DNA of 64,000 bases, from positions 5,441-69,440 of the forward strand of contig JBEKBD010000001.1 of NCBI GenBank assembly GCA_050015575.1, given 5' to 3'. A program made the translations under genes and the position numbers. The notes below the pieces were generated by a model. The model saw only the letters and a list, made by a program, of their open reading frames with translations, searched no databases and had not been told where the DNA came from. Source of the DNA: Roseiarcus sp. Lineage in GTDB: Bacteria > Pseudomonadota > Alphaproteobacteria > Rhizobiales > Beijerinckiaceae. This document shows positions 1 through 64,000 of the stretch, one piece after another (positions within the stretch are counted from its first letter, which is position 1; every line of letters starts with the position of its first letter).

Positions 1-312
1 CGGCGCGACGTCCTGGCACTCGGCGTCGCGCCAGCCGATCCATTGCGATTGAGCGTCGTTGAGCGAGCGCTTCCAACGCGCCCTCTGCGACGACAGCACG
101 CCCGGGCGCGCCTCGACGTTCTTGATCGCCGCGTCGATGGTCGCCGCGAGGTCCTGGTCGGCGCGGTCGGCGTTGGTGCGCAGGCAGTCGGCGAGCTCGC
201 GGGCGCCGATCTTCTTGGCGTCGCAGGCCAATTGCGAGGGTCGAAGCTCGTCCGCGGCGGCGGCGGTCGCGACCGATGCGGCGAGGGCGGCGGCGAGGAG
301 AAGGATTCGCAT
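1..312 (-). CDS. Secreted LprI/DUF1311-like (lysozyme inhibitor family) protein, 3' end runs off the window
   Basis: Manual translation from ATG at 312: MRILLLAAALAASVATAAAADELRPSQLACDAKK...CLRTNADRADQDL...AQSQWIGWRDAECQ. Signal peptide, paired Cys and AQxxWxxWRDxEC motif typical of DUF1311. Confidence 0.65.
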   Translation of the reverse strand, partial: MRILLLAAALAASVATAAAADELRPSQLACDAKKIGARELADCLRTNADRADQDLAATIDAAIKNVEARPGVLSSQRARWKRSLNDAQSQWIGWRDAECQDVAP

Positions 313-504
313 GATCGAATCATCCCTGGGAGAGATTACCCCATAACGACAAAGCCGGGATTCGCCTAGAGCGCGCATGGCGAAAAGACAAGACCGGCCT
401 GTCGCGAAGACAGGCTTCCTCGCCAAGTCTACAGCGGCGGCCGGCGGCTGTGGAGAAAATTGTCGTGGCGCGGGGCGTCGGGCAAGCGACGGCGCTTGCG
501 GCCG

Positions 505-1134
505 TCAGCTCGGAGGCCGCCGCGATTCGACGATGCGCACGGATTCGGTGAAGGCGGCCTCGACGCTCATCGCGGTGGTGTCGAGCGGGACCGCGTCGGC
601 CGCGGCGCGCAACGGCGCCTCGGAGCGTTGCGAATCGCGGGCGTCGCGTTTGGCGATGTCGGCGAGGATGGCGGCGTAATCGGCTCGCTCGCCGCGCTCG
701 GCGAGCTCCCGCGCGCGCCGCCCCGCGCGCGCCTCGGGGCTGGCGGTGAGGAAAATCTTCACCTCCGCCTCGGGGCAGACCACCGAGCCGATGTCGCGGC
801 CGTCGAGAACGGCGCCGCCGGGCCGCCGGGCGAAATCGCGCTGCGCCGCCAGCAGCGCCGCGCGCACTTGCGGCATGGCGGCGACGATCGAGGCGGCCTC
901 GCCCATTTCGCGTCCGCGCAGCCGCGCCTCGTCGAATTCGGTCGAGTTCGCCGCGCGCGCGGCGGCGACGGCGGCCTCGACGTCGCGCAGGCCGCGGCCG
1001 GCGGCAAGAAGGCTCGCCGCGACGGCGCGGTAGAGCAGGCCGGTGTCGAGATGGGGCAGGCCGTAATGCTCGGCCAGCCGGCGCGCCAGCGTGCCCTTGC
1101 CCGACGCCGCGGGCCCGTCGATGGCGATGATCAT
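505..1134 (-). CDS. cmk: Cytidylate kinase
   Basis: [16 protein letters not shown]-loop, [24 protein letters not shown] motifs. Confidence 0.95.
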
Positions 1135-1323
1135 GCTTGCGCCCCAGCCCCTCTGCGTCGGTCGCCCCGCGGCGCTCATAAGACCCGACGGAGGCGCTGT
1201 CGAATCCGCTTCCCGCCCCCCGGCTCGCGTCGCCGCGAACGTCTTGGCGACCGGCGGGCGGCTGGGATAAAGTGGGCGGACCGGCAGCGACGAATGCGCG
1301 CGCCGGGTTCAGGGGGGACGACA

Positions 1324-2538
1324 ATGAATCTGACGGCGGCGCAAAGAAAGACGATCCTCGCCTCGTTTCTCGGATGGACGCTCGATGCGTTCGACTTCTT
1401 CTTACTGACCTTCCTCATCAGGGACATCGCCAAGGAGTTCGCCGTCGGGGTGCCGCAGGTCGCCTATGCGCTGTTCCTGACCCTGGCGATGCGCTTCGTC
1501 GGCGCCTTCATCTTCGGCCAGATCGGCGACAAGTGGGGCCGCAAGCCGGCGCTGATGCTCGACATCCTCTGCTATTCCGTGATCGGCGCGCTCGCCGCCT
1601 TCGCGCCGAGCCTGTGGGTGTTCTTGGCTCTGCGCGCGCTGTTCGGCGTGGCGATGGGCGGCGAATGGGGCCTCGGCAGTTCGCTGGCGATGGAGTCGAT
1701 TCCGCCGCAGGCGCGCGGCGTCGTCTCCGGCGTCCTGCAGTGCGGCTATCCCACCGGCTTCTTGCTCGCCTCGATCGCCTACGGCCTGCTCTACGGGCGC
1801 ACCTTCGGCGACTACACCGTCGGCTGGCGGGGCATGTTCCTGCTCAGCATATTGCCGGCGTTTCTCGTGCTGTTCATCCGCACCAGCGTGTCCGAATCGC
1901 CCGCCTTCGCCGAGGCGCAGAAGGTCGGCAAAGCGGGCCTGTGGAAGACGGTCGCCGACAACTGGGGACTGGCGCTCTACGCGGTCGTGCTGATGATGTG
2001 CTTCAATTTGTTCAGCCACGGCACGCAGGACCTCTACCCGACCTTCCTGCAGAAGCAGCATAATTTCGATCCGGCCACGGTGAGCTGGATCGCCATCGTC
2101 GCCAATCTCGGCGCCATCGCCGGCGGGCTGTTCTTCGGCGTCATCTCGGAGAAGATCGGCCGCGTCAACGCGATCACCATCGCGGCGGCGATCGCGCTTC
2201 CGGCGCTGCCGCTGTGGGCGTATTCGTCGACGCCCGTCATGCTGGCCGTCGGCGCCTTCGTCATGCAGGTCGGGGTGCAGGGCGCCTGGGGGGTGATCCC
2301 CGCGCATCTCAACGAATTGTCGCCCGGCGCGGTGCGCGCGACGCTGCCGGCGTTCGTCTATCAGGCCGGCAACTTCCTCGCCTCCTACAACGGCCCGTTC
2401 CAGGCCAAGCTCGCCGAGGACCACGGCGGCGATTACGCCTTTGCGCTGGCGCTGACGGCCGCCGTCGTCGCCGTCGCGCTGATCGTCGTCATCCGCTTCA
2501 GCCCGGAGCGGCGCGGCGAGACGCTGAAAGCGCATTGA
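1324..2538 (+). CDS. MFS transporter, sialate/carboxylate (NanT/Jen1-like)
   Basis: SFLGWTLDAFDFF, GQIGDKWGRKP, GVAMGGEWG, SHGTQDLYPTFL, WGVIPAHLNELSP. About 12 hydrophobic segments. ATG at 1324 after GGGGGAC. Confidence 0.85.
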   Translation: MNLTAAQRKTILASFLGWTLDAFDFFLLTFLIRDIAKEFAVGVPQVAYALFLTLAMRFVGAFIFGQIGDKWGRKPALMLDILCYSVIGALAAFAPSLWVFLALRALFGVAMGGEWGLGSSLAMESIPPQARGVVSGVLQCGYPTGFLLASIAYGLLYGRTFGDYTVGWRGMFLLSILPAFLVLFIRTSVSESPAFAEAQKVGKAGLWKTVADNWGLALYAVVLMMCFNLFSHGTQDLYPTFLQKQHNFDPATVSWIAIVANLGAIAGGLFFGVISEKIGRVNAITIAAAIALPALPLWAYSSTPVMLAVGAFVMQVGVQGAWGVIPAHLNELSPGAVRATLPAFVYQAGNFLASYNGPFQAKLAEDHGGDYAFALALTAAVVAVALIVVIRFSPERRGETLKAH

Positions 2539-2542
2539 GGGC

Positions 2543-2563
2543 GGCCCTTGTCCCGCAAGGGCC
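2543..2563 (+). terminator. GC hairpin just after the MFS stop (GGCCCTTG-N5-CAAGGGCC)
   Basis: 8-bp perfect stem 5 nt after TGA. No U-tract, so terminator role is uncertain. Confidence 0.35.
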
Positions 2564-2565
2564 AA

Positions 2566-2888
2566 GGTATTCACAAATCGTTGTCGGTCGGCAGCCACAT
2601 CGGCCCGCCGCCGTCAAGCCGCTGCGCGGCTGCTGCGCTACGCTTCGCCCGCTTCGCGGTGACCGCGCCGGTCCGATGCGGCGAGGCGCCTCCATGATCT
2701 TTGTTGAGCGGCCGGCCCGCAGGGCCGGCCGCTCAACAAAGATCATGGAAACCGACGGCCTGAGCCGCGCGCAGGAGTCAATGTTTGCGAGCGAAGCGAG
2801 CAACCCGCGAAGCGGGCGGGACATTGACGCCGAGCACGGATCAGGCACAGCGGACCCGGAAGGCGTCGAATGGCGAAGTGTGAATCCG
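2566..2888. repeat. Multi-hairpin palindromic element (REP/MITE-like or structured ncRNA) between convergent genes
   Basis: Perfect 28-bp stem 2691-2718/2722-2749 with GCA loop; 14-bp inverted repeat 2646-2659/2805-2818; several GCGAAGC mini-hairpins; terminal pairing 2569-2575/2879-2885. Confidence 0.7.
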
Positions 2889-2935
2889 GTAGCCCGCAAG
2901 ACGGACCAAGCGGGCGGCATCGAGCGAAAACCGGT

Positions 2936-4090
2936 TCAGTCCAGCCGCGCCACCACCGCGAGGCGCTTGACTTGCCCCTGCTGAAACGCGTGCAGGAACG
3001 CGTCGTAGTCTTTGAACGACACGCAGCCGTTGGAATCGCCGTTCGGGCCGAGCATATAGGAGTGCGCGAGCAGGCCCGCGCGTCCGTAGACGTCGCCGTC
3101 GCCGATCGGCGTGAGGCGCAGCGCCAGCACGCCGTGGAACGGCTCCTCGCGCGGCCCCAGTTCATAGAGGGCCGGCGGCGTCGCGCCGCGCATGCGTTCG
3201 TTGACGTAACGGGGATCGTCGAGCCGATCGCCCAGCCCCGAGTGCGCCTCCAGCCGCGTTCCATCGGGCAGATAGACCGTGCGCGCCGAGATGTCGTAGA
3301 CGGCGGTCCACTGGTCGTATCCCGGCGGCGGCGCCGAGCGGGCGAAGATCGAAAAGCCGGACGTGCGATCCGCCGCGGCGCCTCGCGCGCCGCTTTCCGG
3401 CGTTGCGGCGGCGACGGCGGCGCTGGACGGACGCCCGGTCGCGAACAGCCGCTGGAAGAGGTTGCGATCGTCGGCCGCGGGCGCGGGCGTTTCGGCGACC
3501 CGCGGCGCGCGGCGGTCGGGCTCGACGGCGGGCGTCAGCGAGGCGAATTCCGTGGGACGAGCCGGCGGCAGCGGCGCGGCGTCGTCGATCCGCGCGACGT
3601 CCCGCTTCGGCGGCAACGGGACGTCCGGCGGCGCCGGGATCGGCGCGGCGGCGGGCGGGGCGGCTTTTAGGCTCGCCAGCGCCGCCGGCTCGGCGCCCGG
3701 CGCGCCCGGCAGAAAGTCGGGGAAGAGATCGACCAGCCCGCCGTAGGGACTGGGGCCATTCTCCGCCGCGGCGACGGCCGGCGCGGCGTCGTCGAGGCTC
3801 GCCCGCAGGGGAAAGTCGGGACGCGGCGCGGCCGGCCCGGCGTCGGCGAGGAAATCGACCAACCCGCCGTAGGGATTGGCGAGCATTCTCTCTGCGATCG
3901 GCGCCGCCGCGGCGGGACGGAGCATGGCGAATTGCGGGGCGGCGGCCGGGCGCGCGTGCGCGACCCACGCCTCCATCCCCGCGCCGAAGGCCAGCGCGAC
4001 GCCCCAGGGAAGGAGCCACATCAGGCTTGGGCGAGGATCGCGCGCGCGGTCGAACGGGACTGGGTCGAATATCGGGTCGATTGCCTGCAT
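2936..4090 (-). CDS. DUF2778 (Tlde1-like L,D-transpeptidase-fold) protein with N-terminal membrane anchor and Pro/Ala-rich linker
   Basis: AVYDISARTVYLPDGTRLEAHSGLG, RMRGATPP, ALRLTP, LLAHSYMLGPNGDSNGCVSF C-terminal domain; hydrophobic LMWLLPWGVALAFGAG. Confidence 0.8.
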   Translation of the reverse strand: MQAIDPIFDPVPFDRARDPRPSLMWLLPWGVALAFGAGMEAWVAHARPAAAPQFAMLRPAAAAPIAERMLANPYGGLVDFLADAGPAAPRPDFPLRASLDDAAPAVAAAENGPSPYGGLVDLFPDFLPGAPGAEPAALASLKAAPPAAAPIPAPPDVPLPPKRDVARIDDAAPLPPARPTEFASLTPAVEPDRRAPRVAETPAPAADDRNLFQRLFATGRPSSAAVAAATPESGARGAAADRTSGFSIFARSAPPPGYDQWTAVYDISARTVYLPDGTRLEAHSGLGDRLDDPRYVNERMRGATPPALYELGPREEPFHGVLALRLTPIGDGDVYGRAGLLAHSYMLGPNGDSNGCVSFKDYDAFLHAFQQGQVKRLAVVARLD

Positions 4091-4142
4091 GCTTCGCCTA
4101 CGCACACGCCTCACAGAGGGGGGTGAGTTTGTAGGGAACACG

Positions 4143-4158
4143 TTAAGACCCGATTAAC
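4143..4158. promoter_or_regulatory. CtrA box upstream of the DUF2778 gene
   Basis: TTAA-gacccga-TTAAC, exact TTAA-N7-TTAAC, about 50 bp upstream of the start codon. Confidence 0.75.
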
Positions 4159-4313
4159 CCCCGCTCGCAGCGTAAGACCAGCGAAATGGCTAAGTTGCGG
4201 CGGCTGCTGCCTTTTTTCGGCCACGACCGTTAACGCGATCCGCTTTGGCGGGGCGGGCGCGGGCGCAGCCGGACGGCGCATGGGGAGGCGGGTCGCGGCG
4301 CGCAGCCGCGCGC

Positions 4314-6809
<2,496 letters not shown>

Positions 6810-6867
6810 GACGCGAATATGGGGGGAAAGCGGCGCGGGGGGAAGGCGGAGAGAGAGGGGCCGCCGA

Positions 6868-7167
6868 TCACTGTGACGCCGGCCGGTCGGCGACGATCGA
6901 CAGCTTCACGCCGAGCGCGCGCAGCACGGCGCTGACGGTTTCGTAACGCGGATGCGCGCCTGCGCTCAACGCCTTGTAGAGGCTTTCGCGGCCGAGCCCC
7001 GCGTCCCTGGCGATCTGCGCCATGCCGCGAGCCTTGGCGACATCGCCGAGCGCGGCGACGAACACGTCGGCGTTCGGGTCTTCGGCGGCGACGGAAAGAT
7101 ATTCGGCGATGAGTTCGTCATTGTCGAGATAGGCCGCCGCGTCGAAGGGCGCGTAGGTCGTCGTCAT
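6868..7167 (-). CDS. Addiction-module antidote (HI1420-like HTH antitoxin)
   Basis: FDAAAYLD...[40 protein letters not shown]. Start overlaps the toxin stop. Confidence 0.9.
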
Positions 7168-7469
7168 AGTTTCATCTCCTTCAATTGGCGCGCCATGGCC
7201 TTCGCTCGCGCGATGTCCCGCTTCTGGGTGGACTTGTCGCCGCCAGTGAGCAGAACGAAAACCGTCGCCCCGTTTCGTGCGAAATAGACCCGATAACCCG
7301 CTCCGGCGTGGACGCGCATTTCGGAAACGCCCTCTCCGACCGGCTCGCAGTCGCCGAAGTTGCCGAAGGTCGCGCTGCGCAAGCGCGCCAAAATCCTCGC
7401 CTTCGCCTTCATGTCGGCGAGCTCCGACAACCATCGATCGAAGTCTGAAGACCGAACAAGGAGGTTCAT
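7164..7469 (-). CDS. Addiction-module killer, RelE/ParE-family toxin (HI1419-like)
   Basis: FDRWLSELADMKAKARILARL...GNFGDCEPVGEGVSEMRVHAGAGYRVYF...LLTGGDKSTQKRDI. ATG 7469 preferred because ATG 7487 lies inside the operator. Confidence 0.9.
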   Translation of the reverse strand: MNLLVRSSDFDRWLSELADMKAKARILARLRSATFGNFGDCEPVGEGVSEMRVHAGAGYRVYFARNGATVFVLLTGGDKSTQKRDIARAKAMARQLKEMKL

Positions 7470-7473
7470 GCCG

Positions 7474-7504
7474 GCATTAGTATCCATATGGATACATAAT
7501 GCAA
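7474..7504 (-). promoter_or_regulatory. TA promoter with palindromic operator
   Basis: Perfect 16-bp palindrome GTATCCATATGGATAC (7480-7495) extended by GCATTA/TAATGC. It lies between a TTGCAT -35 (7499-7504) and a TACTAAT -10-like element. Confidence 0.7.
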
Positions 7505-7575
7505 CCCCGTTTTACGCCCGCGTGTCCGCACATCTGGTAGGCGGATTTCCCCGCACAGGGGGACAGGGAGCGCGG

Positions 7576-8181
7576 CTAGAGCCACGGATGCGCGGCGGCG
7601 GCCTTCTTTTCGTGGGCCGCGATGGCGGGGGCCTCGACCATGGTCAGGCCGATGTCGTCGAGCCCCTCGAGCAGACAATGCTTGCGGAAGGCGTCGATGG
7701 CGAACGTGACGACGCCGCCGTCGGGACCGCGGATTTCCTGCGCCGCGAGGTCGACCGTCAACGTCGCGTTGGCGCCGCGGCGCGCGTCGTCCATCAGCTT
7801 CTCCAGGTCGTCGGGCGCGACTTTCACCGGCAGAATGCCGTTCTTGAAGCAGTTGTTGTAGAAGATGTCGGCGAAGTCGGTCGAGATCACGCAACGAATG
7901 CCGAAATCGAGCAGCGCCCACGGCGCGTGTTCGCGCGACGAGCCGCAGCCGAAATTGTCGCCGGCGACGATGATCTTGGCGTTGGCGTAGGCGGGCTTGT
8001 TGAGCACGAAGTCGGGGTTGGGCGAGCCGTCGTCGCGGTAGCGCATCTCGGCGAACAGGCCGGCGCCCAGCCCGGTGCGCTTGATCGTCTTCAGATATTG
8101 CTTGGGGATGATCATGTCGGTGTCGACATTGTCGATCTCGAGCGGCGCGGCGACGCCGGTCAACGTCGTGAATTTGTCCAT
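7576..8181 (-). CDS. leuD: 3-isopropylmalate dehydratase small subunit
   Basis: [56 protein letters not shown]. Confidence 0.97.
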
Positions 8182-8282
8182 CGCGCGGATTCCGCCATCC
8201 TGATAAGACTCTCGGCCGAAGCGTCTAGCAAAAGCGCGCCAGGGGGGCAAACGCCGCTCGTCTTTTTTCCAGGCTCCGTTTC

Positions 8283-9413
8283 ATGACCGCGTCCTCCCCC
8301 GCCGGCGCGCCCGGCGTGCTCACCATCGACCTCGCGGCGCTCGCCGCAAATTGGCGCCGGCTGGCGCGCCGCGCCGCGCCGGCGGAGTGCGCGGCGGTGA
8401 TCAAGGCCGACGGCTACGGTCTGGGCCTCGCCATCGTCGCATCGACGCTCTATCGCGCGGGCTGCCGCACGTTCTTCGTCGCCCATCTCGAAGAGGGACG
8501 CCGCGCCCGCGCGGCGCTGCCGCAGAGGGATGCGCGCCTCTACGCGCTCAACGGCTTGCAGAGCGACGCGGACCCGCAAGCCGACTACGCCGCGCTCCGC
8601 CTCGCGCCAGTAATCGGCAGCGCCGAGGAATTCGCGCGCTGGGCCGCCTTCGCCGCGACGCGAGCCGCGCCGCCGCCGTGCGCGCTGCATCTCGACACCG
8701 GCATGAACCGGCTCGGCTTCGCGTCTCTCGAGGACTTGCGCGCCGCGACGGCGCGCCATGGCGGAACCTGCGGCGCCGACCTGCTGATGAGCCATTTCGT
8801 TTCCTCCGAAGAGCCGGACAATCCGCTCAACGCGGCTCAGATCGCGCGTTTCGAGCAGGCGCGCGCGGCGTTTCCCGCGCTCGCCGCCTCGCTCGCCAAT
8901 TCCTCCGGATTGTTCCTGGGCCCGCGCCCCATGTACGACCTCGCCCGGCCGGGCTACGCGCTCTACGGCGGCAATCCGACGCCGGGCGCGCTCAATCCGA
9001 TGAAGCCCGTCGTCACGCTCGACATCGCCATCCAGCAGACGCGATGGATCGAGGCGGGCGAGAGCTGCGGCTACAACGGCCAATGGACGGCGCGCCGGCG
9101 CACGCGCCTCGCCACGCTGCTCGTCGGCTACGCCGACGGCTTGCCGCGCGGCGCCGGCGCGCTCGACGGACGCGCGGGCGCCGAGGCGGTCATCGCCGGG
9201 CGGCGCTGCCCGCTGGTCGGGCGCATGTCGATGGACCTGACCATCGCCGACGTCACCGATGTCCCCGAGGACGAGGCCCGGCCGGGCGATTTGGCGCGGT
9301 TGCTGGGCGAAGAGATCGGCGTCGACGAATTCGCGTCGCGATCGGGAACGATCGGCTACGTCGTGCTGACGAGCCTGGGGGCGCGCTACGCCAGGCGCAT
9401 CGTCGAGGGATAG
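8283..9413 (+). CDS. alr: Alanine racemase
   Basis: AVIKADGYG PLP lysine, LHLDTGMNRLG, MSHF, SLANS, RPGYALYG, GYADG, GRMSMD. Confidence 0.95.
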   Translation: MTASSPAGAPGVLTIDLAALAANWRRLARRAAPAECAAVIKADGYGLGLAIVASTLYRAGCRTFFVAHLEEGRRARAALPQRDARLYALNGLQSDADPQADYAALRLAPVIGSAEEFARWAAFAATRAAPPPCALHLDTGMNRLGFASLEDLRAATARHGGTCGADLLMSHFVSSEEPDNPLNAAQIARFEQARAAFPALAASLANSSGLFLGPRPMYDLARPGYALYGGNPTPGALNPMKPVVTLDIAIQQTRWIEAGESCGYNGQWTARRRTRLATLLVGYADGLPRGAGALDGRAGAEAVIAGRRCPLVGRMSMDLTIADVTDVPEDEARPGDLARLLGEEIGVDEFASRSGTIGYVVLTSLGARYARRIVEG

Positions 9414-9589
9414 GGATCGGCCGGCGAATCGTGATGGAAAGGGAGATGGCGCAATCGCGGCTCAGGCATGTCGACAAAGCCGAGCCGGCGCAGCATGAGC
9501 CTGAGGCCGACGGCCATCCGGGGATGTCGGGCCACATGATTGCGGTTGCGACTTTATCGATGGCGCGGCTTCCCTTTTGAGGACCCCCA

Positions 9590-10099
9590 ATGCTCAACGG
9601 CTGGGACAATTTCTTCATTTTGGCCGGTAGCGCGGCCGCGACGATGATCGGGCTGCTGTTCGTCGCCATCACGGTCGGCGCCCAAATGTCTACGCCGCAG
9701 GGATTAAATGCCACCCGCGCCTTCTTGACGCCGACGCTCATTCTTTTCGGCAGCGTGCTATGGCAGTGCTTGGCCTCGCTGGCGCCATGGCCGTCCGCGT
9801 GGCCGCTCGCGATCATTCTGGGCTCGGGCGGGCTGGTCGGCCTCGTGTTGCAAATTCACGTCGTCCTCATGCAGCGTAAGATCGATTTCGCCTCGCTCGA
9901 TTGGCTCGACTGGACTCTGTTTTCGCTCGCGCCGGCGCTCGGTTATGCGAGCCTGATCGCCGGGGCGACCGGATTGATCGCCGGGAAATCCTTCGCGCCC
10001 TACGCCATCGCGGGCGCGATCACGCTGTTGCTGTTCGCCGGCGTCTACGGCGCATGGGACCTCACGTTGTGGATCGCCAGGAACCGGGACAAGACCTAA
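9590..10099 (+). CDS. Uncharacterised multi-pass membrane protein (paralog 1)
   Basis: About 5 hydrophobic segments; N-terminal WxNFF...GSAAATMIGLLFVAITV; SD GAGGA upstream. Confidence 0.75.
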   Translation: MLNGWDNFFILAGSAAATMIGLLFVAITVGAQMSTPQGLNATRAFLTPTLILFGSVLWQCLASLAPWPSAWPLAIILGSGGLVGLVLQIHVVLMQRKIDFASLDWLDWTLFSLAPALGYASLIAGATGLIAGKSFAPYAIAGAITLLLFAGVYGAWDLTLWIARNRDKT

Positions 10100-10225
10100 C
10101 GGCGCGACCGCCCGCCGCGCCGCGTCGCCGACTCTGGAATTTCGGCGCGCGCCGCGCTAAGGGAGGCGAGCGAGCGAGAGCGGCGCGAAGCGAATCGGGT
10201 CGCCGTCGCCGGGAACGAAGCCGCC

Positions 10226-10444
10226 ATGAACAGACTGGAAAAGCCCCCGTCCGCCGCGGCGGAGGCGCAAGTGCAATATCTCGACGCCGACATTCGCGTC
10301 GTGCGTCCCGGCGGGTTCGTCCGTTGCGCCGTGACCGGCGCGCCCATCCCGCTCGACGAACTGCGCTATTGGAGCGTCGACCTGCAGGAGGCCTACGCCG
10401 GCCCCGAGGCCGTCCTCGAGCGCCTGCGCAGCCGGCGGCGTTGA
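10226..10444 (+). CDS. DUF2093 family protein
   Basis: EAQVQYLDADIRVVRPGGFVRCAVTGAPIPLDELRYWSVDLQEAY. Confidence 0.85.
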   Translation: MNRLEKPPSAAAEAQVQYLDADIRVVRPGGFVRCAVTGAPIPLDELRYWSVDLQEAYAGPEAVLERLRSRRR

Positions 10445-10573
10445 CATCGCGTTTCAGCGGTCCGAAGAACGCCTCGGGCTCGCGCCGTGCGAGCGGCGCG
10501 CCCGGCCTGCGGACGCATCCGACGCGCTCGGCGCTGCCGGCGTGAGGCGCGGCCTACAGCGAGGCGACGGCCC

Positions 10574-11077
10574 ATGCAGCCTTGGTCGCAGTTCTACGCC
10601 ACGATCGGCCCCGCATCGGCGGCGCTGCTCGGCTTGCTCTTCGTCGCCGTCTCGATCAACGCCTCGGCCGCGCTCGGCCCCGACGAGGCGGCATCCCGGC
10701 GCCTGACGGAACAGGCCTTCCAGAACTATCTCGCGGTGATGATGGTCGCGCTGTTGGCGCTGTTTCCCGCCATTAGCACGAGGACTTTCGGCGCGGTGAC
10801 CCTCCTCTGCGCCGCGGGCTGGTCGGTCTGGGTCGTCGTCCGCTTCGGTCAGACGGTCGCCCAGCGCCTGGAATGGGGGTTCTGGCTGCACGCCCTTCGC
10901 CGCCACGGCGCCTCGCTCGCCGGGTTCTCGATCCTGATGGTCGTCGCGCTACGCATGGCGTTGAACTGGGGCGCCGATTACAGTTGGCTTGCCGCCTCTA
11001 CGTTGGCGCTGCTGTTCTCGGCGACGACGGTCTCCTGGGAGCTGCTGGGGCGGATCGCCAATCGCAAGCCGGGATGA
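10574..11077 (+). CDS. Uncharacterised multi-pass membrane protein (paralog 2)
   Basis: MQPWSQFYATIGPASAALLGLLFVAVSIN, same N-terminal motif and C-terminal W as 9590-10099. Confidence 0.75.
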   Translation: MQPWSQFYATIGPASAALLGLLFVAVSINASAALGPDEAASRRLTEQAFQNYLAVMMVALLALFPAISTRTFGAVTLLCAAGWSVWVVVRFGQTVAQRLEWGFWLHALRRHGASLAGFSILMVVALRMALNWGADYSWLAASTLALLFSATTVSWELLGRIANRKPG

Positions 11078-11193
11078 ACCTTCCCACTCGCCGCCCGCCG
11101 CGACTTCGCCGAGGGCGAAGAGGCTCGTCGCCGTTCGCTTTTTCTCGCCGGTCGACAAAACGCGGCGAAGGCGCGCGCGGCGTGAAAAAAACT

Positions 11194-11218
11194 CCCTTCT
11201 CCCGCAAGGGGAGAAGGG
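11194..11218. terminator. Hairpin between convergent genes (CCCTTCTCCC-GCAAG-GGGAGAAGGG)
   Basis: 10-bp perfect stem preceded by an A-run at 11185-11191, so it could terminate minus-strand transcription. Confidence 0.5.
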
Positions 11219-11250
11219 GCGCGCCTCGTCTCGGACTGCGATGGCACCGC

Positions 11251-11592
11251 TCAGCTTTGGCCGGACTTGCCCACGATCGCCGGAAGATGCTGAGCCAGCA
11301 GATTGAGCGCGACGTTCGGGTCGACGCCGAAGTGTTGCGCGAGCTGCTTGACCTGATCGCTTCCCAGCGCCGCCTGGATCTGTTGCGGCGTGACGGTGAG
11401 ATTGGGGCCGTTGGCGAGCCAGGACTGGACTTGCGCGCCCAAGCCTCCCTGCTGCAATTGCGCCACCACGCCTTGCAGATCGCCGAGGTTGGTCTTCGCC
11501 AAGGCTGCCGGGAGCACGGCTTGCAGCTCCTCCGCGCCGATTTGGCCCAATGCGCTCTTGAGTCCGCCGGTCAAGTTGTCGAGAAGTCCCAT
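11251..11592 (-). CDS. YidB/DUF937 family protein
   Basis: MGLLDNL...LQQGGLGAQVQSWLANGPNLTVTPQQIQAALGSDQVKQLAQHFG...LAQHLP. Confidence 0.85.
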   Translation of the reverse strand: MGLLDNLTGGLKSALGQIGAEELQAVLPAALAKTNLGDLQGVVAQLQQGGLGAQVQSWLANGPNLTVTPQQIQAALGSDQVKQLAQHFGVDPNVALNLLAQHLPAIVGKSGQS

Positions 11593-11696
11593 GGTTCGCT
11601 CCGCTGGGCCGGCGCTGCGCCATCGCGGCCGGCGTGTACGATCATGTTGCCTGTCCATGCGCGGCCTGACAAGCCCAAGCCTGTCGCGACCAGGCC

Positions 11697-11733
11697 AAAG
11701 AGAAGGGCCGCCCCTTGCGGGAGCGGCCCTTCC
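11697..11733 (-). terminator. Rho-independent terminator candidate after the small ORF
   Basis: Minus strand AAGGGCCGC-U-CCC-GCAA-GGG-GCGGCCCUU followed by CUCUUU. Confidence 0.6.
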
Positions 11734-11784
11734 ATTGTCGCGACCACGCACAGATCGCTCGAGGTCTGGATCGCCTAGCGGCGA

Positions 11785-11859
11785 CTATGCGCGAAATTCC
11801 TGCGCACGGACAATGTTCCAGGTCTCGCGAAACTGGCATGGCGATTGACAATGAGACAC
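11785..11859 (-). CDS. 24-aa small ORF with 17-nt extended Shine-Dalgarno (rreB-like small mRNA)
   Basis: GAAAGGAGGTGATCCA-GTG start; peptide MSHCQSPCQFRETWNIVRAQEFRA; terminator downstream. Not in the ORF track. Confidence 0.65.
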   Translation of the reverse strand: MSHCQSPCQFRETWNIVRAQEFRA

Positions 11860-11983
11860 TGGATCACCTCCTTTCAGGTTGTTGACGACGCCGATCAAAA
11901 TAACGTGATTCGTCGATTTTCAAAGCCCGGATTTCGCGCATCGGCGATGCGTCGGCGGGATGGGGCGCCCAGACGCTCGGCGA

Positions 11984-13327
11984 TCACGCCGCCGCCTTCG
12001 CCACCGCGTCGCAGACGTCGTTGACCAGCGTGTCGACCAGGGCCGGATCGTCCGCCTCGGCCATGACGCGAATGACGGGTTCGGTCCCCGACGGGCGGAT
12101 GACCAGACGCCCCTTGGCGCCCAGCCGCGCCGTCGCCGCGGCGATCGCCTTGACCACCGCTTCGTCTTCGAGCGGGCGTCCGCTCTTGAAGCGCACGTTG
12201 CGCAACACCTGCGGCAGCGGGTCGAAGCGGCGGCAGACCGCGCTGACCGGCTTGCCCTGCTTTTGCACGACGGCGAGCACCTGCATCGCCGCCACCAGCC
12301 CGTCGCCGGTGGTCGCATGGTCGGTCAAAATGATATGGCCCGACGGTTCGCCGCCGACGTTGATGCCCTTCTCGACCATGCGCTCCAGCACGTAGCGGTC
12401 GCCGACCGCGGTGCGTTCGAGGCGAAGGCCGCGCTCGGCCAGCCGCCGCTCGAGCCCGAGGTTGGCCATGACGGTCGACACGACGCCGGGCTTAGCCAAG
12501 CGTCCGTCCGCCTGCCAGCTTTCGGCGATAACCGCGAGAATCTGATCGCCGTCGACGACGTGGCCCTTCTCGTCGACGATGATCATGCGATCCGCATCGC
12601 CGTCGAGCGCGATGCCGATGTCGGCGCGCATTTCCCGCACTTTCTGTTCGAGCGCCTCGGGAGCGGTCGAGCCGACGTCGAGGTTGATGTTGACGCCGTC
12701 GGGCTCGACGCCGATCTTGATCACTTCGGCGCCCAGCTCCCATAAAGCCTCGGGCGCCGTTCGGTAGGCGGCGCCGTTGGCGCAATCGATCACGACCCTG
12801 AGGCCGTCGAACGAAACCTCGCGCGGCAGCGTCCGCTTGGCGTATTCGATGTAGCGCGCCTGGACGTCGTCGATGCGCCGCGCCCGCCCGAGATCGGGCG
12901 ACTTGGCGAGCTTGGCGGACAGATCGCCGTCCATCAGCGATTCGATGCGCGCCTCGAATTCGTCCGACAGTTTGAAGCCGTCGGGGCCGAACAGCTTGAT
13001 GCCGTTGTCCTCGTAGAGGTTGTGCGAGGCGGAGATCATCACCCCGAGGTCGCAGCGCATCGAGCGCGTCAGCATCGCCACCGCCGGCGTCGGCGCCGGG
13101 CCGAGCAGCAGCACGTCCATACCGACCGAAGTGAAGCCGGCCACCAGCGCGTATTCGATCATATAGCCGGACAGGCGCGTGTCCTTGCCGATCACGACGC
13201 GGTGGCGGTGCTCGCCGTTCTTGAACGCCAGCCCAGCCGCTTGGCCGACCTTCAAGGCGAGTTCGGCGGTGATCTTGCCGTTCGCGCGGCCGCGAATGCC
13301 GTCGGTGCCGAAATACTTGCGCGCCAT
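11984..13327 (-). CDS. glmM: Phosphoglucosamine mutase
   Basis: [44 protein letters not shown]. Confidence 0.97.
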
Positions 13328-13601
13328 CTCCGCAAACCCTTCCGTCGGTCCCCCGGAGCCCGTTGCGACCGGCCTGCCTCGCCGCGCTCGAGGGTCCTGA
13401 CGACGAAGGCCCGCGTCCGTTGCGACCGGACGAGGCTCCCGCTGTTCTCAATAGCCTAAAACGCTATGGAATAAATTCAAAAATCGTTGCACATCGTAAA
13501 CGACGCCCGAGGCGCGGGAAACCCCGCTCCCCGCGCGCGCTTCGACCCGCCGCGGCCCAAAGCCGGCGGCGCTCGTCACGCGCGTTCGCGCCGCGTTGCG
13601 A

Positions 13602-13943
13602 TCACGCCTTGGCGGATTGCTTGACTTCGACGCCCGCTTCGGTCAGCAGCGCCGCCAGTTCGCCCGACTGGAACATTTCGCGCGCGATGTCGCAGCCGCC
13701 GACGAACTCGCCCTTGACGTAGAGCTGGGGAATGGTCGGCCAATTGGCGAATTCCTTGATTCCCTGGCGGATTTCGGCGTCCTCGAGCACATTGACGCCG
13801 ACGATCGGCGCGCCGAGATAATCGAGGATCTGCACGACCTGGCCGGAGAACCCGCACTGCGGAAATTGCGGCGTCCCCTTCATGAAGAGAACGACGGGGT
13901 TCTCGGAGATCAGCTTCTGGATGCGCTCTTGGACGTTCGCCAT
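13602..13943 (-). CDS. grxD: Monothiol glutaredoxin
   Basis: [34 protein letters not shown]. Confidence 0.95.
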
Positions 13944-14052
13944 GGCTCGAACCTTTCCTCAACGGGGTTCAAGGCCCCGCCTTCAATTCCAACCATATAA
14001 GCGACCGGCGCGGCGCCCGCCAGTCGCCGGCCGAAAGTCGCCGCCGCGTCCT

Positions 14053-15078
14053 TTATCCCCCGGTCACGCTCATGTGGCGCGCGGTCGAAGCGTGGCTGCC
14101 GGCGCGCTCGACGACGAAGTCGTGGCCCTTGGGCTTGCGCGCGATCGCCGCGCGGATCGTCGCCTCGAGCCCGTCGTCGGCCTCGGAACGGCGCAGCGGC
14201 TCGCGCAGATCCGCGGCGTCCTCGTGGCCGAGACACAGATAGAGCCGGCCGGTGCAGGTGACGCGCACGCGGTTGCAGCTTTCGCAGAAATTATGGGTCA
14301 GCGGCGTGATGAAGCCGAGCCGTCCGCCGGTTTCCTTGACGTCGAAATAGCGCGCCGGCCCGCCGCTGGAATAGGGCGAGGGCGTCAACGTGAAGCGCTC
14401 TTCCAGGGCGGCGCGCAGTTCGGTCAGCGGCAGGAATTGATCGAAGCGCTCGCTCGCCACCGCGCCGAGCGGCATGACCTCGATGAAGGTCAGATCGAAG
14501 CCGCGCTCGTGCGCCCAAGCGACCAACGCGGGCGCCTCCTCGTCGTTGAAGCCCTTGAGCGCGACGGCGTTGAGCTTGACCTTGAGGTCCGCCGCGCGCG
14601 CCGCCTCGATTCCCGCCATCACCTTGTCGAAATCGCCCCAGCGGGTGACGGCGCGGTATTTCGCGGGGTCGCGCGTGTCGAGCGAAACGTTGACGCGCTC
14701 GACGCCGCAATCGGCGAGCTCGGCGGCGTAGCTCGCGAGCTGCGAGCCGTTGGTGGTCAGCGTCAGCTCTTCCAGCCCGCCGGCGGCGAGATGGCGCGAA
14801 AGCGCGCGGAAGAGGGTCATGACGCCGCGCCGCGTCAGCGGCTCGCCGCCGGTGACCCGCAATTTCCGCGTTCCCAGCCGCACGAAGGCCGAGCACAACC
14901 GATCGAGTTCCTCGAGCGAAAGCACGTCGCGCTTGGGCAGGAAGTTCATGTCCTCGGACATGCAATAGACGCAGCGGAGATCGCAGCGGTCGGTGACGGA
15001 GACCCGCACGTAGCTCACCCGCCGGCCGAACGGGTCGACGAGCGCGGGCGGAGCGGGCGCGAGAGCGGGCGAGAACAT
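14053..15078 (-). CDS. moaA: GTP 3',8-cyclase (molybdenum cofactor biosynthesis)
   Basis: [16 protein letters not shown] radical SAM motif, [15 protein letters not shown]...CL, C-terminal MSVTGG. Confidence 0.96.
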
Positions 15079-15147
15079 CCGCCCTAGATAGGTCAGACGG
15101 AACGCGAAGTTAAGGCGGTCGGCCGCAAAAGTCGTCCTATCGCCTTC

Positions 15148-16038
15148 TTATTGCAGCAGCATCGCACGCGGCGGCGACATTTTTCCGAACAGCGCGTCGC
15201 GGATCGCGATCAGGTTGCCTCGCAGCCGGCCGCGGCGGTCGATGAAGGGCTCCGGCTGTAAGGACTTCCAAAGGTTCATGACGACGTTCCCCGCCGCCAT
15301 CTTGAGCCCGAAGCCGGGGCGAAGCGTCCCCTTGCGCACGAGATAGATCACGTTGGCGACTTGGGCGTAGCCGAGCTTGACGCCGGAGGTCTTGCCCGAC
15401 TTCGCGCCGAGGTGCACGCCCCACAGCGCGCGCGCCCGGACGCGGTGCCATTTCGGCGCGAGCCGGGCGCCGAAATCCTGGTCTTCCTGCCAAGCGTAAC
15501 CGGGAAGATTCTCGTCGAAGCGAAGGCCGGAGATCGCCGCGAAGCGAAAGCCCATGTTGCAGCCGTAAGGCGATACGCCCTCTTCGGCGCCGTCGCCCTC
15601 GTTCCGCGCCGCGTCGCGTTCCTCGACCATCTTAGCCGCCGCCGCGAGCTCGATGCCGGGGCCGCGAATGCCGTCGGCCAGCACCTCGCCGGTGACGGCG
15701 CCCACGTCCGGGCGACGATCCAGCATCGCCGCGAAGCGCTCGATCCAAAACCGCGACGGAACGAAGTCGTCGTCGAAGAAGACGATCGCGCCGAAGCGGT
15801 CGCCCGCGAGGTCGAGGCCGTCGTTGCGCTGCAACCCCGACCCCGTCCGTCCAAGATGGAAGGTCGCGCCAAGGTTCTCCCCCGGCCGCTCGGGAAAATC
15901 CTGCGGCGTCGCGCCGACGACGAAAACATGGTCCGGTTTGCGCGTCTGCGCGGCGAGCCTGCCGAGCAGCGACTCGACGATCTTCGGACGTCCGCAGCTG
16001 GCGACGATCACGGCGACGCTGGGCTGGGCAGAAAGCAT
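15148..16038 (-). CDS. Glycosyltransferase family 2
   Basis: VIVASCGRP, GLQRNDGL, IVFFDDDF DXD motif, GCNMGFR, FDENL...WQEDQDF. Confidence 0.85.
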   Translation of the reverse strand: MLSAQPSVAVIVASCGRPKIVESLLGRLAAQTRKPDHVFVVGATPQDFPERPGENLGATFHLGRTGSGLQRNDGLDLAGDRFGAIVFFDDDFVPSRFWIERFAAMLDRRPDVGAVTGEVLADGIRGPGIELAAAAKMVEERDAARNEGDGAEEGVSPYGCNMGFRFAAISGLRFDENLPGYAWQEDQDFGARLAPKWHRVRARALWGVHLGAKSGKTSGVKLGYAQVANVIYLVRKGTLRPGFGLKMAAGNVVMNLWKSLQPEPFIDRRGRLRGNLIAIRDALFGKMSPPRAMLLQ

Positions 16039-16235
16039 CCATCCCTCCTGCCGCGAGGAGGTACAGGACTCGCCTCGCCGGAGGCAAATTGATTTTTCCG
16101 GTATGATTTACAAGCAACCCCTCGGGAAAAGCTCTGCGGCTCGCGCGAGAGCGATCGCCGTTGAGGCGCGCCGCGGCCGATCGACGGCGCGCGCAGCGAG
16201 CCGCGCGGGACGCGCCCGGCGCGGCTCGATCGCCG

Positions 16236-16817
16236 TCACCGCAGGACGACGACCCGGGCGCCGACGCTGGCGCGCCCGTAGAGATCGACGACGTCGTCGT
16301 TGGTCATGCGGATGCAGCCCGAGGAGACGGCCTGGCCGATGGTGTCGGGCTCGTTGGAGCCGTGGATGCGGTAGAGCGTCCCCGCGATGTACAACGCGCG
16401 AGCGCCGAGCGGGTTGTCGATGCCGCCTTCCATGTGACGCGGCAGGTCGGGGCGGCGGAGCAGCATTTGCGCCGGCGGCGTCCAGTCCGGCCATTCGCGC
16501 TTGTTGGCGACGTAAGAGGCGCCCGCCCAGGTGAAGCCGGGCCGGCCGACGCCGACGCCGTAGCGGAGCGCCTGCCCGCCCGGCAGGACGAAATAAAGCC
16601 GGCGCTCGCTGGTGGAGACGACGATCGTCCCCGGCGCGTAAGGGCCATTATAGGCGACGGTTTCGCGTGGGATCGGGGAAACGAGCGGACGCTCGTCGCC
16701 GCCGCCCATCGCGGGGAACCGGGAGGCGTAAGTGGTCGGCATAGCCAAAGCGGCCGACGCGGACGAAAGGATGAAGCCGGCGATCAGGCCAGCCCCGAGA
16801 AGCGCGATGCGTCGCAT
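16236..16817 (-). CDS. L,D-transpeptidase (YkuD family), exported
   Basis: Signal peptide; GTIVVSTSERRLY, YGVGVGRPG, WPDWTPP, NPLGARALY, YRIHGSNEPDTIGQAVSSGCIRM. Confidence 0.93.
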   Translation of the reverse strand: MRRIALLGAGLIAGFILSSASAALAMPTTYASRFPAMGGGDERPLVSPIPRETVAYNGPYAPGTIVVSTSERRLYFVLPGGQALRYGVGVGRPGFTWAGASYVANKREWPDWTPPAQMLLRRPDLPRHMEGGIDNPLGARALYIAGTLYRIHGSNEPDTIGQAVSSGCIRMTNDDVVDLYGRASVGARVVVLR

Positions 16818-17008
16818 GCGAAAATCCCTTGGTTCTCGAACGGCGCGCCCTCCCGCCCGTCCGAATCGACCGGCCGGCCTGTCGCGCAAGAATGGAATTA
16901 ATCGAGGAAAGGGGGCGCTCGCGCAACCGTCTCGGGCGCTTCTCGGCGGCGAAAAATGCGGATTGGGCCAAGGCGTGGCGGCGGCGCCACAGTGGCGGAG
17001 CGGGGCCA

Positions 17009-17083
17009 TGGTGGGCGATACAGGGATCGAACCTGTGGCCTTCCCCGTGTGAAGGGGACGCTCTACCGCTGAGCTAATCGCCC
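17009..17083 (-). tRNA. tRNA-Val (anticodon CAC)
   Basis: Reverse complement GGGCGATTAGCTCAGCGGTAGAGCGTCCCCTTCACACGGGGAAGGCCACAGGTTCGATCCCTGTATCGCCCACCA; cloverleaf, TTCGA loop, encoded CCA. Confidence 0.97.
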
Positions 17084-17202
17084 GCGCCGCCGCGGAAGTT
17101 TCGTTTAAGGCGGAGGCGAACGGCAAGTCAAGGCGATGGCGGTCTCGCGCGCGGCGACGACGACGCGGGCGGTCAGCCGTAACGGCGGCGATGTCGCGCG
17201 GC

Positions 17203-18423
17203 TCAAGCGCCGGGGAACTTTTGCGGCGCCGGGCTGACGACGCTCGCCGCGCCGGCGCTGATCTGCATCACCACCAGGCCGCGATCGTTGGGGCCGTCGG
17301 CGCGGAAGCGGAACAAGCCGTCGACGCCGTTGAACCCCGAGGCGTTGGTGAGGACGCCTTGCGAGTACCGTTGCGCGCCCTGCGTGCGCGCCAGCGCCGC
17401 GACGAGCGACACCGCGTCGTCGGCGAGCGAGGCCAGCCGCAGCGGATCGAGGGCGAATTTGGCCTTGTAGCGCTGAGCGAAGCTGGCGAACCCGGTGTTG
17501 TCCGGCGCGGCGAACCAGGCGCCTTGCAGCGCCGGCAGCCTCAAGACGCGCGGGTCGTTCCAGACGCCGGTGCCGAGAACTTGCGTCTTGACGCCGCTCG
17601 CCGTCAGCGCCGCGGCGACCGGGCCCATGCCGTCGGCCTGCTCGGGGATGAACAGCGCGTCGATCTGCGTCGCCACGCCGGCGATCTCCTGAACGGCGTT
17701 TTGGGGCTGACCCGGCGTATAACGCGCGACGGTGACGATGCGCGCGCCGTCGCGCGCCGCCGCCTGTTGGAATTCGCTGACGGCGACATTGGCGTAGTCG
17801 CTCTCGGGCGCGAGCACGGCGAAGGATTTCTTGCCGCGCGAGACCGCGAAATCCGCGATTCGGTCGGCGTAGGATTCGATCAGGAACGACAGCAGGTAGA
17901 CGCCGGGCGAAGCGGCGCCCTCGTCGGTCGAAAACGCGATGACGGGACGTCCCGCGACCTTGGCTAGGCGTCCGACTTCGCGCACTTCGGGCGCCAGCAA
18001 TGGCCCGAGTATGATTTCTGCGCCCGCGCCGAGCTCGGACTGCGCCGCCTGCGCGGCGCCGTCCACCGTCCCATGATCGTCGACGATCATCAGCGTGATG
18101 TCGCCCATGCCCGATTCCTCGAGCGCGAGCTGGGCCGCGTTGCGCAGCGAGGCGCCCACGACGCTCGGGCCGCCGTTCTGCGTCAACGGCAGGATCAGGC
18201 CGACCCGCACTGGACCCGTGCCCAGGACGTCGCCGACCGGACCCGCGGCGAGCGGTTGCGACTGGACCTGCGGCGTCGGCGCCGCGCCCATTTCGGGCCC
18301 CGGCGAGCCGAGATCGCTGGGGCCGCAACCGGCGAGCGCCAGCGCGAGGCCCGCCGCGACCGCTCGAACCCCTTGTCGAGCGAATCCGCGACTTGCGAGC
18401 GTCAAAGAGGCGCTTGTCGGCAT
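17203..18423 (-). CDS. Penicillin-binding protein activator (LpoA/LppC-like lipoprotein)
   Basis: Lipobox LAGC; RVGLILPL...SLRNAAQLA, ILGPLLA, VIAFSTD, NASGFNGVDGLFRF. Divergent from rsmI as is usual. Confidence 0.85.
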   Translation of the reverse strand: MPTSASLTLASRGFARQGVRAVAAGLALALAGCGPSDLGSPGPEMGAAPTPQVQSQPLAAGPVGDVLGTGPVRVGLILPLTQNGGPSVVGASLRNAAQLALEESGMGDITLMIVDDHGTVDGAAQAAQSELGAGAEIILGPLLAPEVREVGRLAKVAGRPVIAFSTDEGAASPGVYLLSFLIESYADRIADFAVSRGKKSFAVLAPESDYANVAVSEFQQAAARDGARIVTVARYTPGQPQNAVQEIAGVATQIDALFIPEQADGMGPVAAALTASGVKTQVLGTGVWNDPRVLRLPALQGAWFAAPDNTGFASFAQRYKAKFALDPLRLASLADDAVSLVAALARTQGAQRYSQGVLTNASGFNGVDGLFRFRADGPNDRGLVVMQISAGAASVVSPAPQKFPGA

Positions 18424-18647
18424 CACGACTTCCTACCGCGCGCGAAGGCAAAAAGCGAATCGCCTCGTGCCCGACGTCACCTTACGCGATGCGCGCCGGC
18501 GACGTCTCACCTAGCGCCGATCGTCCTCAACTTTGGCGGCAATTGTGGCTTTTTCATTCTCTGGTGTTAAGGCTCCGGTGTTAGGGAAACGGCGGCGTCG
18601 GCGCCCGGGGGGCGCGGACGACCGCCTCCTTGGGGACCGGGGCGAAG

Positions 18648-19580
18648 ATGGCGACGCGCCGCCTGGATCAAACGAAGACGCCGCCGAGCCCGCCCCGCTC
18701 GCGCGGCTTCACGGCGTTCGGCGAGCGCGTCGAGGCCGCGCCGATCTCGCCGGGCCTCTATGTCGTGGCGACGCCGATCGGCAATCTCGCCGACGTCACG
18801 CTCAGGGCGCTGGCGACGCTGGCGGCGGCCGACGCGATCCTGGCGGAGGACACCCGCGTCTCGCGCCGTCTCTTGCAGCGTTACGAGATCTCCACGCCGC
18901 TCGTCGCCTATCACGAGCACAACGCGGCGAAGGTCCGGCCGCGCCTCATCGCGCGCCTCGCCGAAGGCGAAGCGCTGGCGTTGATTTCCGACGCCGGCAC
19001 GCCGCTGATCTCCGATCCCGGCTACAAATTGGCGGCGGAGGCCGTCGCGGCGGGCGTCGCGTTGACCAGCGCGCCCGGCCCTTCGGCGGCCCTGGCCGCG
19101 CTGACCAGCGCGGCGCTGCCGACCGACCGATTCTTCTTCGAGGGTTTCCTGCCGCCCAAGGGCGCGGCGCGGCGTGAACGCATCAACGCCCTGGCGGAGA
19201 TTCCGGCGACGTTGCTGTTCTACGAGGCGCCGAGCCGCCTCGCCGCCTCGCTCGCGGACCTCGCGGCCGAACTCGGGCCGCGGCCCGCGGCGGTCGCTCG
19301 CGAACTCACCAAGCTCCACGAAGAAACACGCCGGGGAACCCTCGCGGAACTGGCCGCCCATTACGCGGCCGAGGGGCCGCCCAAGGGCGAGATCGTCGTC
19401 GTCGTCGGCCCGCCGCAGGCGGCGCCCCGGCTCGACGAGGACGCGCTCGACGCCGAGATCGTCGAGGCGCTCGGCGCGCTGTCGGTCAAGGACGCGGCCG
19501 CCGCGGTCGCCGCGCGAATCGGCCTGCCGCGCCGCAAAGTCTACGCGCGCGCGCTGCTGCTCGCCGGCGCGCGGCGCTGA
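18648..19580 (+). CDS. rsmI: 16S rRNA (cytidine1402-2'-O)-methyltransferase
   Basis: [56 protein letters not shown]. Confidence 0.96.
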
Positions 19581-19960
19581 TGGGCGCGCGGCCGGCCGCG
19601 GCGCGGCGACGCGCCCATCTCTTCGGGCTGCGCGCCGAGCAAATCGCCGCGCTGCTGATGACGTTGAAGGGTTATCGCGTGCTGGCGCGCCGCTTCGCCG
19701 TCTCTGGCGGCGAGATCGATCTCGTCGTCCAGCGCGGCCGGACGATCGCCTTCGTCGAGGTCAAGGCGCGCGACGATCTCGACGCCGCCGCGAGCGCGAT
19801 TTCGGAGGCCAAGCGTCGGCGCATTTCCCGCGCCGCGCGGGTCTGGCTCGTCCGCAACCCCTGGGCGGCGGGCGCGATTTTGCGCGGCGACGCGGTGTTC
19901 GTCGCGCCGCGGCGGCTTCCCCGCCACCTCGGCGCGGCGTATAGGCTGGACGTCGACTGA
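19580..19960 (+). CDS. yraN: YraN/UPF0102 family endonuclease-like protein
   Basis: [28 protein letters not shown]. 1-nt overlap with rsmI. Confidence 0.9.
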
Positions 19961-19981
19961 GAGAGAGAGAATTTTCGCGCC

Positions 19982-20962
19982 ATGCCTTTGACCGTCGCCG
20001 TGCAGATGGACCCGATCGAGCGCATCCGCATCGCCGGCGACTCGACCTTCGCGCTGTTGCTCGAGGCGCAGGCGCGCGGACATGCGCTGCTCCACTACAC
20101 GCCCGACCGACTGTGTCTGGAGGGCGCCTCGCTCTTCGTCCAGGCCGAACCGCTGCGGGTCAAGGACGTCCAGGGCGAACATTTCGGCCTCGGCGGGGCG
20201 AAGCGCGTCGATCTCGCCGAGGTCGACGTCGTGCTGTTGCGTCAGGACCCGCCGTTCGACCTCGCCTACATCGCGACGACCCACCTGCTCGAGCGCATCC
20301 ATCCCCGCACGCTGGTGGTCAACGATCCTCGCGGGGTGCGCGACGCGCCCGAAAAGCTGTTCGTGATGGACTTTCCCGAGCTGATGCCGCCTACGCTGAT
20401 CGCCCGCGATCGCGCGACGATCGAAGCGTTTCGCGCCCGACACGGCGAAGTGGTGATGAAGCCGCTCTACGGCGCCGGCGGCCAAGCGGTGTTCAAGGTC
20501 GCGCCCAGGGATTCCAATTTCGGGTCGCTGTTCGACCTCTTTTCCGTCACCTTCCGCGAACCCTGGGTGATCCAGAAGTTCCTGCCGGCGGTCGCCGCCG
20601 GCGACAAGCGCATCGTCCTCGTCGACGGCGAGCCGCTCGGCGCGGTCAACCGCGTGCCGGTCGGCGACGACATCCGCTCCAACATGGTGCGCGGCGGCGC
20701 GGCGCGGGAAACGGAACTGACGCCGCGCGAGCGCGAGATTTGCGCGGCGATCGGGCCGGAGCTGAAGCGCCGCGGCCTCGTCTTCGTCGGCATCGACGTC
20801 ATCGACGGGCTGCTGACCGAGATCAACGTGACTTCGCCGACCGGCATTCGAGCGATCCAGCGTTTCGGCGGCGCCGACATCGCCGCGGCGATCTGGGACG
20901 TGATCGAAGCCAAACGACGCGCCTTCGCCTCGCGCGCGGCCGATCGCGGCGCTGCCGGCTAA
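19982..20962 (+). CDS. gshB: Glutathione synthetase
   Basis: [56 protein letters not shown]. Confidence 0.97.
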
Positions 20963-20975
20963 GAGGGCAAGCGCC

Positions 20976-23744
20976 ATGGAAACGTCTTTCCCCGCCGCCC
21001 GGCCCGCGCGCCGGCCCCGCGCCGCCTCGCCGAAAGGCGGATTCGACCGCGCCGGCCTCGACGAACGCCTCGAAGCGCTGCGCCGCGATCCGTCCTTGGA
21101 CGACGCCGCGTTCCGCCGCGAAGCGGTCGCGCTGTTTGGCGAACGGCTGGAGCAGGGCCGCGCCGCCGCGCGCAACGCGCTCGCGGAGGGCGGCAAGGGA
21201 CGCGCCTGCGCGGCGCGCCTCTCCGAATGCGAGGACAACCTGATCCGCGCGATCCACGACTGGGCGGCGCGCTATGTCCATCCGGGCCTGCCGGCTTCGG
21301 CCCGGCCGACGATCGTGGCGGTGGGGGGCTACGGCCGCGGCATGCTGGCGCCCGGATCGGACGTCGATCTGCTGTTCCTGTTGCCCGACGCCCCGACGCC
21401 GGAAACCCGCAAGATCATCGAGACGATTCTCTACGCGCTGTGGGACCTCAAGCAGAAGGTCGGCCACGCCACGCGCTCGATCGAGGAATGCCTGAAACTG
21501 GCGCGCGCGGACATGACGATCCGCACCACGCTGCTCGAAGCCCGCTTCGTCATCGGCGACGAAGCGCTGTTCGATCGCCTGCGCGTTCGCTTCGACCGCG
21601 AAATCGTCGCCAAGACGGCGAGCGAATTCGTCGCCGCCAAGCTCGCCGAGCGCGACGCGCGGATCAAGCGCGCGGGCGAATCGCGCTATTTGGTCGAACC
21701 CAACGTCAAGGAGGGCAAGGGAGGCCTGCGCGATCTCAACACGCTTTTCTGGATCGCCAAATACGTCTATCGCGTGCGCAGCGCCCATGAGCTGGTCGCC
21801 GCCGGCTTGTTCACGCAGCGCGAGCTGGCGCTGTTCTCGCGTTGCGAGGAGTTCCTGTGGGCGGTGCGCTGCCACCTGCATTTTGTCGCCGGGCGCGCCG
21901 AGGAACGCCTGAGCTTCGATCTGCAGCGCCCGATCGCCGAGCGGCTCGGCTACGCGGCGCGCGCCGGCCAGGCCGACGTCGAACGCTTCATGAAGCACTA
22001 TTTTCTGGTCGCCAAGGACGTCGGCGATCTCACCGCGATCGTCTGCGCCGCGCTCGAGGAGCGCCACGCCAAGCCGACCCAGGCGCTCGATCGCTTCCTC
22101 GGGCGGTTGCGCCGCCGGCCGCGCGCGGTCGCCGACGCCGGCGATTTCAAGATCGAGCACGACCGCATCGCCGTCATCCGCGACGACGCCTTCGAACGCG
22201 ATCCGGTCAACCTCATCCGCCTCTATCGGGCGGCCGACCGGTCGAGCCTGGCGATCCATCCCGACGCGACGCGCCTGGTCACGCGTTCGCTCAAGCGCAT
22301 CGACGCCAAGCTGCGCGCCAATCCGGAGGCCAACCGTCTGTTCCTGGAAATTCTGACCTCGCGCCGCTCGCCTGAAACCGCGCTCAGACGGATGAACGAA
22401 GCCGGCGTGCTCGGGCGCTTCATTCCCGACTTCGGCCGCGTCGTCGGCATGATGCAGTTCTCGATGTACCATCATTACACCGTCGACGAGCATCTCTTGC
22501 GCACCGTCGGCGTGCTCAGCCAGATCGAGGCGGGGACCCTCGAGGAGGATCAGCCGCTGGTCCGGGAAATGCTGCCCCAAATTCCCAATCGCACCGCGCT
22601 CTACGTCGCCGCTTTTCTGCACGACATCGCCAAGGGACGTCCCGAGGATCATTCGCTGGCCGGCGCCGAGGTCGCGCGCCGGCTTTGCCCGCGTCTGGGG
22701 CTTTCGCCGGCCGATTGCGAGCGCGTCGTCTGGCTCGTCCAATGGCACCTGGCGATGTCCAACATGGCTCAGGGGCGCGATCTGGTCGACCCTCGCACCG
22801 CCGAATCCCTGGCCGCGATCGTGCAGACTCTGGAGCGGATGCGGATGCTGCTGGCGCTGACGGTCAGCGACATCTGCGCGGTCGGGCCGGGGGTGTGGAA
22901 CGGCTGGAAGGGCCAGTTGCTGCGCACGCTGTTCTGGGAGACCGAAGTGGTGCTCGGCGGCGGGCACTCGGCGATCGACCGCAAGGCGCGCGTCGCGGCG
23001 GCTCAAGAGGCGCTGCGGCGCTCGCTCCCCGGCTGGTCCGACCCCGATTTCGACGCCTACGCGCAGCGCCATTATCCCGCCTATTGGCTCAAGGTGGAGC
23101 TGGCGCGCCAGGTCGCGCACGCCCGGCTGTTCTACGCCATGGCCGCCGAGGTGCGCTCGCTGGCGACCGAGGTGGCGACCGACGCGCGCCGCGGCGTGAC
23201 GGAGCTGACGATCGTCGCGCCCGACCACCCGCGTCTGCTCTCGATCGTCGCCGGCGCCTGCGCGGGCTCCGGCGGCAATATCGTCGACGCGCATATTTTC
23301 ACCACCGCCGACGGGTTCGCCCTGGACACGTTTTTCGTCTCGCGCGCCTTCGATCGCGACGAGGACGAACTGCGGCGCGGAGCGCGCATCGCTCACACCA
23401 TCGAACAGGCCCTGCGCGGCGAAATCCGCGTCAGCGAAATCGTCTCCAAGCGCGCGCCCGAGCCCCGCGCGCGCGCCTTCGCCATTCCGCCCGAGGTGAT
23501 GATCGACAACAGTCTTTCCAACCGTTACACCGTGCTCGAGGTCTCCGGGCTCGACCGACCGGGACTGCTCTACGAGCTGACTACGGCGCTGTCGAACCTC
23601 AATTTGAACATCGGCTCGGCGCACATCGTCACCTTCGGCGAGAAGGCGGTCGATTCGTTTTACGTCACCGATCTTACGGGAGCGAAAATCGCCTCGCCGT
23701 CGCGTCAGGCGGCGATCAAGCGGCGTCTGCTGGCGATCTTCTAG
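20976..23744 (+). CDS. glnD: [Protein-PII] uridylyltransferase
   Basis: [54 protein letters not shown] domain, two ACT domains. Confidence 0.97.
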
Positions 23745-23839
23745 ACCGGACGCGGCGCGGCGCTCCCGGGCGGCGCGCGCTTGATTTTTGTCGCGCCAGC
23801 GATGATATCGGGCGCGACCGAATACGGGATTGTGACGAA

Positions 23840-24412
23840 ATGATCGACACCACTGACGCGCAGGGCCCCGAGGCCGCGGCCGAGGCCACGCCGGCCGCCG
23901 AGGCCGACGGCTTCGCCGTGATCGAGAAGCTCAACGCGGAAAACGCCGAATTGAAGGATCGCTTGCTGCGCGCGCTGGCGGAGATGGAGAACCTGCGTCG
24001 GCGCACCGAACGCGAAGTCGCCGACGCGCGCGCTTACGGAGTCAGCTCCTTCGCCCGCGACATACTCTCGGTCGCCGACAATCTCGCCCGCGCGCTCGAC
24101 AGCGTCCCGGCGGAGGAGCGCGCGAGCGCCGAGGGCGCGTTGAAGAGCCTGATCGAAGGCGTCGAATTGACGGCGCGCGACCTGCAGGGGGCGCTCGCGC
24201 GCCACGGCGTCGCCAAGCTGGAGCCGCTCGGCGAGAAATTCGACCCGAATTTCCATCAGGCGATGTTCGAGCTGCCCCACGCCGAACTGCCGGCAGGCGC
24301 GGTCGCCCAGGTGATGCAGAGCGGCTGGAAGATCGGCGAACGGGTGCTGCGGCCCGCCCTGGTCGGCGTCTCCAAGGGCGCGGCGAAGACCGCCCCGCCA
24401 AAGGGGGAGTGA
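23840..24412 (+). CDS. grpE: Nucleotide exchange factor GrpE
   Basis: [53 protein letters not shown]. Confidence 0.96.
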
Positions 24413-24440
24413 ACAAGCGCGCCGTCTTCTCGCAAGGGAC

Positions 24441-24470
24441 TTGCAGATAGTGCCCCTTTGGGGCATTATC
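24441..24470 (+). promoter_or_regulatory. higBA promoter with overlapping operator
   Basis: TTGCAG (24441-46)-N17-CATTAT (24464-69). Inverted repeat GATAGTGCCCC-TTT-GGGGCATTATC (one mismatch) spans the spacer. Confidence 0.7.
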
Positions 24471-24475
24471 GGTGT

Positions 24476-24820
24476 GTGGCGAAGCCGCTGCACACCGTTG
24501 CTGAGACCCCGATCTATCTTTCTCGCGCTGAGAAACTCATGAGCGAGAATGAGCGGGAAGCGGTCGTCGAACTCTTGGCGGCGAGTCCGGAAATCGGCGA
24601 TCTCATTCCCGAGACCGGGGGTCTTCGCAAGGTCAGGATTCCCCTGGCCGGTCGGGGAAAGCGCGGCGGGGCGCGTGTCATCTATTACTATTACGATGTA
24701 ACCTTGCCGATCTATTTGTTGCTTGTTTACGCCAAGAACGAGCGGGACGACCTGTCGAGCGCGCAGAAGGTCGTCTTGCGGGGACTCGTCAAAGCCATCG
24801 TCGCGCGGAGGCGATCATGA
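24476..24820 (+). CDS. higB: HigB-2/RelE-family toxin
   Basis: GDLIPETGGLRKVR...GRGKRGGARVIYYY...LLLVYAKNERDDLS. GTG 6 nt after the -10 (leaderless). Confidence 0.85.
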   Translation: MAKPLHTVAETPIYLSRAEKLMSENEREAVVELLAASPEIGDLIPETGGLRKVRIPLAGRGKRGGARVIYYYYDVTLPIYLLLVYAKNERDDLSSAQKVVLRGLVKAIVARRRS

Positions 24821-25113
24821 GACAGGCGCTTTTCAACGATCTCGTCGAGAGCCTCAAGCAGGCCGCCGCCCATGCCGGCGGCGAGGCGGTTCCCGGATTG
24901 CGCGTTCAGCCCGCGCCCGCCGCGGCCGACATCGTCGCCATTCGCCGGCAGGCCGGCCTCACGCGCAAGCAATTCGCCGCCATCCTGGGAACGGCGGTCG
25001 GCACGCTGCGAAAATGGGAAGACGGCACGCGTTCGCCAAGCGGCGCCGCGCGCACGCTTCTCTTGGTTCTCAAGCGCAACCCCAAGGCGGTCATCGAAGC
25101 GCTGGCGGCGTAA
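24817..25113 (+). CDS. higA: HigA-2-like XRE HTH antitoxin
   Basis: FNDLVESLKQA...DIVAIRRQAGLTRKQFAAILG...TLRKWEDGTRSPSGAARTLL. 4-bp overlap with the toxin. Confidence 0.85.
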   Translation: MRQALFNDLVESLKQAAAHAGGEAVPGLRVQPAPAAADIVAIRRQAGLTRKQFAAILGTAVGTLRKWEDGTRSPSGAARTLLLVLKRNPKAVIEALAA

Positions 25114-25200
25114 GTCGAGAATCGGATATGCGGCCAGAGAACCCTATCGCATGGCGGCGGCGTGTTTGTCATGTTTGGCTCGCGACGCCGGCGCCGCCAG

Positions 25201-25443
25201 CCAGGGCGCGCCGGCCATTGGATGGGTCGACTGATAGCGGCGGCGCCCTTCGTCGGAGACCCAGCCGAGCGGCCCGCAATTGCTCACGCTGACGGAAAAC
25301 GGCTTGGCCGTGCGCGGCATGCGCGGTCGGAACAGCAGCGCGATCGCGGGAATGGAGCGCACCTCTCCGAGCGTGGCTTCCTGCGCGGCGCGGTCAAGGC
25401 GGCCGGGGCAAAAGCGGAGGCCGGAAACAATTTCGAGCCCGGC
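25201..25443 (-). pseudogene. alkB: Degenerate 5' remnant of alkB (2OG-Fe(II) dioxygenase)
   Basis: Frame reads AGLEIVSGLRFCPGRLDRAAQEATLGEVRSI...LFRPRMPRTAKPFSVSVSNCGPLGWVSDEGRRRYQSTHPMAGAPW, matching the alphaproteobacterial AlkB N-terminus. No ATG at the expected start; stop at 25144 before the HxD...H catalytic region. Confidence 0.7.
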
Positions 25444-25574
25444 TTTTCCCGGTTTCGATCCCTCCCGTCGCCAAGCGCGCCCGCCTTCCCTAAGCGTGGG
25501 GCGCGGCGTATAGGAATCTCCTCGTAATTCACCAACGCGCGCGCGGGGCTCGGCGCGCTTTTCCGGAGCGAGGC

Positions 25575-26321
25575 ATGTCCGGTCATAGTCAGTTCAAGAA
25601 CATCATGCACAAGAAGGGCAAGCAGGACGCGATCCGCTCCAAGCTGTTCTCGAAACTGGCGCGCGAAATCACCGTCGCGGCGAAGTTGGGCCTGCCCGAT
25701 CCCACGATGAACGCGCGCCTGCGCGCCGCGGTGCTGGCGGCGCGCGCGGAAAACATGCCCAAGGACAATATCGAGCGAGCGATCAAGAAGGCGGCGAGCG
25801 CCGAGGGCGAGACCTACGAAGAAGTGCGCTACGAGGGTTACGCGCCGGGCGGCGTCGCGGTGATCGTCGAGGCCCTGACCGACAACCGCAACCGCACCGC
25901 CGGCGAAGTGCGCTCCTGTTTCACCAAAGCGGGCGGCGCGCTCGCCGAGACCGGCGCGGTGTCGTTCATGTTCGACCGGGTCGGATCGATCGTGTTCGAC
26001 GGCAAGGTCGCCAGCGACGACGCGATGCTCGAAGCGGCGATCGAAGCCGGCGCCGACGACGTCGTCTCGGACCCGGACGAGCACGAAGTGATCACCGCGG
26101 TGGCGGCGTTGCGCGACGCGCAAAAGGCGCTGGAGGCCAAGTTCGGCGAGCCGCGCAAGGCCGCCATCGTGTGGCGGCCGCAAAACACCGTCGCGGTCGA
26201 CGACGAGGCGGGGGAAAAGATTCTCCGCTTGATCGGCGCTCTAGAAGAGAACGACGACGTGCAGAACGTCACCGCCAATTTCGAGATTTCCGACGCGCTG
26301 ATGGCGAAGATGCAGGGCTGA
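25575..26321 (+). CDS. yebC: YebC/PmpR family protein
   Basis: [61 protein letters not shown]. Confidence 0.96.
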
Positions 26322-26373
26322 GACCGCAGGCGAAACGCCCGGCTCGGCGAGACCGAACCGGGCGAACCGCCGC

Positions 26374-26655
26374 CTAATTGCACCGCATGGCGCAGCGCGT
26401 ATAGCCCCATGGGTTGACCCAGCAAACGCGATGCCAGTAGCAGGCGGGCCCCCCGCCCCAACCCCAGGGGCGATGCCAACCCCAGCCCCAGTAGTGATGG
26501 GGGTACCAGACGCGGTCGATCTGCGACGACGCCATCGGCTGTTCGAGCGAGGGCGAAGACAGCGTGAACGCCGAAGCCGATCCCGCCGAAATCGCCAGCA
26601 TCGCGGCGCCCGCGAGAGCGGCCAGGACTCCGCCCGTTAAAACGCGTGTGGACAT
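26374..26655 (-). CDS. Small secreted Trp/Gly/Cys-rich protein
   Basis: Signal peptide ending ASA-F; WGWGWHRPWGWGGG then CYWHRVCWVNPWGYTRCAMRCN (4 Cys); SD AAGGAGGA. Confidence 0.75.
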   Translation of the reverse strand: MSTRVLTGGVLAALAGAAMLAISAGSASAFTLSSPSLEQPMASSQIDRVWYPHHYWGWGWHRPWGWGGGPACYWHRVCWVNPWGYTRCAMRCN

Positions 26656-26967
26656 GAAATCCTCCTTTTTCACTCACTTGCGCAATCATGCATGGGCCGC
26701 ATGAACTCGAAATGAATAAATTGTGGCCGTCTTGGTTTTCACCGCGCGGCGAAATGGTATTGCCGCGCCGACTGGCGCACGACGCAATTCCGCCACGATC
26801 GATCCCCGGCTTTTTGGGCGGCTATATTTACCCTTCCTTAATCCTGGCGGCCGCTCGACGCGGCTGAAGCGCGAAAACCTCACGCGCGCGGCGATCTCGC
26901 GCGCCTTGCTCTGTTACGGTCTGGCGGCTGCGCCGGCGGGTCGGCCAGTACAGTCCTTTGAGGACGA

Positions 26968-27000
26968 TGAAAAGGGAAGGCCGTCAACCGAGGCGGCCTT
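26968..27000 (-). terminator. Terminator candidate after the DUF4258/HTH operon
   Basis: Minus strand AAGGCCGCC-N6-GACGGCCUU followed by CCCUUUU. Confidence 0.5.
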
Positions 27001-27027
27001 GATCTCGAGCGCGGCGACTCGCCGCAT

Positions 27028-27474
27028 TTAGGCGGCGATTTTGTAATTTGATGGATCGGACCCATCAATGATGATTGGGGGCGTCTCTGCACTCTGGATG
27101 CACCAGCCGGCCACCTCCTTGACGTCTGGAGTATCTGGAAGTTTCAGCGCCTGAATCGTATGCAGCCGAACAACCGTCTCCGCGTTCGCATCAATCGGGC
27201 ACTCTCCGCGCTCCCACCGGCTAACGGCCAGCGCCTCCCTGTGCAGCATGTCGGCTAGCTGAGCCTGCGTCATGCCCATTTCAGTCCGCAGGAACCGAAG
27301 CTCCTTGCCATTCATTGAGTTGCGGCGGGTGACAATCCCATGGGCGATGGCCTTATGCAGTCCGTTGATATTACGGATGATAATGCACTCTTCGCCGGCA
27401 TCATCCATCGGGAAGTCGACTCCCACAATGGTGACATTGTCGAGCCCGCTATCCGTATAACGGTAGTTGGTCAT
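27028..27474 (-). CDS. XRE HTH protein, putative MqsA-like antitoxin
   Basis: MTNYRYTDSGLDNV...INGLHKAIA...NGKELRFLRTEMGMTQAQLADML...VSRWERGE. Immediately downstream of the DUF4258 gene. Confidence 0.8.
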   Translation of the reverse strand: MTNYRYTDSGLDNVTIVGVDFPMDDAGEECIIIRNINGLHKAIAHGIVTRRNSMNGKELRFLRTEMGMTQAQLADMLHREALAVSRWERGECPIDANAETVVRLHTIQALKLPDTPDVKEVAGWCIQSAETPPIIIDGSDPSNYKIAA

Positions 27475-27521
27475 CGTGTTTCCTTCTCCGTCTCACCCGT
27501 TACATTGCAATAACGTCTACG

Positions 27522-27902
27522 CTATCGTTCGTCAGCCCACATCACCGTCACAATTTTCATTTGGAACCTTTCTGAATCGGGGATCGCCACAACTCTCACA
27601 GTTCTAGATCCAGAATTCGGACTACGGCTAACCATACTATATTTGTAGAAGCCGGGCCTAGTTGACACTAACGGGTCGTCAAGCACGAATCCCTGCTTCA
27701 AGATATACAACACATCACCGGTAAACAGTTCCCGATCGGACATTTGGTCTAAGGCATGACGCGTCCAGATTACAGTCAGGCTCTCATCAAGAGACATCCT
27801 CCTAATCGAATCTGTCGCGTCAGCAGGGGTCCATGGTTGCGGCTTGAATGGCGGCTTCGCGATTTTCACCGGGTCTCGTCCACGCGAGTCACTTATCACC
27901 AT
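27522..27902 (-). CDS. DUF4258 family protein, putative toxin (RelE/MqsR-like RNase)
   Basis: WTRHALDQMSDREL...DVLYIL..G...PGFYKY...RTVRVVAIP...KIVTVMW. AT-rich codons (TTA, ATA, AGG). Start uncertain. Confidence 0.75.
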   Translation of the reverse strand: MVISDSRGRDPVKIAKPPFKPQPWTPADATDSIRRMSLDESLTVIWTRHALDQMSDRELFTGDVLYILKQGFVLDDPLVSTRPGFYKYSMVSRSPNSGSRTVRVVAIPDSERFQMKIVTVMWADER

Positions 27903-28270
27903 GATAGGTACTCGGCACACATAAACACTCAAAACGGTTAACGCAAGCCTAAACTCGGCATCCCTAAAAACTGACCCTTGACGTGAATTAGGACGCCCGC
28001 TCCTCCGACTTAAGACAGCGCCGTTTGCGCGACCTCCACACTCTCGCACCTTTCACCTTCCCCTCGCCACCAATCGCCGCCTTCGTCTTTGCGGTCTCAG
28101 CGCGCGGGTGATGCGCACCACGACAAATTCTCTCGCGTGTTCGTCATGTTGCTATCTCTAGTTCCACATCGAGTGAACTGGATAGCCTATCGATGGGAAA
28201 CGATATTGCTCCAACAAAATTCGGACGCCCCTTCCTCGCTTACGACGGCGGCCGACCGTCCGCGCCACCC

Positions 28271-28843
28271 TCACCTTCGCCCCGCCGTCACCCCGAGCAA
28301 CTCGCCGAGGCGGTCGAGCGCGACGCGCAGGCGGTCGGCGACAATCGCGTCGGCGCGCCAGGGGGTGACGATCTCGGGCGCGAAGGCGCGACAGTCGCTC
28401 AAACGGCCGCCCTCGATGACGATGCGGGTGACGATCGGCCAGGCGGCCTCGCCGACGCGCTCGGCGGCGGCGCGCATCTTGTCGCGCGCGTGAAGCGCGA
28501 TTTCGCTCGCCGGCAAGCCGGCGCGGGGCCCCGGCGCTTTGACCCCGACGACGTCGGTCGCCACCGCGCGCAAGCAATCGAGCTCGGCGCGCCGATGCAG
28601 GCGCCGCAGCGCCTCGCCGATCAGCCAGCGGATGTCGTTGAGCCTGGCGTCGTGCGGCGCCAGCGCGCGGGTCGAGCGCATCACGTCGAAGGGATCGAGC
28701 AGGCGGCGCGACGAAGCGCCGCCGCGCTCGGCGGCCTGGCCGCTTTCCCTGGCGCGAGCGAGCCGTTCCGGCGTGGCGTCGAGCCGCTCCGGCGCCGGCC
28801 GATCCCCGGCCTTCGATCGCCTCGCCCTCGGCTTGGCGGTCAT
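28271..28843 (-). CDS. DUF6456-like protein (phage/GTA late regulator, Q/GafA/GafZ-like)
   Basis: ...GEALRRL...ALHARDKMRAAAERVG...IVTRIV...LRVALDRLGELLG resembles DUF6456 by eye. ATGA overlap with the upstream gene. Confidence 0.6.
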   Translation of the reverse strand: MTAKPRARRSKAGDRPAPERLDATPERLARARESGQAAERGGASSRRLLDPFDVMRSTRALAPHDARLNDIRWLIGEALRRLHRRAELDCLRAVATDVVGVKAPGPRAGLPASEIALHARDKMRAAAERVGEAAWPIVTRIVIEGGRLSDCRAFAPEIVTPWRADAIVADRLRVALDRLGELLGVTAGRR

Positions 28844-29061
28844 TGCGCCAACTCCGCGCAGAGTTGCGCCGGCGACGTGCAGTACGAGGCGACCGGCTCG
28901 CCGGTCAGGCGCTGCGGGATGGCGACGCTCTTCAGCTTCACGTCGGCGGGCGGATGGCGATGGACGCGCTTGAGATCGCGAAGATGGGCGGCGCAGGCGC
29001 TGACGGCTTGCTGGCGCTCGGTCTCGGACCTCGACGGGCGGCGGCGACGGCGGGCCTGCAT
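28840..29061 (-). CDS. 73-aa hypothetical protein, first gene of the leftward operon
   Basis: SD AAGGA; stop overlaps the next start; C-terminal SYCTSPAQLCAE motif. Confidence 0.6.
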   Translation of the reverse strand: MQARRRRRPSRSETERQQAVSACAAHLRDLKRVHRHPPADVKLKSVAIPQRLTGEPVASYCTSPAQLCAELAQ

Positions 29062-29116
29062 CGGCTTGATCCTTCTTGCTGCGGAGAGCGAGGGCGGGGC
29101 CGACGGCCGGGCGTGC

Positions 29117-29131
29117 GTTCACTCTTTGTTC
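29117..29131. promoter_or_regulatory. LexA (SOS) box, alphaproteobacterial type
   Basis: GTTC-actcttt-GTTC, exact GTTC-N7-GTTC, overlapping the predicted start site of the leftward promoter. Confidence 0.7.
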
Positions 29132-29133
29132 TC

Positions 29134-29162
29134 ATTTTCTGAACGTCCGCATAATCTGTCAA
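29134..29162 (-). promoter_or_regulatory. Sigma70-type leftward promoter
   Basis: TTGACA (29162-29157)-N17-GAAAAT (29139-29134). Confidence 0.65.
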
Positions 29163-29209
29163 GAAATATTTCTGATTTTCATGATTGCATTCATTCTGAA
29201 AAGCAGAAT
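29136..29209. promoter_or_regulatory. Putative operator array of the CI-like repressor
   Basis: TTCTGA at 29137, 29170 and 29194. The third forms the perfect inverted repeat ATTCTG-N5-CAGAAT (29193-29209). Confidence 0.5.
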
Positions 29210-29218
29210 AAATGGCGC

Positions 29219-29806
29219 ATGACCGTCGATTGGATTCGCGACGCCCTCAAAGAGACCGGCAAGACCCGCAGCGGCCTCGCCCGCGCGCTCGGGCGTTCGC
29301 CCTCCGCCGTCACCGACCTCCTCAACGGCTCGCGCCGCCTGCGCGCCGACGAGATCGCGGTTGCGGCCGCCTATCTCGGCGTCGAGCCGCCGCGCTTGGT
29401 CGGCGGCGGCCGGGCGCCGGCGCCTAGCGGCAAGGTGCCGCTGGTCGGCTACGTCGGGGCGGGCGCGGTCGCCCATTTCTACGCCGACGGCCAAGGCCCG
29501 TTCGACGAAGTGAGCGCGCCCGATGCGGCGAGCGCGAAGACCGTCGCGGTGCAGATTCGCGGCCACTCGCTCGGCGCGCTGTTCGACAACTGGCTGGTGT
29601 TTTACGACGACGTGCGCGATCCGCCCGGCGACGACCTCACCGGGCGCATGTGCGTATGCGGCCTCGCGGACGGGCGCGTGCTTATCAAGGCGCTGAAACG
29701 CAGCCAGATCCCGGGGCTGTGGATTCTGCTGTCGAACGCCGAGGCGCCGATTTACGATGTCGTGCTGAACTGGGCCGCGCTGGTGCGCGAAATGCGGCCG
29801 CGGTAA
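29219..29806 (+). CDS. CI-like repressor: XRE HTH plus S24 peptidase-like domain
   Basis: N-terminal HTH (RSGLARALGRSPSAVTDLLNGSRRLRADEI); VPLVGYVGAG; AVQIRGHSL (Ser) and VLIKAL (Lys). No SD, probably leaderless. Confidence 0.85.
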   Translation: MTVDWIRDALKETGKTRSGLARALGRSPSAVTDLLNGSRRLRADEIAVAAAYLGVEPPRLVGGGRAPAPSGKVPLVGYVGAGAVAHFYADGQGPFDEVSAPDAASAKTVAVQIRGHSLGALFDNWLVFYDDVRDPPGDDLTGRMCVCGLADGRVLIKALKRSQIPGLWILLSNAEAPIYDVVLNWAALVREMRPR

Positions 29807-29815
29807 AGGCCTTTC

Positions 29816-30988
29816 ATGTCGGCAAAGCCCATTTCAGCGCTCGAAATCGCGCGCGCGCTGATCGCCTTTCCCTCGGTGACGCCGGCCGACGCCGGCGCGC
29901 TGCCCTACGTGAAAACGCTGCTCGCCGAAGCCGGGTTCGCCGCCGAGATCGTCGCCTTCGCCGCGCCGGGGACGCCTTCGATCGACAATCTCTACGCGCG
30001 GTTCGGCCGCGCCGCGCCGAACTTCGTCTTCGCCGGCCACACCGACGTCGTCCCGCCGGGCGACGTCGCGCGCTGGCGCTTCGACCCGTTCTCCGGGGCG
30101 GTCGCCGACGGCCGGCTATGGGGCCGCGGCGCCTGCGACATGAAGGGCCCGGTCGCCGCCGCCATAGCCGCCGCGTCGCGCTTCGTTGCGCGCGGCCCGT
30201 TCAACGGCTCGATCAGCTTTTTGCTGACCGGCGACGAGGAAGGGCCGGCGGTCAACGGCACGGTCAAGCTGCTCGAATGGGCGCGCGCGCGGGGCGAACG
30301 TTTCGACCATTGCCTGCTCGGCGAGCCGACCGCTGCGACCGCGCTCGGCGACACGATGAAGAACGGCCGGCGCGGCTCGCTGACCGGCCGGCTGACGCTC
30401 CTCGGCAAGCAAGGCCACGTCGCCTATCCCACGATCGCCGACAATCCGCTGCGCCGCCTCGCCGCGGTTCTCGGGGCGCTCTACGAGCCCGCGCTCGACG
30501 CGGGGACGCCCGCCTTCGAGCGCTCCAACCTCGAGGTGATCGGGGTCGACGTCGGCAACCCGGCGACCAACGTCATTCCCGCCGAGGTCCGCCTCGTCTT
30601 CAACGTCCGCTTCAACGACCGCTGGACGCCCGAGACGCTTGCCGCCGAAATCGAACAGCGCCTCGCCGCCGCGATGCGCGGCGCGGCTTACAAGCTCGCC
30701 TTCGACCCGACCAACGCCGTCGCCTTCGCCACGCCGACCGGCGCCTTCACCGATCTCGTCCAGCGCGCGGCCGAAGAGATCACCGGGCGGCGGCCGAAGC
30801 TGTCGACCGGCGGCGGCACCTCCGACGCGCGCTTCATCAAGGATGCTTGTCCGGTGGTGGAGCTCGGGCCGATCGGCGCGACGGCCCACGCAGTCGACGA
30901 GCAGATCGCGATCGACGAGCTCGAGGCGCTGTCGCGCGTCTACGAACGGACGCTGGAGCTCTATTTCGGTGCAAGCGAGCGCGGCTGA
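29816..30988 (+). CDS. dapE: Succinyl-diaminopimelate desuccinylase
   Basis: SVTPADAGA, FAGHTDVVPPG, GRGACDMKG, TGDEEGPA, GRRGSL, GKQGHVAYP, GGTSDARFI. Confidence 0.96.
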   Translation: MSAKPISALEIARALIAFPSVTPADAGALPYVKTLLAEAGFAAEIVAFAAPGTPSIDNLYARFGRAAPNFVFAGHTDVVPPGDVARWRFDPFSGAVADGRLWGRGACDMKGPVAAAIAAASRFVARGPFNGSISFLLTGDEEGPAVNGTVKLLEWARARGERFDHCLLGEPTAATALGDTMKNGRRGSLTGRLTLLGKQGHVAYPTIADNPLRRLAAVLGALYEPALDAGTPAFERSNLEVIGVDVGNPATNVIPAEVRLVFNVRFNDRWTPETLAAEIEQRLAAAMRGAAYKLAFDPTNAVAFATPTGAFTDLVQRAAEEITGRRPKLSTGGGTSDARFIKDACPVVELGPIGATAHAVDEQIAIDELEALSRVYERTLELYFGASERG

Positions 30989-31070
30989 CGGGAGTTGGCG
31001 CCGTCATCGCCAGCGACCCGGGCCAAGCGCGGGGGCGACCGGCGATGACGAACGCGAACCCGACGCCAGG

Positions 31071-32486
31071 CTATCGTTCGCGAGCCGCAACGCTCTCCAG
31101 CCGAAGCGGCAAGCGGGTCGCGGCGAGGAAGGTCAAAGCGTGAAGGCCGCCGAGCAGCGCGAACGCCAAAGCGTAGGCGGTTGAAACCGAAGCGCCGGCG
31201 ACAGGCGATCCGAGCTTCCACGCCAGGACAGAAGCGCAAAGCGTCGTCATCGTCGGGCCGCCGAGACGCTGGACAATGTTGAGCGAGGTTGTCGCCATCG
31301 GCAGGTCATGGCGGCTGACCGACGCATAGGCGGCGGCCATCGACGGCAGCCCCACCGCGCCCATCCCCATCCCGCGGAGGAAAAGAGCGGGGAGAAACAC
31401 AATCAGGTCGAGACCGTGGATAGCGAGGACCGCCAGCGGCGCCGTGGCGAGGAAGGCCAGCAGCGCGCCGCCTGCGGACACTGGACGGTTGCCGAATCGC
31501 TCCGTTAACGCGCCCATCAGCGGGGTGGAGAACATCACGCCCATCCCCAGCGGCGCGAGCATCCATCCCATTTCGCCCGGCGCGCGACCGCACGCCTGAA
31601 TGAGAAAGGCCGGGATGAGCATCTGGCCGGCGAATAATCCGCCGTTCGACAGAAACTGCGTGACGGCGACGGTCGAAAAGACGTCGCTCTTGAATAGGCG
31701 CAGATCGACCAGCGCGTCGTCGCCCTTCCGCCGGGCAGTCCAAAGGAAGAGAGCGATCATCGCCGCGCCGACGGCGAAGTAGCCGCGGCCAGGCGCCTGG
31801 CCGATCCCCTCCGCGCCATAAAGGACCATCGCCAAACCGGGCGACAGCAAAGCCAGACCGAGCCAATCCAGACGCCGGCCCTTCGTCTCGTGGCGATCGC
31901 TGGGCAGGAACAACGCCGTCATCAGGATCGCGACGGCGCCGACCGGCAGATTGACCAGAAAGAGCCAGCGCCAGGACGCGTATTGCAGGATGGCGCCGGC
32001 GAAGACGGGGCCGAACACCGGCGCCAGCAGGACTGGGAAAGACATATAGCCCGCCACGCGCGCCATATGCTGACCCGCCGCCCGGGCGACCATCATCTGC
32101 GCCATGGGGGCCAGCAGACCGCCGCTGACGCCCTGCAAGACGCGGAACGCGATCAGCGACGGCGCCGACCAGGCGAGACCGCACAGCGCCGACGACACCG
32201 TGAAGGCCGAGAAGCACCAGAGATAGAGCGCCTTCGCGCCGATCCGGTCGACCAGCCATCCGTTCAGCGGCAGCACCAGGGTCAGCGCCAGCAGATAACC
32301 GCTGGTGACCCACTGGATGGTCGACAGATCGGCGTGCAAATCCGCCGCCAGATTCGACAGCGAGACGTTGACGATCGTCGCGTCGAGCTGTGACAGCAGC
32401 GCGCCGAACAGCGCGACGGCGGAGACTTTCCAGACGGAGGGGTCGAGCCGATGGGCGGGGTCGGCGTCCGCGCTCCTATCCGTCAC
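31071..32486 (-). CDS. DHA2 (EmrB/QacA) MFS efflux transporter
   Basis: SQLDATIVNVSL, WVTSGYLLAL, GWLVDRIG, FRVLQG, WRWLFLVNLPVG. GTG overlaps the upstream stop. Confidence 0.9.
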   Translation of the reverse strand: MTDRSADADPAHRLDPSVWKVSAVALFGALLSQLDATIVNVSLSNLAADLHADLSTIQWVTSGYLLALTLVLPLNGWLVDRIGAKALYLWCFSAFTVSSALCGLAWSAPSLIAFRVLQGVSGGLLAPMAQMMVARAAGQHMARVAGYMSFPVLLAPVFGPVFAGAILQYASWRWLFLVNLPVGAVAILMTALFLPSDRHETKGRRLDWLGLALLSPGLAMVLYGAEGIGQAPGRGYFAVGAAMIALFLWTARRKGDDALVDLRLFKSDVFSTVAVTQFLSNGGLFAGQMLIPAFLIQACGRAPGEMGWMLAPLGMGVMFSTPLMGALTERFGNRPVSAGGALLAFLATAPLAVLAIHGLDLIVFLPALFLRGMGMGAVGLPSMAAAYASVSRHDLPMATTSLNIVQRLGGPTMTTLCASVLAWKLGSPVAGASVSTAYALAFALLGGLHALTFLAATRLPLRLESVAARER

Positions 32487-32824
32487 GAGCCGGCGGGCGA
32501 ATTGCCGCCGTGAAACCGCCCGAAACCGCGCGCGGACACGACGCTGATAAGGAGGCCTCCCAAACCTGCGGCGACAATGTTGTCGGCGGCGCGGAAATCG
32601 AAGTCGCCCACGCGGACGACGAGAAGATAGGCGAGGACGAAGTTGGCGAAACCCCACAGCGCGTTCACGGTCGACGACGAGAGGCCTTGCCCCGGCGGTT
32701 TGGCGAACGGGCTCTGAAACGGCCGCCCCGTCACGCCGCTGACGAAATGCGGAACGGCGTTGGCGAGACAGGCGCCGCCGCAGAAATAGGACGCGTCGCT
32801 CAACCAATCCACGGTGACGGGCAT
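32483..32824 (-). CDS. Conserved small membrane protein
   Basis: GACLANAVPHFVSGVTGRPFQSPFAKPPGQGLSSSTVNALWG...FGRFHGG. Coupled to the MFS gene. Confidence 0.75.
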   Translation of the reverse strand: MPVTVDWLSDASYFCGGACLANAVPHFVSGVTGRPFQSPFAKPPGQGLSSSTVNALWGFANFVLAYLLVVRVGDFDFRAADNIVAAGLGGLLISVVSARGFGRFHGGNSPAGS

Positions 32825-32880
32825 CTGTGTCTCCCAAAGGTTCCAAAGATCTTGCTCGGCGGCGCCGACCGCTTTGCGTG

Positions 32881-33318
32881 TCAGGGGTCGCCGACCCGCC
32901 GGATGACAGGGACGGCGGCGGCGAGCGTTGTGAGCGCGGCGGGATCGAGCTCGGCGAGGACGCCGACCAGCCAGTTGCGCTTGGCGGCGCGATGCCGGAT
33001 TCTCACCGCCGCGCCCGCCTGGGTCAAAGCGAACAGCACCTGTCGCCGATCGGTCGGATGGGGCCGGCGCTCGACCAGTCCGTCTTGCTCCAGACTTGCG
33101 AGGATGACGCCCATCGACTGTGGCGTCATCGCCTCGGCGCGCGCCAGATCGGCGGTGGTCGTCGGGCCGCCCTGCTCGAGGCGGGACAAAGCGGCCATCT
33201 GGGAAATGGCCAGCTCGCTCGGATTGGCTTCCGCGCGCAGCCGTCGCAACAGCCTGCCGATCGCCGTCGTCAGGTCCGCGGCGAGACGGTCCAAGGAGGG
33301 GTCGGGTTCGACGGCCAT
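32881..33318 (-). CDS. MarR family regulator
   Basis: ISQMAALSRLEQGGPTTTADLARAEAMTPQSM...LEQDGLVERRPHPTDRRQV. Confidence 0.92.
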   Translation of the reverse strand: MAVEPDPSLDRLAADLTTAIGRLLRRLRAEANPSELAISQMAALSRLEQGGPTTTADLARAEAMTPQSMGVILASLEQDGLVERRPHPTDRRQVLFALTQAGAAVRIRHRAAKRNWLVGVLAELDPAALTTLAAAVPVIRRVGDP

Positions 33319-33343
33319 AACCGCATCGTAGACAACGGCAGGT

Positions 33344-33357
33344 AAACTTGCAAGTTT
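33344..33357. promoter_or_regulatory. Probable MarR operator
   Basis: Perfect palindrome AAACTTGCAAGTTT, 26 bp upstream of the marR ATG. Confidence 0.65.
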
Positions 33358-33405
33358 GTCTTCTAATTTGGCGAGTCGGCGCGGCATGGCCGGCCCCGCA
33401 TCGAT

Positions 33406-34161
33406 TCAGCCGCGTCTCCCCGCCGGGTAATCGATTCGCATGAGATAGAGCCCGCACGCCGGCGCGACCTGCCCGCAGCGGCTGCGATCGGCGGCTGCGA
33501 GCGCCGCCTCGAGATCCGCCGCGCTCCATCGGCCGAGCCCGACCTCGACCAGCGAGCCGACCATCGAGCGCACTTGTCGATGCAGAAAGGATAGCGCGGC
33601 GACGGAAAATTCGACGCGGTCGCCGTCGCGCGTCACGTCGAGCCGCGCCAGGGTGCGCACCGGCGATTTGGCCTGGCATTGGGAATCGCGAAAGGTGGAG
33701 AAGTCGTGCCGGCCGATCAGCGCCCGCGCCGCCTCCTGCATCGCCGCGGCGTCGAGCCGGCGCTTGACCTGCCAGGCGCGGCCGCGCTCGAAGGTCAACG
33801 GCGCGCGCCGGTTGACGATGCGATAGAGATAGCAGCGCATCGCCGCGCTGCGGCGGGCGTCGAAATCGTCGCTCGCCGGCTCGGCTGCGAGCACCGCGAT
33901 CGGCTGGGGCGCGAGATGCGCGTTGATCGCCTCGCCGAGGCGCCAGCCGCGCCACTCGCGCTCGAGATCGACGTGCGCGACCTGCCCCATCGCATGAACC
34001 CCGGCGTCGGTGCGGCCGGCGCCGTGAACGATGAGGCTCTCGCCGGTCAGCGCGAAGAGCGCCTCTTCCAGCGCCTGCTGGATCGACGCGCCGTTCGCCT
34101 GACGCTGCCAACCCGCGTAATTCGCGCCGTCGTATTCGATCGTCAGCTTGTAGCGCGGCAT
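33406..34161 (-). CDS. truA: tRNA pseudouridine(38-40) synthase
   Basis: [44 protein letters not shown]. Confidence 0.96.
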
Positions 34162-34170
34162 CGCCCCCGC

Positions 34171-35169
34171 CTAGACCGTCAGCACGATCTTGCCGAAATG
34201 CGCGGAGCTTTCGATGCGCCGATGCGCCTCGGCCGCCGCGGCGAGGGGAAAGACCGAATCGATGACCGGCTTGCAGCGCCCCTGAGCCAGCAGCGGCCAC
34301 ACCCTGGCGCGCAGCGCCTCGGCGATCGCCGCCTTTTCGCCGACCGTGCGCGGGCGCAGGGTCGAGCCGGTGTGAAAGAGCCGCTTGGCCATGAGGACCT
34401 GCAAGTCGATCTCGCTTTTTTGTCCGTGCAGGAACGCGATCTGCACGATGCGCCCGTCGCGCGCCGCGGCGGCGTAGTTGCGCGCGACGTAATCGCCGCC
34501 GACCATGTCGAGAATGACGTCGGCGCCCTTGCCGCCGGTCGCGGCGAGCGTCGCCAGGACGAAGTCTTCCGTGCGGTAGTTGACCGCAAGGTCGGCGCCG
34601 AGCCCGACGCACGCCTTCGCCTTTTCGTCCGAGCCCACGGTCGCGATGACGCGCGCGCCGAACGCCTTGGCGAACTGGATCGCGGTCGCGCCGATCCCGG
34701 AGCCTCCACCATGCACGAGCAGCGTCTCGCCGGCCTTCAGCGCGCCGCGCTCGAAGACGTTGGTCCAGACGGTGAAGGCGGTTTCGGGAATCGCCGCGGC
34801 CTCGACCGGAGAAAGCCCGGCGGGAACCGGCAGCGCGTTGCTTTCATGGACGACGCAATATTCGGCGTAGCCGCCGCCGGGCGCCAGCGCCGTGACGCGC
34901 GCGCCGAGCGCGTGGCGCGACGCGCCGGGCCCGAGCGCGACTGTTTCGCCCGCGACTTCCAGGCCGAGGACGTCCGAAGCGCCGGGCGGCGGCTGATAAT
35001 GGCCCTGGCGCTGCAAGACGTCGGGACGGTTGACGCCCGCCGCTTCGACCCGGACGAGGATTTCGCCGGCGCCGGGAATAGGGCGCGGCCGGGTCTGAAG
35101 CTCCAGAACCTCCGGCCCGCCGGGACGGGTCGCGACGATCGCGCGCATGGTTTCGGGCAGTTCGGGCAT
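34171..35169 (-). CDS. NAD(P)H-quinone oxidoreductase (PIG3/zeta-crystallin type)
   Basis: AAGVNRPDVLQRQG, GLEVAG, GGGYAEY, IPETAFTVW, VHGGGSGIG, HFGKIVL. Confidence 0.9.
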   Translation of the reverse strand: MPELPETMRAIVATRPGGPEVLELQTRPRPIPGAGEILVRVEAAGVNRPDVLQRQGHYQPPPGASDVLGLEVAGETVALGPGASRHALGARVTALAPGGGYAEYCVVHESNALPVPAGLSPVEAAAIPETAFTVWTNVFERGALKAGETLLVHGGGSGIGATAIQFAKAFGARVIATVGSDEKAKACVGLGADLAVNYRTEDFVLATLAATGGKGADVILDMVGGDYVARNYAAAARDGRIVQIAFLHGQKSEIDLQVLMAKRLFHTGSTLRPRTVGEKAAIAEALRARVWPLLAQGRCKPVIDSVFPLAAAAEAHRRIESSAHFGKIVLTV

Positions 35170-35222
35170 GGTCGCGGCCTCTCGAAGATCTCGCGGGTTG
35201 TCGGACGCGCCGAGGCGCCGAG

Positions 35223-35867
35223 TCAATGCGCGGGCGCGACGGGCGCGGTTGCGCCGTCGAGCGCTGGGGCGGCGCGGAACGCCGGCAACGCTTCGGCGCG
35301 CGCCGAGAACGCGGCGAGCCGGGGGCAACGCGTCTTATCGACGATGTCGGCGAGCAGGATCTGGGTGAAGCCGAACGCGCAGACGACGCTGATGTCGGCG
35401 AGGCCGAGATCGCCGCCGCCGATCCAGCCCGCGCTCGGCAGTTCGCGCTCCAGCGCTTCGAGCCCCGCGCTCAATTGCCGTTCGACCCGCGCGATCCAGG
35501 GTTCGCTGCGACGTTCGGGCGGCCGCAGCGCCCGCTCGTAGTGGCGCTGCACCGCCTTTTCCATCACGGTCAGCGCGAGGCCGGTCGCCCGCAAGGCGCC
35601 GAGCCGCGCGGCGGGCGCGCGCGGCGTCAAAGCGGCGAGCGCGGGCGAAACGGAAGCGAGATAGTCGAGGATGACGCTCGAATCCATCAGCACGGCGCCA
35701 TCGTCGGCGACGAGGGTCGGCGCCTTGAGCAGCGGATTGATTTTCGTGAATTGGTCGACGTGGCGGAACAGCGAAATCGGCCGGTGGGTGAAGGGAACCC
35801 CCGCGGCGAGCATCGCCACCGCCACGCGGCGCACATAAGGCGAATCGAGCATTCCGATGAGCTGCAT
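35223..35867 (-). CDS. Glutathione S-transferase family protein
   Basis: LDSPYVRRV, NPLLKAPTL, LMDSSVILDYL, LADISV. Confidence 0.9.
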   Translation of the reverse strand: MQLIGMLDSPYVRRVAVAMLAAGVPFTHRPISLFRHVDQFTKINPLLKAPTLVADDGAVLMDSSVILDYLASVSPALAALTPRAPAARLGALRATGLALTVMEKAVQRHYERALRPPERRSEPWIARVERQLSAGLEALERELPSAGWIGGGDLGLADISVVCAFGFTQILLADIVDKTRCPRLAAFSARAEALPAFRAAPALDGATAPVAPAH

Positions 35868-35945
35868 GGCCCCGTTCCCCTGCTTCCCCCGCGCGCCGCG
35901 CGTCGGCGAACCGTGTTCCGATGCGGGCGCGCCCGACGACGAGGC

Positions 35946-36305
35946 TCAGGATCGCCCGGCCGCGCCGCGTCGGTAGGCCGCGTCCATCGCTTCCAAGGCG
36001 AAGCGCGCGGCGACGGTCGCGGGGCCGCCGCCCATTTCCATGCCCACCCCGACCGCTTCCAACACCTCCTCGAAGCTGGCGTTGGCGCGGGCGGCCTGCT
36101 CGATATGCCACTGCATGCAGGATTCGCAGTTGATGACGACCGAGATGCCGACGGCGACGAGCTCCTTGTGCCTCTTCGACAAAGCGCCGTCGGCGTAAGC
36201 CGCCTGCTCCATGGTCAGAAAGGCCTTGTAGACGTTGGAATCCAGCGCCAGCAGCCGCTGATGCGCCCTCTCGCGCCGTTCTGCGATCGCTTTCAAGTCG
36301 CTCAT
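35946..36305 (-). CDS. Carboxymuconolactone decarboxylase/AhpD-like protein
   Basis: DGALSKRHKELVAVGIS..INCESCMQWH (CxxC), EEVLEAVGV...GGGP. Confidence 0.88.
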   Translation of the reverse strand: MSDLKAIAERRERAHQRLLALDSNVYKAFLTMEQAAYADGALSKRHKELVAVGISVVINCESCMQWHIEQAARANASFEEVLEAVGVGMEMGGGPATVAARFALEAMDAAYRRGAAGRS

Positions 36306-36613
36306 GTCGCGATGTCTCCCCGATCGGCTCAACCTATCGGACGCCTCGAACAACCTCAATCCGGAGCGGGCCGATCTCGGTCGTGACGCGGGCGCGGCCC
36401 CAGCGTCGAAGAAAAGCCCGAAGCGCCGCCGCCGTGCGGCTTGCTTCGTCGCTGCCGCGTCACGAGGCGGGACGCGCCCGACATGCGGCGGGAGGATCGA
36501 GGGCCGGGCCCGTTCGCCGCCCGGCGTCCGACGCTTCGCACGGCAGCGCGCGCCGGCGCATCGGCCGTTCAATCGACGCGCGGCTCGAAGGTTTCGCGAG
36601 CGGTCGAGTGTGT

Positions 36614-36689
36614 TGGCGCTCCCAAGGGGGATCGAACCCCTGTTTTCGCCGTGAGAGGGCGACGTCCTGGGCCGCTAGACGATGGGAGC
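36614..36689 (-). tRNA. tRNA-Glu (anticodon CTC)
   Basis: Reverse complement GCTCCCATCGTCTAGCGGCCCAGGACGTCGCCCTCTCACGGCGAAAACAGGGGTTCGATCCCCCTTGGGAGCGCCA. Confidence 0.97.
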
Positions 36690-36808
36690 GCGGTCGCGGC
36701 GAGAGGGCGTTCTATATCGGCGCGACGGCGCGAAGGCAAGGCGAGCGACGCCGACTCGCCGTCCATGCGAGGGTCGATGAGCAGCCGCAGCGAGGCGCCG
36801 CGAAGCGC

Positions 36809-37453
36809 TCAATCCGGCGGCGGCGGGTAGGCCCTCAGGAACATCGCCACCGCGGCGTCGACCGTGGCGTCGATCTCCTCGGTGGTGACCGTATCGACCA
36901 TCGCGAACAGCACCCGCTTGAGGGTGTCGGCGGTGCACAGGTCGATGAATTGGCGCGCCGCCCGCTCGGTGTCGTCGACCGCCAGCTTCCCGGCGGCGAC
37001 GAAGCGGTCGAGCCGCTCGGCGAGCAGGCGCACGCCGTAGAGCGGCCCGGCCTCGTAAAACGCCCGGCCGAGGCGCGGGAATTTCGGCGCCGCGGCGACG
37101 ACGACGCGCGCCTGGGCGAGCATATCCGGGCTGATGATCTTCGCCACCAGCCGCCGCCCATAAGTGGCGAGCGCCGTCGCGGGCTCGGTCTCGTCGCCGG
37201 GAAACACGCACATCCGCTCGGCCTGCGTCGCGCGCTCTTCGCGAATCAGCGTTTCGAACAATTGCTCCTTGGAGTCGAAGTAGGCGTACAGCGTTCCCTT
37301 GGAGACGCCGGCGGATTGCGCGATGTCGTTCATGCTGGCGCCGTCGAAGCCCTGCTGGTGAAAAACCGTTCGCGCGCCCTCCATGATCTGTCGCCGCTTG
37401 GCGCCGCCGTCGCCCGCGTGCGCGTCATGCCGCTCCAAGATCTCCGCACCCAT
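36809..37453 (-). CDS. TetR/AcrR family regulator
   Basis: KRRQIMEGARTVF...GFDGASMNDIAQSAGVSKGTLYAYFDSKEQLF. Divergent from emrAB. Confidence 0.93.
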   Translation of the reverse strand: MGAEILERHDAHAGDGGAKRRQIMEGARTVFHQQGFDGASMNDIAQSAGVSKGTLYAYFDSKEQLFETLIREERATQAERMCVFPGDETEPATALATYGRRLVAKIISPDMLAQARVVVAAAPKFPRLGRAFYEAGPLYGVRLLAERLDRFVAAGKLAVDDTERAARQFIDLCTADTLKRVLFAMVDTVTTEEIDATVDAAVAMFLRAYPPPPD

Positions 37454-37486
37454 CGCCGCCGTCGCCTCCAAAAGGCCGAGTGAAAA

Positions 37487-37570
37487 AAATGACCGAACCG
37501 TTCGGTTTGGTCTTGATTTAGTCACGAGCGCGAACTACGTCAATAACGAAATGACCGAACGGTTCGGTTT
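37487..37570. promoter_or_regulatory. Twin palindromic TetR operators
   Basis: AAATGACCGAAC(C/G)GTTCGGTTT at 37487-37508 and 37549-37570 (21/22 identical); core ACCGAAC-N-GTTCGGT is palindromic. Confidence 0.8.
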
Positions 37571-37588
37571 TACCCCGGGTGCTTCAGA

Positions 37589-38869
37589 ATGTCGCAGGAC
37601 CAGACTCATTCTCCGTCGGTCGCGCTCGCGCCGACGCACGAACACCCGCCGATGGCCCCCTACGTGGCGCGCGACGCCGCCGTAGCGCCGGAGCCCGCCG
37701 CGCCGCCGACGGCGCGCCCGCCCCGTTCGCCCCGCCGTTTCATCCTGCCGGCGATCGCCCTCGCGGCGCTCGGCTACGGCGGCTACTTCGCCTGGGATTG
37801 GTTCGTCGAAGGACGCTTCCTCGTCACCACCGACGACGCCTATGTCGGCGCCGACACGGCGATCATCGCCGCCAAGGTCGCCGCCCACGTCGCCGAGGTC
37901 GCGGTCGCCGACAACGCCGTCGTCCACGCGGGCGATCTCTTGGTCAGGCTCGACGAGGGCGACTACCGTCTCGCGGTCGAGGCCGCCAAGGCCAAGATCG
38001 CCACTCAGGATGCGACGATCGCGCGCATCGGCCGGCAGATCGAGGCGCAGGACGCCGCGATTGGGCAAGCCGCGGCGCAAGTCGACGCCGCGGCCGCGCA
38101 ACAGCAAGGCGCCGAGGCCGACCAACAGCGCGCCGCGCTCGAATTCGATCGCTCGCAAAAGCTCGCGGAGACGAACTTCGGTTCGCAGCAACGCCTGGAG
38201 CAGGCCGCCGCCGACCGTGCGCGCACCGCCGCGGCCGCGGCCGCGGCGAACGCCGCCAAAGCCTCCGCCGAAGCGGCGCTCGCCGGGGCCAAGGACAATT
38301 TGGACGTGCTGAAGGCGCAGCAGACCGAGGCCGTGCGGGTGCGCGGCGAACTGGCCAACGCCGAGGAAAAGGCCGAGCGCGATCTTTCCTTCACCGAAAT
38401 TCGCGCCCCCTTCGACGGCGTCGTCGGCAACAAGGCGGTCGAAGTCGGCCAGTACGCGCTGCCGGGCACGCGGCTGCTGGCGCTGGTTCCCCTGACCAGC
38501 GCCTATGTCGACGCCAATTTCAAGGAGACCCAGCTCGCCTCGATCCATCCCGGCCAGAAGGTCGACATCGCCGTCGATTCCTACGGCGGACGGGTGATCC
38601 CGGGCGTCGTCGTCTCGATCGCGCCGGCCTCGGGCGCGGAGTTCTCGCTGCTGCCGCCCGACAACGCGACCGGCAACTTCACCAAGGTGGTGCAGCGCAT
38701 CGCCGTCCGCATCGCGGTGGACCCCGAGGCGCTGAAGGAGGGAACGCTGCGGCCGGGCCTGTCGGTCGTGGCCTCGGTGCGCACCCGCGACGAAAGCCGG
38801 CCCAAGCCGACCCTGCTCGGCTTGTTCGGGTTCGGCGCCGCGGCCGGAGAACAGGGCGCGAGGCCGTGA
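37589..38869 (+). CDS. emrA: EmrA/HlyD membrane fusion protein
   Basis: TTDDAYV, V.AGDLL.RLD, TEIRAPFDG, YVDANFKETQL, PPDNATGNFTKVVQR. Confidence 0.9.
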   Translation: MSQDQTHSPSVALAPTHEHPPMAPYVARDAAVAPEPAAPPTARPPRSPRRFILPAIALAALGYGGYFAWDWFVEGRFLVTTDDAYVGADTAIIAAKVAAHVAEVAVADNAVVHAGDLLVRLDEGDYRLAVEAAKAKIATQDATIARIGRQIEAQDAAIGQAAAQVDAAAAQQQGAEADQQRAALEFDRSQKLAETNFGSQQRLEQAAADRARTAAAAAAANAAKASAEAALAGAKDNLDVLKAQQTEAVRVRGELANAEEKAERDLSFTEIRAPFDGVVGNKAVEVGQYALPGTRLLALVPLTSAYVDANFKETQLASIHPGQKVDIAVDSYGGRVIPGVVVSIAPASGAEFSLLPPDNATGNFTKVVQRIAVRIAVDPEALKEGTLRPGLSVVASVRTRDESRPKPTLLGLFGFGAAAGEQGARP

Positions 38870-40455
38870 GCGCGACGGCCGCGGCGATTCCGCAGCGCGC
38901 TTACGCGCCTGCGGCGGCGGGCGAGCGTTTCGAGCCGCGCCGCCTCTTCGCCTTCATCTTCATGGTGTTCGGCATGTTCATGGCGATCCTGGACATCCAG
39001 GTCGTCTCCGCCTCGCTGTCCGAAATTCAGGCCGGGCTTTCGGCCTCGCAGGACGAAATCACTTGGGTGCAGACAAGCTATCTCATCGCCGAAGTCATCA
39101 TGATCCCGCTGTCGGGATTCCTGTCGCGCGCGTTCTCCACCCGCACGGTGTTCGTCGCCTCGGCCGCTGGCTTCACCCTGATGAGCTTTTTCTGCTCCCA
39201 GGCGTCCTCGATCGACGAGATGATCGTCTGGCGGGCGTTGCAGGGCTTCATCGGCGGGGGCATGATCCCGACGGTCTTCGCCGCGGCGTTCACCATCTTT
39301 CCGCGCAGCAAGCAGCCGATTATCGCGCCGATCATCGGGCTGGTGGCGACTTTGGCCCCGACCATCGGACCGACCGTCGGCGGTTATCTGACCGATCTCT
39401 TTTCCTGGCATTGGCTGTTTCTGGTCAACATCGTTCCCGGGATCATCGTCTCCACTGCGACCTGGTTCCTGATCGATTTCGACAAGCCCGATCTGAAGCT
39501 GCTCAAGAATTTCGATTGGACCGGCCTCGCTGCGATGGCCGCCTTTCTCGGCGCGCTCGAATACGTGCTGGAGGAGGGCCCGTCGAAAGATTGGCTGCAA
39601 AGCGAGCCGGTGACGGCCGCCTTCGTCCTATCGGGCCTCGGCGCCATCGTCTTCTTCTGGCGCGCGTTCACGGCGCGTCAGCCGATCGTCGATCTCGGCG
39701 CGTTCGCCGACCGCAATTTCTGGACCGGCTCGGCGCTGGCCTTCGTTCTCGGCATCGGTCTCTACGGTCTGACCTATATCTACCCCGTCTACCTTGCCGC
39801 GGTGCGCGGCTATTCGGCGCTGATGATCGGCGACACGATGTTCGTCACCGGGGTGTGCATGTTCATCATGGCGCCGATTTCCGGGCGGCTGATGGGCAAG
39901 GTCGATCCCCGGCTGATGATCGCGGTCGGCTTCGTCGGCTTCGCCATCGGCACCTGGCAGGCCTCGTTCATCACCGCCGACTGGGATTTCTGGGAATTGC
40001 TCGTTCCCCAGATGTTTCGCGGCTTCTCGCTGATGCTGTGCATGGTGCCGATCAACAATCTCGCGCTCGGCACGATGCCGCCGGACCGCATCAAGAACGC
40101 CTCGGGTCTGTTCAACCTGATGCGCAACCTCGGGGGCGCGTTCGGGCTGGCGCTGATCAACACGACGCTCGACAAGCGCATGGACTTGCACCTCGAGCGC
40201 TTGCGCGAGGCGGTCGTGTGGGGCCGGTCCGCCGCGGACGAGACGCTGGCCGAGATGACGGCGGCGCTGGCGGCGCGCGGCTCCGACGCCGCGCTCGCGG
40301 CGACGCGCGAAATGGCGCTGATGGTGCGCCGGCAGGCCGAAGTGCTGGCGCTCGGCGACGTTTTTCTCGCGCTGACCGCGGTCTTTCTCGCGCTGGTCGG
40401 GCTCGCGGCGTTCATGCGCCGTCCGCAGACGGCGGCGGCCGGCGGCGGCCATTGA
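38866..40455 (+). CDS. emrB: EmrB DHA2 efflux transporter
   Basis: MFMAILDIQVVSASL, WVQTSYLIAE, WRALQGFIGG, WHWLFLVNIVPG, ASGLFNLMRNLGG. GTGA overlap. Confidence 0.9.
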   Translation: MSATAAAIPQRAYAPAAAGERFEPRRLFAFIFMVFGMFMAILDIQVVSASLSEIQAGLSASQDEITWVQTSYLIAEVIMIPLSGFLSRAFSTRTVFVASAAGFTLMSFFCSQASSIDEMIVWRALQGFIGGGMIPTVFAAAFTIFPRSKQPIIAPIIGLVATLAPTIGPTVGGYLTDLFSWHWLFLVNIVPGIIVSTATWFLIDFDKPDLKLLKNFDWTGLAAMAAFLGALEYVLEEGPSKDWLQSEPVTAAFVLSGLGAIVFFWRAFTARQPIVDLGAFADRNFWTGSALAFVLGIGLYGLTYIYPVYLAAVRGYSALMIGDTMFVTGVCMFIMAPISGRLMGKVDPRLMIAVGFVGFAIGTWQASFITADWDFWELLVPQMFRGFSLMLCMVPINNLALGTMPPDRIKNASGLFNLMRNLGGAFGLALINTTLDKRMDLHLERLREAVVWGRSAADETLAEMTAALAARGSDAALAATREMALMVRRQAEVLALGDVFLALTAVFLALVGLAAFMRRPQTAAAGGGH

Positions 40456-40485
40456 CCAAACGCTCGGACTCGCTATTGCCGGCCC

Positions 40486-40591
40486 TTGCGCGCGCGAGCG
40501 GTCCCGACCATATTACGCGTTGAGCGCGGCGCGCCGGCCCGGGGCCGGCCCTCTCACGCCCTACGCCGCGACGAAAGATAAGAGGTCTTCC
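40486..40591 (+). promoter_or_regulatory. Promoter plus structured leader (ybhL-leader-like) with anti-SD
   Basis: TTGCGC-N17-CATATT; stems 40525-31/40564-70 and 40533-39/40543-49; CCTCT (40550-54) can pair with SD AGAGG (40581-85). Confidence 0.45.
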
Positions 40592-41362
40592 ATGTCCGAC
40601 TATGACCGCTCTGCCAACGCCCGCGCCGGCGCTGGCGTCGTCCGGTCCGGCGCCGGCGTCATCGACCAGGGCCTGCGCGCCTATATGATCGGCGTATACA
40701 ACTACATGACGCTCGGTCTCGGGATGACCGGGTTGATCGCGTGGGGGGCTTTCCAATTGGCGGACGTGACGTTCGTCGGCGGTCGGCCGATTTCCGCCAG
40801 CGCATTCGGTCAGGCCATCTACTTTTCGCAGCTGCGCTGGTTGGTCGTCCTGTCGCCGTTGGCGCTCGTGTTCTATCTGACGGCGCGGCTCAACACGATG
40901 TCGGTCGCATCGGCGCGCACCGCGTTTCTGGCGTTCGCCGGGCTCATCGGCCTGTCGATGTCGGCGCTGCTGGTGGTGTACACGGAGGGCTCGATCGCGC
41001 GCGTGTTCTTCGAGACCGCGGCGGCTTTCGGCGCCTTGAGCCTTTACGGCTATACGACGCGCCGCAGCCTTTCGGCGATGGGTTCGTTCATGATGATGGG
41101 CCTGTTCGGGCTGATCATCGCCAGCGTCGTCAACCTCTTCCTGCAGAGCAGCGGCCTGCAATGGGCGCTTTCGATCGTCGGCATCGGCATCTTCGCCGGC
41201 CTGACCGCCTGGGACACGCAGGCGATCAAGGAGAATTACGCCGCCGGCGACGCCTATGAAACCTCGGAGAAAAAGTCGATCTTCGGAGCGTTGAAGCTCT
41301 ATCTCGACTTCATCAATATGTTCCAGATGCTGCTCATGCTCTCCGGCAGCCGCCGGAGCTGA
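40592..41362 (+). CDS. Bax inhibitor-1/YccA (YbhL) family membrane protein
   Basis: DQGLRAYMIGVYNYM, YGYTTRRSLS, GLTAWDTQAIK, GALKLYLDFINMF. Confidence 0.92.
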   Translation: MSDYDRSANARAGAGVVRSGAGVIDQGLRAYMIGVYNYMTLGLGMTGLIAWGAFQLADVTFVGGRPISASAFGQAIYFSQLRWLVVLSPLALVFYLTARLNTMSVASARTAFLAFAGLIGLSMSALLVVYTEGSIARVFFETAAAFGALSLYGYTTRRSLSAMGSFMMMGLFGLIIASVVNLFLQSSGLQWALSIVGIGIFAGLTAWDTQAIKENYAAGDAYETSEKKSIFGALKLYLDFINMFQMLLMLSGSRRS

Positions 41363-41382
41363 GCCGGCGAGCGAAGCAACGA

Positions 41383-41419
41383 GCCCCGGCCCGCGCGCAG
41401 CGGACCGGAGCTTTTTTTT
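41383..41419 (+). terminator. Rho-independent terminator
   Basis: GC hairpin (CCGGCCCGC/GCGGACCGG) followed by eight T. Confidence 0.75.
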
Positions 41420-41524
41420 GTGGTGGACCGCCGCCGGCAAGACCCGCGTCTTGAGGATGAGCCTTCGCCGAAAGCGCGCTTCGCCGTCGCGGGCGGCGCG
41501 CCGAAGGTCGACAAAGACCGACAG

Positions 41525-41548
41525 ATTAGCTATCTTTGGTTAGCTAAT
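41525..41548. promoter_or_regulatory. Operator of the phd-vapC module
   Basis: ATTAGCTA-N8-TAGCTAAT perfect inverted repeat, 9 bp before the ATG. Confidence 0.65.
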
Positions 41549-41557
41549 GAGCAAGCC

Positions 41558-41788
41558 ATGGAAACCATTACAATTCACGCCGCCAAAACGCGTCTGTCGC
41601 AATTGCTCGCCCGCGTGGAAGCGGGCGAGGAGATTGTTTTGGCGCGCGGCAAGCATCCAATCGCCAAACTCGTGCCTTTCGTTCCAGCGCCAGCTATGCG
41701 GCAATTCGGGGCGCTACGCGGAACGCTGACCGTCGGGCCCGAATTTTTCGAGCCGCTGCCTGCCGAGGAATTGGCCGCGTGGGAGTAG
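41558..41788 (+). CDS. Phd/YefM family antitoxin
   Basis: TIHAAKTRLSQLLARVEAGEEIVLARGKHPIAKLVP. Confidence 0.9.
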   Translation: METITIHAAKTRLSQLLARVEAGEEIVLARGKHPIAKLVPFVPAPAMRQFGALRGTLTVGPEFFEPLPAEELAAWE

Positions 41789-41792
41789 CGAC

Positions 41793-42179
41793 GTGCGATT
41801 GCTGCTCGACACGCACGCTTTCCTGTGGTGGCTTGCCGGCGACGAGGCTCTTTCGGACGCGGCGCGGACCGCAATAGCCGCCGAAGGCAACGACATTTTC
41901 GTCAGCGCCGCCTCGGCTTGGGAAATTGCGACCAAGCATCGCATCGGCAAACTGCCCGGCGCCGCCGCGATCGTGGCCGACCTCGGCGCCGTGATCGACG
42001 GCCAGGGTTTCATCGCTCTGCCGATCAGCGTTCGTCATGGGCAAGCCACAGGGGCGCTGCCCGGACCTCATCGCGACCCGTTCGACCGGATGCTGATCGC
42101 GCAGTCCATGTTGGAAGATCTCGTGCTCGTCTCCAACGAACACGCCTTCGACGCCTACGGGGCGGCGCGATTGTGGTGA
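41793..42179 (+). CDS. vapC: VapC PIN-domain toxin
   Basis: LLLDTHAFLWW, VSAASAWEIATK, HRDPFDRMLIAQ. Confidence 0.92.
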   Translation: MRLLLDTHAFLWWLAGDEALSDAARTAIAAEGNDIFVSAASAWEIATKHRIGKLPGAAAIVADLGAVIDGQGFIALPISVRHGQATGALPGPHRDPFDRMLIAQSMLEDLVLVSNEHAFDAYGAARLW

Positions 42180-42208
42180 GGTGCGGCGAACAGTCGAGCC
42201 GCGGTCCT

Positions 42209-43024
42209 TCAACTCGCTGAATTCCCCAGCACGTCGGCCATCGAATAGAGCCCCGGCTTGCGGCCGCGCGCCCACAGCGCCGCCTTGATGGCGCCGGGTA
42301 CGAACAGAGAGCGATCCTCGGCGTGATGGGAAAGCACGACGCGTTCGCCATTGCCGGCGAAGACGACGCTGTGATCGCCGACCACCGTGCCGCCGCGCAA
42401 CGAGGCGAAGCCGATCGCCCCCGGCTTGCGGGGGCCGGTGACGCCGTCGCGCCCGCGCTCCGAATGGCCGCTCAAGGTCAGGCCGCGCCCCTCGGCGGCC
42501 GCTTCGCCGAGCATCAGCGCAGTGCCCGACGGGGCGTCGACCTTCATGCGATGGTGCATTTCGACGATTTCGATGTCGAACTCCGGCCCCAGCGCGCGCG
42601 CGGCGTCGCGCACCAGCCGCGCCAAGAGATTGACGCCGAGGCTCATGTTGCCCGAGCGCACGATCGGCGCGTCGCGCGCCGCGGCGGCGAGGCTCGTCAG
42701 ATCGTCCGCGGAAAGGCCGGTGGTGCCGACGACGAGGGCGACGCGCGCCCGGGCGACGAGCGCGGCGATCGCGCGCGTCGCCGCCGGAGCGGAAAAGTCG
42801 ATCACGCCGTCGGCGTTCGCCAAGGCGGCGGCGGGATCGCTGGAGATCGGCGTCCCCGACGCCCCGACGCCGGCCACGAGCCCCGCGTCCTGGCCGAGAG
42901 CGGGCGAGTCCGCGCGCTCGATCGCGCCGCTCAAGACGACGCCCGGCGCTTCCGCGATCGCCTTGACGAGCATCTTCCCCATGCGCCCGGCGGCGCCGGT
43001 CACGACTAGCCGCATATCATCCAT
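42209..43024 (-). CDS. dapB: 4-hydroxy-tetrahydrodipicolinate reductase
   Basis: [48 protein letters not shown]. Confidence 0.96.
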
Positions 43025-43045
43025 GGCTTTCCTCGAACTTTCCCT

Positions 43046-43354
43046 TCAGCCCGGTTGCGGCCCGTCGTAGCCTTCGACGATGACGAGATCGCCTTGCGAG
43101 ACGGGCTCCTCCCGCAACGCCCGCGCGCGGCGATAGTCCTCCGACTGGTAGCAAGCCAGCGCCGTCGCGTAATCCCTAAACTCGATGACGACGTGCCGGG
43201 AGCGCAGCGTTCCTTCCTTGCGCTCGTTCCGGCCCGCGCGCACGAGAAACCGCCCGCCATACTTGGCGAAGGGAATGGCGTTGGCGGCGAGATAGGCCTT
43301 GTAGGCTTCCGTATCGGCGACGTCGACGTGCGCGATCCAATAACCCTTGGCCAC
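43046..43354 (-). CDS. DUF1330 family protein
   Basis: KGYWIAHVDV, KYGGRFLVRAG, RHVVIEF, CYQSEDY, IVEGY. Confidence 0.9.
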   Translation of the reverse strand: MAKGYWIAHVDVADTEAYKAYLAANAIPFAKYGGRFLVRAGRNERKEGTLRSRHVVIEFRDYATALACYQSEDYRRARALREEPVSQGDLVIVEGYDGPQPG

Positions 43355-43355
43355 G

Positions 43356-43439
43356 TCAGGCGCCCTCCGTCAGCGCCGTCTCGATTTCGGCCGTGGGCTC
43401 GGCGACGTCGACGCGCGAAACGACATAGCCTTCGAGCAT
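43356..43439 (-). pseudogene. 27-codon ORF resembling a DUF1330 N-terminus (duplication scar or small ORF)
   Basis: SD GGAGAG, then MLEGYVVSRVDVAEPTAEIETALTEGA; compare MAKGYWIAHVDVADT of the next gene. Stop is 1 nt before its GTG. Confidence 0.45.
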
Positions 43440-43496
43440 CGGTCTCTCCGGTCCGTTTGGCGCCGCAAGAGTAGCGCGCGCGCGTAGGAGCGCAAG

Positions 43497-44219
43497 TCAA
43501 AGCGCGGCGGCGATGTCGGCGACGATCCGCCGCGCGGCGGCCCGGGGATCGCCGCTTTGCGTCACCGGGCGCCCGACGACGAGGTAGTCGGCGCCGGCGG
43601 CGATCGCCTCAGCCGGCGTCGCGACGCGTTTCTGGTCGCCGAGGGAAGCGCCCGCGGGGCGAATGCCCGGCGTGACCAGAAGCAGCGAATCGCCGACCGC
43701 GGCGCGGAGCGTCGCCGTCTCCGCGGCGCTGGCGACGAGCCCATCGACGCCGGCCGCCTGCGCCTGCGCGGCGCGGCGCGCGACCAGCGCCCGGACACCC
43801 GAGGCGTAGCCGGCCTCGGCGAGATCGGCGTCGTCGCAGGAAGTGAGAACCGTAACCGCCAGCAGCTTCAGCGAAGAACCCTCGGCGCCGGCCGCCGCCG
43901 CGCGCATCGTCTGGGGATAGGCGTGGACGGTGAGAAAATAGGCGCCGAGCCGGGCGATTTGCGCGGTCGCGCGCTCGACCGTGTTGGGGATGTCGTGCAG
44001 CTTGAGGTCGACGAAAACCTTCTTGCCCGCCGCCGCCAATTTTGGCGCGAGACCCAAGCCGCCGCCGTAGGCGAGCTCCATGCCGATCTTATAGAATCGC
44101 ACGCTGTCGCCGAGTTCGGCGATCAGGCGCTCGGCCTCGATTGGGTCGGGCGCGTCGAGCGCGACGATCAAGCGGTCGTGGGGATCGATGAACTCGGTGC
44201 GGCGCCGCGGGGCGTTCAT
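43497..44219 (-). CDS. pyrF: Orotidine-5'-phosphate decarboxylase
   Basis: [48 protein letters not shown]. Confidence 0.96.
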
Positions 44220-44926
44220 CGGGCGGGGAGACGGTCGCCGCGCAACCAGTGGCGGGCGCGCCGGCGGATTCGCGCGGCCAAGGGTTCGGCGGACGCGGCG
44301 TTGGCGTCGGCGCGATAGGTCCACACCCGCGCCGGCGGCAGGTTGCGCCAGATCGGCGCGCCGCAATGGGCGGAAAACCGCTTGGCGCAGGCCTGGCGCG
44401 GAATCGGCGACGCGAGGCCATAGGTGAACTGGACGAGAACGCCGTCCGGTCCCATCAGCGCGAAAGCGTCTTCGATCAGCTTGAGCCGCAGGGCGGGCGG
44501 CTGATTGAGCAACGGCAGGCTCGAAACCACCGCGGCGATCGGCCGTCCGGCGAATTCCGCCAGCGTGCGCTCGAGGTCGTAGGCGTCGCCCTGCACGATC
44601 CGGACCGCCGCGAAGCGCTGCGCGAGCAGGCGGCAGAAGCCATCGTCGTATTCGACCAGCACCAGGCGCTCGCGCGCGACGCCGCGTTCGATCAGGGCCC
44701 GCGTCACCGGGCCGGTTCCGGGGCCGAGCTCCACGACGAGGCCGTCGCCGCTGGGATCGACGAAGCGCGCCATCGCGCGCGCGAGGCGCCGCCCGGAGGG
44801 CGCCACGGCGCCGGTCAAGCGCGGGCTTTCGAACAAGGCCTTGAGGAAGCGCGTGTGGTCGCCGAGCGGCCGCTCGGCGCGGCGAGCGGCCAAATCGAAG
44901 GGAAATCTCGGCGAAGAATGGCCCAT
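44216..44926 (-). CDS. pmtA: Phospholipid N-methyltransferase
   Basis: [43 protein letters not shown]. Position after dnaJ as in rhizobia. Confidence 0.88.
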
Positions 44927-44988
44927 GGTCGTTCCGCTGCGCGTTGGCCGTCGGCTCGCCCGCGCCGCTGCGGACGCGTCGGCTCGAG

Positions 44989-46107
44989 TCAATTCAGCCC
45001 TTCGAAGAATTCTTTCATCTTGGCGAAGAAACCGGAGCTCTCGGGCTGGGTCTTGTGCGTCGACTCGGCCTCGAACTCCGCCAGCAGTTCGCGCTGCCGG
45101 CGCGTCAAATTTTGCGGCGTTTCGACGTTGGCCTGGATGTAAAGATCGCCGAAATCGTGCGAGCGCAGGACTGGCATGCCCTTGCCGCGCAGCCGCATCT
45201 GATGCCCCGATTGCACGCCCTCGGGTATGCGCACCTTGGCCTCGCCGCCGTCGAGCGTGCGCACCACGAATTCGCCGCCGAGCGCCGCCTGCACCATCGA
45301 GATCGGCACTCGGCAATAGAGATCGGCGCCGTCGCGTTGGAAGAACGGGTGCGGCTTGATCGCGAGGAAAATGTAAAGATCGCCCGCGGCCCCGCCGCGC
45401 AGGCCCGCTTCGCCCTCGCCGGAAAGACGGATGCGCGTGCCGTCCTCGACCCCCGCCGGCAGGTTGACCGAAAGCGTGCGTTCGCGCGTCACGCGGCCGG
45501 AGCCGCCGCATCTTTCGCAGGGGTTTTCGATGATCTGGCCGCGCCCGCCGCAACTCGGGCAGGTTCGTTCGATGGCGAAAAAGCCCTGCTGGGCGCGCAC
45601 CCGCCCATGCCCGGCGCAGGTCTTGCAGATCGCCGGCTTCGACCCCGCCTTGGCGCCCGAGCCGGCGCAGCCTTCGCAAGTCGCCAAGGTCGGCAGCTTA
45701 ATCGTCGCCGTTCTGCCGTTGTAGGCTTCCTCGAGGGTGATCTCGAGATTGTAGCGAATGTCGCCGCCGCGCTCTTTGCCGGAGGCGCTGCGAGGCCCGC
45801 GGCGGCCCATGATGTCGCCGAACAGATCGTCGAAGATATCCGACATGGAGGCGGCGAAGCCCTCGTTCATCCCTCCGCCCGCTTCGAAAGCCGCGTGGCC
45901 GTAACGATCGTAGGCGGCCCGTTTCTGGCTGTCGGAAAGGTGCTGATAGGCCTCGTTGAGTTCCTTGAACCGCGTTTCGGCCTGCTTGTCGCCGGGATGG
46001 CGGTCGGGATGGCATTGCATCGCCGCCTTGCGGAACGCCGCCTTCAGCTCCGCGTCGGTGGCGGTCCGGGCGACCCCTAGGGTTTCATAGAAATCGCGCT
46101 TGGCCAC
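44989..46107 (-). CDS. dnaJ: Chaperone DnaJ
   Basis: J domain with HPD, G/F region, four CxxCxGxG repeats. GTG start chosen ([10 protein letters not shown]). Confidence 0.96.
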
Positions 46108-46138
46108 GTCGTCAGCAACCCGGTTTTTCCTAGAGGCG

Positions 46139-46310
46139 CCCGGCTCGGTCACCTATGAAGAGCCGGGGCCGCTTCGTCAATCGCCCGCGAAGGTCTCGGC
46201 AAAGTCCCGATCGCGCCTCGCGCAGGCCGCGTCGCCGCGACGACTGCGCCCTCCCCTCTCGCCAGGTCGAGCGCGCCCCTTCGCCGCGCTCTCGGCAAAG
46301 AGGGGCGCGC
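46139..46310 (-). other. Two intergenic hairpins between dnaK and dnaJ
   Basis: Stems 46139-46/46160-67 (8 bp) and 46271-80/46301-10 (10 bp). Confidence 0.5.
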
Positions 46311-46327
46311 GCGAACCCAAGCGATCG

Positions 46328-48244
<1,917 letters not shown>

Positions 48245-48415
48245 TGTCTCATTCCTAACTGTTTCGCGAGACCGCGAGGCCCCGAAGCGGCCTGGCTATG
48301 GAAACGCGCGATCCTTTCCAGAAGCTGGACGGCGACGCGCGCCCCGGTCCCCGATGCACGGTTTCTCTTTCCGCAGGCGAGACTTTCTTGCCCCTACGCT
48401 GCTTAGGTGGCGCGT

Positions 48416-48444
48416 ATATAAGAGGGGCCCTACACCGGCGCAAG
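48416..48444 (-). promoter_or_regulatory. RpoH-type heat-shock promoter of dnaK
   Basis: CTTG-N18-CTTATAT, matching the alphaproteobacterial sigma32 pattern CTTG-N17/18-CyTATnT. Confidence 0.65.
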
Positions 48445-48553
48445 GCGCCGAACGGCCTTCGGGCGGCGAGAAATCTCGAGCTTCGTCCCCGATCTCGACG
48501 CCTGCGCCCGCTCGACGCTTCCCATTTCTCCCGTCCGATTCTAAGCTCCGTTG

Positions 48554-49312
48554 ATGACGCGGTTTCCGATCGCCCTGCTGGGCGTCCTGGCGATGAGTTG
48601 CGGCCTCGCCCACGCGCAACTCGTCTTGCCCGGGGCCGTCGGCTCGCCGACGTCCTCGGCCGACTTCGCCTCGAGCGAAGCCGCCGTCGTCGGCCGGCCG
48701 CTTCGGCTCGACGGGAACCAGGGTCAATTATTGCTGTCGACCCACGGCAAACTTCTGCGCATCGACAAGTTCAGCCTGCCCGGCGAGGTGATTTCGACCC
48801 CCTCGCGAAAGTGCCTGATCGAAATCATCGGCAAAGCGCCGATCGAGACCAAGAGCCTGGGGCGGCCCGACGGATTGGCAAGGTACGAGGCGCAAATCCC
48901 GGCTTGCCCGTTTTCCTTCGACGTGCTCGACGGCGCGGTCCTGGTGCCGGCGCAAAACGCGGCGTGCGTCTTCCAGGCGGCCGATTGTCAGGCGAGCCCC
49001 AGCGGCCTCTGGGGACCGGACGCCGCCAGTCTGGAAAGCGACGCCAAATCGATCGAGCGTCAACGCGCGCTCGCCGAAACCGCGGCGGCGGGCTTCCTTC
49101 ATGCGCTCGAGACGCGGCTGAAAGGCACGCCCGAGGCCGAAGACGTGGCGCGCGAGCAGAGCGATTTCATCGCGCGACGGGACGACGTTTGTCGCGATTA
49201 CGACAAGGAATCCGACCACGGATACTGCGCCTCGCGGATGGCGCAGTCGCGCGCGGCGCTGCTCAAGGCGCGCATCGACGCGCTCGACCGGCGCCCCGCC
49301 GCCCCGGATTGA
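48554..49312 (+). CDS. Secreted Cys-containing protein with LprI/DUF1311-like C-terminus
   Basis: Signal peptide ending AHA-Q; C-terminal EQSDFIARRDDVC...YCASRMAQSRAALL. Confidence 0.65.
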   Translation: MTRFPIALLGVLAMSCGLAHAQLVLPGAVGSPTSSADFASSEAAVVGRPLRLDGNQGQLLLSTHGKLLRIDKFSLPGEVISTPSRKCLIEIIGKAPIETKSLGRPDGLARYEAQIPACPFSFDVLDGAVLVPAQNAACVFQAADCQASPSGLWGPDAASLESDAKSIERQRALAETAAAGFLHALETRLKGTPEAEDVAREQSDFIARRDDVCRDYDKESDHGYCASRMAQSRAALLKARIDALDRRPAAPD

Positions 49313-51028
<1,716 letters not shown>

Positions 51029-51181
51029 AGCGCCGCCGACAGCCCACGGGGCGATCGAACCCGGGCTTACGGAACGCGACCGCGGCGCGGCGACGCCAAT
51101 TTGGCTGAAATCGCGATTCGGCTTATGTCGGGGCGACTTTTTCACGCGATCGATCGCGCCGCGCCGAGGAGAACTGGCCCG

Positions 51182-52594
51182 ATGAAATTGCCGAGCGAGC
51201 TTGGCCCCATTCATTTCGTCGGCATCGGCGGCATCGGCATGTCCGGCATCGCCGAGGTGCTGATCAACCTCGGCTACAAGGTCCAGGGCTCGGACGCGAG
51301 CGACAACGCCAACGTCAAGCGGCTGCGCGACAAGGGCGCCAGCGTGTTCGTCGGCCATGACGCGGAACACCTCGGCGAAGCCGCGGTCGTGGTCGTCTCG
51401 ACCGCGATTAAGCGCGACAACCCTGAGCTGACGGCGGCGCGCTCGCGGCGCATTCCCGTGGTGCGGCGCGCCGAAATGCTCGCCGAGCTGATGCGCCTCA
51501 GGCAATGCGTCGCCATCGCCGGCACCCACGGCAAGACCACCACCACCTCGCTGGTGGCGACGCTGCTCGACGCGGCCGGGTTCGACCCCACCGTGATCAA
51601 CGGCGGCATCATCAACGCCTACGGCACAAACGCGCGGCTCGGCGCCGGCGACTGGATGGTGGTCGAAGCCGACGAGAGCGACGGCACGTTCCTTAAACTG
51701 CCCGCCGACGTCGCCATCGTCACCAACATCGATCCCGAACATCTCGATCACTTCAAGACCTTCGAGGCGATCAAGGACGCCTTTCTGGCGTTCGTCGAGA
51801 ACCTGCCGTTCTACGGCTTCGCGGTGATGTGCCTCGACCATCCGACGGTGCAGGAGCTGGTCGGACGCATCGAGGACCGCCGCGTCATCACCTACGGCGC
51901 GAACCCGCAGGCCGACGTGCGCCTGCTCGACGTCGATCTCGCCGGCGGCGCGACGCGCTTTTCCGTGCTGATCCGCGACCGCCAGACCGGCCAAGAGACC
52001 GCTATCGACGATCTCGTCCTGCCGATGCCCGGCCGCCACAACGCGCTCAACGCCGCCGCGGCGATCGCGGTCGCGCACGAACTGAAGGCGCCGGTCGCGA
52101 CGATCCGCAAGGCGATCGCCTCGTTCGGCGGCGTCAAACGCCGCTTCACCCGCACCGGCGAATGGAACGGCGCGACGATCATCGACGACTACGGCCACCA
52201 CCCCGTCGAGATCGCCGCCGTGCTCAGCGCCGCGCGCGCCGCAACCAAGGGCCACGTGATCGCGGTGGTGCAGCCGCATCGCTACACCCGCCTGCAATCG
52301 CTGTTCGATTCTTTCGCCTTGTGCTTCAACGACGCCGACATCGTGATCGTCGCCGACGTCTATCCCGCCGGCGAGGCGCCGATCGCCGGCGTCGACAAGC
52401 AGGCGCTCGCCGCGGCGATCGACGCTCACGGCCATCGCCACGCCATCGCGCTGCCCTCGCCGGACAAGCTCGCCGACGTCATCCATGAAATCGCCAAGCC
52501 GGGCGACATGGTCGTCTGCCTCGGCGCCGGCAGCGTCAGCCAATGGGCCTATGCGCTGCCGGGAGAATTGGCGGCGCTGGAGAACAAGGCATGA
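51182..52594 (+). CDS. murC: UDP-N-acetylmuramate--L-alanine ligase
   Basis: [50 protein letters not shown]. Confidence 0.97.
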
Positions 52595-53295
52595 CGCGAA
52601 GAAGCGCGCTGGCGCTCCGGCACGTCGCGTTCGAAGACGTCGGCGTCTGGGCCGAGACGCTCGACGCGCACGGCTACGATCTCGCCTATGTCGAGGTCGG
52701 TCCGCGGCCGTTGCCGCTCGAGCGCATCCAGGCGTGCGATCTGGCGATCGTCCTCGGCGCGCCGATCGGCGTCTACGAGACGGACGCGTATCCGTTCCTG
52801 GTCGAGGAGATCGCCGCGATCGGGCGCCGCCTCGCCGCGCGCCGGCCGACGCTCGGCGTCTGCCTCGGAGCGCAACTTATGGCGACGACGCTCGGCGCCC
52901 GGGTCGCGCCGGGGCCGGGCAAAGAGATCGGCTACGCGCCGGTCGAGCTTCTCCCGGCCGCGAAGGGCTCGCCGCTCGCGGCGATCGCAGGCGTGAACGT
53001 GCTCCATTGGCACGGCGACGCGTTCGACCTGCCGAGCGGCGGCGAGCGACTCGCCGCCACCGCGCTCTGCCCGAACCAGGCGTTCCGCCTCGGCGACTGG
53101 GCGCTGGCGCTGCAGTTCCACGTCGAGGCCGACCCGGAGGCGATCGAGTCCTGGCTGATCGGCCATGCCGTCGAATTGGCCAAGGCGGGGATCGATCCGC
53201 GCGCGATTCGCGCCGACGCGCGGCGCTACGGCCCCGCCATCGCCGCGGCGGGCCGCCGCGTTCTCGACGCCTGGCTGGCGGCGCCGCCGTCATGA
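52591..53295 (+). CDS. Class I glutamine amidotransferase-like protein (GuaA/YfeJ-type)
   Basis: [15 protein letters not shown] nucleophile Cys, LHWHGD, LQFHVE His-x-Glu. ATGA overlaps at both ends. Confidence 0.88.
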
Positions 53296-54248
53296 CCGGC
53301 GGCCGCGCCAGCCTCGTCGACCGCCTGCGCGCGCTCGCGCCGACCTTGCGCGGCAAACTCGCCGCCGACGTCTCGCTCGCGCCTTACACCTGGTTCCGCG
53401 TCGGCGGCCCTGCCGAGGCGCTCTATTCGCCGGCCGACGAGGACGACCTCGCCAATCTCATGCAAAAGCTGCCGCGGGAAATTCCGGTGCTGGCGATCGG
53501 CCTCGGCTCGAACCTGATCGTGCGCGACGGCGGCGTGCGCGGCGTGGTGGTTCGCCTCGGCGGCAAGGCGTTCGGCGCCATCGAAACCACGCCCGACTTT
53601 CGCCTCGTCGCCGGCGCGGCGGCGCTCGACGCGCAAGTTGCGCGCGCGGCCGCGGAAGCGGGCGTCGACGGGTTGGCGTTCTTTCGCGGCGTGCCCGGCT
53701 CGATCGGCGGCGCGCTGCGGATGAACGCGGGCGCGCACGGCGGCGAGACGCGCGATGCGTTGATCGAAGCGCGCGGGATCGACCGCGCCGGCGGGCTCCG
53801 CGTCTTTTCCAACGAGGCGATGGGTTTCTCCTATCGCCACAGCGGCGCGCCTGGCGACGTGATCTTCACCCGCGCCGCGTTTCAGGGACGCCCCGGCGAT
53901 CCCGCCGCGATCAAGGCGGAAATGGAGCGCATCACGGCGGAGCGCGAAGCCTCGCAGCCGATCCGCGAGAAGACCGGCGGCTCGACGTTCAAGAACCCGC
54001 CGGGCGCCAAGGCTTGGGCGTTGATCGACGCCGCTGGTTGCCGCGGCTTGCGCATCGGCGACGCCGAAGTCTCGACGATGCACTGCAACTTCCTCGTCAA
54101 CCGCGGCGCGGCGAGCGCCGCCGACATCGAGGCGCTCGGCGAGGAGGTGCGCCGGCGGGTGAAGGCGATGAGCGGGGTCGAGCTGGAGTGGGAAATCCAT
54201 CGGGTGGGAACGGTCGGCGACGCGAACCGCCGCCATGGCGGGGCGTGA
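53292..54248 (+). CDS. murB: UDP-N-acetylenolpyruvoylglucosamine reductase
   Basis: [40 protein letters not shown]...[16 protein letters not shown]. Confidence 0.96.
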
Positions 54249-54289
54249 CTCCCCGGGCGCTCATGCGCCCCGCGCGCGAGTCGTCGCGC

Positions 54290-54796
54290 CTACGCCCGTT
54301 TTCTCAGCCACGGCCGCGTCCCCGCCGGCGCTTCGCGCGGCGCGACGCTCGGTTGGTAGAACAGCGAGGGCGCCGGGACATGTCCCGCGCGAAGCGCGCG
54401 CAAGGTCGGCGGATCGGCGATTTCGAACGAGGTGAAGCCGCAGCGCTGCATCAGTGCGATTTCGTCGAGCAGCACTTCGCCGGTCGCGCGCAGTTCGCCG
54501 GCGAAGCCGAGGCGTTCGCGCAGCAATTCGGCATAGGAGAACGCGCGGCCGTCGGCGAATTTGGCGAAGTTGAGAGCGACCAACGGCCGCTTCGCCGCTT
54601 CTGCCAGTTGCGTTGGCGCGTCCTTGCCGGCGGCGATGGCGACCCCGACGGGGTCGGCGCGGGCGCTCAAGGCGTCGCGTTCCGCGCTCCAGCGCGCGAA
54701 GGAAACGATGATCGCGCCCGTCGCGGGCGCCGGCTCGGCGTCGTCGAGGTATCTCCACGAATCTTCGGCGAAGCCGCCGTCGCGCCACAGAGCCAT
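54290..54796 (-). CDS. DUF934 family protein (sulfite reductase-associated)
   Basis: LNFAKFADGRAFSYAELLRERLGFAGELRATGEVLLD...RCGF...FYQP. Confidence 0.88.
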   Translation of the reverse strand: MALWRDGGFAEDSWRYLDDAEPAPATGAIIVSFARWSAERDALSARADPVGVAIAAGKDAPTQLAEAAKRPLVALNFAKFADGRAFSYAELLRERLGFAGELRATGEVLLDEIALMQRCGFTSFEIADPPTLRALRAGHVPAPSLFYQPSVAPREAPAGTRPWLRKRA

Positions 54797-55530
54797 CAGA
54801 TGTCCTGTCCCGCCGAAAGCGCCTCGGCATGGATGCCGCATTCGGTCTTGCCGCGCCCGCGCCAGCGGCCGGCGCGCGGATCCTCTCCCGGCCGGACCGG
54901 GCCGGTGCAGGGCAGGCAGCCGATCGAGGGATAGCCGCGGGCGACCAAAGGATGAGGCGGCAGGCCGGCTTCGCGGATGTAGTTCAAGACATCCGCAGCG
55001 CTCCAACCGACCAACGGGTTGACCTTGACGCGCTCGCCCTCGGCTTCGAACAGCGGCACGCGCGCGCGCGTCGCGCTCTGGAAACCCTTGCGCCCGGTGA
55101 TCCAGGCTTCGTAGCCGTCGAGCGCCTTGGCGAGCGGTAAGACCTTGCGGATTTCGCAGCAGCGGTCGGGATCGCCAGCGAAGAGAAAGCCCTCCGGGTC
55201 TTCGGCCGCCAGCGTCGCCGGATTGGGATCGGCGACGACGACGCTGTCGAGGCCGAGCCGCGCGCAGAGTTCGTCGCGGTAGCGAAGAGTCTCGGGGAAA
55301 TGCCGGCCGGTGTCGACGAACACCACCGGGGTCGCCTTGTCGACGCCGGCGATCATGTGCAGCAGCGCCGCCGATTCCGCGCCGAAGCTGGAGACCAGCG
55401 CGATGCGGCCGGGAAACAGGTCCTCGATCGCCAGGCGCAGCAGCGAGCTCGCCTTGATCTGCGCGAATTTGCCTTCGAGGCGGGAGGCGGCGATCGCATC
55501 GCCGAACAACTTGACGTCGTGGGCGCTCAT
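54796..55530 (-). CDS. cysH: PAPS/APS reductase
   Basis: VSSFGAES, FVDTGRHFPET, CCEIRKV, WITGRK, KVNPL, GYPSIGC..CT, RAGRW...KTECGIH. Confidence 0.93.
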   Translation of the reverse strand: MSAHDVKLFGDAIAASRLEGKFAQIKASSLLRLAIEDLFPGRIALVSSFGAESAALLHMIAGVDKATPVVFVDTGRHFPETLRYRDELCARLGLDSVVVADPNPATLAAEDPEGFLFAGDPDRCCEIRKVLPLAKALDGYEAWITGRKGFQSATRARVPLFEAEGERVKVNPLVGWSAADVLNYIREAGLPPHPLVARGYPSIGCLPCTGPVRPGEDPRAGRWRGRGKTECGIHAEALSAGQDI

Positions 55531-57203
55531 CAAATGTCGGCTCCGGCGCTGCGCTCGTAGAGCGCCTCCTTGAACGGCGCGATTCCGACGCGGCGGAACG
55601 CGGCGAAAAAGTCCTCTTGCGGCCCCAGGCGCCGCGCCAAATAGGTCTCGACCACCGTCTCGATCGCCTCGACGATGGCCTCCGAGCTGAAGCCGGGTCC
55701 GACGATTTCGCCGATCGCCGCGTTCTCGTCGCCGGAGCCGCCGAGGGTCACCTGATAGGTCTCTTCGCCGGCGCGCTCCAGGCCGAGGATGCCGATATGG
55801 CCGACGTGATGGTGGCCGCAGGCGTTGATGCAGCCGGAAATCTTGATCTTCAGCGGGCCGATCGCGCGGGCGCGCGCGCCGTCGCCGAAGCGCTCGGACA
55901 AGCGCTGGGCGATCGGGATCGAGCGCGCCGTCGCGAGTGCGCAGTAGTCGAGCCCGGGGCAGGCGATGATGTCGCTGATCAGCCCGGCGTTGGGCGTGGC
56001 GAGTCCCACCGAAGCGAGCCGATCGTAGACGGCGGCGAGGTCGTCGAGGGCGACATGCGGCAGAATGAGGTTCTGCTCGTGGGAGACGCGCGCTTCATCG
56101 TGCGAAAAGTCTTCGGCGAGATCGGCGACGGCGTCGATCTGGTCGGCGCTGGCGTCGCCGGGCACGCCGCCGATCGGCTTCAGCGAAACCGTCACCATCG
56201 CGTAGCCTGGCGTCTTGTGCGGCGCCACGTTCGACTCGAAGAATTTCGCGAACTTGGCGTCCTTGGCGCGCCGCCGCTCGACGCGCTCGCTGACCGGCGT
56301 CTTCGCCTCCAGCGGCGGGGGCGCGAAATAGGCGTTGATGCGGGCGATCTCTTGCGGGGGCAGGGCGAGTCCGGTGCGATCGTGGGCGGAGAATTCGGCC
56401 TCGATCGCGTCGCGCAATTCGGCGAGGCCCTTTTCGTGCAGCAGGATCTTGATGCGCGCCTTGAACTTGTTGTCGCGCCGGCCTTCGAGATTGTAGACGC
56501 GCAGGATCGCGTCGGCGTAGGCGAGCAGGTCGCGCTCGGGCAAGAATTCGCGCACCTTGCGGCCGATGAACGGCGTGCGGCCGAGCCCGCCGCCAACGTA
56601 AACCGCGAAGCCCAGCTCGCCCCGGTCGTTGCGCACGACCTGCAGCCCGATGTCGTGCGCCTGGATCACCGCGCGGTCGTGGGCGGCGCCGCTGACGGCG
56701 ATCTTGAACTTGCGCGGCAGGAACGAAAACTCGGGGTGCAGCGACGACCACTGGCGCAGGATTTCCGCGTAGGGGCGCGGATCGGCGATCTCGTCCGCGG
56801 CGGCGCCCGCGTAATGGTCGGCGGTGACGTTGCGGATGCAATTGCCCGAAGTCTGGATCGCGTGCATGTCGACGCTGGCGAGCTCGGCGAGAATGTCCGG
56901 CACGTCCTTCAGCGCCGGCCAATTGAACTGGAGGTTCTGGCGGGTGGTGAAATGGCCGTAGCCGCGGTCGTACTTGCGCGCGATTTCCGCGAGTTTGCGC
57001 AGCTGGCGCGCGTTCAGCGCGCCGTAGGGCACGGCGATGCGCAGCATGTAGGAATGCAGCTGCAGATAGAGCCCGTTCATCAGCCGGTGCGGCCGGAACT
57101 GCTCCTCGGTCAATTCGCCGGCGAGCCGGCGCGCGACCTGGTCGCGGAACTGCTCGACGCGCGCCGCGACGAAGGCGGCGTCGAATTCGTCATAGCGATA
57201 CAT
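55530..57203 (-). CDS. cysI: Sulfite (nitrite/sulfite) reductase hemoprotein
   Basis: MYRYDEFD, GLYLQLH, GHFTTRQN, TSGNCIRN, LPRKFK, ACPGLDYC, KISGCINACG siroheme/4Fe-4S ligands. Confidence 0.92.
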   Translation of the reverse strand: MYRYDEFDAAFVAARVEQFRDQVARRLAGELTEEQFRPHRLMNGLYLQLHSYMLRIAVPYGALNARQLRKLAEIARKYDRGYGHFTTRQNLQFNWPALKDVPDILAELASVDMHAIQTSGNCIRNVTADHYAGAAADEIADPRPYAEILRQWSSLHPEFSFLPRKFKIAVSGAAHDRAVIQAHDIGLQVVRNDRGELGFAVYVGGGLGRTPFIGRKVREFLPERDLLAYADAILRVYNLEGRRDNKFKARIKILLHEKGLAELRDAIEAEFSAHDRTGLALPPQEIARINAYFAPPPLEAKTPVSERVERRRAKDAKFAKFFESNVAPHKTPGYAMVTVSLKPIGGVPGDASADQIDAVADLAEDFSHDEARVSHEQNLILPHVALDDLAAVYDRLASVGLATPNAGLISDIIACPGLDYCALATARSIPIAQRLSERFGDGARARAIGPLKIKISGCINACGHHHVGHIGILGLERAGEETYQVTLGGSGDENAAIGEIVGPGFSSEAIVEAIETVVETYLARRLGPQEDFFAAFRRVGIAPFKEALYERSAGADI

Positions 57204-57537
57204 GCGGGCCCTCCGCGTTCGCGTCCAGGGCGACAACCGGCGCCTGCCCTTGAGCCTGCTTGCCGAGATCGCGGCGCACCGTCGGCCCGGAGGCGCGGAT
57301 CGCTTCGCGCAGGGCCTTGGGCGCGTAATGGCCGTTGCGCCGCTCGACCGCGACCGCGTAGGGGTCGACGATCTGGCTCCGCGCGACCGCCTCGGCGCCA
57401 AGCGCGAGCGCGGTGGAGACCGCCGCCGCATCGGCATAGACCGCGGCGCGCGCGAAGTCTTCGACCCAGCCGCCTTCCGCGTCCAGGAAGACGACGACGC
57501 CGTCGGCGAGCCGATTGGCGGTGACGATCTCGCTCAC
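57190..57537 (-). CDS. DUF2849 family protein
   Basis: IVTANRLADGVVVFL, VDPY, LREAIRASGPT; first gene of the cys operon. GTG start uncertain. Confidence 0.85.
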   Translation of the reverse strand: MSEIVTANRLADGVVVFLDAEGGWVEDFARAAVYADAAAVSTALALGAEAVARSQIVDPYAVAVERRNGHYAPKALREAIRASGPTVRRDLGKQAQGQAPVVALDANAEGPHVSL

Positions 57538-57956
57538 AAAACGTCCTTTTCCTGTGTCCGCGGCCACGCCCGATTTTAGCCGAGGCGCCGACGGCGCGGG
57601 GGCCTTTCACGGCGATAAGGCGACAAATAAGGTCGGGGGATAAAGCTGGTAGCATATTTTACGAAAGCGATCTAGACGATTGTTATTCATACTTATAGCA
57701 GTTGTTTTATAGCTTCGGCTAGCCGTTGCGAGCTCCCCTCACGTCACGGCCGAGCGCGACCCCATGGGCGCGGACGCGAGGGATTGGCGAGCGCGTCGGA
57801 ATGGAGTCCGAACTCATGATGGAAGACTTCGCGCTCGATTCGCTGGGGATGGTCGGAACGGGTCGGGCGTCGTGGCGGCGCGTCCGACGCCGGCTGCGAA
57901 AGCGCTGAGTTTCCTGGGCCGACGCCCCGCTCGCTCCCCTTTGGCGGGGCTGCGGG

Positions 57957-57997
57957 TTAAGGCGCCGTTAACGCCCTGGCGTTAATTCTAACTTAAC
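57957..57997. promoter_or_regulatory. Two tandem CtrA boxes upstream of ddl-ftsQAZ
   Basis: TTAA-ggcgccg-TTAAC (57957-72) and TTAA-ttctaac-TTAAC (57982-97). Confidence 0.85.
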
Positions 57998-58031
57998 GCG
58001 CGCCCGGCGCGTGGCCGACCTAGGAGAGGCG

Positions 58032-58952
58032 ATGAAACACGTGGCCGTGCTGATGGGCGGGTGGTCGGCCGAACGCCCAGTGTCGCTCAATTCCGGGCGC
58101 GGCTGCGCCGACGCGCTGGAGAAGCTCGGCTTTCGCGTCACGCGCGTCGACGTCGACCGCGACGTCGCCGCTACGCTCGCCAGGCTGAAGCCCGACGTCG
58201 CCTTCAATGCGCTGCATGGGCGCGGCGGCGAGGACGGGACCATTCAGGGCGTGCTTGAAATCCTGCGCATTCCCTACACCCATTCGGGGGTGTTGGCCTC
58301 GGCGCTGGCGATGCAGAAGGATCTGGCCAAGATCGTGCTGCAGGCGGCCGGCGTTCCGGTCGCACACGGCGTGACGGTCGATCGGCGCGAAGCGGCGCGC
58401 CGGCACGTGCTGGAGCCGCCCTACGTGCTCAAGCCGGTCAACGAGGGTTCGTCCTTCGGCGTCGTGATCGTCAAGAAGGACCGCGCCCACCCGCCGCAGG
58501 AAGTCGGCCGGGAGGACTGGCCCTATGGCGACCGCCTGCTCGCCGAACGCTTCGTCGACGGCAAGGAATTGACCTGTGCGGCGATGGGCGACCGCGCTCT
58601 CGACATCATCGAAATTCAGCCGGTCTCGGAAGCTTTCTACGGTTATGACGCAAAATACGCCAAGGGCGGCTCGCTTCACGTCCTTCCGGCGAAAATTAAA
58701 CCGAAAATTTACCATGAAGTCCAAGAGTTGACTCTGCGCGCGCATCGCGCGCTGGGCTGCCGCGGCGTGAGCCGGGCGGATTTTCGTTTGGACGAGTCGA
58801 AGGGGGAATCCGGGGAACTGGTCTGCCTGGAGGTGAATACGCAGCCGGGGATGACGGAAACCTCGTTGGTGCCGGACATGGCCGCTTACGCCGGCCTGTC
58901 CTTTGCCGAGTTGGTCGAATGGATGGTCGAGGACGCTTCGTGCGATCGCTGA
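58032..58952 (+). CDS. ddl: D-alanine--D-alanine ligase
   Basis: VAVLMGGWSAERPVSL, FNALHG..GEDG, YVLKP..EGSS, LEVNTQPGMT. Confidence 0.96.
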   Translation: MKHVAVLMGGWSAERPVSLNSGRGCADALEKLGFRVTRVDVDRDVAATLARLKPDVAFNALHGRGGEDGTIQGVLEILRIPYTHSGVLASALAMQKDLAKIVLQAAGVPVAHGVTVDRREAARRHVLEPPYVLKPVNEGSSFGVVIVKKDRAHPPQEVGREDWPYGDRLLAERFVDGKELTCAAMGDRALDIIEIQPVSEAFYGYDAKYAKGGSLHVLPAKIKPKIYHEVQELTLRAHRALGCRGVSRADFRLDESKGESGELVCLEVNTQPGMTETSLVPDMAAYAGLSFAELVEWMVEDASCDR

Positions 58953-59884
58953 GCGAAACGCTCGGGTTGCGGCCTGCGCCGGCGCCGGCGCCCGCGCTCG
59001 CGTTCGCGCGCCCCCCCGGCGGCCCGGTCCGCGTGCTTCTGCGCGGCGAGCGCGCCGCGCGCGGCTCGACGCCCTGGAGGCTCGGCCTCGACCGGCCGGC
59101 GCCGCGAGGCTTGGGCGTCGCTCTGGCGATCGGTCTGCTGCTCGGCGCGGCGGCGCTCGGGCTGGCGTGGGGCGGGCAATATCAGACGTTCGTCGATCGC
59201 GAAGGCGGGGTCGGCGACTTCGCCGCACGCGCGCTCGGCCTCGCCGTGAAGGTGGTGAGCATCTCGGGCGAAGCCCAACTCACCGAACCGGAGATTCTCG
59301 CCGTCGCCGGCGTCAGCGCCAAGGATTCGCTCCCGTTCTTCGACGCCGCGCGCGCGCGCAGGAATCTCGAGGCCTTGCCGCTGATCAAGCAGGCGAGCGT
59401 GCGCAAACTCTATCCCGATCGGATCGTCATCGACATCGTCGAGCGCACGCCGGCCGCGCTGTGGCAGAAGGACGGCGAAATTCACGCCATCGCCGCCGAC
59501 GGCGCCGTCATCGGCGACCTGCGCGATACTCGCTATTCCTCGCTCCCCTTCGTCGTCGGCGAGGGGGCCAACGCGCGGCTGAGCGAATTCATGACGTTGC
59601 TCGACGCCTCGGCCGAACTGAGGCCGAGGATCGTCGCCGGCGTGCTGGTCGGCGCGCGGCGCTGGAACCTCAAAATGAATTCGGGGATCGACGTCAAGTT
59701 GCCGGAGAACGATCCTCTGGCCGCGATGGCGACCCTGCTCGCCCTCCAACGCCAGTCGCGCGTTCTCGATCGCGATATCGTGTCGCTCGACTTGCGCGTC
59801 GAAGGCAAGGTCTTCGCCCGGCTTTCCGAAGAGGCCGCGGCGGCCCGGCTCGAGGCGCGCTCGCAGAAGGCCGCCCCGCTATGA
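58919..59884 (+). CDS. ftsQ: Cell division protein FtsQ
   Basis: MDGRGR start, single TM, POTRA (ASVRKLYPDRI.I.IVERTP), RRWNL, DLR. Confidence 0.9.
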   Translation: MDGRGRFVRSLSETLGLRPAPAPAPALAFARPPGGPVRVLLRGERAARGSTPWRLGLDRPAPRGLGVALAIGLLLGAAALGLAWGGQYQTFVDREGGVGDFAARALGLAVKVVSISGEAQLTEPEILAVAGVSAKDSLPFFDAARARRNLEALPLIKQASVRKLYPDRIVIDIVERTPAALWQKDGEIHAIAADGAVIGDLRDTRYSSLPFVVGEGANARLSEFMTLLDASAELRPRIVAGVLVGARRWNLKMNSGIDVKLPENDPLAAMATLLALQRQSRVLDRDIVSLDLRVEGKVFARLSEEAAAARLEARSQKAAPL

Positions 59885-61197
59885 ACTCGAGGCCGCTGAC
59901 GCCGCGCATGCGGCAAATTCCCCCGCACAAGAGCGCCGTGCTTTCGGTGCTCGACGTCGGCGCTTCGAAGGTCGTCTGCCTGATCGCGCGGCTGACCCCG
60001 ATCGCGCGTTCCGAATCGCCGCGCGAGCGCACCCATCGCTGCAAGGTTCTCGGCATCGGCCATCAGCGCTCGCGCGGAGTCAAGGCCGGCGCCATCGTCG
60101 ATCTCGACGCTGCGGAGAGCGCCATTCGCTTGGCCATCGACGCCGCCGAACGGATGGCCGGCGTCGAAGTCGACAGCGTGGTGGTCAATATGTCCGGCGG
60201 GCGTCTTTCGTCGCGGCTCTGCGAGGCCAAGACGGCGCTGCGCGGCAGGGCGGTCGGCGAACACGAAATCCATCGGGTGCTCGAGGCGGCCGCGGCGGCG
60301 GGGGGCTGCGGCGGGCGCGCGGTTCTTCACGCCGCGCCGACCGGCTTCTGGCTCGACGCCACGCACGGCGTGCGCGACCCCAAGGGGATGATCGGCGACG
60401 AACTGGGCGCCGAAATGCACGTCGCCTCGTGCGACGCCGCGCCGGCGCGCAATCTCATGCTCGCCGTCGAGCGTTGTCACTTGCGCATCGCGGCGATGGT
60501 GGCCACGCCGTATGCGGCGGGGCTCTCGACGCTGGTCGACGACGAAGCCGAATTGGGCGCCGCGGTGATCGATTTCGGCGGCGGCTCGACGACGGCCGGC
60601 GTGTTCGCCGGCGGCCGGCTCGTTCACGTCGACGCTCTCGCCCTCGGCGGCAATCACGTCACCGCCGATATCGCGCGCGGCCTCTCGATCTCCCTCGCCG
60701 ACGCCGAACGCCTGAAGACGGCCTATGGGGCCTGTACCGCTTCGCCGTCCGACGATCGCGACTCGATCGCGATTCATCGCGTCGGCGACGACATGGACCA
60801 GTCGAGCCATCTGCCGAAATCCGAACTGGTGCGCATCATTCGGCCGCGCGTCGAGGAAATTCTCGAACTCGTGCGCGATCGCCTGGAGGCGTCGGGTCAA
60901 GCCGCCCATGCCGGACGCCAGTTGGTGCTCACGGGCGGCGCCTGTCAGCTCGCCGGCTTGCCGGAACTGGCTCGCGCCATCGTTTCCAGTCAGGCGCGGA
61001 TCGGCAGGCCGTTCGGCGTCGAAGGGTTGCCCGAATCGGCCAGGAGTCCGGCTTTCGCCGCAGCGGTCGGCCTCATGGTCTATCCGCAGGTGGCCGGAAT
61101 CGAATATTTCGAGCCGCGCCGTTCGAACCGCGCCCCCCGCGTCGAGGACGACGGCTACGTCGCGCGCGTCGGACGATGGCTGAAAGAGAGTTTTTGA
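59881..61197 (+). CDS. ftsA: Cell division protein FtsA
   Basis: [47 protein letters not shown]. Confidence 0.95.
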
Positions 61198-61288
61198 TGC
61201 GGCGCGCGGGCGCGCTAGCGAGCTTGGGCGGAACGGAATTGACGCATTTGAATCGGCGCCGGCGGGCGTCCAAGGAATGAGGCCAGCG

Positions 61289-62914
61289 ATGTCGATCAAT
61301 CTGAAGGCTCCGGAACTGCGGGAATTGAAGCCGCGAATCGTCGTTTGCGGCGTCGGCGGCGCCGGAGGCAACGCGGTCAACAACATGATCGTCTCCGGGC
61401 TCTCCGGGGTCGATTTCGTCGTCGCCAACACCGACGCCCAGGCGCTCGCCTCTTCGCGCGCGGAGCGGATCATCCAGATGGGCCTGCAGGTGACCGAGGG
61501 GCTCGGCGCCGGCTCGAGGCCCGAGGTCGGACGCGCCGCGGCCGAGGAGGCGATCGAGGAAATTCGCGATCATCTGGCCGGCGCGCATATGGCGTTCGTC
61601 ACCGCCGGCATGGGCGGAGGCACGGGAACCGGCGCCGCGCCGATCGTCGCTCGCGTGGCGCGCGAATTGGGGATTCTCACCGTCGGCGTGGTCACCAAAC
61701 CGTTCCATTTCGAGGGCGCGCGGCGCATGCGTCTGGCGGATGGCGGGATCGACGAATTGCAGAAGTGCGTCGACACGCTGATCGTCATCCCCAACCAGAA
61801 CCTGTTCCGGGTCGCCAACGAAAAGACGACGTTCGCCGACGCGTTCGCGATGGCCGATCAGGTGCTCTATTCCGGCGTCGCCTGCATCACCGATCTGATG
61901 GTCAAGGAAGGCCTGATCAATCTCGACTTCGCCGACGTCCGTTCGATCATGAGCGAAATGGGCAAGGCGATGATGGGGACGGGCGAAGCGACCGGCGAGA
62001 AGCGCGCCGTGATGGCCGCCGAAGCGGCGATCGCCAATCCGCTGCTCGACGAGACCTCGATGAAAGGCGCCCAGGGCCTTCTCATCTCGATCACCGGTGG
62101 CGCCGATCTGACGCTCTACGAGGTCGACGAAGCGGCCAGCCGCATCCGCCAGGAAGTGGACGAAGAAGCCAACATCATCCTCGGCGCGACTTTCGACGCC
62201 GCGCTGGACGGCGTGGTCAGGGTTTCCGTCGTCGCGACCGGCATCGATCAGGCGGCGATCGGCAGGATCGAGCCGCTCCCGCAGGCCGATCGCGCCGAAT
62301 TTACGTGGCGATCGCGCTTGCGCGCGCCACGGGCGGCGCCGAGCCTGGTCGCGGCGGAAAGCGCGTTCGAGACCGAGAACGCTCCCGCGGAGGCGGTCGC
62401 GCCGGTCGACGACGAGGACGAAGCCCATCTGGCCGCGCTCGAGCCGGCCGCCCCGGCCCGCGATGGGCCGATCGACGGGGAATTCATGCCCGCGGCGTCG
62501 GAACCGCCCGAGAGCCGCCCGCCGCGCATGCCGCAGATCGACGAGCTGCCGCCTCTCGCGCAAGACCAGCTTCGCGCGCATCGCGGCGAAGCGCCGGATT
62601 CCGTTCATCCCGTCGAAGCGCGGCGCCTTTCGCTGCTGGAAAAACTCGCCGCTTTCGGCATCAGCCGACGTGAAGGGGAGGAGGCGCAGGCGCCGGGCCT
62701 GCGCGCGATGGCTCCGGCGCTGCCGGAAGCGGCGCCGCCCAAGCCGAGCGCGAGCGCCCTTCACGCCGAATACGGCCGCCCGCAACCCCGTTCCGCTTCG
62801 GCTCGCGCCGCCCAGGGCAATCTGGATGCGCACGGGCGGATCGCCGCGCCGGCGGCGCCGATGGAGGAGGATCAATTGGAAATCCCCGCCTTCCTGCGGC
62901 GCCACTCGACGTAG
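61289..62914 (+). CDS. ftsZ: Cell division protein FtsZ (long alphaproteobacterial linker)
   Basis: [37 protein letters not shown]-terminal LEIPAFLRR. Confidence 0.98.
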
Positions 62915-63064
62915 GCCCCGCTTGCTCGACCGCCGACGGCCGCGGCCAATTCGCCGCGGCCGTTTCGCGTGCGCATCCGCGCATTCGCGTTCGCGCGCGC
63001 TTCGTCGCCCCCGTCGTCGCGATTTTTTGCATTAAGTCGTTGTCGCCATTGCAAGAAACATGGT

Positions 63065-63080
63065 TTAAGAAAGATGTAAC
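63065..63080. promoter_or_regulatory. Near-consensus CtrA box upstream of lpxC
   Basis: TTAA-gaaagat-GTAAC (one mismatch), with another TTAAC at 63086. Confidence 0.45.
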
Positions 63081-63278
63081 GATTGTTAACGAAAGGTGAT
63101 TTGGCCGAGCGCGGCGACCTGCCTATGGTCCCCGCCGGTCGTCGTCGACGCGCGGGACGGGCGCGCGATTTCGAAGCGGCGGCCGAGCGAACGCGGAAGA
63201 CAACGAAGGGCGGCGAAGCGTCGATCTCGGGCGCGCAGACCTTTCGGCGTCCGTCGTGGAATTGGGGACGTTCGATCG

Positions 63279-64000
63279 ATGAAATTGGGGTTCCAGACGA
63301 CGCTTCGCGATCGTGTTGAAATTCACGGTCTCGGCGTCCATTCGGCCGCTCCCGCCCGAGTGGTTCTCCATCCTGCCGACGTCGACTCCGGAATTGTCGT
63401 GTTGCGCACGGGGCTGCCGAACGGGCGCGAGCGCCTGATCGAGGCCAAGTGGTCGAACGTGACCCAGACCGCGCTGTGCACGGTGCTCGGCGATTCGACC
63501 GGCGCGACGGTGGCGACGGTCGAACATGTGCTGGGGGCCCTTGCCGGTCTTCGCGTCGATAACGCGCTGGTGGAGATCGACGGCCCGGAAATGCCGATCA
63601 TGGACGGTTCGGCGGCGGAGTTCGTCGACGCGATCGACGCGGTCGGCATCGCCGATCAATCGCGTCCGCGCCGCTATATTCGGGTTCTTCGGCCGATGCG
63701 GGTCGCCTCGGGACGCGCCTATTCCGAATTGCGCCCCGCCAGCCGCGGCTTTCGCCTCGACGTGGAAATCGATTTCGACGCGGCGCCGATCGGACGTCAG
63801 CGTCGCGTTTTCGATCTCGATCCCCAGGTGTTCCGCAAAGAGGTCGCGCGCGCTCGCACCTTTGGCTTCGTCAGCGACGTGAAGAAGTTATGGCAAGCGG
63901 GCTTCGCGTTGGGTTCGTCGCTGGAAAATTCGATCGCGCTGGACGGGGACGCCGTGCTCAACCCCGAAGGCCTGCGTTTCAGCGACGAGTTCGTGCGCCA
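63279..64000 (+). CDS. lpxC: UDP-3-O-acyl-GlcNAc deacetylase, runs off the window
   Basis: Manual translation: MKLGFQTTLRDRVEIHGLGVHS...TVEHVLGALAGLRVDNALVEIDGPEMPIMDGSA...ARTFGF...GSSLEN. Confidence 0.95.
   Translation, partial: MKLGFQTTLRDRVEIHGLGVHSAAPARVVLHPADVDSGIVVLRTGLPNGRERLIEAKWSNVTQTALCTVLGDSTGATVATVEHVLGALAGLRVDNALVEIDGPEMPIMDGSAAEFVDAIDAVGIADQSRPRRYIRVLRPMRVASGRAYSELRPASRGFRLDVEIDFDAAPIGRQRRVFDLDPQVFRKEVARARTFGFVSDVKKLWQAGFALGSSLENSIALDGDAVLNPEGLRFSDEFVR

Follow-up and report, generated by a model that had tools for sequence, protein, structure and literature searches.

A multi-hairpin repeat between convergent genes of Roseiarcus sp. is very probably a decayed non-autonomous transposon with Tn5-like IS4-family ends

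Introduction

Non-autonomous DNA transposons (MITEs) are, as such, an ordinary and known kind of bacterial repeat. The described families, which include Correia/NEMIS, ERIC, RUP, MITEAba12 and the QMITEs of Coxiella, are small, non-coding, multicopy and intergenic, and have terminal inverted repeats and a target duplication (PMC10969869). They also have a very stable predicted fold, vary in presence and absence among relatives, are nested with other repeats and are mobilised in trans by an IS with the same ends (PMC10969869). The element described here, from the alphaproteobacterium Roseiarcus sp., shares these characteristics and would likewise be mobilised in trans. It differs from the described families in that it is GC-rich and not AT-rich, has Tn5-like IS4-family ends and targets the loops of GC-rich palindromes. 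Its interior is unrelated to that of the parent IS and forms a three-domain quasi-palindrome, which is also found within a second terminal-repeat frame.

ISRm22 is an IS4-family element of the Rhizobiales, all copies of which have been found within REP palindromes, in many cases between genes that converge (Tobes & Pareja 2006, PMC1525189). Compared by its published description, it is similar to the element described here in its targeting of palindromes, its location in convergent-gene spacers and its palindromic, GC-ended duplications, which resemble Tn5 targets (PMC1525189). ISRm22 is autonomous, whereas the Roseiarcus element is a non-autonomous analogue.

Two types of hairpin repeat also bear comparison. 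The REPIN/RAYT systems are similar in that they are intergenic and multicopy and have two inverted, hairpin-bearing arms; unlike these, the Roseiarcus element has terminal inverted repeats and target duplications and is not linked to a RAYT gene, the RAYT-like genes in these genomes carrying other REPs. The RIME and BIME repeats of the Rhizobiales and enterobacteria are presumably comparable as mosaics of recombining palindromic modules, which are intergenic and located at the 3' ends of genes.

The element lies in the window, a stretch of 64,000 nucleotides. The original prediction described it as a symmetric multi-hairpin element, and proposed either a non-autonomous REPIN- or MITE-like element, of the kind moved by HUH enzymes, or an undescribed structured ncRNA. 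Based on the comparisons presented here, it is very probably a decayed copy of a MITE with Tn5-like IS4-family ends, which would have been mobilised in trans. What is new is a MITE family with a palindrome-targeting IS4-family partner.

Results

The element spans positions 2562-2892 of the window (331 bp), a little more than the originally noted span of 2566-2888, and occupies most of the 397-bp spacer between two genes that converge on it. The upstream gene (460-2538, plus strand; start codon not fixed) encodes an MFS transporter (Pfam MFS_1 and Sugar_tr) and the downstream gene (2936-4141, minus strand) a Tlde1-domain protein (Pfam Tlde1_dom). A terminator-like hairpin at 2543-2563 on the plus strand (GGCCCTTG, loop TCCCG, CAAGGGCC), recognised from its sequence, follows the MFS transporter stop codon; its 3' half consists of the left target duplication and the first two bases of the element. 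The left target-site duplication, CCCGCAAGGG at 2552-2561 (direct repeat D10), matches the right one, CCCGCAAGAC at 2893-2902, at only eight of ten positions. The left terminal inverted repeat (2562-2579, plus strand; CCAAGGTATTCACAAATC) has three mismatches against the 18-bp family consensus, CTACGGTATTCACACATC, and the right terminal inverted repeat (2875-2892, minus strand) reads GAAGTGTGAATCCGGTAG on the plus strand and CTACCGGATTCACACTTC as the reverse complement. The ends that had been predicted to pair (2559-2580 with 2874-2895, 73% complementarity) are these terminal inverted repeats. No ORF with codon-usage support was found within the 331 bp.

Between the ends, an alignment of copies delimits a conserved core of 255 bp (2594-2847), in which a central hairpin is flanked by two arms, each of them a long interrupted stem around mini-hairpins. 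The left arm (2594-2682; inverted repeat I2) has the stem GCCACATCGG..GTCA / TGAC..CCGATGCGGC, supported by the predicted fold and by covariation in helices 1-7, with mini-hairpins at 2617-2631, 2632-2638, 2642-2648 and 2649-2659. The central hairpin (2691-2749; inverted repeat I1, helix 8) has two 28-nt arms, 2691-2718 and 2722-2749, which are 100% complementary and enclose a GCA loop. The right arm (2758-2846; inverted repeats I14 and I20, helices 9-14) has the stem GCCTGAGCCGCGC..GTCAATGT / ACATTGAC..GCACGGATCAGGC, which encloses a TTGC..GCAA hairpin containing GCGAAGC (2791-2797) and a second hairpin, CCCGCGAAGCGGG (2804-2816); its 3' strand, CTTGACGCCGAGCACGGATCAGGCA, is nearly invariant in the alignment columns. 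Reverse-strand nhmmer matches show that the right arm is the left one in reverse complement, though diverged, and profile searches with the element therefore match the opposite strand too. The hairpins described in the original prediction were all recovered, including the perfect central stem, the left-arm mini-hairpins with GCA or GAA loops on the minus strand (2618-2630, GCCGCTGCGCGGC; 2642-2648, GCTTCGC; 2649-2659, CCGCTTCGCGG), the right-arm ones on the plus strand within the stem GTCAATGT/ACATTGAC, and the mirrored motifs CGTCAA (2612-2617) and TTGACG (2824-2829). The 28-mer of the central hairpin had no other match in 100 shuffles and the whole unit recurs in the genome and in relatives, so the multi-hairpin unit is beyond chance.

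The source genome is a 3.0-Mb draft of 178 contigs with 67% G+C, and contains six full copies of the element including that in the window, the other five being 79-86% identical and located on five other contigs, together with fragments. The element is thus not single-copy, and it was found in 15 of 37 sampled Roseiarcus genomes and in none of the 24 other genera of the order that were sampled. A scan with a conserved 23-nt motif (one genome per species) returned 83 stretches, which with few exceptions come from Roseiarcus or from alphaproteobacterial soil and peat MAGs, and a profile search identified about 70 near-complete copies in these. The closest relative, G068, a 5-contig long-read MAG in which the flanking genes are 96-98% identical, has about 29 copies; as these are only 72-91% identical to each other the family appears to be old. 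Chromosomes and plasmids of Bradyrhizobium contain only single half-copies, amid IS debris, and these were the only matches to the element DNA in a plasmid database, where no named repeat was found. The family is largely confined to Roseiarcus-type Alphaproteobacteria. Almost all of the copies (74 of 76) lie outside predicted genes, the other two overlapping an ORF, and the spacers that contain them were assigned with a home-made, crude gene caller as convergent (22), tandem (20) or divergent (5). The excess of convergent and tandem over divergent spacers fits insertion at the 3' ends of genes.

The orthologous spacer between the MFS transporter and Tlde1 genes was compared among relatives. 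In four related species (G020, G025, G033 and G085) it is only 35-78 bp long and the element is absent, the site thus being empty. G005 has at the same spot a MITE of a second family, with the same ends and a different cargo, and G029 a degenerate remnant. The spacer of G068 has a copy of the window family in the opposite orientation, with its own flanks, another insertion point and 84% identity to the window copy. As the insertion point, flanks and sequence all differ, this copy is an independent insertion, and the same differences rule out inversion in situ as the source of its orientation.

Terminal inverted repeats were found on both sides of the core in 22 of the 76 copies and on a single side in 12 more. 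In G068, the sequence GGCTAnnnnATTCACACATC occurs 15 times on each strand, as against no occurrence of the reversed control, and the sites are mostly paired, either about 337 bp apart (the window family) or about 190 bp apart (the second family, which has another interior). In many copies, the CTA...TAG tips directly adjoin target duplications of 9-11 bp. Flanks matching at eight or more of nine positions were found in 9 of 29 elements, where 1.1 were expected from non-cognate flank pairs and the maximum in 200 permutations was 4, and three copies have perfect 9-10-bp target repeats. The apparent length of the duplication varies (9, 10 or 11 bp) and is hard to tell apart from the palindromic nature of the targets. 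The flanks of most copies form a hairpin of the CCCC...GGGG type, which places the element within a terminator- or REP-like palindrome, in its loop; the autonomous ISs described below are likewise located in the loops of CCCC..GGGG palindromes. In the remaining 42 copies the Tn5-like ends are not recognisable; some of these are in a second terminal-repeat frame (TCATACGGCTTCCGAGTGAAG... / ...CTTCACCCGGAAGCCGTATGA), and the core may have a separate history, or move in a way of its own.

A candidate autonomous partner was identified in related genomes. Four loci carry 1.5-kb ISs whose 18-bp ends are identical and which encode an IS4-family transposase. Two of the ISs are intact, that of G089 (1541 bp) and that of G102 (1535 bp). 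Both have ends of the CTACGGTATGCACACATC type, an open reading frame of about 440 aa and target duplications located in palindromes; in the G089 IS the 18-bp ends are identical and the duplication is 10 bp long. A 2.47-kb unit bounded by the family ends in G068 is the same IS broken by another IS: it contains a gene of about 450 aa, with a stop codon that abuts the right end, one frameshift (in a homopolymer run of a nanopore assembly) and, near the end of the gene, an interrupting IS5-family IS. A plasmid IS of Sinorhizobium meliloti is 74% identical and shares these ends, with an 11-bp duplication that lies in a palindrome; S. meliloti records contain one 74% and one 40% homologue of the partner transposase, one of which may be ISRm22. 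Related ISs of more distant clades (41-47% identity) have related ends, for example CTAGCGTGCGCACACATT and CTAAGGGATTCACACATT. All of the intact and related ISs examined lie in hairpin loops.

The partner protein scores 289 bits against the NCBIfam model for the IS4 family (NF033590; cutoff 160), and matches the Tn5 transposase in PDB over its whole length (E=1e-18; residues 50-463). It has the Y-2-R-3-E-6-K signature (YRRRWIIEQLFRLMK) and the motif SDREGDIY, comparable to the YREK and DREAD-like motifs of Tn5. The 19-bp ends of the partner and the Tn5 mosaic end presumably have in common the CT tip and an inner ACACATCT. The two systems differ in that the transposases are only distantly related, the duplications of the partner are 9-11 bp and not a fixed 9 bp, and the partner has a strong regional preference for hairpin loops. 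The comparisons reveal a Tn5-like IS4-family clade in the Rhizobiales that targets palindromes resembling terminators or REPs, at their loops, and that has given rise to several MITE families with different cargos.

Other transposase genes were considered and rejected as partners. An IS66-family transposase located between two of the end sequences in G068 belongs to an IS that is bounded by distinct ends (GTAACTCCCAAG...), with a duplication of 8 bp (CGCGCGAC), and is inserted into another small MITE, and the IS110-family and IS5-family ORFs found together at one locus are separate ISs nested at the same spot. The co-occurrence of IS and MITE is loose, as G005, G020, G025, G029 and G087 have copies and no close IS in their assemblies. 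No match to the partner transposase was found in the source genome either, and as the ends of the window copy are also degraded, this copy is best regarded as an immobile fossil.

The pairing of the core was examined on an alignment of 63 copies with a structure of 92 pairs, using nhmmer profiles and direct counting of pairs. Standard pairs occupy 92.2% of the alignment cells, as against 30-41% when the partners are slid, and double changes were found in 55 of the 92 pairs, as against 27 in shuffles, with none of 500 shuffles reaching the observed value; in the central hairpin (helix 8) 26 of 28 pairs have double changes. Paired columns diverge from the consensus by 11% and unpaired columns by 24%, which together with the covariation indicates that the fold of the core is constrained. 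The predicted fold has an energy of about -160 kcal/mol for 255 nt. Based on these results, the three-hairpin core is unusually well preserved.

The constraint has no preferred strand. Plus-strand G.T and A.C mismatches number 13 and 40 in the left arm, 38 and 46 in the central hairpin and 20 and 17 in the right arm (71 and 103 in total), so the signature of a folded RNA, in which G.U is tolerated and A.C is not, favours neither strand overall. The orientation of copies relative to their neighbours in tandem contexts, determined from crude gene calls, is also unbiased (11 same, 9 opposite). A scan of the element against Rfam gave only sub-threshold miRNA and sRNA noise, due to the long hairpin, with a best score of 36 bits against a gathering score of 197. 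A consensus scan of the window copy found nothing promoter-like or canonical terminator-like, and no GC-rich hairpin directly followed by a T/U run was found within 2562-2892. The T-rich linker past the left arm (GTTTTG) is present in some copies only and reads AGGCGCC in the window copy.

The changes in the stems were divided into those private to a single copy and those common to several copies. Of the private ones, 37% retain pairing, against 31% expected from the mutation spectrum of the unpaired columns, and 46 of the 73 leave the pair broken; of the common ones, 55% retain pairing. As the private changes are near neutral and the shared ones keep pairs, the constraint acts mainly in the lineages that produce copies, while resident copies decay approximately neutrally. 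Some mismatches in the long interrupted stems are themselves conserved, such as the A.C at core position 4/86, which persists across copies.

The core is also modular. Shorter elements of about 165 bp have the right arm alone between Tn5-like ends, a Bradyrhizobium variant has the central hairpin and the right arm, and some copies have optional extra hairpins inserted. No resemblance was found between the core and the subterminal IS sequence just inside the ends, and the element is thus not an internal-deletion derivative of the IS.

Discussion

The element between the MFS transporter and Tlde1 genes can with considerable confidence be assigned to the MITEs. A multicopy family, terminal inverted repeats, target duplications, empty orthologous sites and an autonomous partner that shares its ends all speak for this, and the MITE-like part of the original prediction is thereby borne out. 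By analogy with Tn5/IS50, a transposase supplied in trans would bind both ends (18-19 bp), excise the element and insert it where the target is cut in a staggered fashion. Compensatory change maintains the hairpins in those lineages from which copies arise. Folded DNA, as hairpins or a cruciform on either strand, might aid the spread of the element, or alternatively palindrome-templated repair might regenerate the hairpins.

In the mechanism originally proposed, a HUH enzyme (RAYT or IS200/605-type) acting on single-stranded hairpins beside TTGACG would move the element as a REPIN-like pair of REP hairpins. In its favour are the inverted arms, the GNA-loop mini-hairpins on the outward strand and the CGTCAA/TTGACG that is conserved at the arm bases. 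Most of these genomes have Y1_Tnp genes and, in G029, a shortened arm-like copy lies about 200 bp from one. The complete copies, however, carry terminal inverted repeats of the DDE type and target duplications of 9-11 bp, which are not produced by HUH elements, and their same-ended partner encodes a Tn5-like DDE transposase of the IS4 family. The Y1_Tnp genes are instead flanked by a different repeat (ATTACGGTGACAG / CTGTCACCGTAAT), which is absent from the core, no core-like sequence was found within 1.5 kb of eight of them, and G005 has at least nine matches to the element and no Y1_Tnp gene. We therefore consider a HUH-type origin extremely improbable. The other original proposal, an undescribed structured ncRNA, would make the 255-nt core either an sRNA or an element that acts in cis, at the 3' end or as a terminator; it would hitch-hike within transposon ends, and its hairpins would be kept for RNA function. 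Such a role would be in keeping with the strong covariation, the very stable fold and the paired columns evolving at half the pace of the unpaired; in many copies the arms, read from the outside inwards, are followed by a T-rich stretch (GTTTTG past the left arm), the element has replaced a terminator hairpin between convergent genes, and sRNAs derived from MITEs are known (PMC10969869). It is hard to reconcile with a fold that does not prefer G.U over A.C on either strand, with copies that have no bias in orientation relative to flanking genes, with Rfam scores far below the gathering score, and with a window copy that has no promoter-like or canonical terminator-like site and a T-rich linker that is not conserved. 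Private mutations break pairs at the neutral rate, so that single copies are under no visible host selection. An ncRNA is accordingly quite unlikely, and the core would not serve the host as an RNA at each site.

The compensatory changes may also have arisen without any function. Quasi-palindrome correction is an established mutational process, in which template switching during replication or repair copies one arm of a stem onto its partner, and the core would on this account be a self-perpetuating, BIME- or RIME-like cluster of palindromes trapped between IS ends. The mismatch types, which are symmetric on both strands, the modular variants (right arm alone, central hairpin with right arm, extra hairpins) and the 28-bp stem of the window copy, which is perfect though its terminal repeats and duplication have decayed, are all consistent with such a process. 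Against it, most private changes leave pairs broken, so that correction, if it occurs, is not fast, and conserved stem mismatches such as that at core position 4/86 persist; we regard it as a rather doubtful explanation. Selection on the core as a functional DNA module for the spread of short Tn5-like elements is likewise a tentative suggestion that is probably not correct. Possible roles of such a module would be to bring the two ends together, or to recreate a palindromic target or insulator. If true, it would explain both the transfer of the core between at least two terminal-repeat frames and the compensatory pairing over genus-wide divergence.

Taken as a MITE, the element has consequences for the reading of these genomes. 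A conspicuous non-coding hairpin stretch such as this one can be explained as transposon debris and not regulatory RNA, as can the many similar ones in peat and soil genomes of the Roseiarcus type, and its recognition as such should prevent mis-annotation. Repeats of this kind are also likely breakpoints in short-read MAG assemblies, the source genome being in 178 contigs. The unusual point is that the hairpins of the cargo are preserved by compensatory change without an RNA-type strand signature, which raises the question of whether the mobility of short DDE transposons is aided by folded DNA.

Tn5-like ends on other small MITEs

The Tn5-like ends of the 331-bp element, the 18-bp terminal inverted repeats that it has in common with a 1.5-kb IS4-family insertion sequence (IS), recur in identical kind on a second MITE family of ~190 bp, the interior of which is unrelated and is made up of hairpins of the CCCCTCACCCTGCCTCTCCCCGC...GCGGGGAGAGG type. 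Copies of this family were found at C12:~27100-27290 and C67:9854-10041 in the window's own genome, and in the orthologous MFS/Tlde1 intergenic spacer of the relative G005 (L145:2065-2262). A third small MITE of ~150 bp, with these same Tn5-like ends at both sides, is the host of an IS66-family IS in G068, the closest long-read relative. This IS contains a single ORF (L173:762-2289), has the ends GTAACTCCCAAG... and is flanked by an 8-bp duplication (CGCGCGAC); an identical transposase gene is present in locus L081.

In another locus of G068 (L172), four mobile elements are nested in 4 kb. An IS110-family IS (L172:~880-2020; Pfam DEDD_Tnp_IS110 and Transposase_20) sits inside one of the ~190-bp MITEs of the second family, immediately beside the Tn5-like IS, the transposase gene of which is broken at its last codons by an IS5-family (IS1031-like) IS (L172:3544-4486; ends GAGCCGATCCAAGAA; 3-bp TGA duplication).

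Clustered, partial and distant matches

Three copies of the element, in one orientation and spaced at ~1 kb, occupy a 3.5-kb stretch poor in genes in Roseiarcus sp. SPRUCE 378 (L128:1000-4500), where they are embedded in bigger segmental duplications (~2-kb). The element copies are often adjoined by a recurrent hairpin, TGGATGGCCGGGACAAGCCCGGCCATGAC, which is found at L128:3115-3157 and L128:4505-4547 and in the left flanks of the copies in L112 and L058, and which probably represents another family of intergenic repeats.

In cultured strains of Bradyrhizobium there is one conserved half-copy, consisting of the central hairpin and the right arm without the left arm or the Tn5-like ends (L205:2490-2652 on plasmid pUSDA76 of Bradyrhizobium elkanii USDA 76; L093:7130-7284 in B. 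embrapense). Pieces of genes for other transposases (HTH_32; weak rve) flank it. The degenerate 23-nt motif of the family has one exact match in an archaeal genome (Cenarchaeum sp. MAG, L078, OY843584.1:1184393-1184415), which is absent among the nhmmer matches listed and is probably due to chance.

RAYT-like genes and the target site

RAYT-like Y1_Tnp genes are present in the window's own genome (L198, C35:9290-9574) and in the relative G029 (L204:1315-2004). Both are bordered on each side by the inverted repeats ATTACGGTGACAG / CTGTCACCGTAAT, which are preceded by GAATTAC tandem units, and CTGTCACCG occurs 17 times in the window's own genome. Together, these genes and their flanking repeats look like a separate REP/RAYT system.

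The target duplicated by the element is the 10-mer CCCGCAAGGG (window 2552-2561), and hairpin caps such as this one may be preferred insertion sites of the Tn5-like IS clade.

Follow-up and report, generated by a model that had tools for sequence, protein, structure and literature searches.

The minus strand of the window, as we call the whole 64,000-nt stretch of Roseiarcus DNA analysed here, carries between glmM and a gene for a YidB-like protein a compact element that is very probably transcribed on its own as a small mRNA of about 190 nt. It belongs to the Rfam family CC2171, which would form the most widely distributed class of rre small mRNAs, and it would act by tethering ribosomes. Read directly in the sequence, its parts on the minus strand are, in order, a 17-nt extended Shine-Dalgarno (SD) sequence, a GTG start codon, a short open reading frame (sORF) of 24 codons and a terminator with a GCAA loop, as the preliminary description of this DNA had stated. 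That description presented the element as a hidden small mRNA. It is a small self-contained unit with an rre-like layout, but it is not hidden, being a member of RF01867 at 77.2 bits. The absence of the SD-GTG-ORF-terminator layout from relatives had been named as an argument against the reading; the layout is in fact kept in at least 120 alphaproteobacterial species.

Layout, transcription and family membership

The whole RNA is predicted to run from about 11890 to 11697 on the minus strand, to which all parts described here belong, and its letters include ...CAACAACCT GAAAGGAGGTGATCCA GTG TCT CAT TGT CAA ... GCA TAG. A predicted promoter-like region (11897..11924), with a -35-like TTGAAA at 11923-11918 and a -10-like TATTTT at 11902-11897, places the predicted transcription start near 11885-11890. 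The promoter motif CGAATCAC-N-TTAnnnT is common to the element and its Roseiarcus relatives, and in 71 of 79 good-match relatives the -10 hexamer of a sigma-70-like promoter ends 18-22 nt 5' of GAAAGG. A strict consensus scan of the window called neither a promoter nor a terminator at the element. The promoter therefore counts as predicted only, while the missing terminator call is explained by a one-base bulge in the stem, the scan being gapless.

A short 5' leader, CGTCGTCAACAACCT (11876..11890), has a (G)TCGTCAACAAC motif that is kept in the family, as seen in an alignment of 75 members (A1). It is followed by the extended SD, GAAAGGAGGTGATCCAG (11859..11875), which is invariant in the same alignment and part of the Rfam consensus. 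The last G of this 17-mer also opens the GTG start codon (11859-11857) of the sORF (11785..11859), whose 24 codons encode MSHCQSPCQFRETWNIVRAQEFRA and which ends in TAG (11787-11785). Within it, CCUGGAAC (11815..11822) contains an in-frame Trp codon (11820-11818). The intrinsic terminator (11696..11732) consists of a stem, GAAGGGCCGCUCCC / GGGGCGGCCCUUC, closed by the GCAA loop (11732-11702) and followed by the U-rich tail UCUUU; the folding energy of the hairpin is -27.3 kcal/mol. The 19-mer that includes GTG occurs once in the window, still gives one match when up to 3 mismatches are tolerated, and is found in none of 100 dinucleotide shuffles.

The 3' terminus of alphaproteobacterial 16S rRNA is well known. 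From this standard terminus, together with Hahn et al. 2016 (PMC5711450), we infer that the 17-mer is complementary to the 3' end of the host 16S rRNA; the match rests on these two sources because no rRNA gene was found in the window by Rfam cmscan, nor in any fetched locus.

Contig-level community RNA data support transcription of the element and leave its ends unmapped. In three metatranscriptomes, which come from the same study as the DNA run holding 91% of the sampled words of the locus, contigs cover 11799-11889 and 11722-11746 at a depth of 12-38, and no contig lies on 11893-12100. Several metatranscriptome contigs derive from related strains, one of which extends 109 nt upstream of 11889. 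When the 211-nt element alone served as the query, no RNA run came up.

A covariance-model search identified 11704-11883(-) as RF01867, "caulobacter sRNA CC2171" (Rfam cmscan, 77.2 bits, E = 4e-16), a score that exceeds the gathering cut-off of 75 bits by a small margin. The model is matched over its full length, positions 1-159 of 159. It begins at cAAcaAuc, 8 nt 5' of the 17-mer, and its consensus itself holds the 17-mer, GUG and UCUCAUUGUC, and includes GAAAGGAGGUGAUCCAGUGUCUCAUuGuC. The consensus reads cAAcaAucGAAAGGAGGUGAUCCAGUGUCUCAUuGuC, so that the extended SD and the first codons form the most conserved block of CC2171; in the element this 5' block, cAAcaAnnGAAAGGAGGUGAUCCAGUGUCUCAUUGUC, has zero mismatches at the uppercase consensus positions. 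A further CC2171 feature present in the element is a long-range helix, CAUUGUC/GACAAUG, which encloses a variable domain and is followed by the terminator. Loci resembling rreB and rreR score 40-44 bits on the same model. Judged by these bit scores, the element is to be regarded as a true member of CC2171, and the rreB and rreR types as divergent relatives below the cut-off.

CC2171 reportedly came from an sRNA screen in Caulobacter crescentus. The passages on it in a preprint describe Northern validation in Methylorubrum extorquens, call it an sRNA with an unknown regulating condition and mention neither an extended SD nor an ORF (bioRxiv 10.1101/2022.01.24.477521). Likewise, in Rfam and the papers found on the family, CC2171 figures as a non-coding sRNA of unknown function, with no mention of an extended SD or a sORF. 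A search of the Caulobacter ribosome-profiling literature found nothing specific.

Conserved RNA structure and an open frame

Relatives were collected by a scan for GGAGGTGATCCAGTGTCTCAT, with one genome per species, in which the pattern fixed MSH at the start of the peptide; it returned at least 120 loci. The matches listed come from Acetobacteraceae, Methylobacterium, Bosea, Microvirga, Caulobacter, Brevundimonas, Xanthobacteraceae, Beijerinckiaceae, Sphingomonadales and others. The closest among them are from Roseiarcus MAGs from peat, and the window DNA matches peat metagenomes. The nearest genome locus listed, L024, belongs to a Roseiarcus sp. MAG. Its RNA element is 87% identical to that of the window, the gene order is the same, and the GlmM, glutaredoxin and MoaA proteins are 88%, 93% and 82% identical, respectively. 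Roseiarcus fermentans DSM 24875 is also represented (L005), with a GlmM 82.5% identical to that of the window. The genus Roseiarcus is placed in Roseiarcaceae, Hyphomicrobiales. All 120 complete loci among the matches listed have the 3' strand of the long-range helix and a strong hairpin, with medians of -25.7 kcal/mol for the hairpin and ~180 nt for the length of the element.

The long-range helix, termed P1, joins CAUUGUC (11847..11853), which spans codons 3-5 of the sORF (His-Cys-Gln), to GACAAUG (11733..11739), immediately 5' of the terminator. In A1, a plain MAFFT alignment with pairing counts not fitted to structure, 95.1% of the cells of P1 and the outer terminator stem are paired, compared to 20-75% in slid controls, and 39 double changes are seen where shuffles lead one to expect 8.7, a count that 0 of 500 shuffles matched. 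Some of the compensatory changes strike the Cys codon, which becomes Ser in L093 (CAUAGU/ACUAUG), Gly in L100 (GGU) and Arg in L006 (CGC). Since codons 3-5 pair with GACAAUG and change together with it, the Cys codon is under RNA constraint. The weight that had been placed on the cysteines of the peptide is thus not borne out: Cys4 lies in the covarying helix and Cys8 is not conserved. For the window RNA (11890-11697) the folding energy is -87 kcal/mol (z = -4.57 against shuffles). In the predicted fold P1 has a probability of 0.99, and the 17-mer is mostly unpaired, with a mean pairing probability of 0.30.

A second potential pairing involves the middle of the ORF. Nearly invariant in the family, the CUGG within CCUGGAAC copies part of the CUGGAUC found at the 16S 3' end, and its region is able to pair with GAUCCAG of the SD/start region in 88.5% of alignment cells; this pairing stands outside a covariation test because its 5' side is invariant. 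It is predicted to be dominant in ~21% of members, close relatives included, and weak in the window RNA. Across the family the SD is more complementary to the interior of the ORF than in shuffles (median z = -1.6, with 42% of loci below -2), and many members repeat the 16S end internally, as CCUGGAUCnnnGCCUC, which is able to pair with the SD. The window copy keeps only CCUGG, and at z = -0.28 its complementarity is not beyond shuffles. Sequestration of the SD by mid-ORF CUGGAUC was thus judged weak in the window copy and is retained as a family-level lead only.

The reading frame is held open at a nearly constant length. Of the 120 loci listed, 115 keep frame 0 open for 19-30 codons (median 24, sd 2.6); for frames +1 and +2 this length is found in 18 and 23 of the 120, with wide scatter. 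The element has 24 codons and its Roseiarcus relatives L024, L065, L042, L102, L005 and L038 have 24-25. An in-frame TGG (Trp) lies at an offset of 33, 36, 39, 42, 45 or 48 nt in ~100 of the loci listed; all these offsets being in frame, length changes come in threes. The frame is closed by TGA in 58, TAA in 35 and TAG in 27 of the 120 loci listed, and the last residue is Ala in 70 of them. The peptide interior, by contrast with this constant frame, is completely different between orders.

Substitutions do not follow the pattern of a protein-coding gene. In 68 close pairs, which are not independent of one another, they are spread over codon positions 1, 2 and 3 as 208, 266 and 204, and the codon changes, 104 synonymous and 400 non-synonymous, equal those of shifted frames. 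The glmM control gave 43, 21 and 139 for the three positions, with 118 synonymous and 53 non-synonymous changes. Measured against this control, the substitution test thus gave no sign that the peptide is under protein-type selection. UCU is invariant as codon 2. In a metagenome scan for the 17-mer plus GTG that excluded T at the wobble position of codon 2, none of the 120 matches listed was of the MSH type. In our reading of these patterns, the open frame and the position of the stop appear to be selected and the peptide does not. The conserved N-terminal MSHC, the Trp and the C-terminal Ala could nevertheless reflect some peptide-level selection, which the substitution test does not tell apart from RNA constraints.

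Ribosome tethering and alternative readings

Small mRNAs with an extended SD were described in 2016, when analogues were also stated for Rhizobiales and Caulobacterales (PMC5711450). The two types named there are rreB, with 14 codons, of Bradyrhizobiaceae, and rreR, with 18 codons, of Rhodobacterales (Hahn et al. 2016, PMC5711450). Bradyrhizobium rreB fractionates with ribosomes, co-sediments with 30S subunits and is weakly translated; its ribosome localisation depends on the 5' extension of the SD, and it gains stability when a stop codon takes the place of the start codon (PMC5711450). That paper mentions neither Rfam nor CC2171 (PMC5711450), and a literature search found no later paper on rreB or rreR.

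For the element we propose a comparable course of events. The mostly single-stranded 5' 17-mer would hold on to the 30S subunit through base pairs with the entire free 3' end of the 16S rRNA. The start region would then be hard to use, given a duplex that runs through the spacer into the GUG, a weak GUG start and codons 3-5 locked in P1; initiation would therefore be rare and the RNA would stay on ribosomes. Translation, when it occurs, would have to open P1 and could in this way set the conformation and decay of the RNA. These steps agree with what was measured for rreB, namely its ribosome localisation, its weak translation and its stability on conversion of start to stop (PMC5711450). That frame and stop position are conserved while the peptide is unconstrained suggests that what counts is translation itself rather than its product, and that it may control RNA conformation and turnover.

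Foremost among the alternatives is a non-coding RNA whose 17-mer acts in trans on the 16S 3' end, for instance in the maturation of 30S, in hibernation or by titrating the anti-SD, with an ORF that is incidental. Rfam types CC2171 as an sRNA, the structure is strong, the substitution pattern looks non-coding, rreB co-sediments with 30S (PMC5711450), and the same 17-mer precedes unrelated sORFs, those of the actinobacterial Ms_IGR-5 included. An incidental ORF would not, however, hold its frame and 19-30 codons in 115 of the 120 loci listed, nor keep its stop through exchanges of TGA, TAA and TAG. Every class found to carry the module has GTG at the end of the 17-mer and a sORF of its own fixed length. 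Moreover, rreB-EGFP fusions are translated, and overexpression of rreB has no effect on growth (PMC5711450), so that a simple role as a ribosome sponge is doubtful. We consider a purely non-coding function unlikely.

Slightly less likely still is the reading that the locus encodes a functional peptide of 24 residues (MSHC...W...A), with the RNA features serving only to tune the amount of peptide. It would account for the conserved frame and length of the ORF, for the in-frame Trp, for the terminal Ala in 70 of the 120 loci listed and for the use of all three stop codons. The N-terminal MSHC is common as well, although MSH was fixed by the scan pattern, and the RreB and RreR peptides are conserved within their own clades (PMC5711450). 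The same two peptides are, however, unstructured, and their overproduction gave no phenotype (PMC5711450). In CC2171, the even spread of substitutions over codon positions and a synonymous ratio like that of shifted frames, unlike glmM, also speak against a peptide gene, as do the Cys4 codon that changes jointly with its pairing partner (L093, L100 and L006), a codon 2 fixed as UCU at the nucleotide level, with no synonymous variant in 120 other matches listed, and an interior that differs wholly between orders.

The preliminary description had also suggested that the element could be an attenuating 5' leader, whose leader peptide would control read-through into the YidB-like gene (11592-11251). 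That gene (11251-11592, minus strand, Pfam PF20159) is co-oriented and lies downstream, ~105 nt separating the end of the terminator from its ATG, and a sORF followed by a terminator does resemble an attenuator. This proposal has nevertheless become very improbable. A tblastn search with the YidB-like protein of the window found no homologue in the fetched flanks of the 120 related loci among the matches listed, those of Roseiarcus that share glmM included. Clustering of flanking ORFs found each neighbour family common to at most 11 of 121 loci among the matches listed; the genomic context of the element is not conserved. Translation stops 45 nt ahead of P1 and 52 nt ahead of the terminator stem, so that a translating ribosome cannot reach and mask the terminator, which is strong, and no alternative anti-terminator pairing is evident. 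The sequence TTGTCA-17-CAACAT at 11672-11644, 5' of yidB, is promoter-like and fits a separate yidB promoter, and in one RNA run (X16) a contig covers yidB alone (11225-11628), short of the small RNA. Leader-peptide attenuators of the trp type have in common with the element a short ORF, an intrinsic terminator and a co-oriented gene downstream. They differ from it in that its stop is too distant from the terminator, its downstream gene is not conserved, an anti-terminator is not evident and its peptide is without a regulatory codon run.

An RNA derived from the 3' UTR of glmM (11984-13327, minus strand), which lies upstream, was rejected, as glmM is upstream in just 4 Roseiarcus-type loci among the matches listed, and the RNA contigs lack coverage of the glmM end or the spacer. 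A chance match or the decayed remnant of a plus-strand rRNA operon, a reading prompted by 11859-11875 being identical on that strand to a 16S 3' terminus, has a negligible probability, since neither 16S nor spacer sequence continues into the flanks, the window has no rRNA match, the 19-mer is in 0 of 100 shuffles and at least 120 species keep the element over its whole 180 nt, which already refutes it.

Classes of the module and comparison with known systems

The independently transcribed, ribosome-tethered small mRNA that we favour is one of several kinds. The metagenome matches listed revealed a number of sORF classes behind an identical 17-mer plus GTG module, and in every class found GTG stands exactly at the end of the 17-mer and the sORF has a class-specific fixed length. 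Most frequent was the class MRDHQGRTGG... (23-31 codons, 40 of the 120 matches listed), with no Rfam match in the two loci L146 and L152. The class ...PTVICEVV.. (14 codons, 27 of 120) matches Ms_IGR-5 (RF02471) at a sub-threshold ~32 bits, while ...GEVIVT (13-15 codons, 12 of 120) reaches 59-60 bits on that model, for which the cut-off is 45. The marine class MSRKVLE... (18 codons, 23 of 120) fits rreR and scores 40-44 bits on CC2171 (L133, L153). Finally, MISLS...W..GEVRV (21 codons, 2 of 120) scores 69.6 bits on CC2171 (L141). The 17-mer plus GTG of the element is identical to that of the rreB-like, the rreR-like and all other fetched loci.

One locus, L138, has a 14-codon sORF, MSFTKRCHLAGIAR, adjoins a tRNA-Gly gene and matches the CC2171 model over its full length at 42.5 bits; we call it rreB-like by its codon number and neighbouring tRNA-Gly, not by the published rreB sequence. 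Intermediates on the CC2171 model are L077 (MSHCQRCHLAGVAR, 52 bits) and L117 (70.9 bits). The class ...VICEVV was rejected as rreB although it has 14 codons: no tRNA-Gly lies beside it, and it is actinobacterial and Ms_IGR-5-like instead. The element itself is not an orthologue of rreB either, with an ORF of 24 rather than 14 codons, another peptide and a position between glmM and yidB rather than beside tRNA-Gly; the two tRNA matches of the window are at 17012-17083 and 36617-36689. The preliminary description had taken it for a longer, Cys-containing member or analogue of rreB and rreR. Its standing as an analogue or distant relative holds, whereas orthology does not, the rreB- and rreR-like loci scoring 40-44 bits. 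The sequences compared here place the element in a sister class of the rre small mRNAs.

Both the CC2171 family and the concept of small mRNAs with an extended SD were already known, and the locus by itself adds little. What is new relative to the papers searched is that the Rfam "sRNA" CC2171 is the same kind of RNA as rreB and rreR, that its sORF is held open at a fixed length without protein-type constraint, that its start-proximal codons lie in a covarying helix beside the terminator, and that the identical 17-mer plus GTG module also occurs in Actinobacteria. The question is thereby sharpened to why an mRNA should be kept that binds ribosomes too well for translation. A broader answer, which we offer tentatively and consider possible rather than probable, is that CC2171 and rre RNAs are translation-gated, ribosome-tethered RNAs and not peptide genes, with the length and frame of the sORF selected, its sequence not, and each rare round of translation reshaping the RNA, in the element by opening P1. 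If so, the "non-coding" CC2171 of Rfam would be the largest branch of the rre small mRNAs, and a universal 17-nt module would have been recruited in at least six sORF classes, among them Ms_IGR-5 and MRDHQG... (40 of the 120 metagenome matches listed). This would point to a general, still undescribed sensing or use of free 30S subunits.

Among known systems, CC2171 itself shares with the element the CAACAA leader, the 17-mer, GUGUCUCAUUGUC, the long-range helix to GACAAUG and the terminator. The consensus and the Roseiarcus-type copy differ in their interior hairpins, in a mid-region where alignment confidence is low, and the anti-SD-like CCUC...GAGG pair of many members is absent from the Roseiarcus-type copy. 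With rreB the element has in common the 17-mer, whose presumed complementarity to 16S rRNA ends in the G of GTG, a very short ORF, and a promoter (predicted in the element) and terminator of its own within ~165-190 nt. In the rreB-like L138, however, the peptide MSFTKRCHLAGIAR is unrelated beyond MS and the neighbouring genes differ; the rreB type is also without the CAUUGUC/GACAAUG helix and has instead, ~20 nt downstream, a UCACCUC capable of pairing with the SD core. The likeness to rreR comprises the 17-mer, the GTG and a short sORF of fixed length, whereas the rreR-like loci have 18 codons, another peptide and a score below the CC2171 cut-off. The most distant system, Rfam RF02471 "Actinobacteria sRNA Ms_IGR-5", belongs to another phylum and has no similarity to the element beyond the 17-mer, and IGR-5 figures in the papers found as an uncharacterised sRNA and no more. 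It nevertheless has the identical GAAAGGAGGTGATCCAGTG, behind which come a sORF of 13-14 codons and, ~160 nt downstream, a terminator.

Repeated motifs and neighboring features in the window

Two short pairing motifs recur within the CC2171-type element of the window, on the minus strand at the pair of sites 11809-11815 and 11766-11772: a second CATTGTC copy lies just 3' of the Trp codon and a second GATCCAG copy lies 3' of the stop codon, inside GGCGATCCAGAC. These copies could provide alternative pairing with GACAATG, the 3' strand of helix P1, and with the mid-sORF site CCTGG, respectively. The predicted fold of the window's element has the second CCAG as the partner of CUGG. Of the family, only the Roseiarcus relatives also have a second ATTGTC.

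The interval that separates the YidB-like gene from the terminator carries TTGTCA-17 nt-CAACAT on the minus strand (11644-11672), and a contig from the metatranscriptome run X16 covers 11225-11628. Together, this site and the contig are consistent with a separate promoter for yidB. Scanning the full window against Rfam also identified two minus-strand tRNA genes (17012-17083 and 36617-36689), which have no relation to the small mRNA element.

Other loci bearing the 17-mer

Among the metagenome matches listed, 40 of 120 make up an abundant class with sORFs of 23-31 codons, MRDHQGRTGG..SGST.., following the same extended Shine-Dalgarno 17-mer and GTG. The members of this class are L146, L152 and approximately 38 other metagenome loci (within L129-L236); their terminator follows some 137 nt downstream, and locus GC is close to 67%. 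The two loci tested, L146 and L152, showed no Rfam match. Alpha-type CC2171 elements were also observed on contigs (L004, L046, L050 and L118) of MAGs labeled Gemmatimonadales, Hydrogenophaga, Parcubacteria and Mycobacteriaceae. Binning contamination is the probable cause for L046, L050 and L118. L004 could be a true outlier: its leader is divergent, its sORF has 14 codons, and it scores just 36 bits against the CC2171 model.

Relation to rreB and Ms_IGR-5

The element at L138:7028-7185 (minus strand), with its 14-codon sORF MSFTKRCHLAGIAR and adjoining tRNA-Gly(tcc) gene (7350-7423, plus strand), fits the published description of rreB. Because L077:2007-2176 (sORF MSHCQRCHLAGVAR) and L117:5539-5699 are intermediate in sequence between the CC2171 and L138 types, rreB may be a shortened branch of the CC2171 family.

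An identical GAAAGGAGGTGATCCAGTG precedes sORFs of 13-14 codons, such as MGILHWTGEVIVT and MTYSPTVICEVVPS, in L136, L198, L124, L132 and L171. These loci match Rfam RF02471, "Actinobacteria sRNA Ms_IGR-5": L136:4306-4497 and L198:1576-1767 reach 59-60 bits (cut-off 45), whereas the 14-codon sORF class, at about 32 bits, stays below threshold. Extended-SD small mRNAs therefore seem to be present in Actinobacteria too. The orders named by Hahn et al. (PMC5711450) are four, all alphaproteobacterial, and IGR-5 is an uncharacterised sRNA in a paper on it.

Follow-up and report, generated by a model that had tools for sequence, protein, structure and literature searches.

A stand-alone module of three genes in a Roseiarcus chromosome is best read as a domesticated, phage-derived switch that is gated by the SOS response, in which LexA and a self-cleaving CI-like repressor would provide the input and a GafZ-like protein acting in trans would provide the output; we put the probability of this reading at roughly 0.55. 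The module lies in the window, the whole 64-kb stretch of DNA that was analysed, and consists of a repressor gene on the forward strand that diverges from an operon on the reverse strand, whose two genes, p73 and p190, are coupled by an ATGA overlap (Table 1). Gene calls made independently by JGI contain the identical three genes, and every feature that the original prediction had described for the module from its sequence was found in place.

Table 1. Positions of the module, its predicted regulatory elements and nearby gene pairs in the window.
Feature	Position	Strand	Remarks
Toxin-antitoxin pair	24458-25113		near the module
Toxin-antitoxin pair	27028-27881		near the module
p190, 190 aa, all-helical	28271-28843	-	divergent member of the DUF6456 (GafZ / GafA C-terminal) superfamily
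p73, orphan, 73 aa	28840-29061	-	SD-like motif; overlaps p190 by ATGA
Predicted LexA box, GTTCACTCTTTGTTC	29117-29131		GTTC-N7-GTTC (operon strand GAAC-N7-GAAC); 2 nt past the -10
Predicted leftward promoter for p73-p190, TTGACA-N17-GAAAAT	29134-29162	-	-35 at 29162-29157, -10 at 29139-29134
TTCTGA half-site	29137-29142		overlaps the leftward -10; present in 25/58 loci
TTCTGA half-site	29170-29175		adjoins the leftward -35
Putative repressor promoter, TTGCAT-N17-ATAAAT	29185-29213	+	stops 5 nt ahead of the ATG
Operator-like palindrome, ATTCTG-N5-CAGAAT	29193-29209		overlaps the repressor promoter at its spacer and -10
CI/LexA-type repressor, 195 aa	29219-29806	+	N-terminal XRE HTH, C-terminal divergent S24-like domain

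From the combined evidence of profiles and predicted fold, p190 is a divergent relative of the GafZ/GafA C-terminal family. GafZ and GafA activate gene transfer agents (GTAs), and GafZ, which contains a sigma-like HTH, works as an antiterminator; its operon, gafYZ, is repressed by the LexA-like protein RogA (PMC9632790, PMC11150451, PMC9638019). The window protein itself has no Pfam match even at E<=10 and no NCBIfam match, and both it and its orthologues fall below the PF20057 gathering score of 26.3 bits, but sub-threshold matches to DUF6456 occur in 18 of 23 orthologues (best E 9.4e-4). A profile built from the p190 family retrieves five proteins that all score above the PF20057 cut-off, its matches to bona fide DUF6456 proteins have library-wide E values of 2e-9 to 2e-4, and hhalign aligns the family with DUF6456 at 99.8% (E 1e-29, 170 columns). 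An AF2 model built with distant relatives included reached a pLDDT of 77 (an earlier one from close orthologues alone, at pLDDT 56, was too poor), and a Foldseek search of BFVD with this model gave top matches at probability 1.0, including phage proteins annotated as DUF6456, such as one of Roseobacter phage RDJL Phi 1. The label 'DUF6456-like', under which p190 was originally described, is thus upheld by profile and fold, but not by a direct Pfam match of the window protein.

A Foldseek search of the PDB with the p190 model yielded no significant match, the best having an E of 1.2 and sigma-factor chains appearing at E ~5, and a match of the p190 profile to an inovirus coat protein in the PDB was judged to be due to chance. 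No match to p190 was found by tblastn among 50,697 phage and 72,556 plasmid records. Relatives at 65% and 53% identity are encoded on two prophage-like IMG/VR contigs, one of which also carries a CI/S24 repressor and an integrase; these relatives point to a phage ancestry of p190. By analogy with GafZ and GafA, p190 is predicted to be a transcription activator or antiterminator.

The first gene of the operon encodes p73, a protein with a basic N-terminus and the conserved motifs HLxDLKRAHxxPPxDV and S(Y/W)CTSPAxLCAEL that has zero Pfam, NCBIfam or PHROG matches, and each of its 623 homologues is a Roseiarcus-type protein annotated as 'hypothetical'. The organization as a coupled two-gene operon agrees with the original description, the two reading frames being preceded by the SD-like motifs AAGGA and GGAG. 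The possibility that p73 is a DnaA-like GafY was considered and rejected: neither p73 nor its 23 orthologues have DnaA domain IV similarity or match Bac_DnaA_C or any HTH at E<=10, and the conserved motifs of p73 are unrelated to GafY. Because p73 is unlike GafY, the pair is not a canonical gafYZ, and the DNA-targeting mechanism of GafYZ is not simply transferable to it. The small gene upstream of a more distant p190 relative (34% identity) is unrelated to p73, so the pairing of p73 with p190 is clade-specific; p73 is probably a clade-restricted partner subunit that is translationally coupled to p190.

The divergently transcribed gene was originally described as encoding an XRE and S24 repressor; the XRE HTH is confirmed, whereas the S24 signal, although recurrent, is weak. 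The HTH is recognized by Pfam (HTH_31 at 1.1e-7, HTH_3 at 6.6e-6), the PHROG family phrog_4, 'transcriptional repressor', covers residues 5-166 at 2.8e-13, and a weak Peptidase_S24 match, which on the window protein has only a below-threshold Pfam E of 0.086, recurs in 13 of 23 family members (best E 2.5e-4, 13 bits, sub-threshold in Pfam). Searching the PDB with the repressor-family profile matched the HTH domains of the 434, lambda and P22 repressors and no chain of an S24, LexA or CI C-terminal domain. Against what we take to be the sequence of E. coli LexA, Ala81-Gly82, Ser117 (in GHSL) and Lys157 (in LIKALK) of the repressor align with A84-G85, S119 and K156. These positions are kept across 52 orthologues and in phage homologues, and in one alignment the cleavage and dyad residues are kept in 22 of 23 sequences, the exception being an orthologue with Gly for Ser. 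The closest annotated relatives are CI-type repressors from temperate alphaproteobacterial phages; gp11 of Mesorhizobium phage vB_MseS-P1 is 46% identical to the repressor over 97% of its length, and identities of 46-53% are found to repressors in the immunity position of a temperate Mesorhizobium phage and a phage-like Rhodoplanes replicon. Metatranscriptome contigs, which are too sparse for start-site mapping, cover the 3' end of the repressor gene in four of four runs and p190 hardly at all, a pattern that is weakly consistent with a repressor that is on and an operon that is off.

These properties bear on the alternative that survives best, although we consider it unlikely: that the RogA-GafYZ circuit known to control an RcGTA-type GTA has its orthologue in this module, where repressor and activators are linked in cis. 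The repressor would then be non-cleaving and be relieved in stationary phase, and GafY and GafZ would activate and antiterminate the GTA cluster, all as in Caulobacter. The two systems share a plan, in which an HTH and S24-like repressor is combined with a small gene and, after it, one of the DUF6456 type; of 1331 alphaproteobacterial genomes, 819 are reported to encode RogA homologues, and the gafZ-like genes of Hyphomicrobiales often have a small gene ahead of them and an HTH regulator alongside. The homologue lists of the repressor contained close relatives only. Comparison with the published descriptions of RogA, GafY and GafZ sets the module apart in several respects. In addition to the dissimilarity of p73 to DnaA domain IV and the position of p190 under a PF20057 cut-off that canonical members exceed, residues aligning with the cleavage site and the dyad are retained in the repressor, while RogA, with its HTH and S24-like domain, is reported to lack them (PMC9632790), so the two repressors are unalike in the one feature published for RogA. 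The predicted operator is unlike the GGAA-N4-TTCC of RogA, the operon promoter has a LexA box, and the synteny differs in part: gafYZ of Hyphomicrobiales is reported to have sufE downstream and mucR or an HTH regulator upstream, whereas the module, although an HTH regulator is adjacent, is flanked by dapE/truA and yebC.

In the spacer between the divergent genes, the leftward promoter, present on the minus strand as originally claimed, is the sole sigma-70-like match in 27900-29900 (10 of 12 positions, with 0.1 expected), and its TTGAC is kept ahead of the operon in 52 of 58 orthologous loci. The sequence assigned to the repressor scores under the threshold of the consensus scan and is a promoter by inference. 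Because this match finishes so close to the ATG, ahead of which there is no SD, the repressor mRNA is probably leaderless, in keeping with the original proposal. The spacing from this match to the start codon is kept in the near clade, and orthologues of the distant clade have a longer leader with an SD instead; two near-clade orthologues begin with GTG, which is rare for leaderless mRNAs.

Three TTCTG sites had been noted in the spacer, and they are present as TTCTGA at 29137, 29170 and 29194, the third being one half of the ATTCTG-N5-CAGAAT palindrome. This palindrome has one exact match in the window and is present in 28 of 58 loci, and its half-sites covary (TTCGG..CCGAA) in aligned orthologous spacers; it is a probable autoregulatory site of the repressor. 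The half-site at 29170 sits, in this window, inside a 12-bp palindrome, AGAAATATTTCT (29162-29173), and 43 of 58 loci have a C[AC]GAA half-site no more than 16 nt from the -35. Good conservation of the repressor half-sites is confined to the nearer sub-clade.

The original inventory of the spacer was correct for the promoter and the TTCTG sites but overlooked its best-conserved element, a predicted LexA box that spans the predicted transcription start of p73-p190. Of 58 orthologous loci, 50 have the box without a mismatch and 7 more have it with one; it is always directly past the -10 and is kept even in loci where the spacer has otherwise diverged or been replaced. It is an exact copy of the alphaproteobacterial SOS consensus, known from the Caulobacter SOS box GTTCN7GTTC (PMC9578287), with this published consensus as the reference. 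With 2.2 copies of GTTC-N7-GTTC expected per 64 kb, a single site is not significant, and the other two in the window (at 19336, and at 44426 between pyrF and dnaJ) are at chance level; the evidence is in the conservation. Since a canonical LexA box covers the leftward start site, it suggests that the p73-p190 operon belongs to the predicted SOS regulon.

It is also conceivable, though we think it quite improbable, that GAAC-N7-GAAC is bound not by LexA but by the local repressor or by p73/p190 in an autoregulatory loop, so that the module would respond to a non-SOS signal or to SOS through the repressor alone. Calibration against a published consensus rather than against recA or lexA of the same genomes and the chance frequency of so short a motif (~2 per 64 kb) leave room for this explanation, and GafY of Caulobacter autoactivates gafYZ. 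Yet the motif fits the published SOS box exactly, it lies over the start site, where repressors classically act, and dimers of the XRE type usually recognize inverted rather than direct repeats; a separate palindromic operator is present.

The chromosomal surroundings of the module are free of phage genes, as originally stated. None lies within 10 kb on either side, the 38 other predicted proteins of the window are housekeeping proteins with no integrase, terminase or structural PHROG matches among them, and structural genes of phages or GTAs are absent from all 64 kb. The repressor is therefore not inside a prophage, given a window without phage genes and a chromosomal context that is constant across genomes, and the original view of the locus, a divergent switch of phage type outside any prophage, is retained. 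The order truA-dapE, module, yebC is constant in about 55 of 63 species-level genomes, and all three genes are intact in this context, which excludes a single-strain oddity and indicates vertical inheritance in a fixed core position. Among the three genes, the repressor has the lowest dN/dS (0.175), followed by p190 (0.33) and p73 (0.39); the neighbours dapE and yebC have values of 0.32 and 0.11. Because the values of the module resemble those of housekeeping neighbours, it is not debris, as had been surmised, but a fixed chromosomal unit under purifying selection in Roseiarcus-type Hyphomicrobiales, which are soil bacteria. Two further observations concern the locus itself: its chromosomal spot accepts insertions, and one MAG has a second module copy (L025 versus L059) that is 99.9% identical, with a truncated repressor, and represents a duplication or an assembly repeat.

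The same data weigh on an explanation to which we give little credence, namely that the operon encodes a damage-induced effector (a toxin, an abortive-infection protein or a cell-cycle inhibitor) that has a DUF6456-like fold and belongs to a defence or addiction island. The two nearby toxin-antitoxin pairs, the insertion-tolerant spot and the status of p73 as an orphan with no predicted function would fit such an island, but p190 is a full-length homologue of the GafZ/GafA C-terminal family, whose characterized members are transcription factors, and the module is inherited vertically in its fixed context, unlike the patchy defence islands. A last possibility, that a prophage immunity region has decayed and left the module behind without any function, could be argued from the close phage or prophage relatives of both the repressor and p190, but it is contradicted by its intact synteny in ~55 species-level genomes, by housekeeping-like dN/dS values of 0.18-0.39 and by the conservation of its regulatory motifs, and is highly improbable.

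Under the preferred reading of an SOS-gated switch, the repressor, autoregulated and probably made from a leaderless mRNA, would bind the TTCTG/CAGAA sites over and beside the divergent -35 and -10, while host LexA would sit on the GAAC-N7-GAAC box across the start site, so that the two proteins jointly silence the p73-p190 operon. DNA damage would lead to RecA filaments, in response to which LexA and the local repressor would each cleave themselves, and the promoter would open. The translationally coupled p73 and p190 may then assemble into a complex that, by analogy with GafZ and GafA, would target RNA polymerase at unlinked loci in the manner of an activator or an antiterminator; a GTA cluster and other phage genes that the host has co-opted are candidates for these loci. 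A more specific version, in which the module is an SOS-triggered master switch of Roseiarcaceae for a GTA or another co-opted phage function and the 73-aa partner has replaced GafY, is put forward tentatively and is itself rather unlikely. We found no literature linking Roseiarcus to GTAs. In ~20 related genomes, the p73-p190 operon is physically linked to genes for LuxI and LuxR, a hint that it may be tied into quorum sensing, as RcGTA is.

The GTA activators GafA and GafYZ and the repressor RogA are recent discoveries. To our knowledge, the signal that relieves RogA in Caulobacter is not yet known and the natural means of lifting repression of GTA activators is an open question; in Rhodobacter, the link between LexA and the GTA is only indirect. 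The module described here may be a naturally simplified, cis-linked GafZ-type switch with a readable input, comprising a LexA box and a repressor that keeps its self-cleavage residues, together with a new small partner, p73, beside a GafZ-like protein. If the more specific version, an SOS-triggered master switch, is true, DNA damage would be linked directly, at the molecular level, to induction of the GTA type; with an output other than a GTA, the module would be a secondary SOS regulator of phage origin, which is of interest as well. In either case, the module illustrates how a phage immunity region can be cut down to three genes and retained over a family-level evolutionary span. Because Roseiarcus fermentans DSM 24875, which carries the module, is cultivable, the opening of a GafZ-type switch by DNA damage is directly testable.

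Several known regulatory systems resemble the module in part. Like GafYZ and GafA, it has a two-gene operon for a small protein and a ~190-aa DUF6456-type helical protein, a dedicated LexA/CI-like repressor predicted to act on the core promoter, and no phage structural genes nearby. In contrast to these systems, p190 represents a divergent branch below the Pfam cut-off, a 73-aa orphan takes the place of the DnaA domain IV-like GafY, the repressor gene lies next to the operon and diverges from it instead of being unlinked, the promoter has a LexA box, and the GTA is only a candidate target. The repressor resembles RogA (CCNA_00080) in its N-terminal HTH, its C-terminal LexA/CI-like domain and its predicted control of a gafZ-type operon at the core promoter via short GAA/TTC repeats. 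It differs from the published description of that protein in its length (195 aa versus 213 aa), its predicted operator (TTCTG-N5-CAGAA versus GGAA-N4-TTCC) and its aligned Ala-Gly, Ser and Lys residues.

The arrangement of an XRE-S24 repressor that diverges from the operon it would repress, with back-to-back, overlapping promoters, a probable autoregulatory operator and a probably leaderless repressor mRNA like that made from lambda PRM, is also that of lambdoid CI and of vB_MseS-P1 gp11. However, the Roseiarcus module lacks integrase, replication, lysis and structural genes, its operon has two genes only, and host LexA is the apparent co-repressor. In the SetR/SetCD system of SXT-type ICEs, and in phages that host LexA co-represses, such as GIL01 and CTX, the switch is located inside, and acts on, its own mobile element and the activator proteins are unrelated to p73-p190, whereas the module is a stand-alone chromosomal unit; what these systems would share with it is the logic of an SOS-triggered master activator that is silenced by a self-cleaving CI-like repressor, by LexA, or by both.

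The three genes of the switch occupy a 1.5-kb stretch in which a repressor gene diverges from an operon of two open reading frames, joined by an ATGA overlap, that encode proteins of 73 and 190 amino acids (p73 and p190); the AT-rich portion of this stretch is the spacer of 157 bp. On a metagenome contig whose p190 is identical, genes called independently by JGI yield the same three products, and the anatomy given in the original prediction (a repressor, a coupled divergent operon, a promoter and TTCTG sites) was accurate for both the open reading frames and the spacer motifs. The module is not a prophage: as had been claimed, no phage surrounds it, since the remaining window genes are housekeeping ones (dnaK, dnaJ, ftsZ, ddl, a mur ligase, dapB, glnD, gshB and others) and no match to PHROG structural, terminase or integrase families was found among the proteins of the rest of the window.

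Features of the switch, its neighborhood and a related prophage end (window positions, except for contig L071)
Feature	Position	Strand	Details
Repressor gene	29219-29806	+	195 aa, Cro/CI-type helix-turn-helix
p73 gene	28840-29061	-	Shine-Dalgarno-like motif
p190 gene	28271-28843	-	Shine-Dalgarno-like motif
Leftward promoter TTGACA-N17-GAAAAT	29162-29134	-	sole sigma-70-like match in spacer; 0.1 expected by chance
Predicted SOS box GAAC-N7-GAAC	29117-29131	- (operon strand)	reads GTTCACTCTTTGTTC
TTCTGA sites	29137, 29170, 29194		that at 29194 is one half of the palindrome
Palindrome ATTCTG-N5-CAGAAT	29193-29209		perfect
DUF4258 toxin-like gene	27522-27881	-	Pfam 1.6e-8
MqsA-like HTH antitoxin gene	27028-27474	-	TIGR03830 1e-10
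Small secreted protein gene	26374-26673	-	99 aa, signal peptide
RelE-family toxin gene	24458-24820	+	overlaps antitoxin gene
XRE/MqsA-like antitoxin gene	24817-25113	+	96% identical copy in related locus L009
MarR regulator and MFS transporter genes	31071-33387	-	between dapE and truA
L071 CI/S24 repressor gene	1840-2607		
L071 p190-like gene	8040-8486		148 aa; preceded by ATGA-coupled 66-aa gene
L071 integrase gene	12309-13484		

The repressor matches the Pfam families HTH_31 (1.1e-7) and HTH_3 (6.6e-6); evidence for S24 from sequence profiles is weak, at 13 bits for the protein of the window and E<=1 for 13 of 23 relatives (best 2.5e-4), and PDB sequence searches returned only the HTH domain. 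The PHROG CI-type family phrog_4 spans residues 5-166 (2.8e-13), and alignment to E. coli LexA matches VGA|GA with the cleavage site A84-G85, GHSL with S119 and LIKALK with K156. Conservation of the cleavage and dyad positions extends to 52 orthologues and to a broader set, two phage-borne homologues (GDSL and K) among them, in which one member has Gly in place of the Ser. Together, these three lines of evidence suggest a real S24-type domain in the C-terminus. RogA, the repressor of the GafYZ gene transfer agent (GTA) activators, is described as having a LexA/CI-like domain without the key cleavage residues (PMC9632790), so by this criterion, which rests on that published description, the repressor is CI-like and not RogA-like. 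Two annotated proteins are closest to it. One is gp11 (‘LexA repressor’) of vB_MseS-P1, a temperate Mesorhizobium phage, 46% identical over 97% of the length; the phage encodes an integrase, and the gp11 gene diverges from an early operon of cro/cII type. The other, with 53% identity, is an XRE regulator that occupies the corresponding place on a phage-like Rhodoplanes replicon of 53.7 kb.

The proposal that p190 is DUF6456-like did not hold for the window protein alone, which matched nothing in Pfam or NCBIfam even at E<=10; read strictly, the original prediction's own ground for rejection, a missing DUF6456 match, would apply, but a family-level comparison upholds the proposal. Sub-threshold matches to the DUF6456 profile, PF20057, were found in 18 of 23 orthologues, and a p190 family profile searched against 1.84 billion cluster representatives retrieved only 127 proteins, of which several distant full-length matches (25-34% identity) exceed the Pfam DUF6456 gathering score (library-wide E 2e-9 to 2e-4). 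Profile-profile comparison of p190 with this DUF6456 set, which consists of the profile's own matches although Pfam recognizes those proteins independently, gave 99.8% probability (E 1e-29) over 170 of 190 residues. An AlphaFold model from a wider alignment is all-helical (mean pLDDT 77, core >90); it has no significant PDB neighbor, and its best matches among viral models reach probability 1.0, some of them annotated DUF6456 (an uncultured Caudovirales phage and Roseobacter phage RDJL Phi 1). Judged from profiles and predicted folds, we consider the relationship real at the family level. In GafA, DUF6456 is the C-terminal portion, and in GafZ it makes up the body of the protein; both are direct GTA activators, and GafZ, which has a sigma-like HTH, works as an antiterminator together with NusA, NusG and NusE (PMC9638019, PMC11150451). 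Closer p190 relatives lie in two phage-like IMG/VR contigs, and therefore the gene family circulates in phages of this clade: L070 (IMGVR_UViG_3300037200_000120, 590-2148) has a 245-aa gene (65% identity) ATGA-coupled to a DNA methyltransferase-like open reading frame, and L071 (IMGVR_UViG_3300049255_000564, 1840-13484) is a prophage end with a 53%-identical relative and the phage-only families phrog_2045 and phrog_29525.

No match to p73 was found in Pfam, NCBIfam or PHROG, nor any resemblance to DnaA domain IV, the defining feature of GafY. Conserved among the p73 orthologues are a basic N-terminus, the motif HLxDLKRAHxxPPxDV and a C-terminal S(Y/W)CTSPAxLCAEL with two conserved cysteines. 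Because its 623 relatives are all unnamed and of the Roseiarcus type, and an unrelated small gene precedes a 34%-identical p190 relative elsewhere, p73 appears to be a clade-specific partner; from translational coupling and co-inheritance we infer that p73 and p190 may form a complex. An orthologue of the known RogA-GafYZ circuit would have the overall plan seen here, and yet this identity is unlikely when set against the published descriptions, given the absence of a GafY-type partner, the retained cleavage residues, a different operator and synteny, and the presence of a LexA box.

That box, GAAC-N7-GAAC, was not among the elements originally listed and is the best conserved one when spacers are compared (28 loci aligned, then 58 scanned): 50 of 58 loci carry an exact copy and 7 more a copy with one mismatch, and the box survives even where other parts of the spacer have diverged or the promoter region has been replaced by a luxI gene. 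It begins 2 nt past the -10 and therefore spans the expected start site. GTTCN7GTTC is the SOS box of Rhizobiales and Rhodobacter. The same sequence serves as the Caulobacter SOS box (PMC9578287), identical to the conserved spacer box. Because 2.2 such matches are expected per 64 kb, a lone match is insignificant and the evidence is positional conservation; that a protein other than LexA binds this direct repeat is improbable. Two more exact matches, at 44426-44440 (between pyrF and dnaJ) and 19336-19350, bring the number only to chance level.

Among the 58 loci the -35 TTGAC is retained in 52, and CAGAA/CCGAA half-sites lie beside the -35 in 43, at the -10 in 25 and as the palindrome near the repressor start in 28, in all three places mainly in the window's nearest sub-clade; the half-sites of the palindrome vary in pairs (TTCTG..CAGAA, TTCGG..CCGAA). 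In line with the suggested leaderless repressor mRNA, no Shine-Dalgarno motif precedes the ATG, and TTGCAT-N17-ATAAAT stops 5 nt short of it. A clear Shine-Dalgarno motif occurs in a more distant sub-clade with a long 5′ leader, and leader-free genes keep a -10-like hexamer at a fixed 5-7 nt from the start codon. This pattern favors a leaderless transcript in the clade of the window, with the caveat of two GTG-start orthologues.

These features suggest a double lock. In the off state, LexA would occupy the start-site box of the p73-p190 operon and the CI-like repressor the TTCTG/CAGAA sites over the -35 and -10, while controlling its own back-to-back promoter via the palindrome. Upon DNA damage, RecA filaments would promote self-cleavage of both proteins, the strong consensus leftward promoter would fire, and p73 and p190, made in coupled amounts, may, by analogy with GafZ and GafA, target RNA polymerase at promoters or terminators that are not linked to the module. 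We give this whole picture, in which binding, cleavage, complex formation and target are predicted, a probability of about 0.55, and its gated-switch part is more secure than action on a GTA. In metatranscriptome contigs of peat and bioreactor samples the repressor 3′ end is covered in 4 of 4 runs and p190 almost not at all, which fits, if weakly, a normally silent operon. An operon whose products are an effector or toxin instead of a regulator seems quite improbable.

With one genome per species scanned, 63 loci encode a p190 relative, nearly all in Roseiarcus (including the type strain R. fermentans DSM 24875) and allied Hyphomicrobiales MAGs, and ~55 share the order truA-dapE-repressor, divergent p73-p190-(small secreted protein)-yebC, which two later insertions break in the window. 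Family sizes are near equal (666, 618 and 623 clusters for repressor, p190 and p73), which fits co-inheritance of the three genes. Pairwise dN/dS against the window, meaningful only relative to neighboring genes because codon bias compresses dS in high-GC genomes, is 0.175 for the repressor, 0.33 for p190 and 0.39 for p73, compared to 0.32 for dapE and 0.11 for yebC, so all three genes are under purifying selection as their housekeeping neighbors are. The module is thus a conserved core-genome unit, ‘not just debris’ as first suggested, and the conservation and selection data contradict a functionless remnant, which is very improbable.

The first insertion placed MarR and MFS genes between dapE and truA, which are adjacent in most related genomes; these genes are missing from that position in most relatives, so the insertion is lineage-specific. 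The second, the DUF4258/MqsA-like toxin-antitoxin pair (27028-27881), lies just after p190 in a low-GC patch (~27.0-28.0 kb, 53% versus 68% GC), separating it from the small secreted-protein gene; the pair occupies the identical site in a Methylocapsa MAG (L043) and is missing from most relatives. A second toxin-antitoxin-like pair, of RelE and XRE/MqsA-like type (24458-25113), lies between grpE and yebC. The 99-aa secreted protein has no family match and a Trp/Gly/His-rich, Cys-containing C-terminus (..HHYWGWGWHRPWGWGGGPACYWHRVCWVNPWGY..). Its orthologues follow p190 in most loci (e.g. L001, 6827-7120), ancestrally ~300 bp past p190 on the same strand; in L001 no consensus promoter or terminator intervenes, and the gene could be read through from the operon. 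One 5.97-Mb MAG contig (CAWAIS010000001.1) carries the module twice (L025 and L059) in a 99.9%-identical block >3 kb, the second copy with a truncated repressor and without dapE and truA, reflecting either a recent segmental duplication or an assembly artefact.

A LuxI-type AHL synthase gene (Pfam Autoind_synth 6e-39), not found in the window, lies beside p73-p190 on the same strand in ~20 related genomes: directly upstream of p73 (L012, L017, L018, L026, L057, L062), directly downstream of p190 (L024, L031, L037, L041, L049, L058; followed in L024 by a LuxR with Autoind_bind and GerE) or 0.4-3 kb downstream (L020, L021, L039, L040, L045, L059). In L012, luxI and a methyltransferase gene replace the usual promoter region, and a GAAC-N7-GAAC-like box is kept with one mismatch. 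Since RcGTA in Rhodobacter is under quorum-sensing control via gafA, this linkage may be functional; alternatively, the site may simply be a hotspot for insertions.

No paper in the literature searched connects Roseiarcus to GTAs. As proposed, the module would operate like a lambdoid immunity switch, the RogA/GafYZ circuit and the master activators through which SOS induction triggers mobile elements (SetR/SetCD, LexA-co-repressed phages). It does not fit cleanly into the GafYZ group, as p73 does not resemble GafY and p190 scores below the Pfam threshold, and its repressor, which retains the cleavage residues, does not match RogA cleanly either. What is new is a stand-alone, vertically inherited switch with a predicted double lock, a putative GafZ-like output and a new small partner.

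Follow-up and report, generated by a model that had tools for sequence, protein, structure and literature searches.

The window, a 64,000-nucleotide stretch of a Roseiarcus sp. contig (assembly GCA_050015575.1, JBEKBD010000001.1, positions 5,441 to 69,440), carries a divergent control region from which a repressor gene is read on the plus strand and a two-gene operon on the minus strand. The repressor (29219-29806, +) is a 195-aa protein with an XRE-type HTH and an S24-like region, identified from Pfam matches and phage homology and resembling phage CI and RogA, and dapE (29816-30988, +) begins 9 nt after its stop codon. On the opposite strand, the first operon gene encodes a conserved 73-aa protein (28840-29061 including the stop, −), recognised by a GC3 of 0.89 in frame and by its conserved peptide (HLxDLKRAHGxPPxDV ... 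SYCTSPAQLCAEL), which recurs in about 45 loci, and the second encodes a 190-aa protein (28271-28843 including the stop, −) identified by profile-profile comparison as a divergent DUF6456 protein of GafZ/GafA type. The TGA stop of the 73-aa ORF overlaps the ATG of the 190-aa ORF (ATGA), and the two genes are a translationally coupled pair. Between the repressor and the operon lies a GTTC-ACTCTTT-GTTC direct repeat (GTTCACTCTTTGTTC on the plus strand; 29117-29131), which in the operon's sense orientation is GAACAAAGAGTGAAC and is the putative LexA operator considered here.

A scan of one genome per species yielded 69 related loci, nearly all from Roseiarcus-like MAGs, with the cultured Roseiarcus fermentans DSM 24875 and Methylocapsa sp. 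S129 among them. The repressor is adjacent and divergent to the operon in most of these loci, its 9-nt adjacency to dapE is kept in 55, and a small secreted peptide and yebC follow beyond the operon in about 24. This conserved synteny of dapE, repressor, operon, small secreted peptide and yebC points to a fixed chromosomal locus rather than a mobile element. A prophage or mobile-element reading is ruled out by the synteny together with the finding of no HK97 capsid, portal or GTA_TIM gene in this genome, an absence that is itself uncertain in a 3.0-Mb MAG of 178 contigs.

Several further features of the neighbourhood were observed. The dapE gene is possibly co-transcribed with the repressor, and this essential cell-wall precursor gene may receive read-through from the autoregulated repressor promoter. 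Downstream of the operon, a DUF4258 and HTH gene pair (27028-27899) is of low GC (47-55%) and has no counterpart in the 69 related loci, and therefore looks like a recent toxin-antitoxin insertion. In one 5.97-Mb contig (CAWAIS010000001.1), the whole switch occurs twice with identical upstream sequence (L035 and L071), one copy having a truncated repressor match, which reflects either duplication or an assembly artefact.

Kinship of the second operon protein with GTA activators

DUF6456 is a domain of GafA and GafZ, activators of gene transfer agents (GTAs; PMC9638019, PMC9765227), and GafZ acts as an anti-terminator with a sigma-like HTH (PMC11150451). The initial annotation had called the operon DUF6456-like, and family matches to PF20057 and profile alignment both bear this out as a remote relationship. 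The 190-aa protein itself had no match in Pfam or NCBIfam. In an exhaustive search, PF20057 (DUF6456) was the only match in 13 of 21 family members, one of which, a distant one, scored above the curated cut-off, and the orthologues within the genus matched weakly (E 2e-4 to 7e-3). When the 190-aa family was aligned by hhalign with the canonical DUF6456 proteins found in its GTDB family, the probability was 98% (E 2.8e-13, 168 columns). BLASTP found no similarity between the 190-aa protein and the canonical DUF6456 protein, the kinship being visible in profile comparison only. Judged from these profiles, the 190-aa protein is homologous to DUF6456 and falls outside the curated family.

Structural searches added little to this assignment. 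The AlphaFold model of the 190-aa protein is all-helical (pLDDT 75), a sequence search of the PDB returned no match, and a Foldseek search of the model against the PDB returned none at E <1, with sigma-28, ECF sigma and sigma region 4 appearing among the insignificant matches only. The protein had no match in the phage collection, and the operon proteins showed no similarity to the Cro-side genes of the Mesorhizobium phage whose repressor is discussed below. Similarly, the 73-aa protein had no Pfam or NCBIfam match and no BLASTP match to the canonical 289-aa DUF6456 protein, and kinship with GafY or DnaA domain IV was not found.

Across 41 genomes of the GTDB family, GTA_TIM was present in 35 and a canonical DUF6456 gene in 31, usually 16-30 kb from GTA_TIM. 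Within the genus, a canonical DUF6456 gene was found in 0 of 21 genomes, where the weak matches fell exclusively on orthologues of the 190-aa protein. This orthologue and its operon were present in 18 of the 21 and constitute the sole DUF6456-type protein of the genus; GTA_TIM was present in 10. The operon is the genus's version of a gafZ-type regulator, retained with or without a GTA cluster. In five genomes of the same genus (G041, G046, G047, G050 and G054), GTA_TIM is split into two to five pieces, which means either that the GTA cluster is decaying or that these long-read MAGs contain indel errors.

Promoter context, SOS motif and conservation of the box

A promoter scan identified one sigma-70-like promoter within 28000-29900, TTGACA-N17-GAAAAT on the minus strand, with the -35 hexamer TTGACA at 29157-29162 and the -10 hexamer GAAAAT at 29134-29139 (10 of 12 positions matching, versus 0.1 such promoters expected). 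The direct repeat lies downstream of the -10 on this strand with a gap of 2 nt and therefore spans the predicted +1. The perfect match claimed in the initial annotation at 29117-29131 was thus confirmed in the sequence, and its claimed position directly past the -10 and over the transcription start agrees with the promoter scan, the start being a predicted one. The third element of that claim, that GTTC-N7-GTTC is the LexA site of Alphaproteobacteria, follows the published SOS box (PMC3323433; a Caulobacter consensus is given in bioRxiv 10.1101/2025.01.26.634973) and fits the presence of the motif at recA, lexA, uvrA/ssb and imuA-like genes of this genome.

As a bare pattern, GTTC-N7-GTTC occurs at chance level, with 3 copies in the window against 2.2 expected (at least 3 in 39 of 100 shuffles) and 110 perfect repeats across the 3.0-Mb genome. 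The functional case is therefore built on the extended motif, the promoter context and conservation. The lexA (contig C2) and recA (C144) genes, located with NCBIfam models, each have a sense-oriented GAAC-N7-GAAC box upstream, and the same motif in the same orientation also occurs at uvrA/ssb, the imuA-like gene, comM and a radical-SAM gene related to spore-photoproduct lyase. An extended SOS motif, GTTC-N4-TTTGTTC, has 10 copies in the genome compared with 0-3 for composition-matched control patterns, and the box at 29117-29131 fits it; the other copies lie in promoter-like DNA of lower GC by recA, uvrA/ssb, the imuA-like gene, the radical-SAM gene and several toxin-like genes. For example, the box of the imuA-like promoter (GAACAAAGAGCGAAC) is nearly identical, and the promoter has the same layout of -35, N17, -10, 2 nt and box. 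With a matrix trained on six canonical SOS sites, from which the 29117-29131 site was left out, the box ranked 22 of about 6 million positions with a score of 17.7, compared with at least 22 for the clearest SOS sites. This lower score is due mainly to flanking bases, the first repeat having no preceding T.

Strong SOS boxes were also observed before toxin-like genes that share an N-terminal region (C63:15154, C18:24703, C101:7328 and C12:20640). One SOS-boxed toxin-like gene has a CDI-toxin EC869-like nuclease domain, with a HEAT/DUF2019 gene nearby, and polymorphic toxin or immunity genes seem to be part of the organism's SOS regulon.

Conservation of the box was assessed over the 62 loci with sufficient upstream sequence. 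The box proved to be conserved where the genes are: a perfect sense-oriented GAAC-N7-GAAC lies between the repressor and the small ORF in 51, and a box with one mismatch occupies the same position in seven more. In two close Roseiarcus MAGs (L041 and L047), the -35, the -10 and the TTCAGAA repeats are kept and the LexA box is lost; these would be natural single-lock variants. In an alignment of 49 distinct intergenic regions, conservation reached 95% or more for TTGAC, for the -10 (in the form AAnAT) and for each of the GAAC tetramers, with variable spacer and downstream DNA. The box is kept down to 47-53% identity of the DUF6456-like protein (L073 and L074), and its presence in perfect form in both cultured relatives makes the prediction testable.

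The box also accompanies the operon where the arrangement of the locus differs. In six loci (L073, L027, L034, L023, L024 and L068), a gene on the operon strand intervenes and the repressor lies about 1.5 kb from the boxed promoter. In L073 this gene (L073:1414-2061) encodes a LuxI-type autoinducer synthase (Autoind_synth, 2.3e-42), and with luxI inserted between repressor and operon the box remains with the operon. The insertion is reminiscent of the quorum-sensing control of gafA in Rhodobacter. A role of the box in regulating the repressor gene was considered and ruled out, as the repressor -35 follows the box only after about 55 nt and the box moves with the operon when luxI intervenes.

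Boxes of the same kind occur beyond the genus. Of about 28 canonical DUF6456 genes examined in other genera of the family, 8 have a perfect sense-oriented box at the 5′ end, compared with about 0.02 per locus expected from the genome-wide rate of perfect boxes, and such a box was also found at one distant homologue. In the boxed canonical genes (loci L079, L080, L084, L087, L089, L091, L092, L093 and L109), the ATG of the longest ORF often lies within the box (GAACATATCATGAAC, giving M-N...), which suggests leaderless, LexA-covered starts for the boxed canonical genes.

The divergent repressor and its candidate operators

The HTH of the repressor is recognised by HTH_31 (1.1e-7) and HTH_3 (6.6e-6) in Pfam. 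The match to Peptidase_S24 (PF00717) is sub-threshold in the repressor itself (E 0.086) and recurs in 11 of 20 orthologues at E <=1 (best 0.0025), always over residues 74-173. Over its full length, the repressor is 46% identical to the immunity-region repressor gp11 of Mesorhizobium phage vB_MseS-P1, and CI-type repressors from other phages share 27-32% identity with it; this full-length CI homology supports a probable S24 domain. The motifs VPLVGYVGAG, RGHSLG and LIKALK fall in register with IPVMGRIAAG, RGDSM and LKRLRR of the organism's own LexA in a local C-terminal alignment, which scores only about 3 standard deviations above shuffles. Within these motifs, G80-A81-G82, G115-H-S117-L-G and K157 are invariant in 58 repressor orthologues (75-95% identity). 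The invariance of Ala-Gly, S117 and K157, together with their register with LexA, upholds the earlier observation that the local repressor keeps the Ser/Lys residues that RecA-stimulated self-cleavage would need. BLASTP of the repressor against the same LexA gave nothing useful, single-sequence and profile searches of the PDB gave HTH matches only, and the AlphaFold model of the C-terminal domain is unreliable (pLDDT <50).

A putative repressor promoter, TTGCAT-N17-ATAAAT (29185-29213, +), was read from the sequence and is absent from the promoter scan list. As it ends 5 nt before the ATG, the repressor mRNA is probably leaderless. Three repeats found by repeat search lie in and around the two promoters: a palindrome, ATTCTG-N5-CAGAAT (29193-29209), within the repressor's own promoter, which is conserved as TTATTCnGCTTTTCAGAA in close relatives; a TTCTGA-type repeat (29168-29181) just upstream of the operon -35, in which ATCAGAAAT is conserved; and a TTCTGAA repeat (29135-29146) that overlaps the operon -10 and spacer, a position at which orthologues conserve a TTC(A/C)GAA motif. 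These three conserved TTC(A/C)GAA-type repeats are candidate operators of the local repressor, suggested by the repeats themselves.

A proposed double lock, its alternatives and its relation to known systems

The arrangement is best explained, at rather better than even confidence for the explanation as a whole, by a LexA operator that covers the predicted start site of a strong sigma-70 promoter and by a second, CI/RogA-like repressor acting on the same GafZ-type operon, both probably relieved by RecA. LexA bound over the start site would repress the 73-aa/DUF6456 operon, and the local repressor would probably bind the TTC(A/C)GAA-type repeats over the operon -10 and -35 and in its own promoter, so that expression of the operon would require both cleavage of LexA and removal of the local repressor. 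Such a double lock, including repressor binding and self-cleavage, is plausible from sequence features. As the local repressor keeps the LexA-type Ala-Gly and Ser/Lys residues, activated RecA is the likeliest trigger for both repressors. If so, both inputs would carry one and the same signal, and the promoter would work as a threshold or delay filter and not as an AND gate that combines independent cues. LexA is cleaved faster than CI-type repressors, and the repressor pair would thereby respond to DNA damage only past a threshold or when it persists. The DUF6456 protein of the operon is a divergent member of the GafZ/GafA family, whose members activate and anti-terminate GTA genes.

The most serious competing account, itself unlikely, accepts LexA control of the operon and has the neighbouring repressor answer some other cue, growth phase or quorum sensing for example, and stay uncleaved when RecA is activated, so that the promoter would integrate DNA damage with a second, independent signal. 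RogA, which is relieved by a stationary-phase-linked stimulus and lacks catalytic residues (PMC9632790), offers a precedent, and the LuxI-type autoinducer synthase gene directly upstream of the boxed promoter in loci such as L073 and the high divergence of the local S24 domain are in keeping with it. However, the invariance of Ala-Gly, Ser117 and Lys157 in 58 orthologues would be hard to explain had cleavage been lost, and the closest phage relative, at 46% identity, is the immunity repressor of a temperate phage. It is less probable still, and would be surprising, that LexA is the sole repressor of the operon and that the HTH-S24 protein controls no more than its own gene and dapE, or acts on genes at other sites. 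The candidate status of the local operators, the position of dapE 9 nt after the repressor in 55 loci and the distance of about 1.5 kb between repressor and boxed promoter in six loci would suit this arrangement, but three conserved TTC(A/C)GAA repeats bracket and overlap the operon -35 and -10, and in nearly all loci the repressor is the divergent neighbour of the operon, matching the precedents of CI/PR and RogA/gafYZ.

A more basic objection is that the direct repeat is no LexA site at all and either arose by chance or serves another factor, as it would if the operon products regulated their own synthesis. The chance frequency of the bare pattern, the mid-range matrix score and the loss of the box in two loci fit this idea, which is nevertheless very improbable given that the tetramers are invariant and the spacer variable across about 50 distinct loci, that the motif, orientation and promoter layout are those seen at recA and the imuA-like gene of the same genome, and that boxes recur at canonical gafZ-type genes in other genera.

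The closest known counterpart is found in Caulobacter, where RogA represses gafYZ (PMC9632790). As in the Roseiarcus locus, an HTH and S24-like repressor acts there on the core promoter of a two-gene operon whose second gene encodes a DUF6456 protein (PMC9632790, PMC11150451). In contrast to the invariant Ala-Gly, Ser and Lys residues of the repressor described here, RogA lacks catalytic residues (PMC9632790), and cleavage is thus not a rule of the family; the stimulus that takes RogA off gafYZ seems to be linked to stationary phase (PMC9632790). The two systems also differ in that rogA and gafYZ are unlinked in Caulobacter (CCNA_00080 versus CCNA_01111-2) and adjacent and divergent here, in that no LexA box has been reported at gafYZ whereas one lies on the operon start here, and in that RogA sites are GGAA-N4-TTCC whereas the candidate repeats here are of TTC(A/C)GAA type. 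GafY has a DnaA domain IV fold, a similarity the small first gene of Roseiarcus does not share, and the Caulobacter switch controls the C. crescentus GTA, whereas no GTA cluster is detectable in this genome.

Two phage systems provide further parallels. The rstA promoter of CTX-phi is repressed by LexA together with RstR, the repressor of the phage itself, in the account given in PMC3323433. There too, a LexA site of the host and a local repressor of phage type act within a single divergent region, the operators of the local repressor being candidates in the Roseiarcus case, and induction requires both cleavage of LexA and loss of the local repressor, as would the double lock proposed here. 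CTX-phi belongs to the filamentous phages, its host is a gammaproteobacterium, and RstR is not a self-cleaving S24 protein; in contrast, the present switch occupies a fixed chromosomal locus without phage genes, and its local repressor looks cleavable. The immunity region of lambda (CI, PRM, PR) similarly has divergent promoters with several operator-like repeats between them, an HTH and S24 repressor and, as is probable here, a leaderless repressor mRNA. Unlike lambda, the Roseiarcus locus has no Cro, integrase or structural gene, the operon in the rightward position encodes a GafZ-like regulator, and an extra putative LexA operator covers its start site.

With respect to the SOS response, the box agrees with the described one in being a GTTC direct repeat with a 7-nt spacer within a promoter. 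The described core SOS regulon contains no regulatory operons of GTA-activator type, whereas such an operon is the putative target here. GTA production in Rhodobacter depends on LexA through an indirect and unclear route (PMC9638019), and in Dinoroseobacter, LexA sites are predicted in the GTA cluster and not at gafA (PMC6473078). The literature searched yielded no mention of a LexA box at either gafA or gafYZ.

The broader proposal, that in the Roseiarcus clade and in the part of the wider family whose canonical gafZ-type genes have LexA boxes as well, DNA damage directly licenses a GTA-activator switch through two RecA-sensitive repressors, namely LexA over the start site and a RogA-like CI repressor, still cleavable, over the -35 and -10, is put forward tentatively and at less than even confidence. 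It specifies a testable wiring, in which DNA damage activates RecA, activated RecA removes two repressors and their removal turns the activator on. If true, it would directly connect the SOS response with GTA induction, a connection that has been missing. Where the GTA cluster has been lost, the switch would remain as an orphan regulator, gated by SOS and acting on other genes, and its persistence in genomes in which no such cluster is detectable suggests that this regulator family may have targets beyond GTAs.
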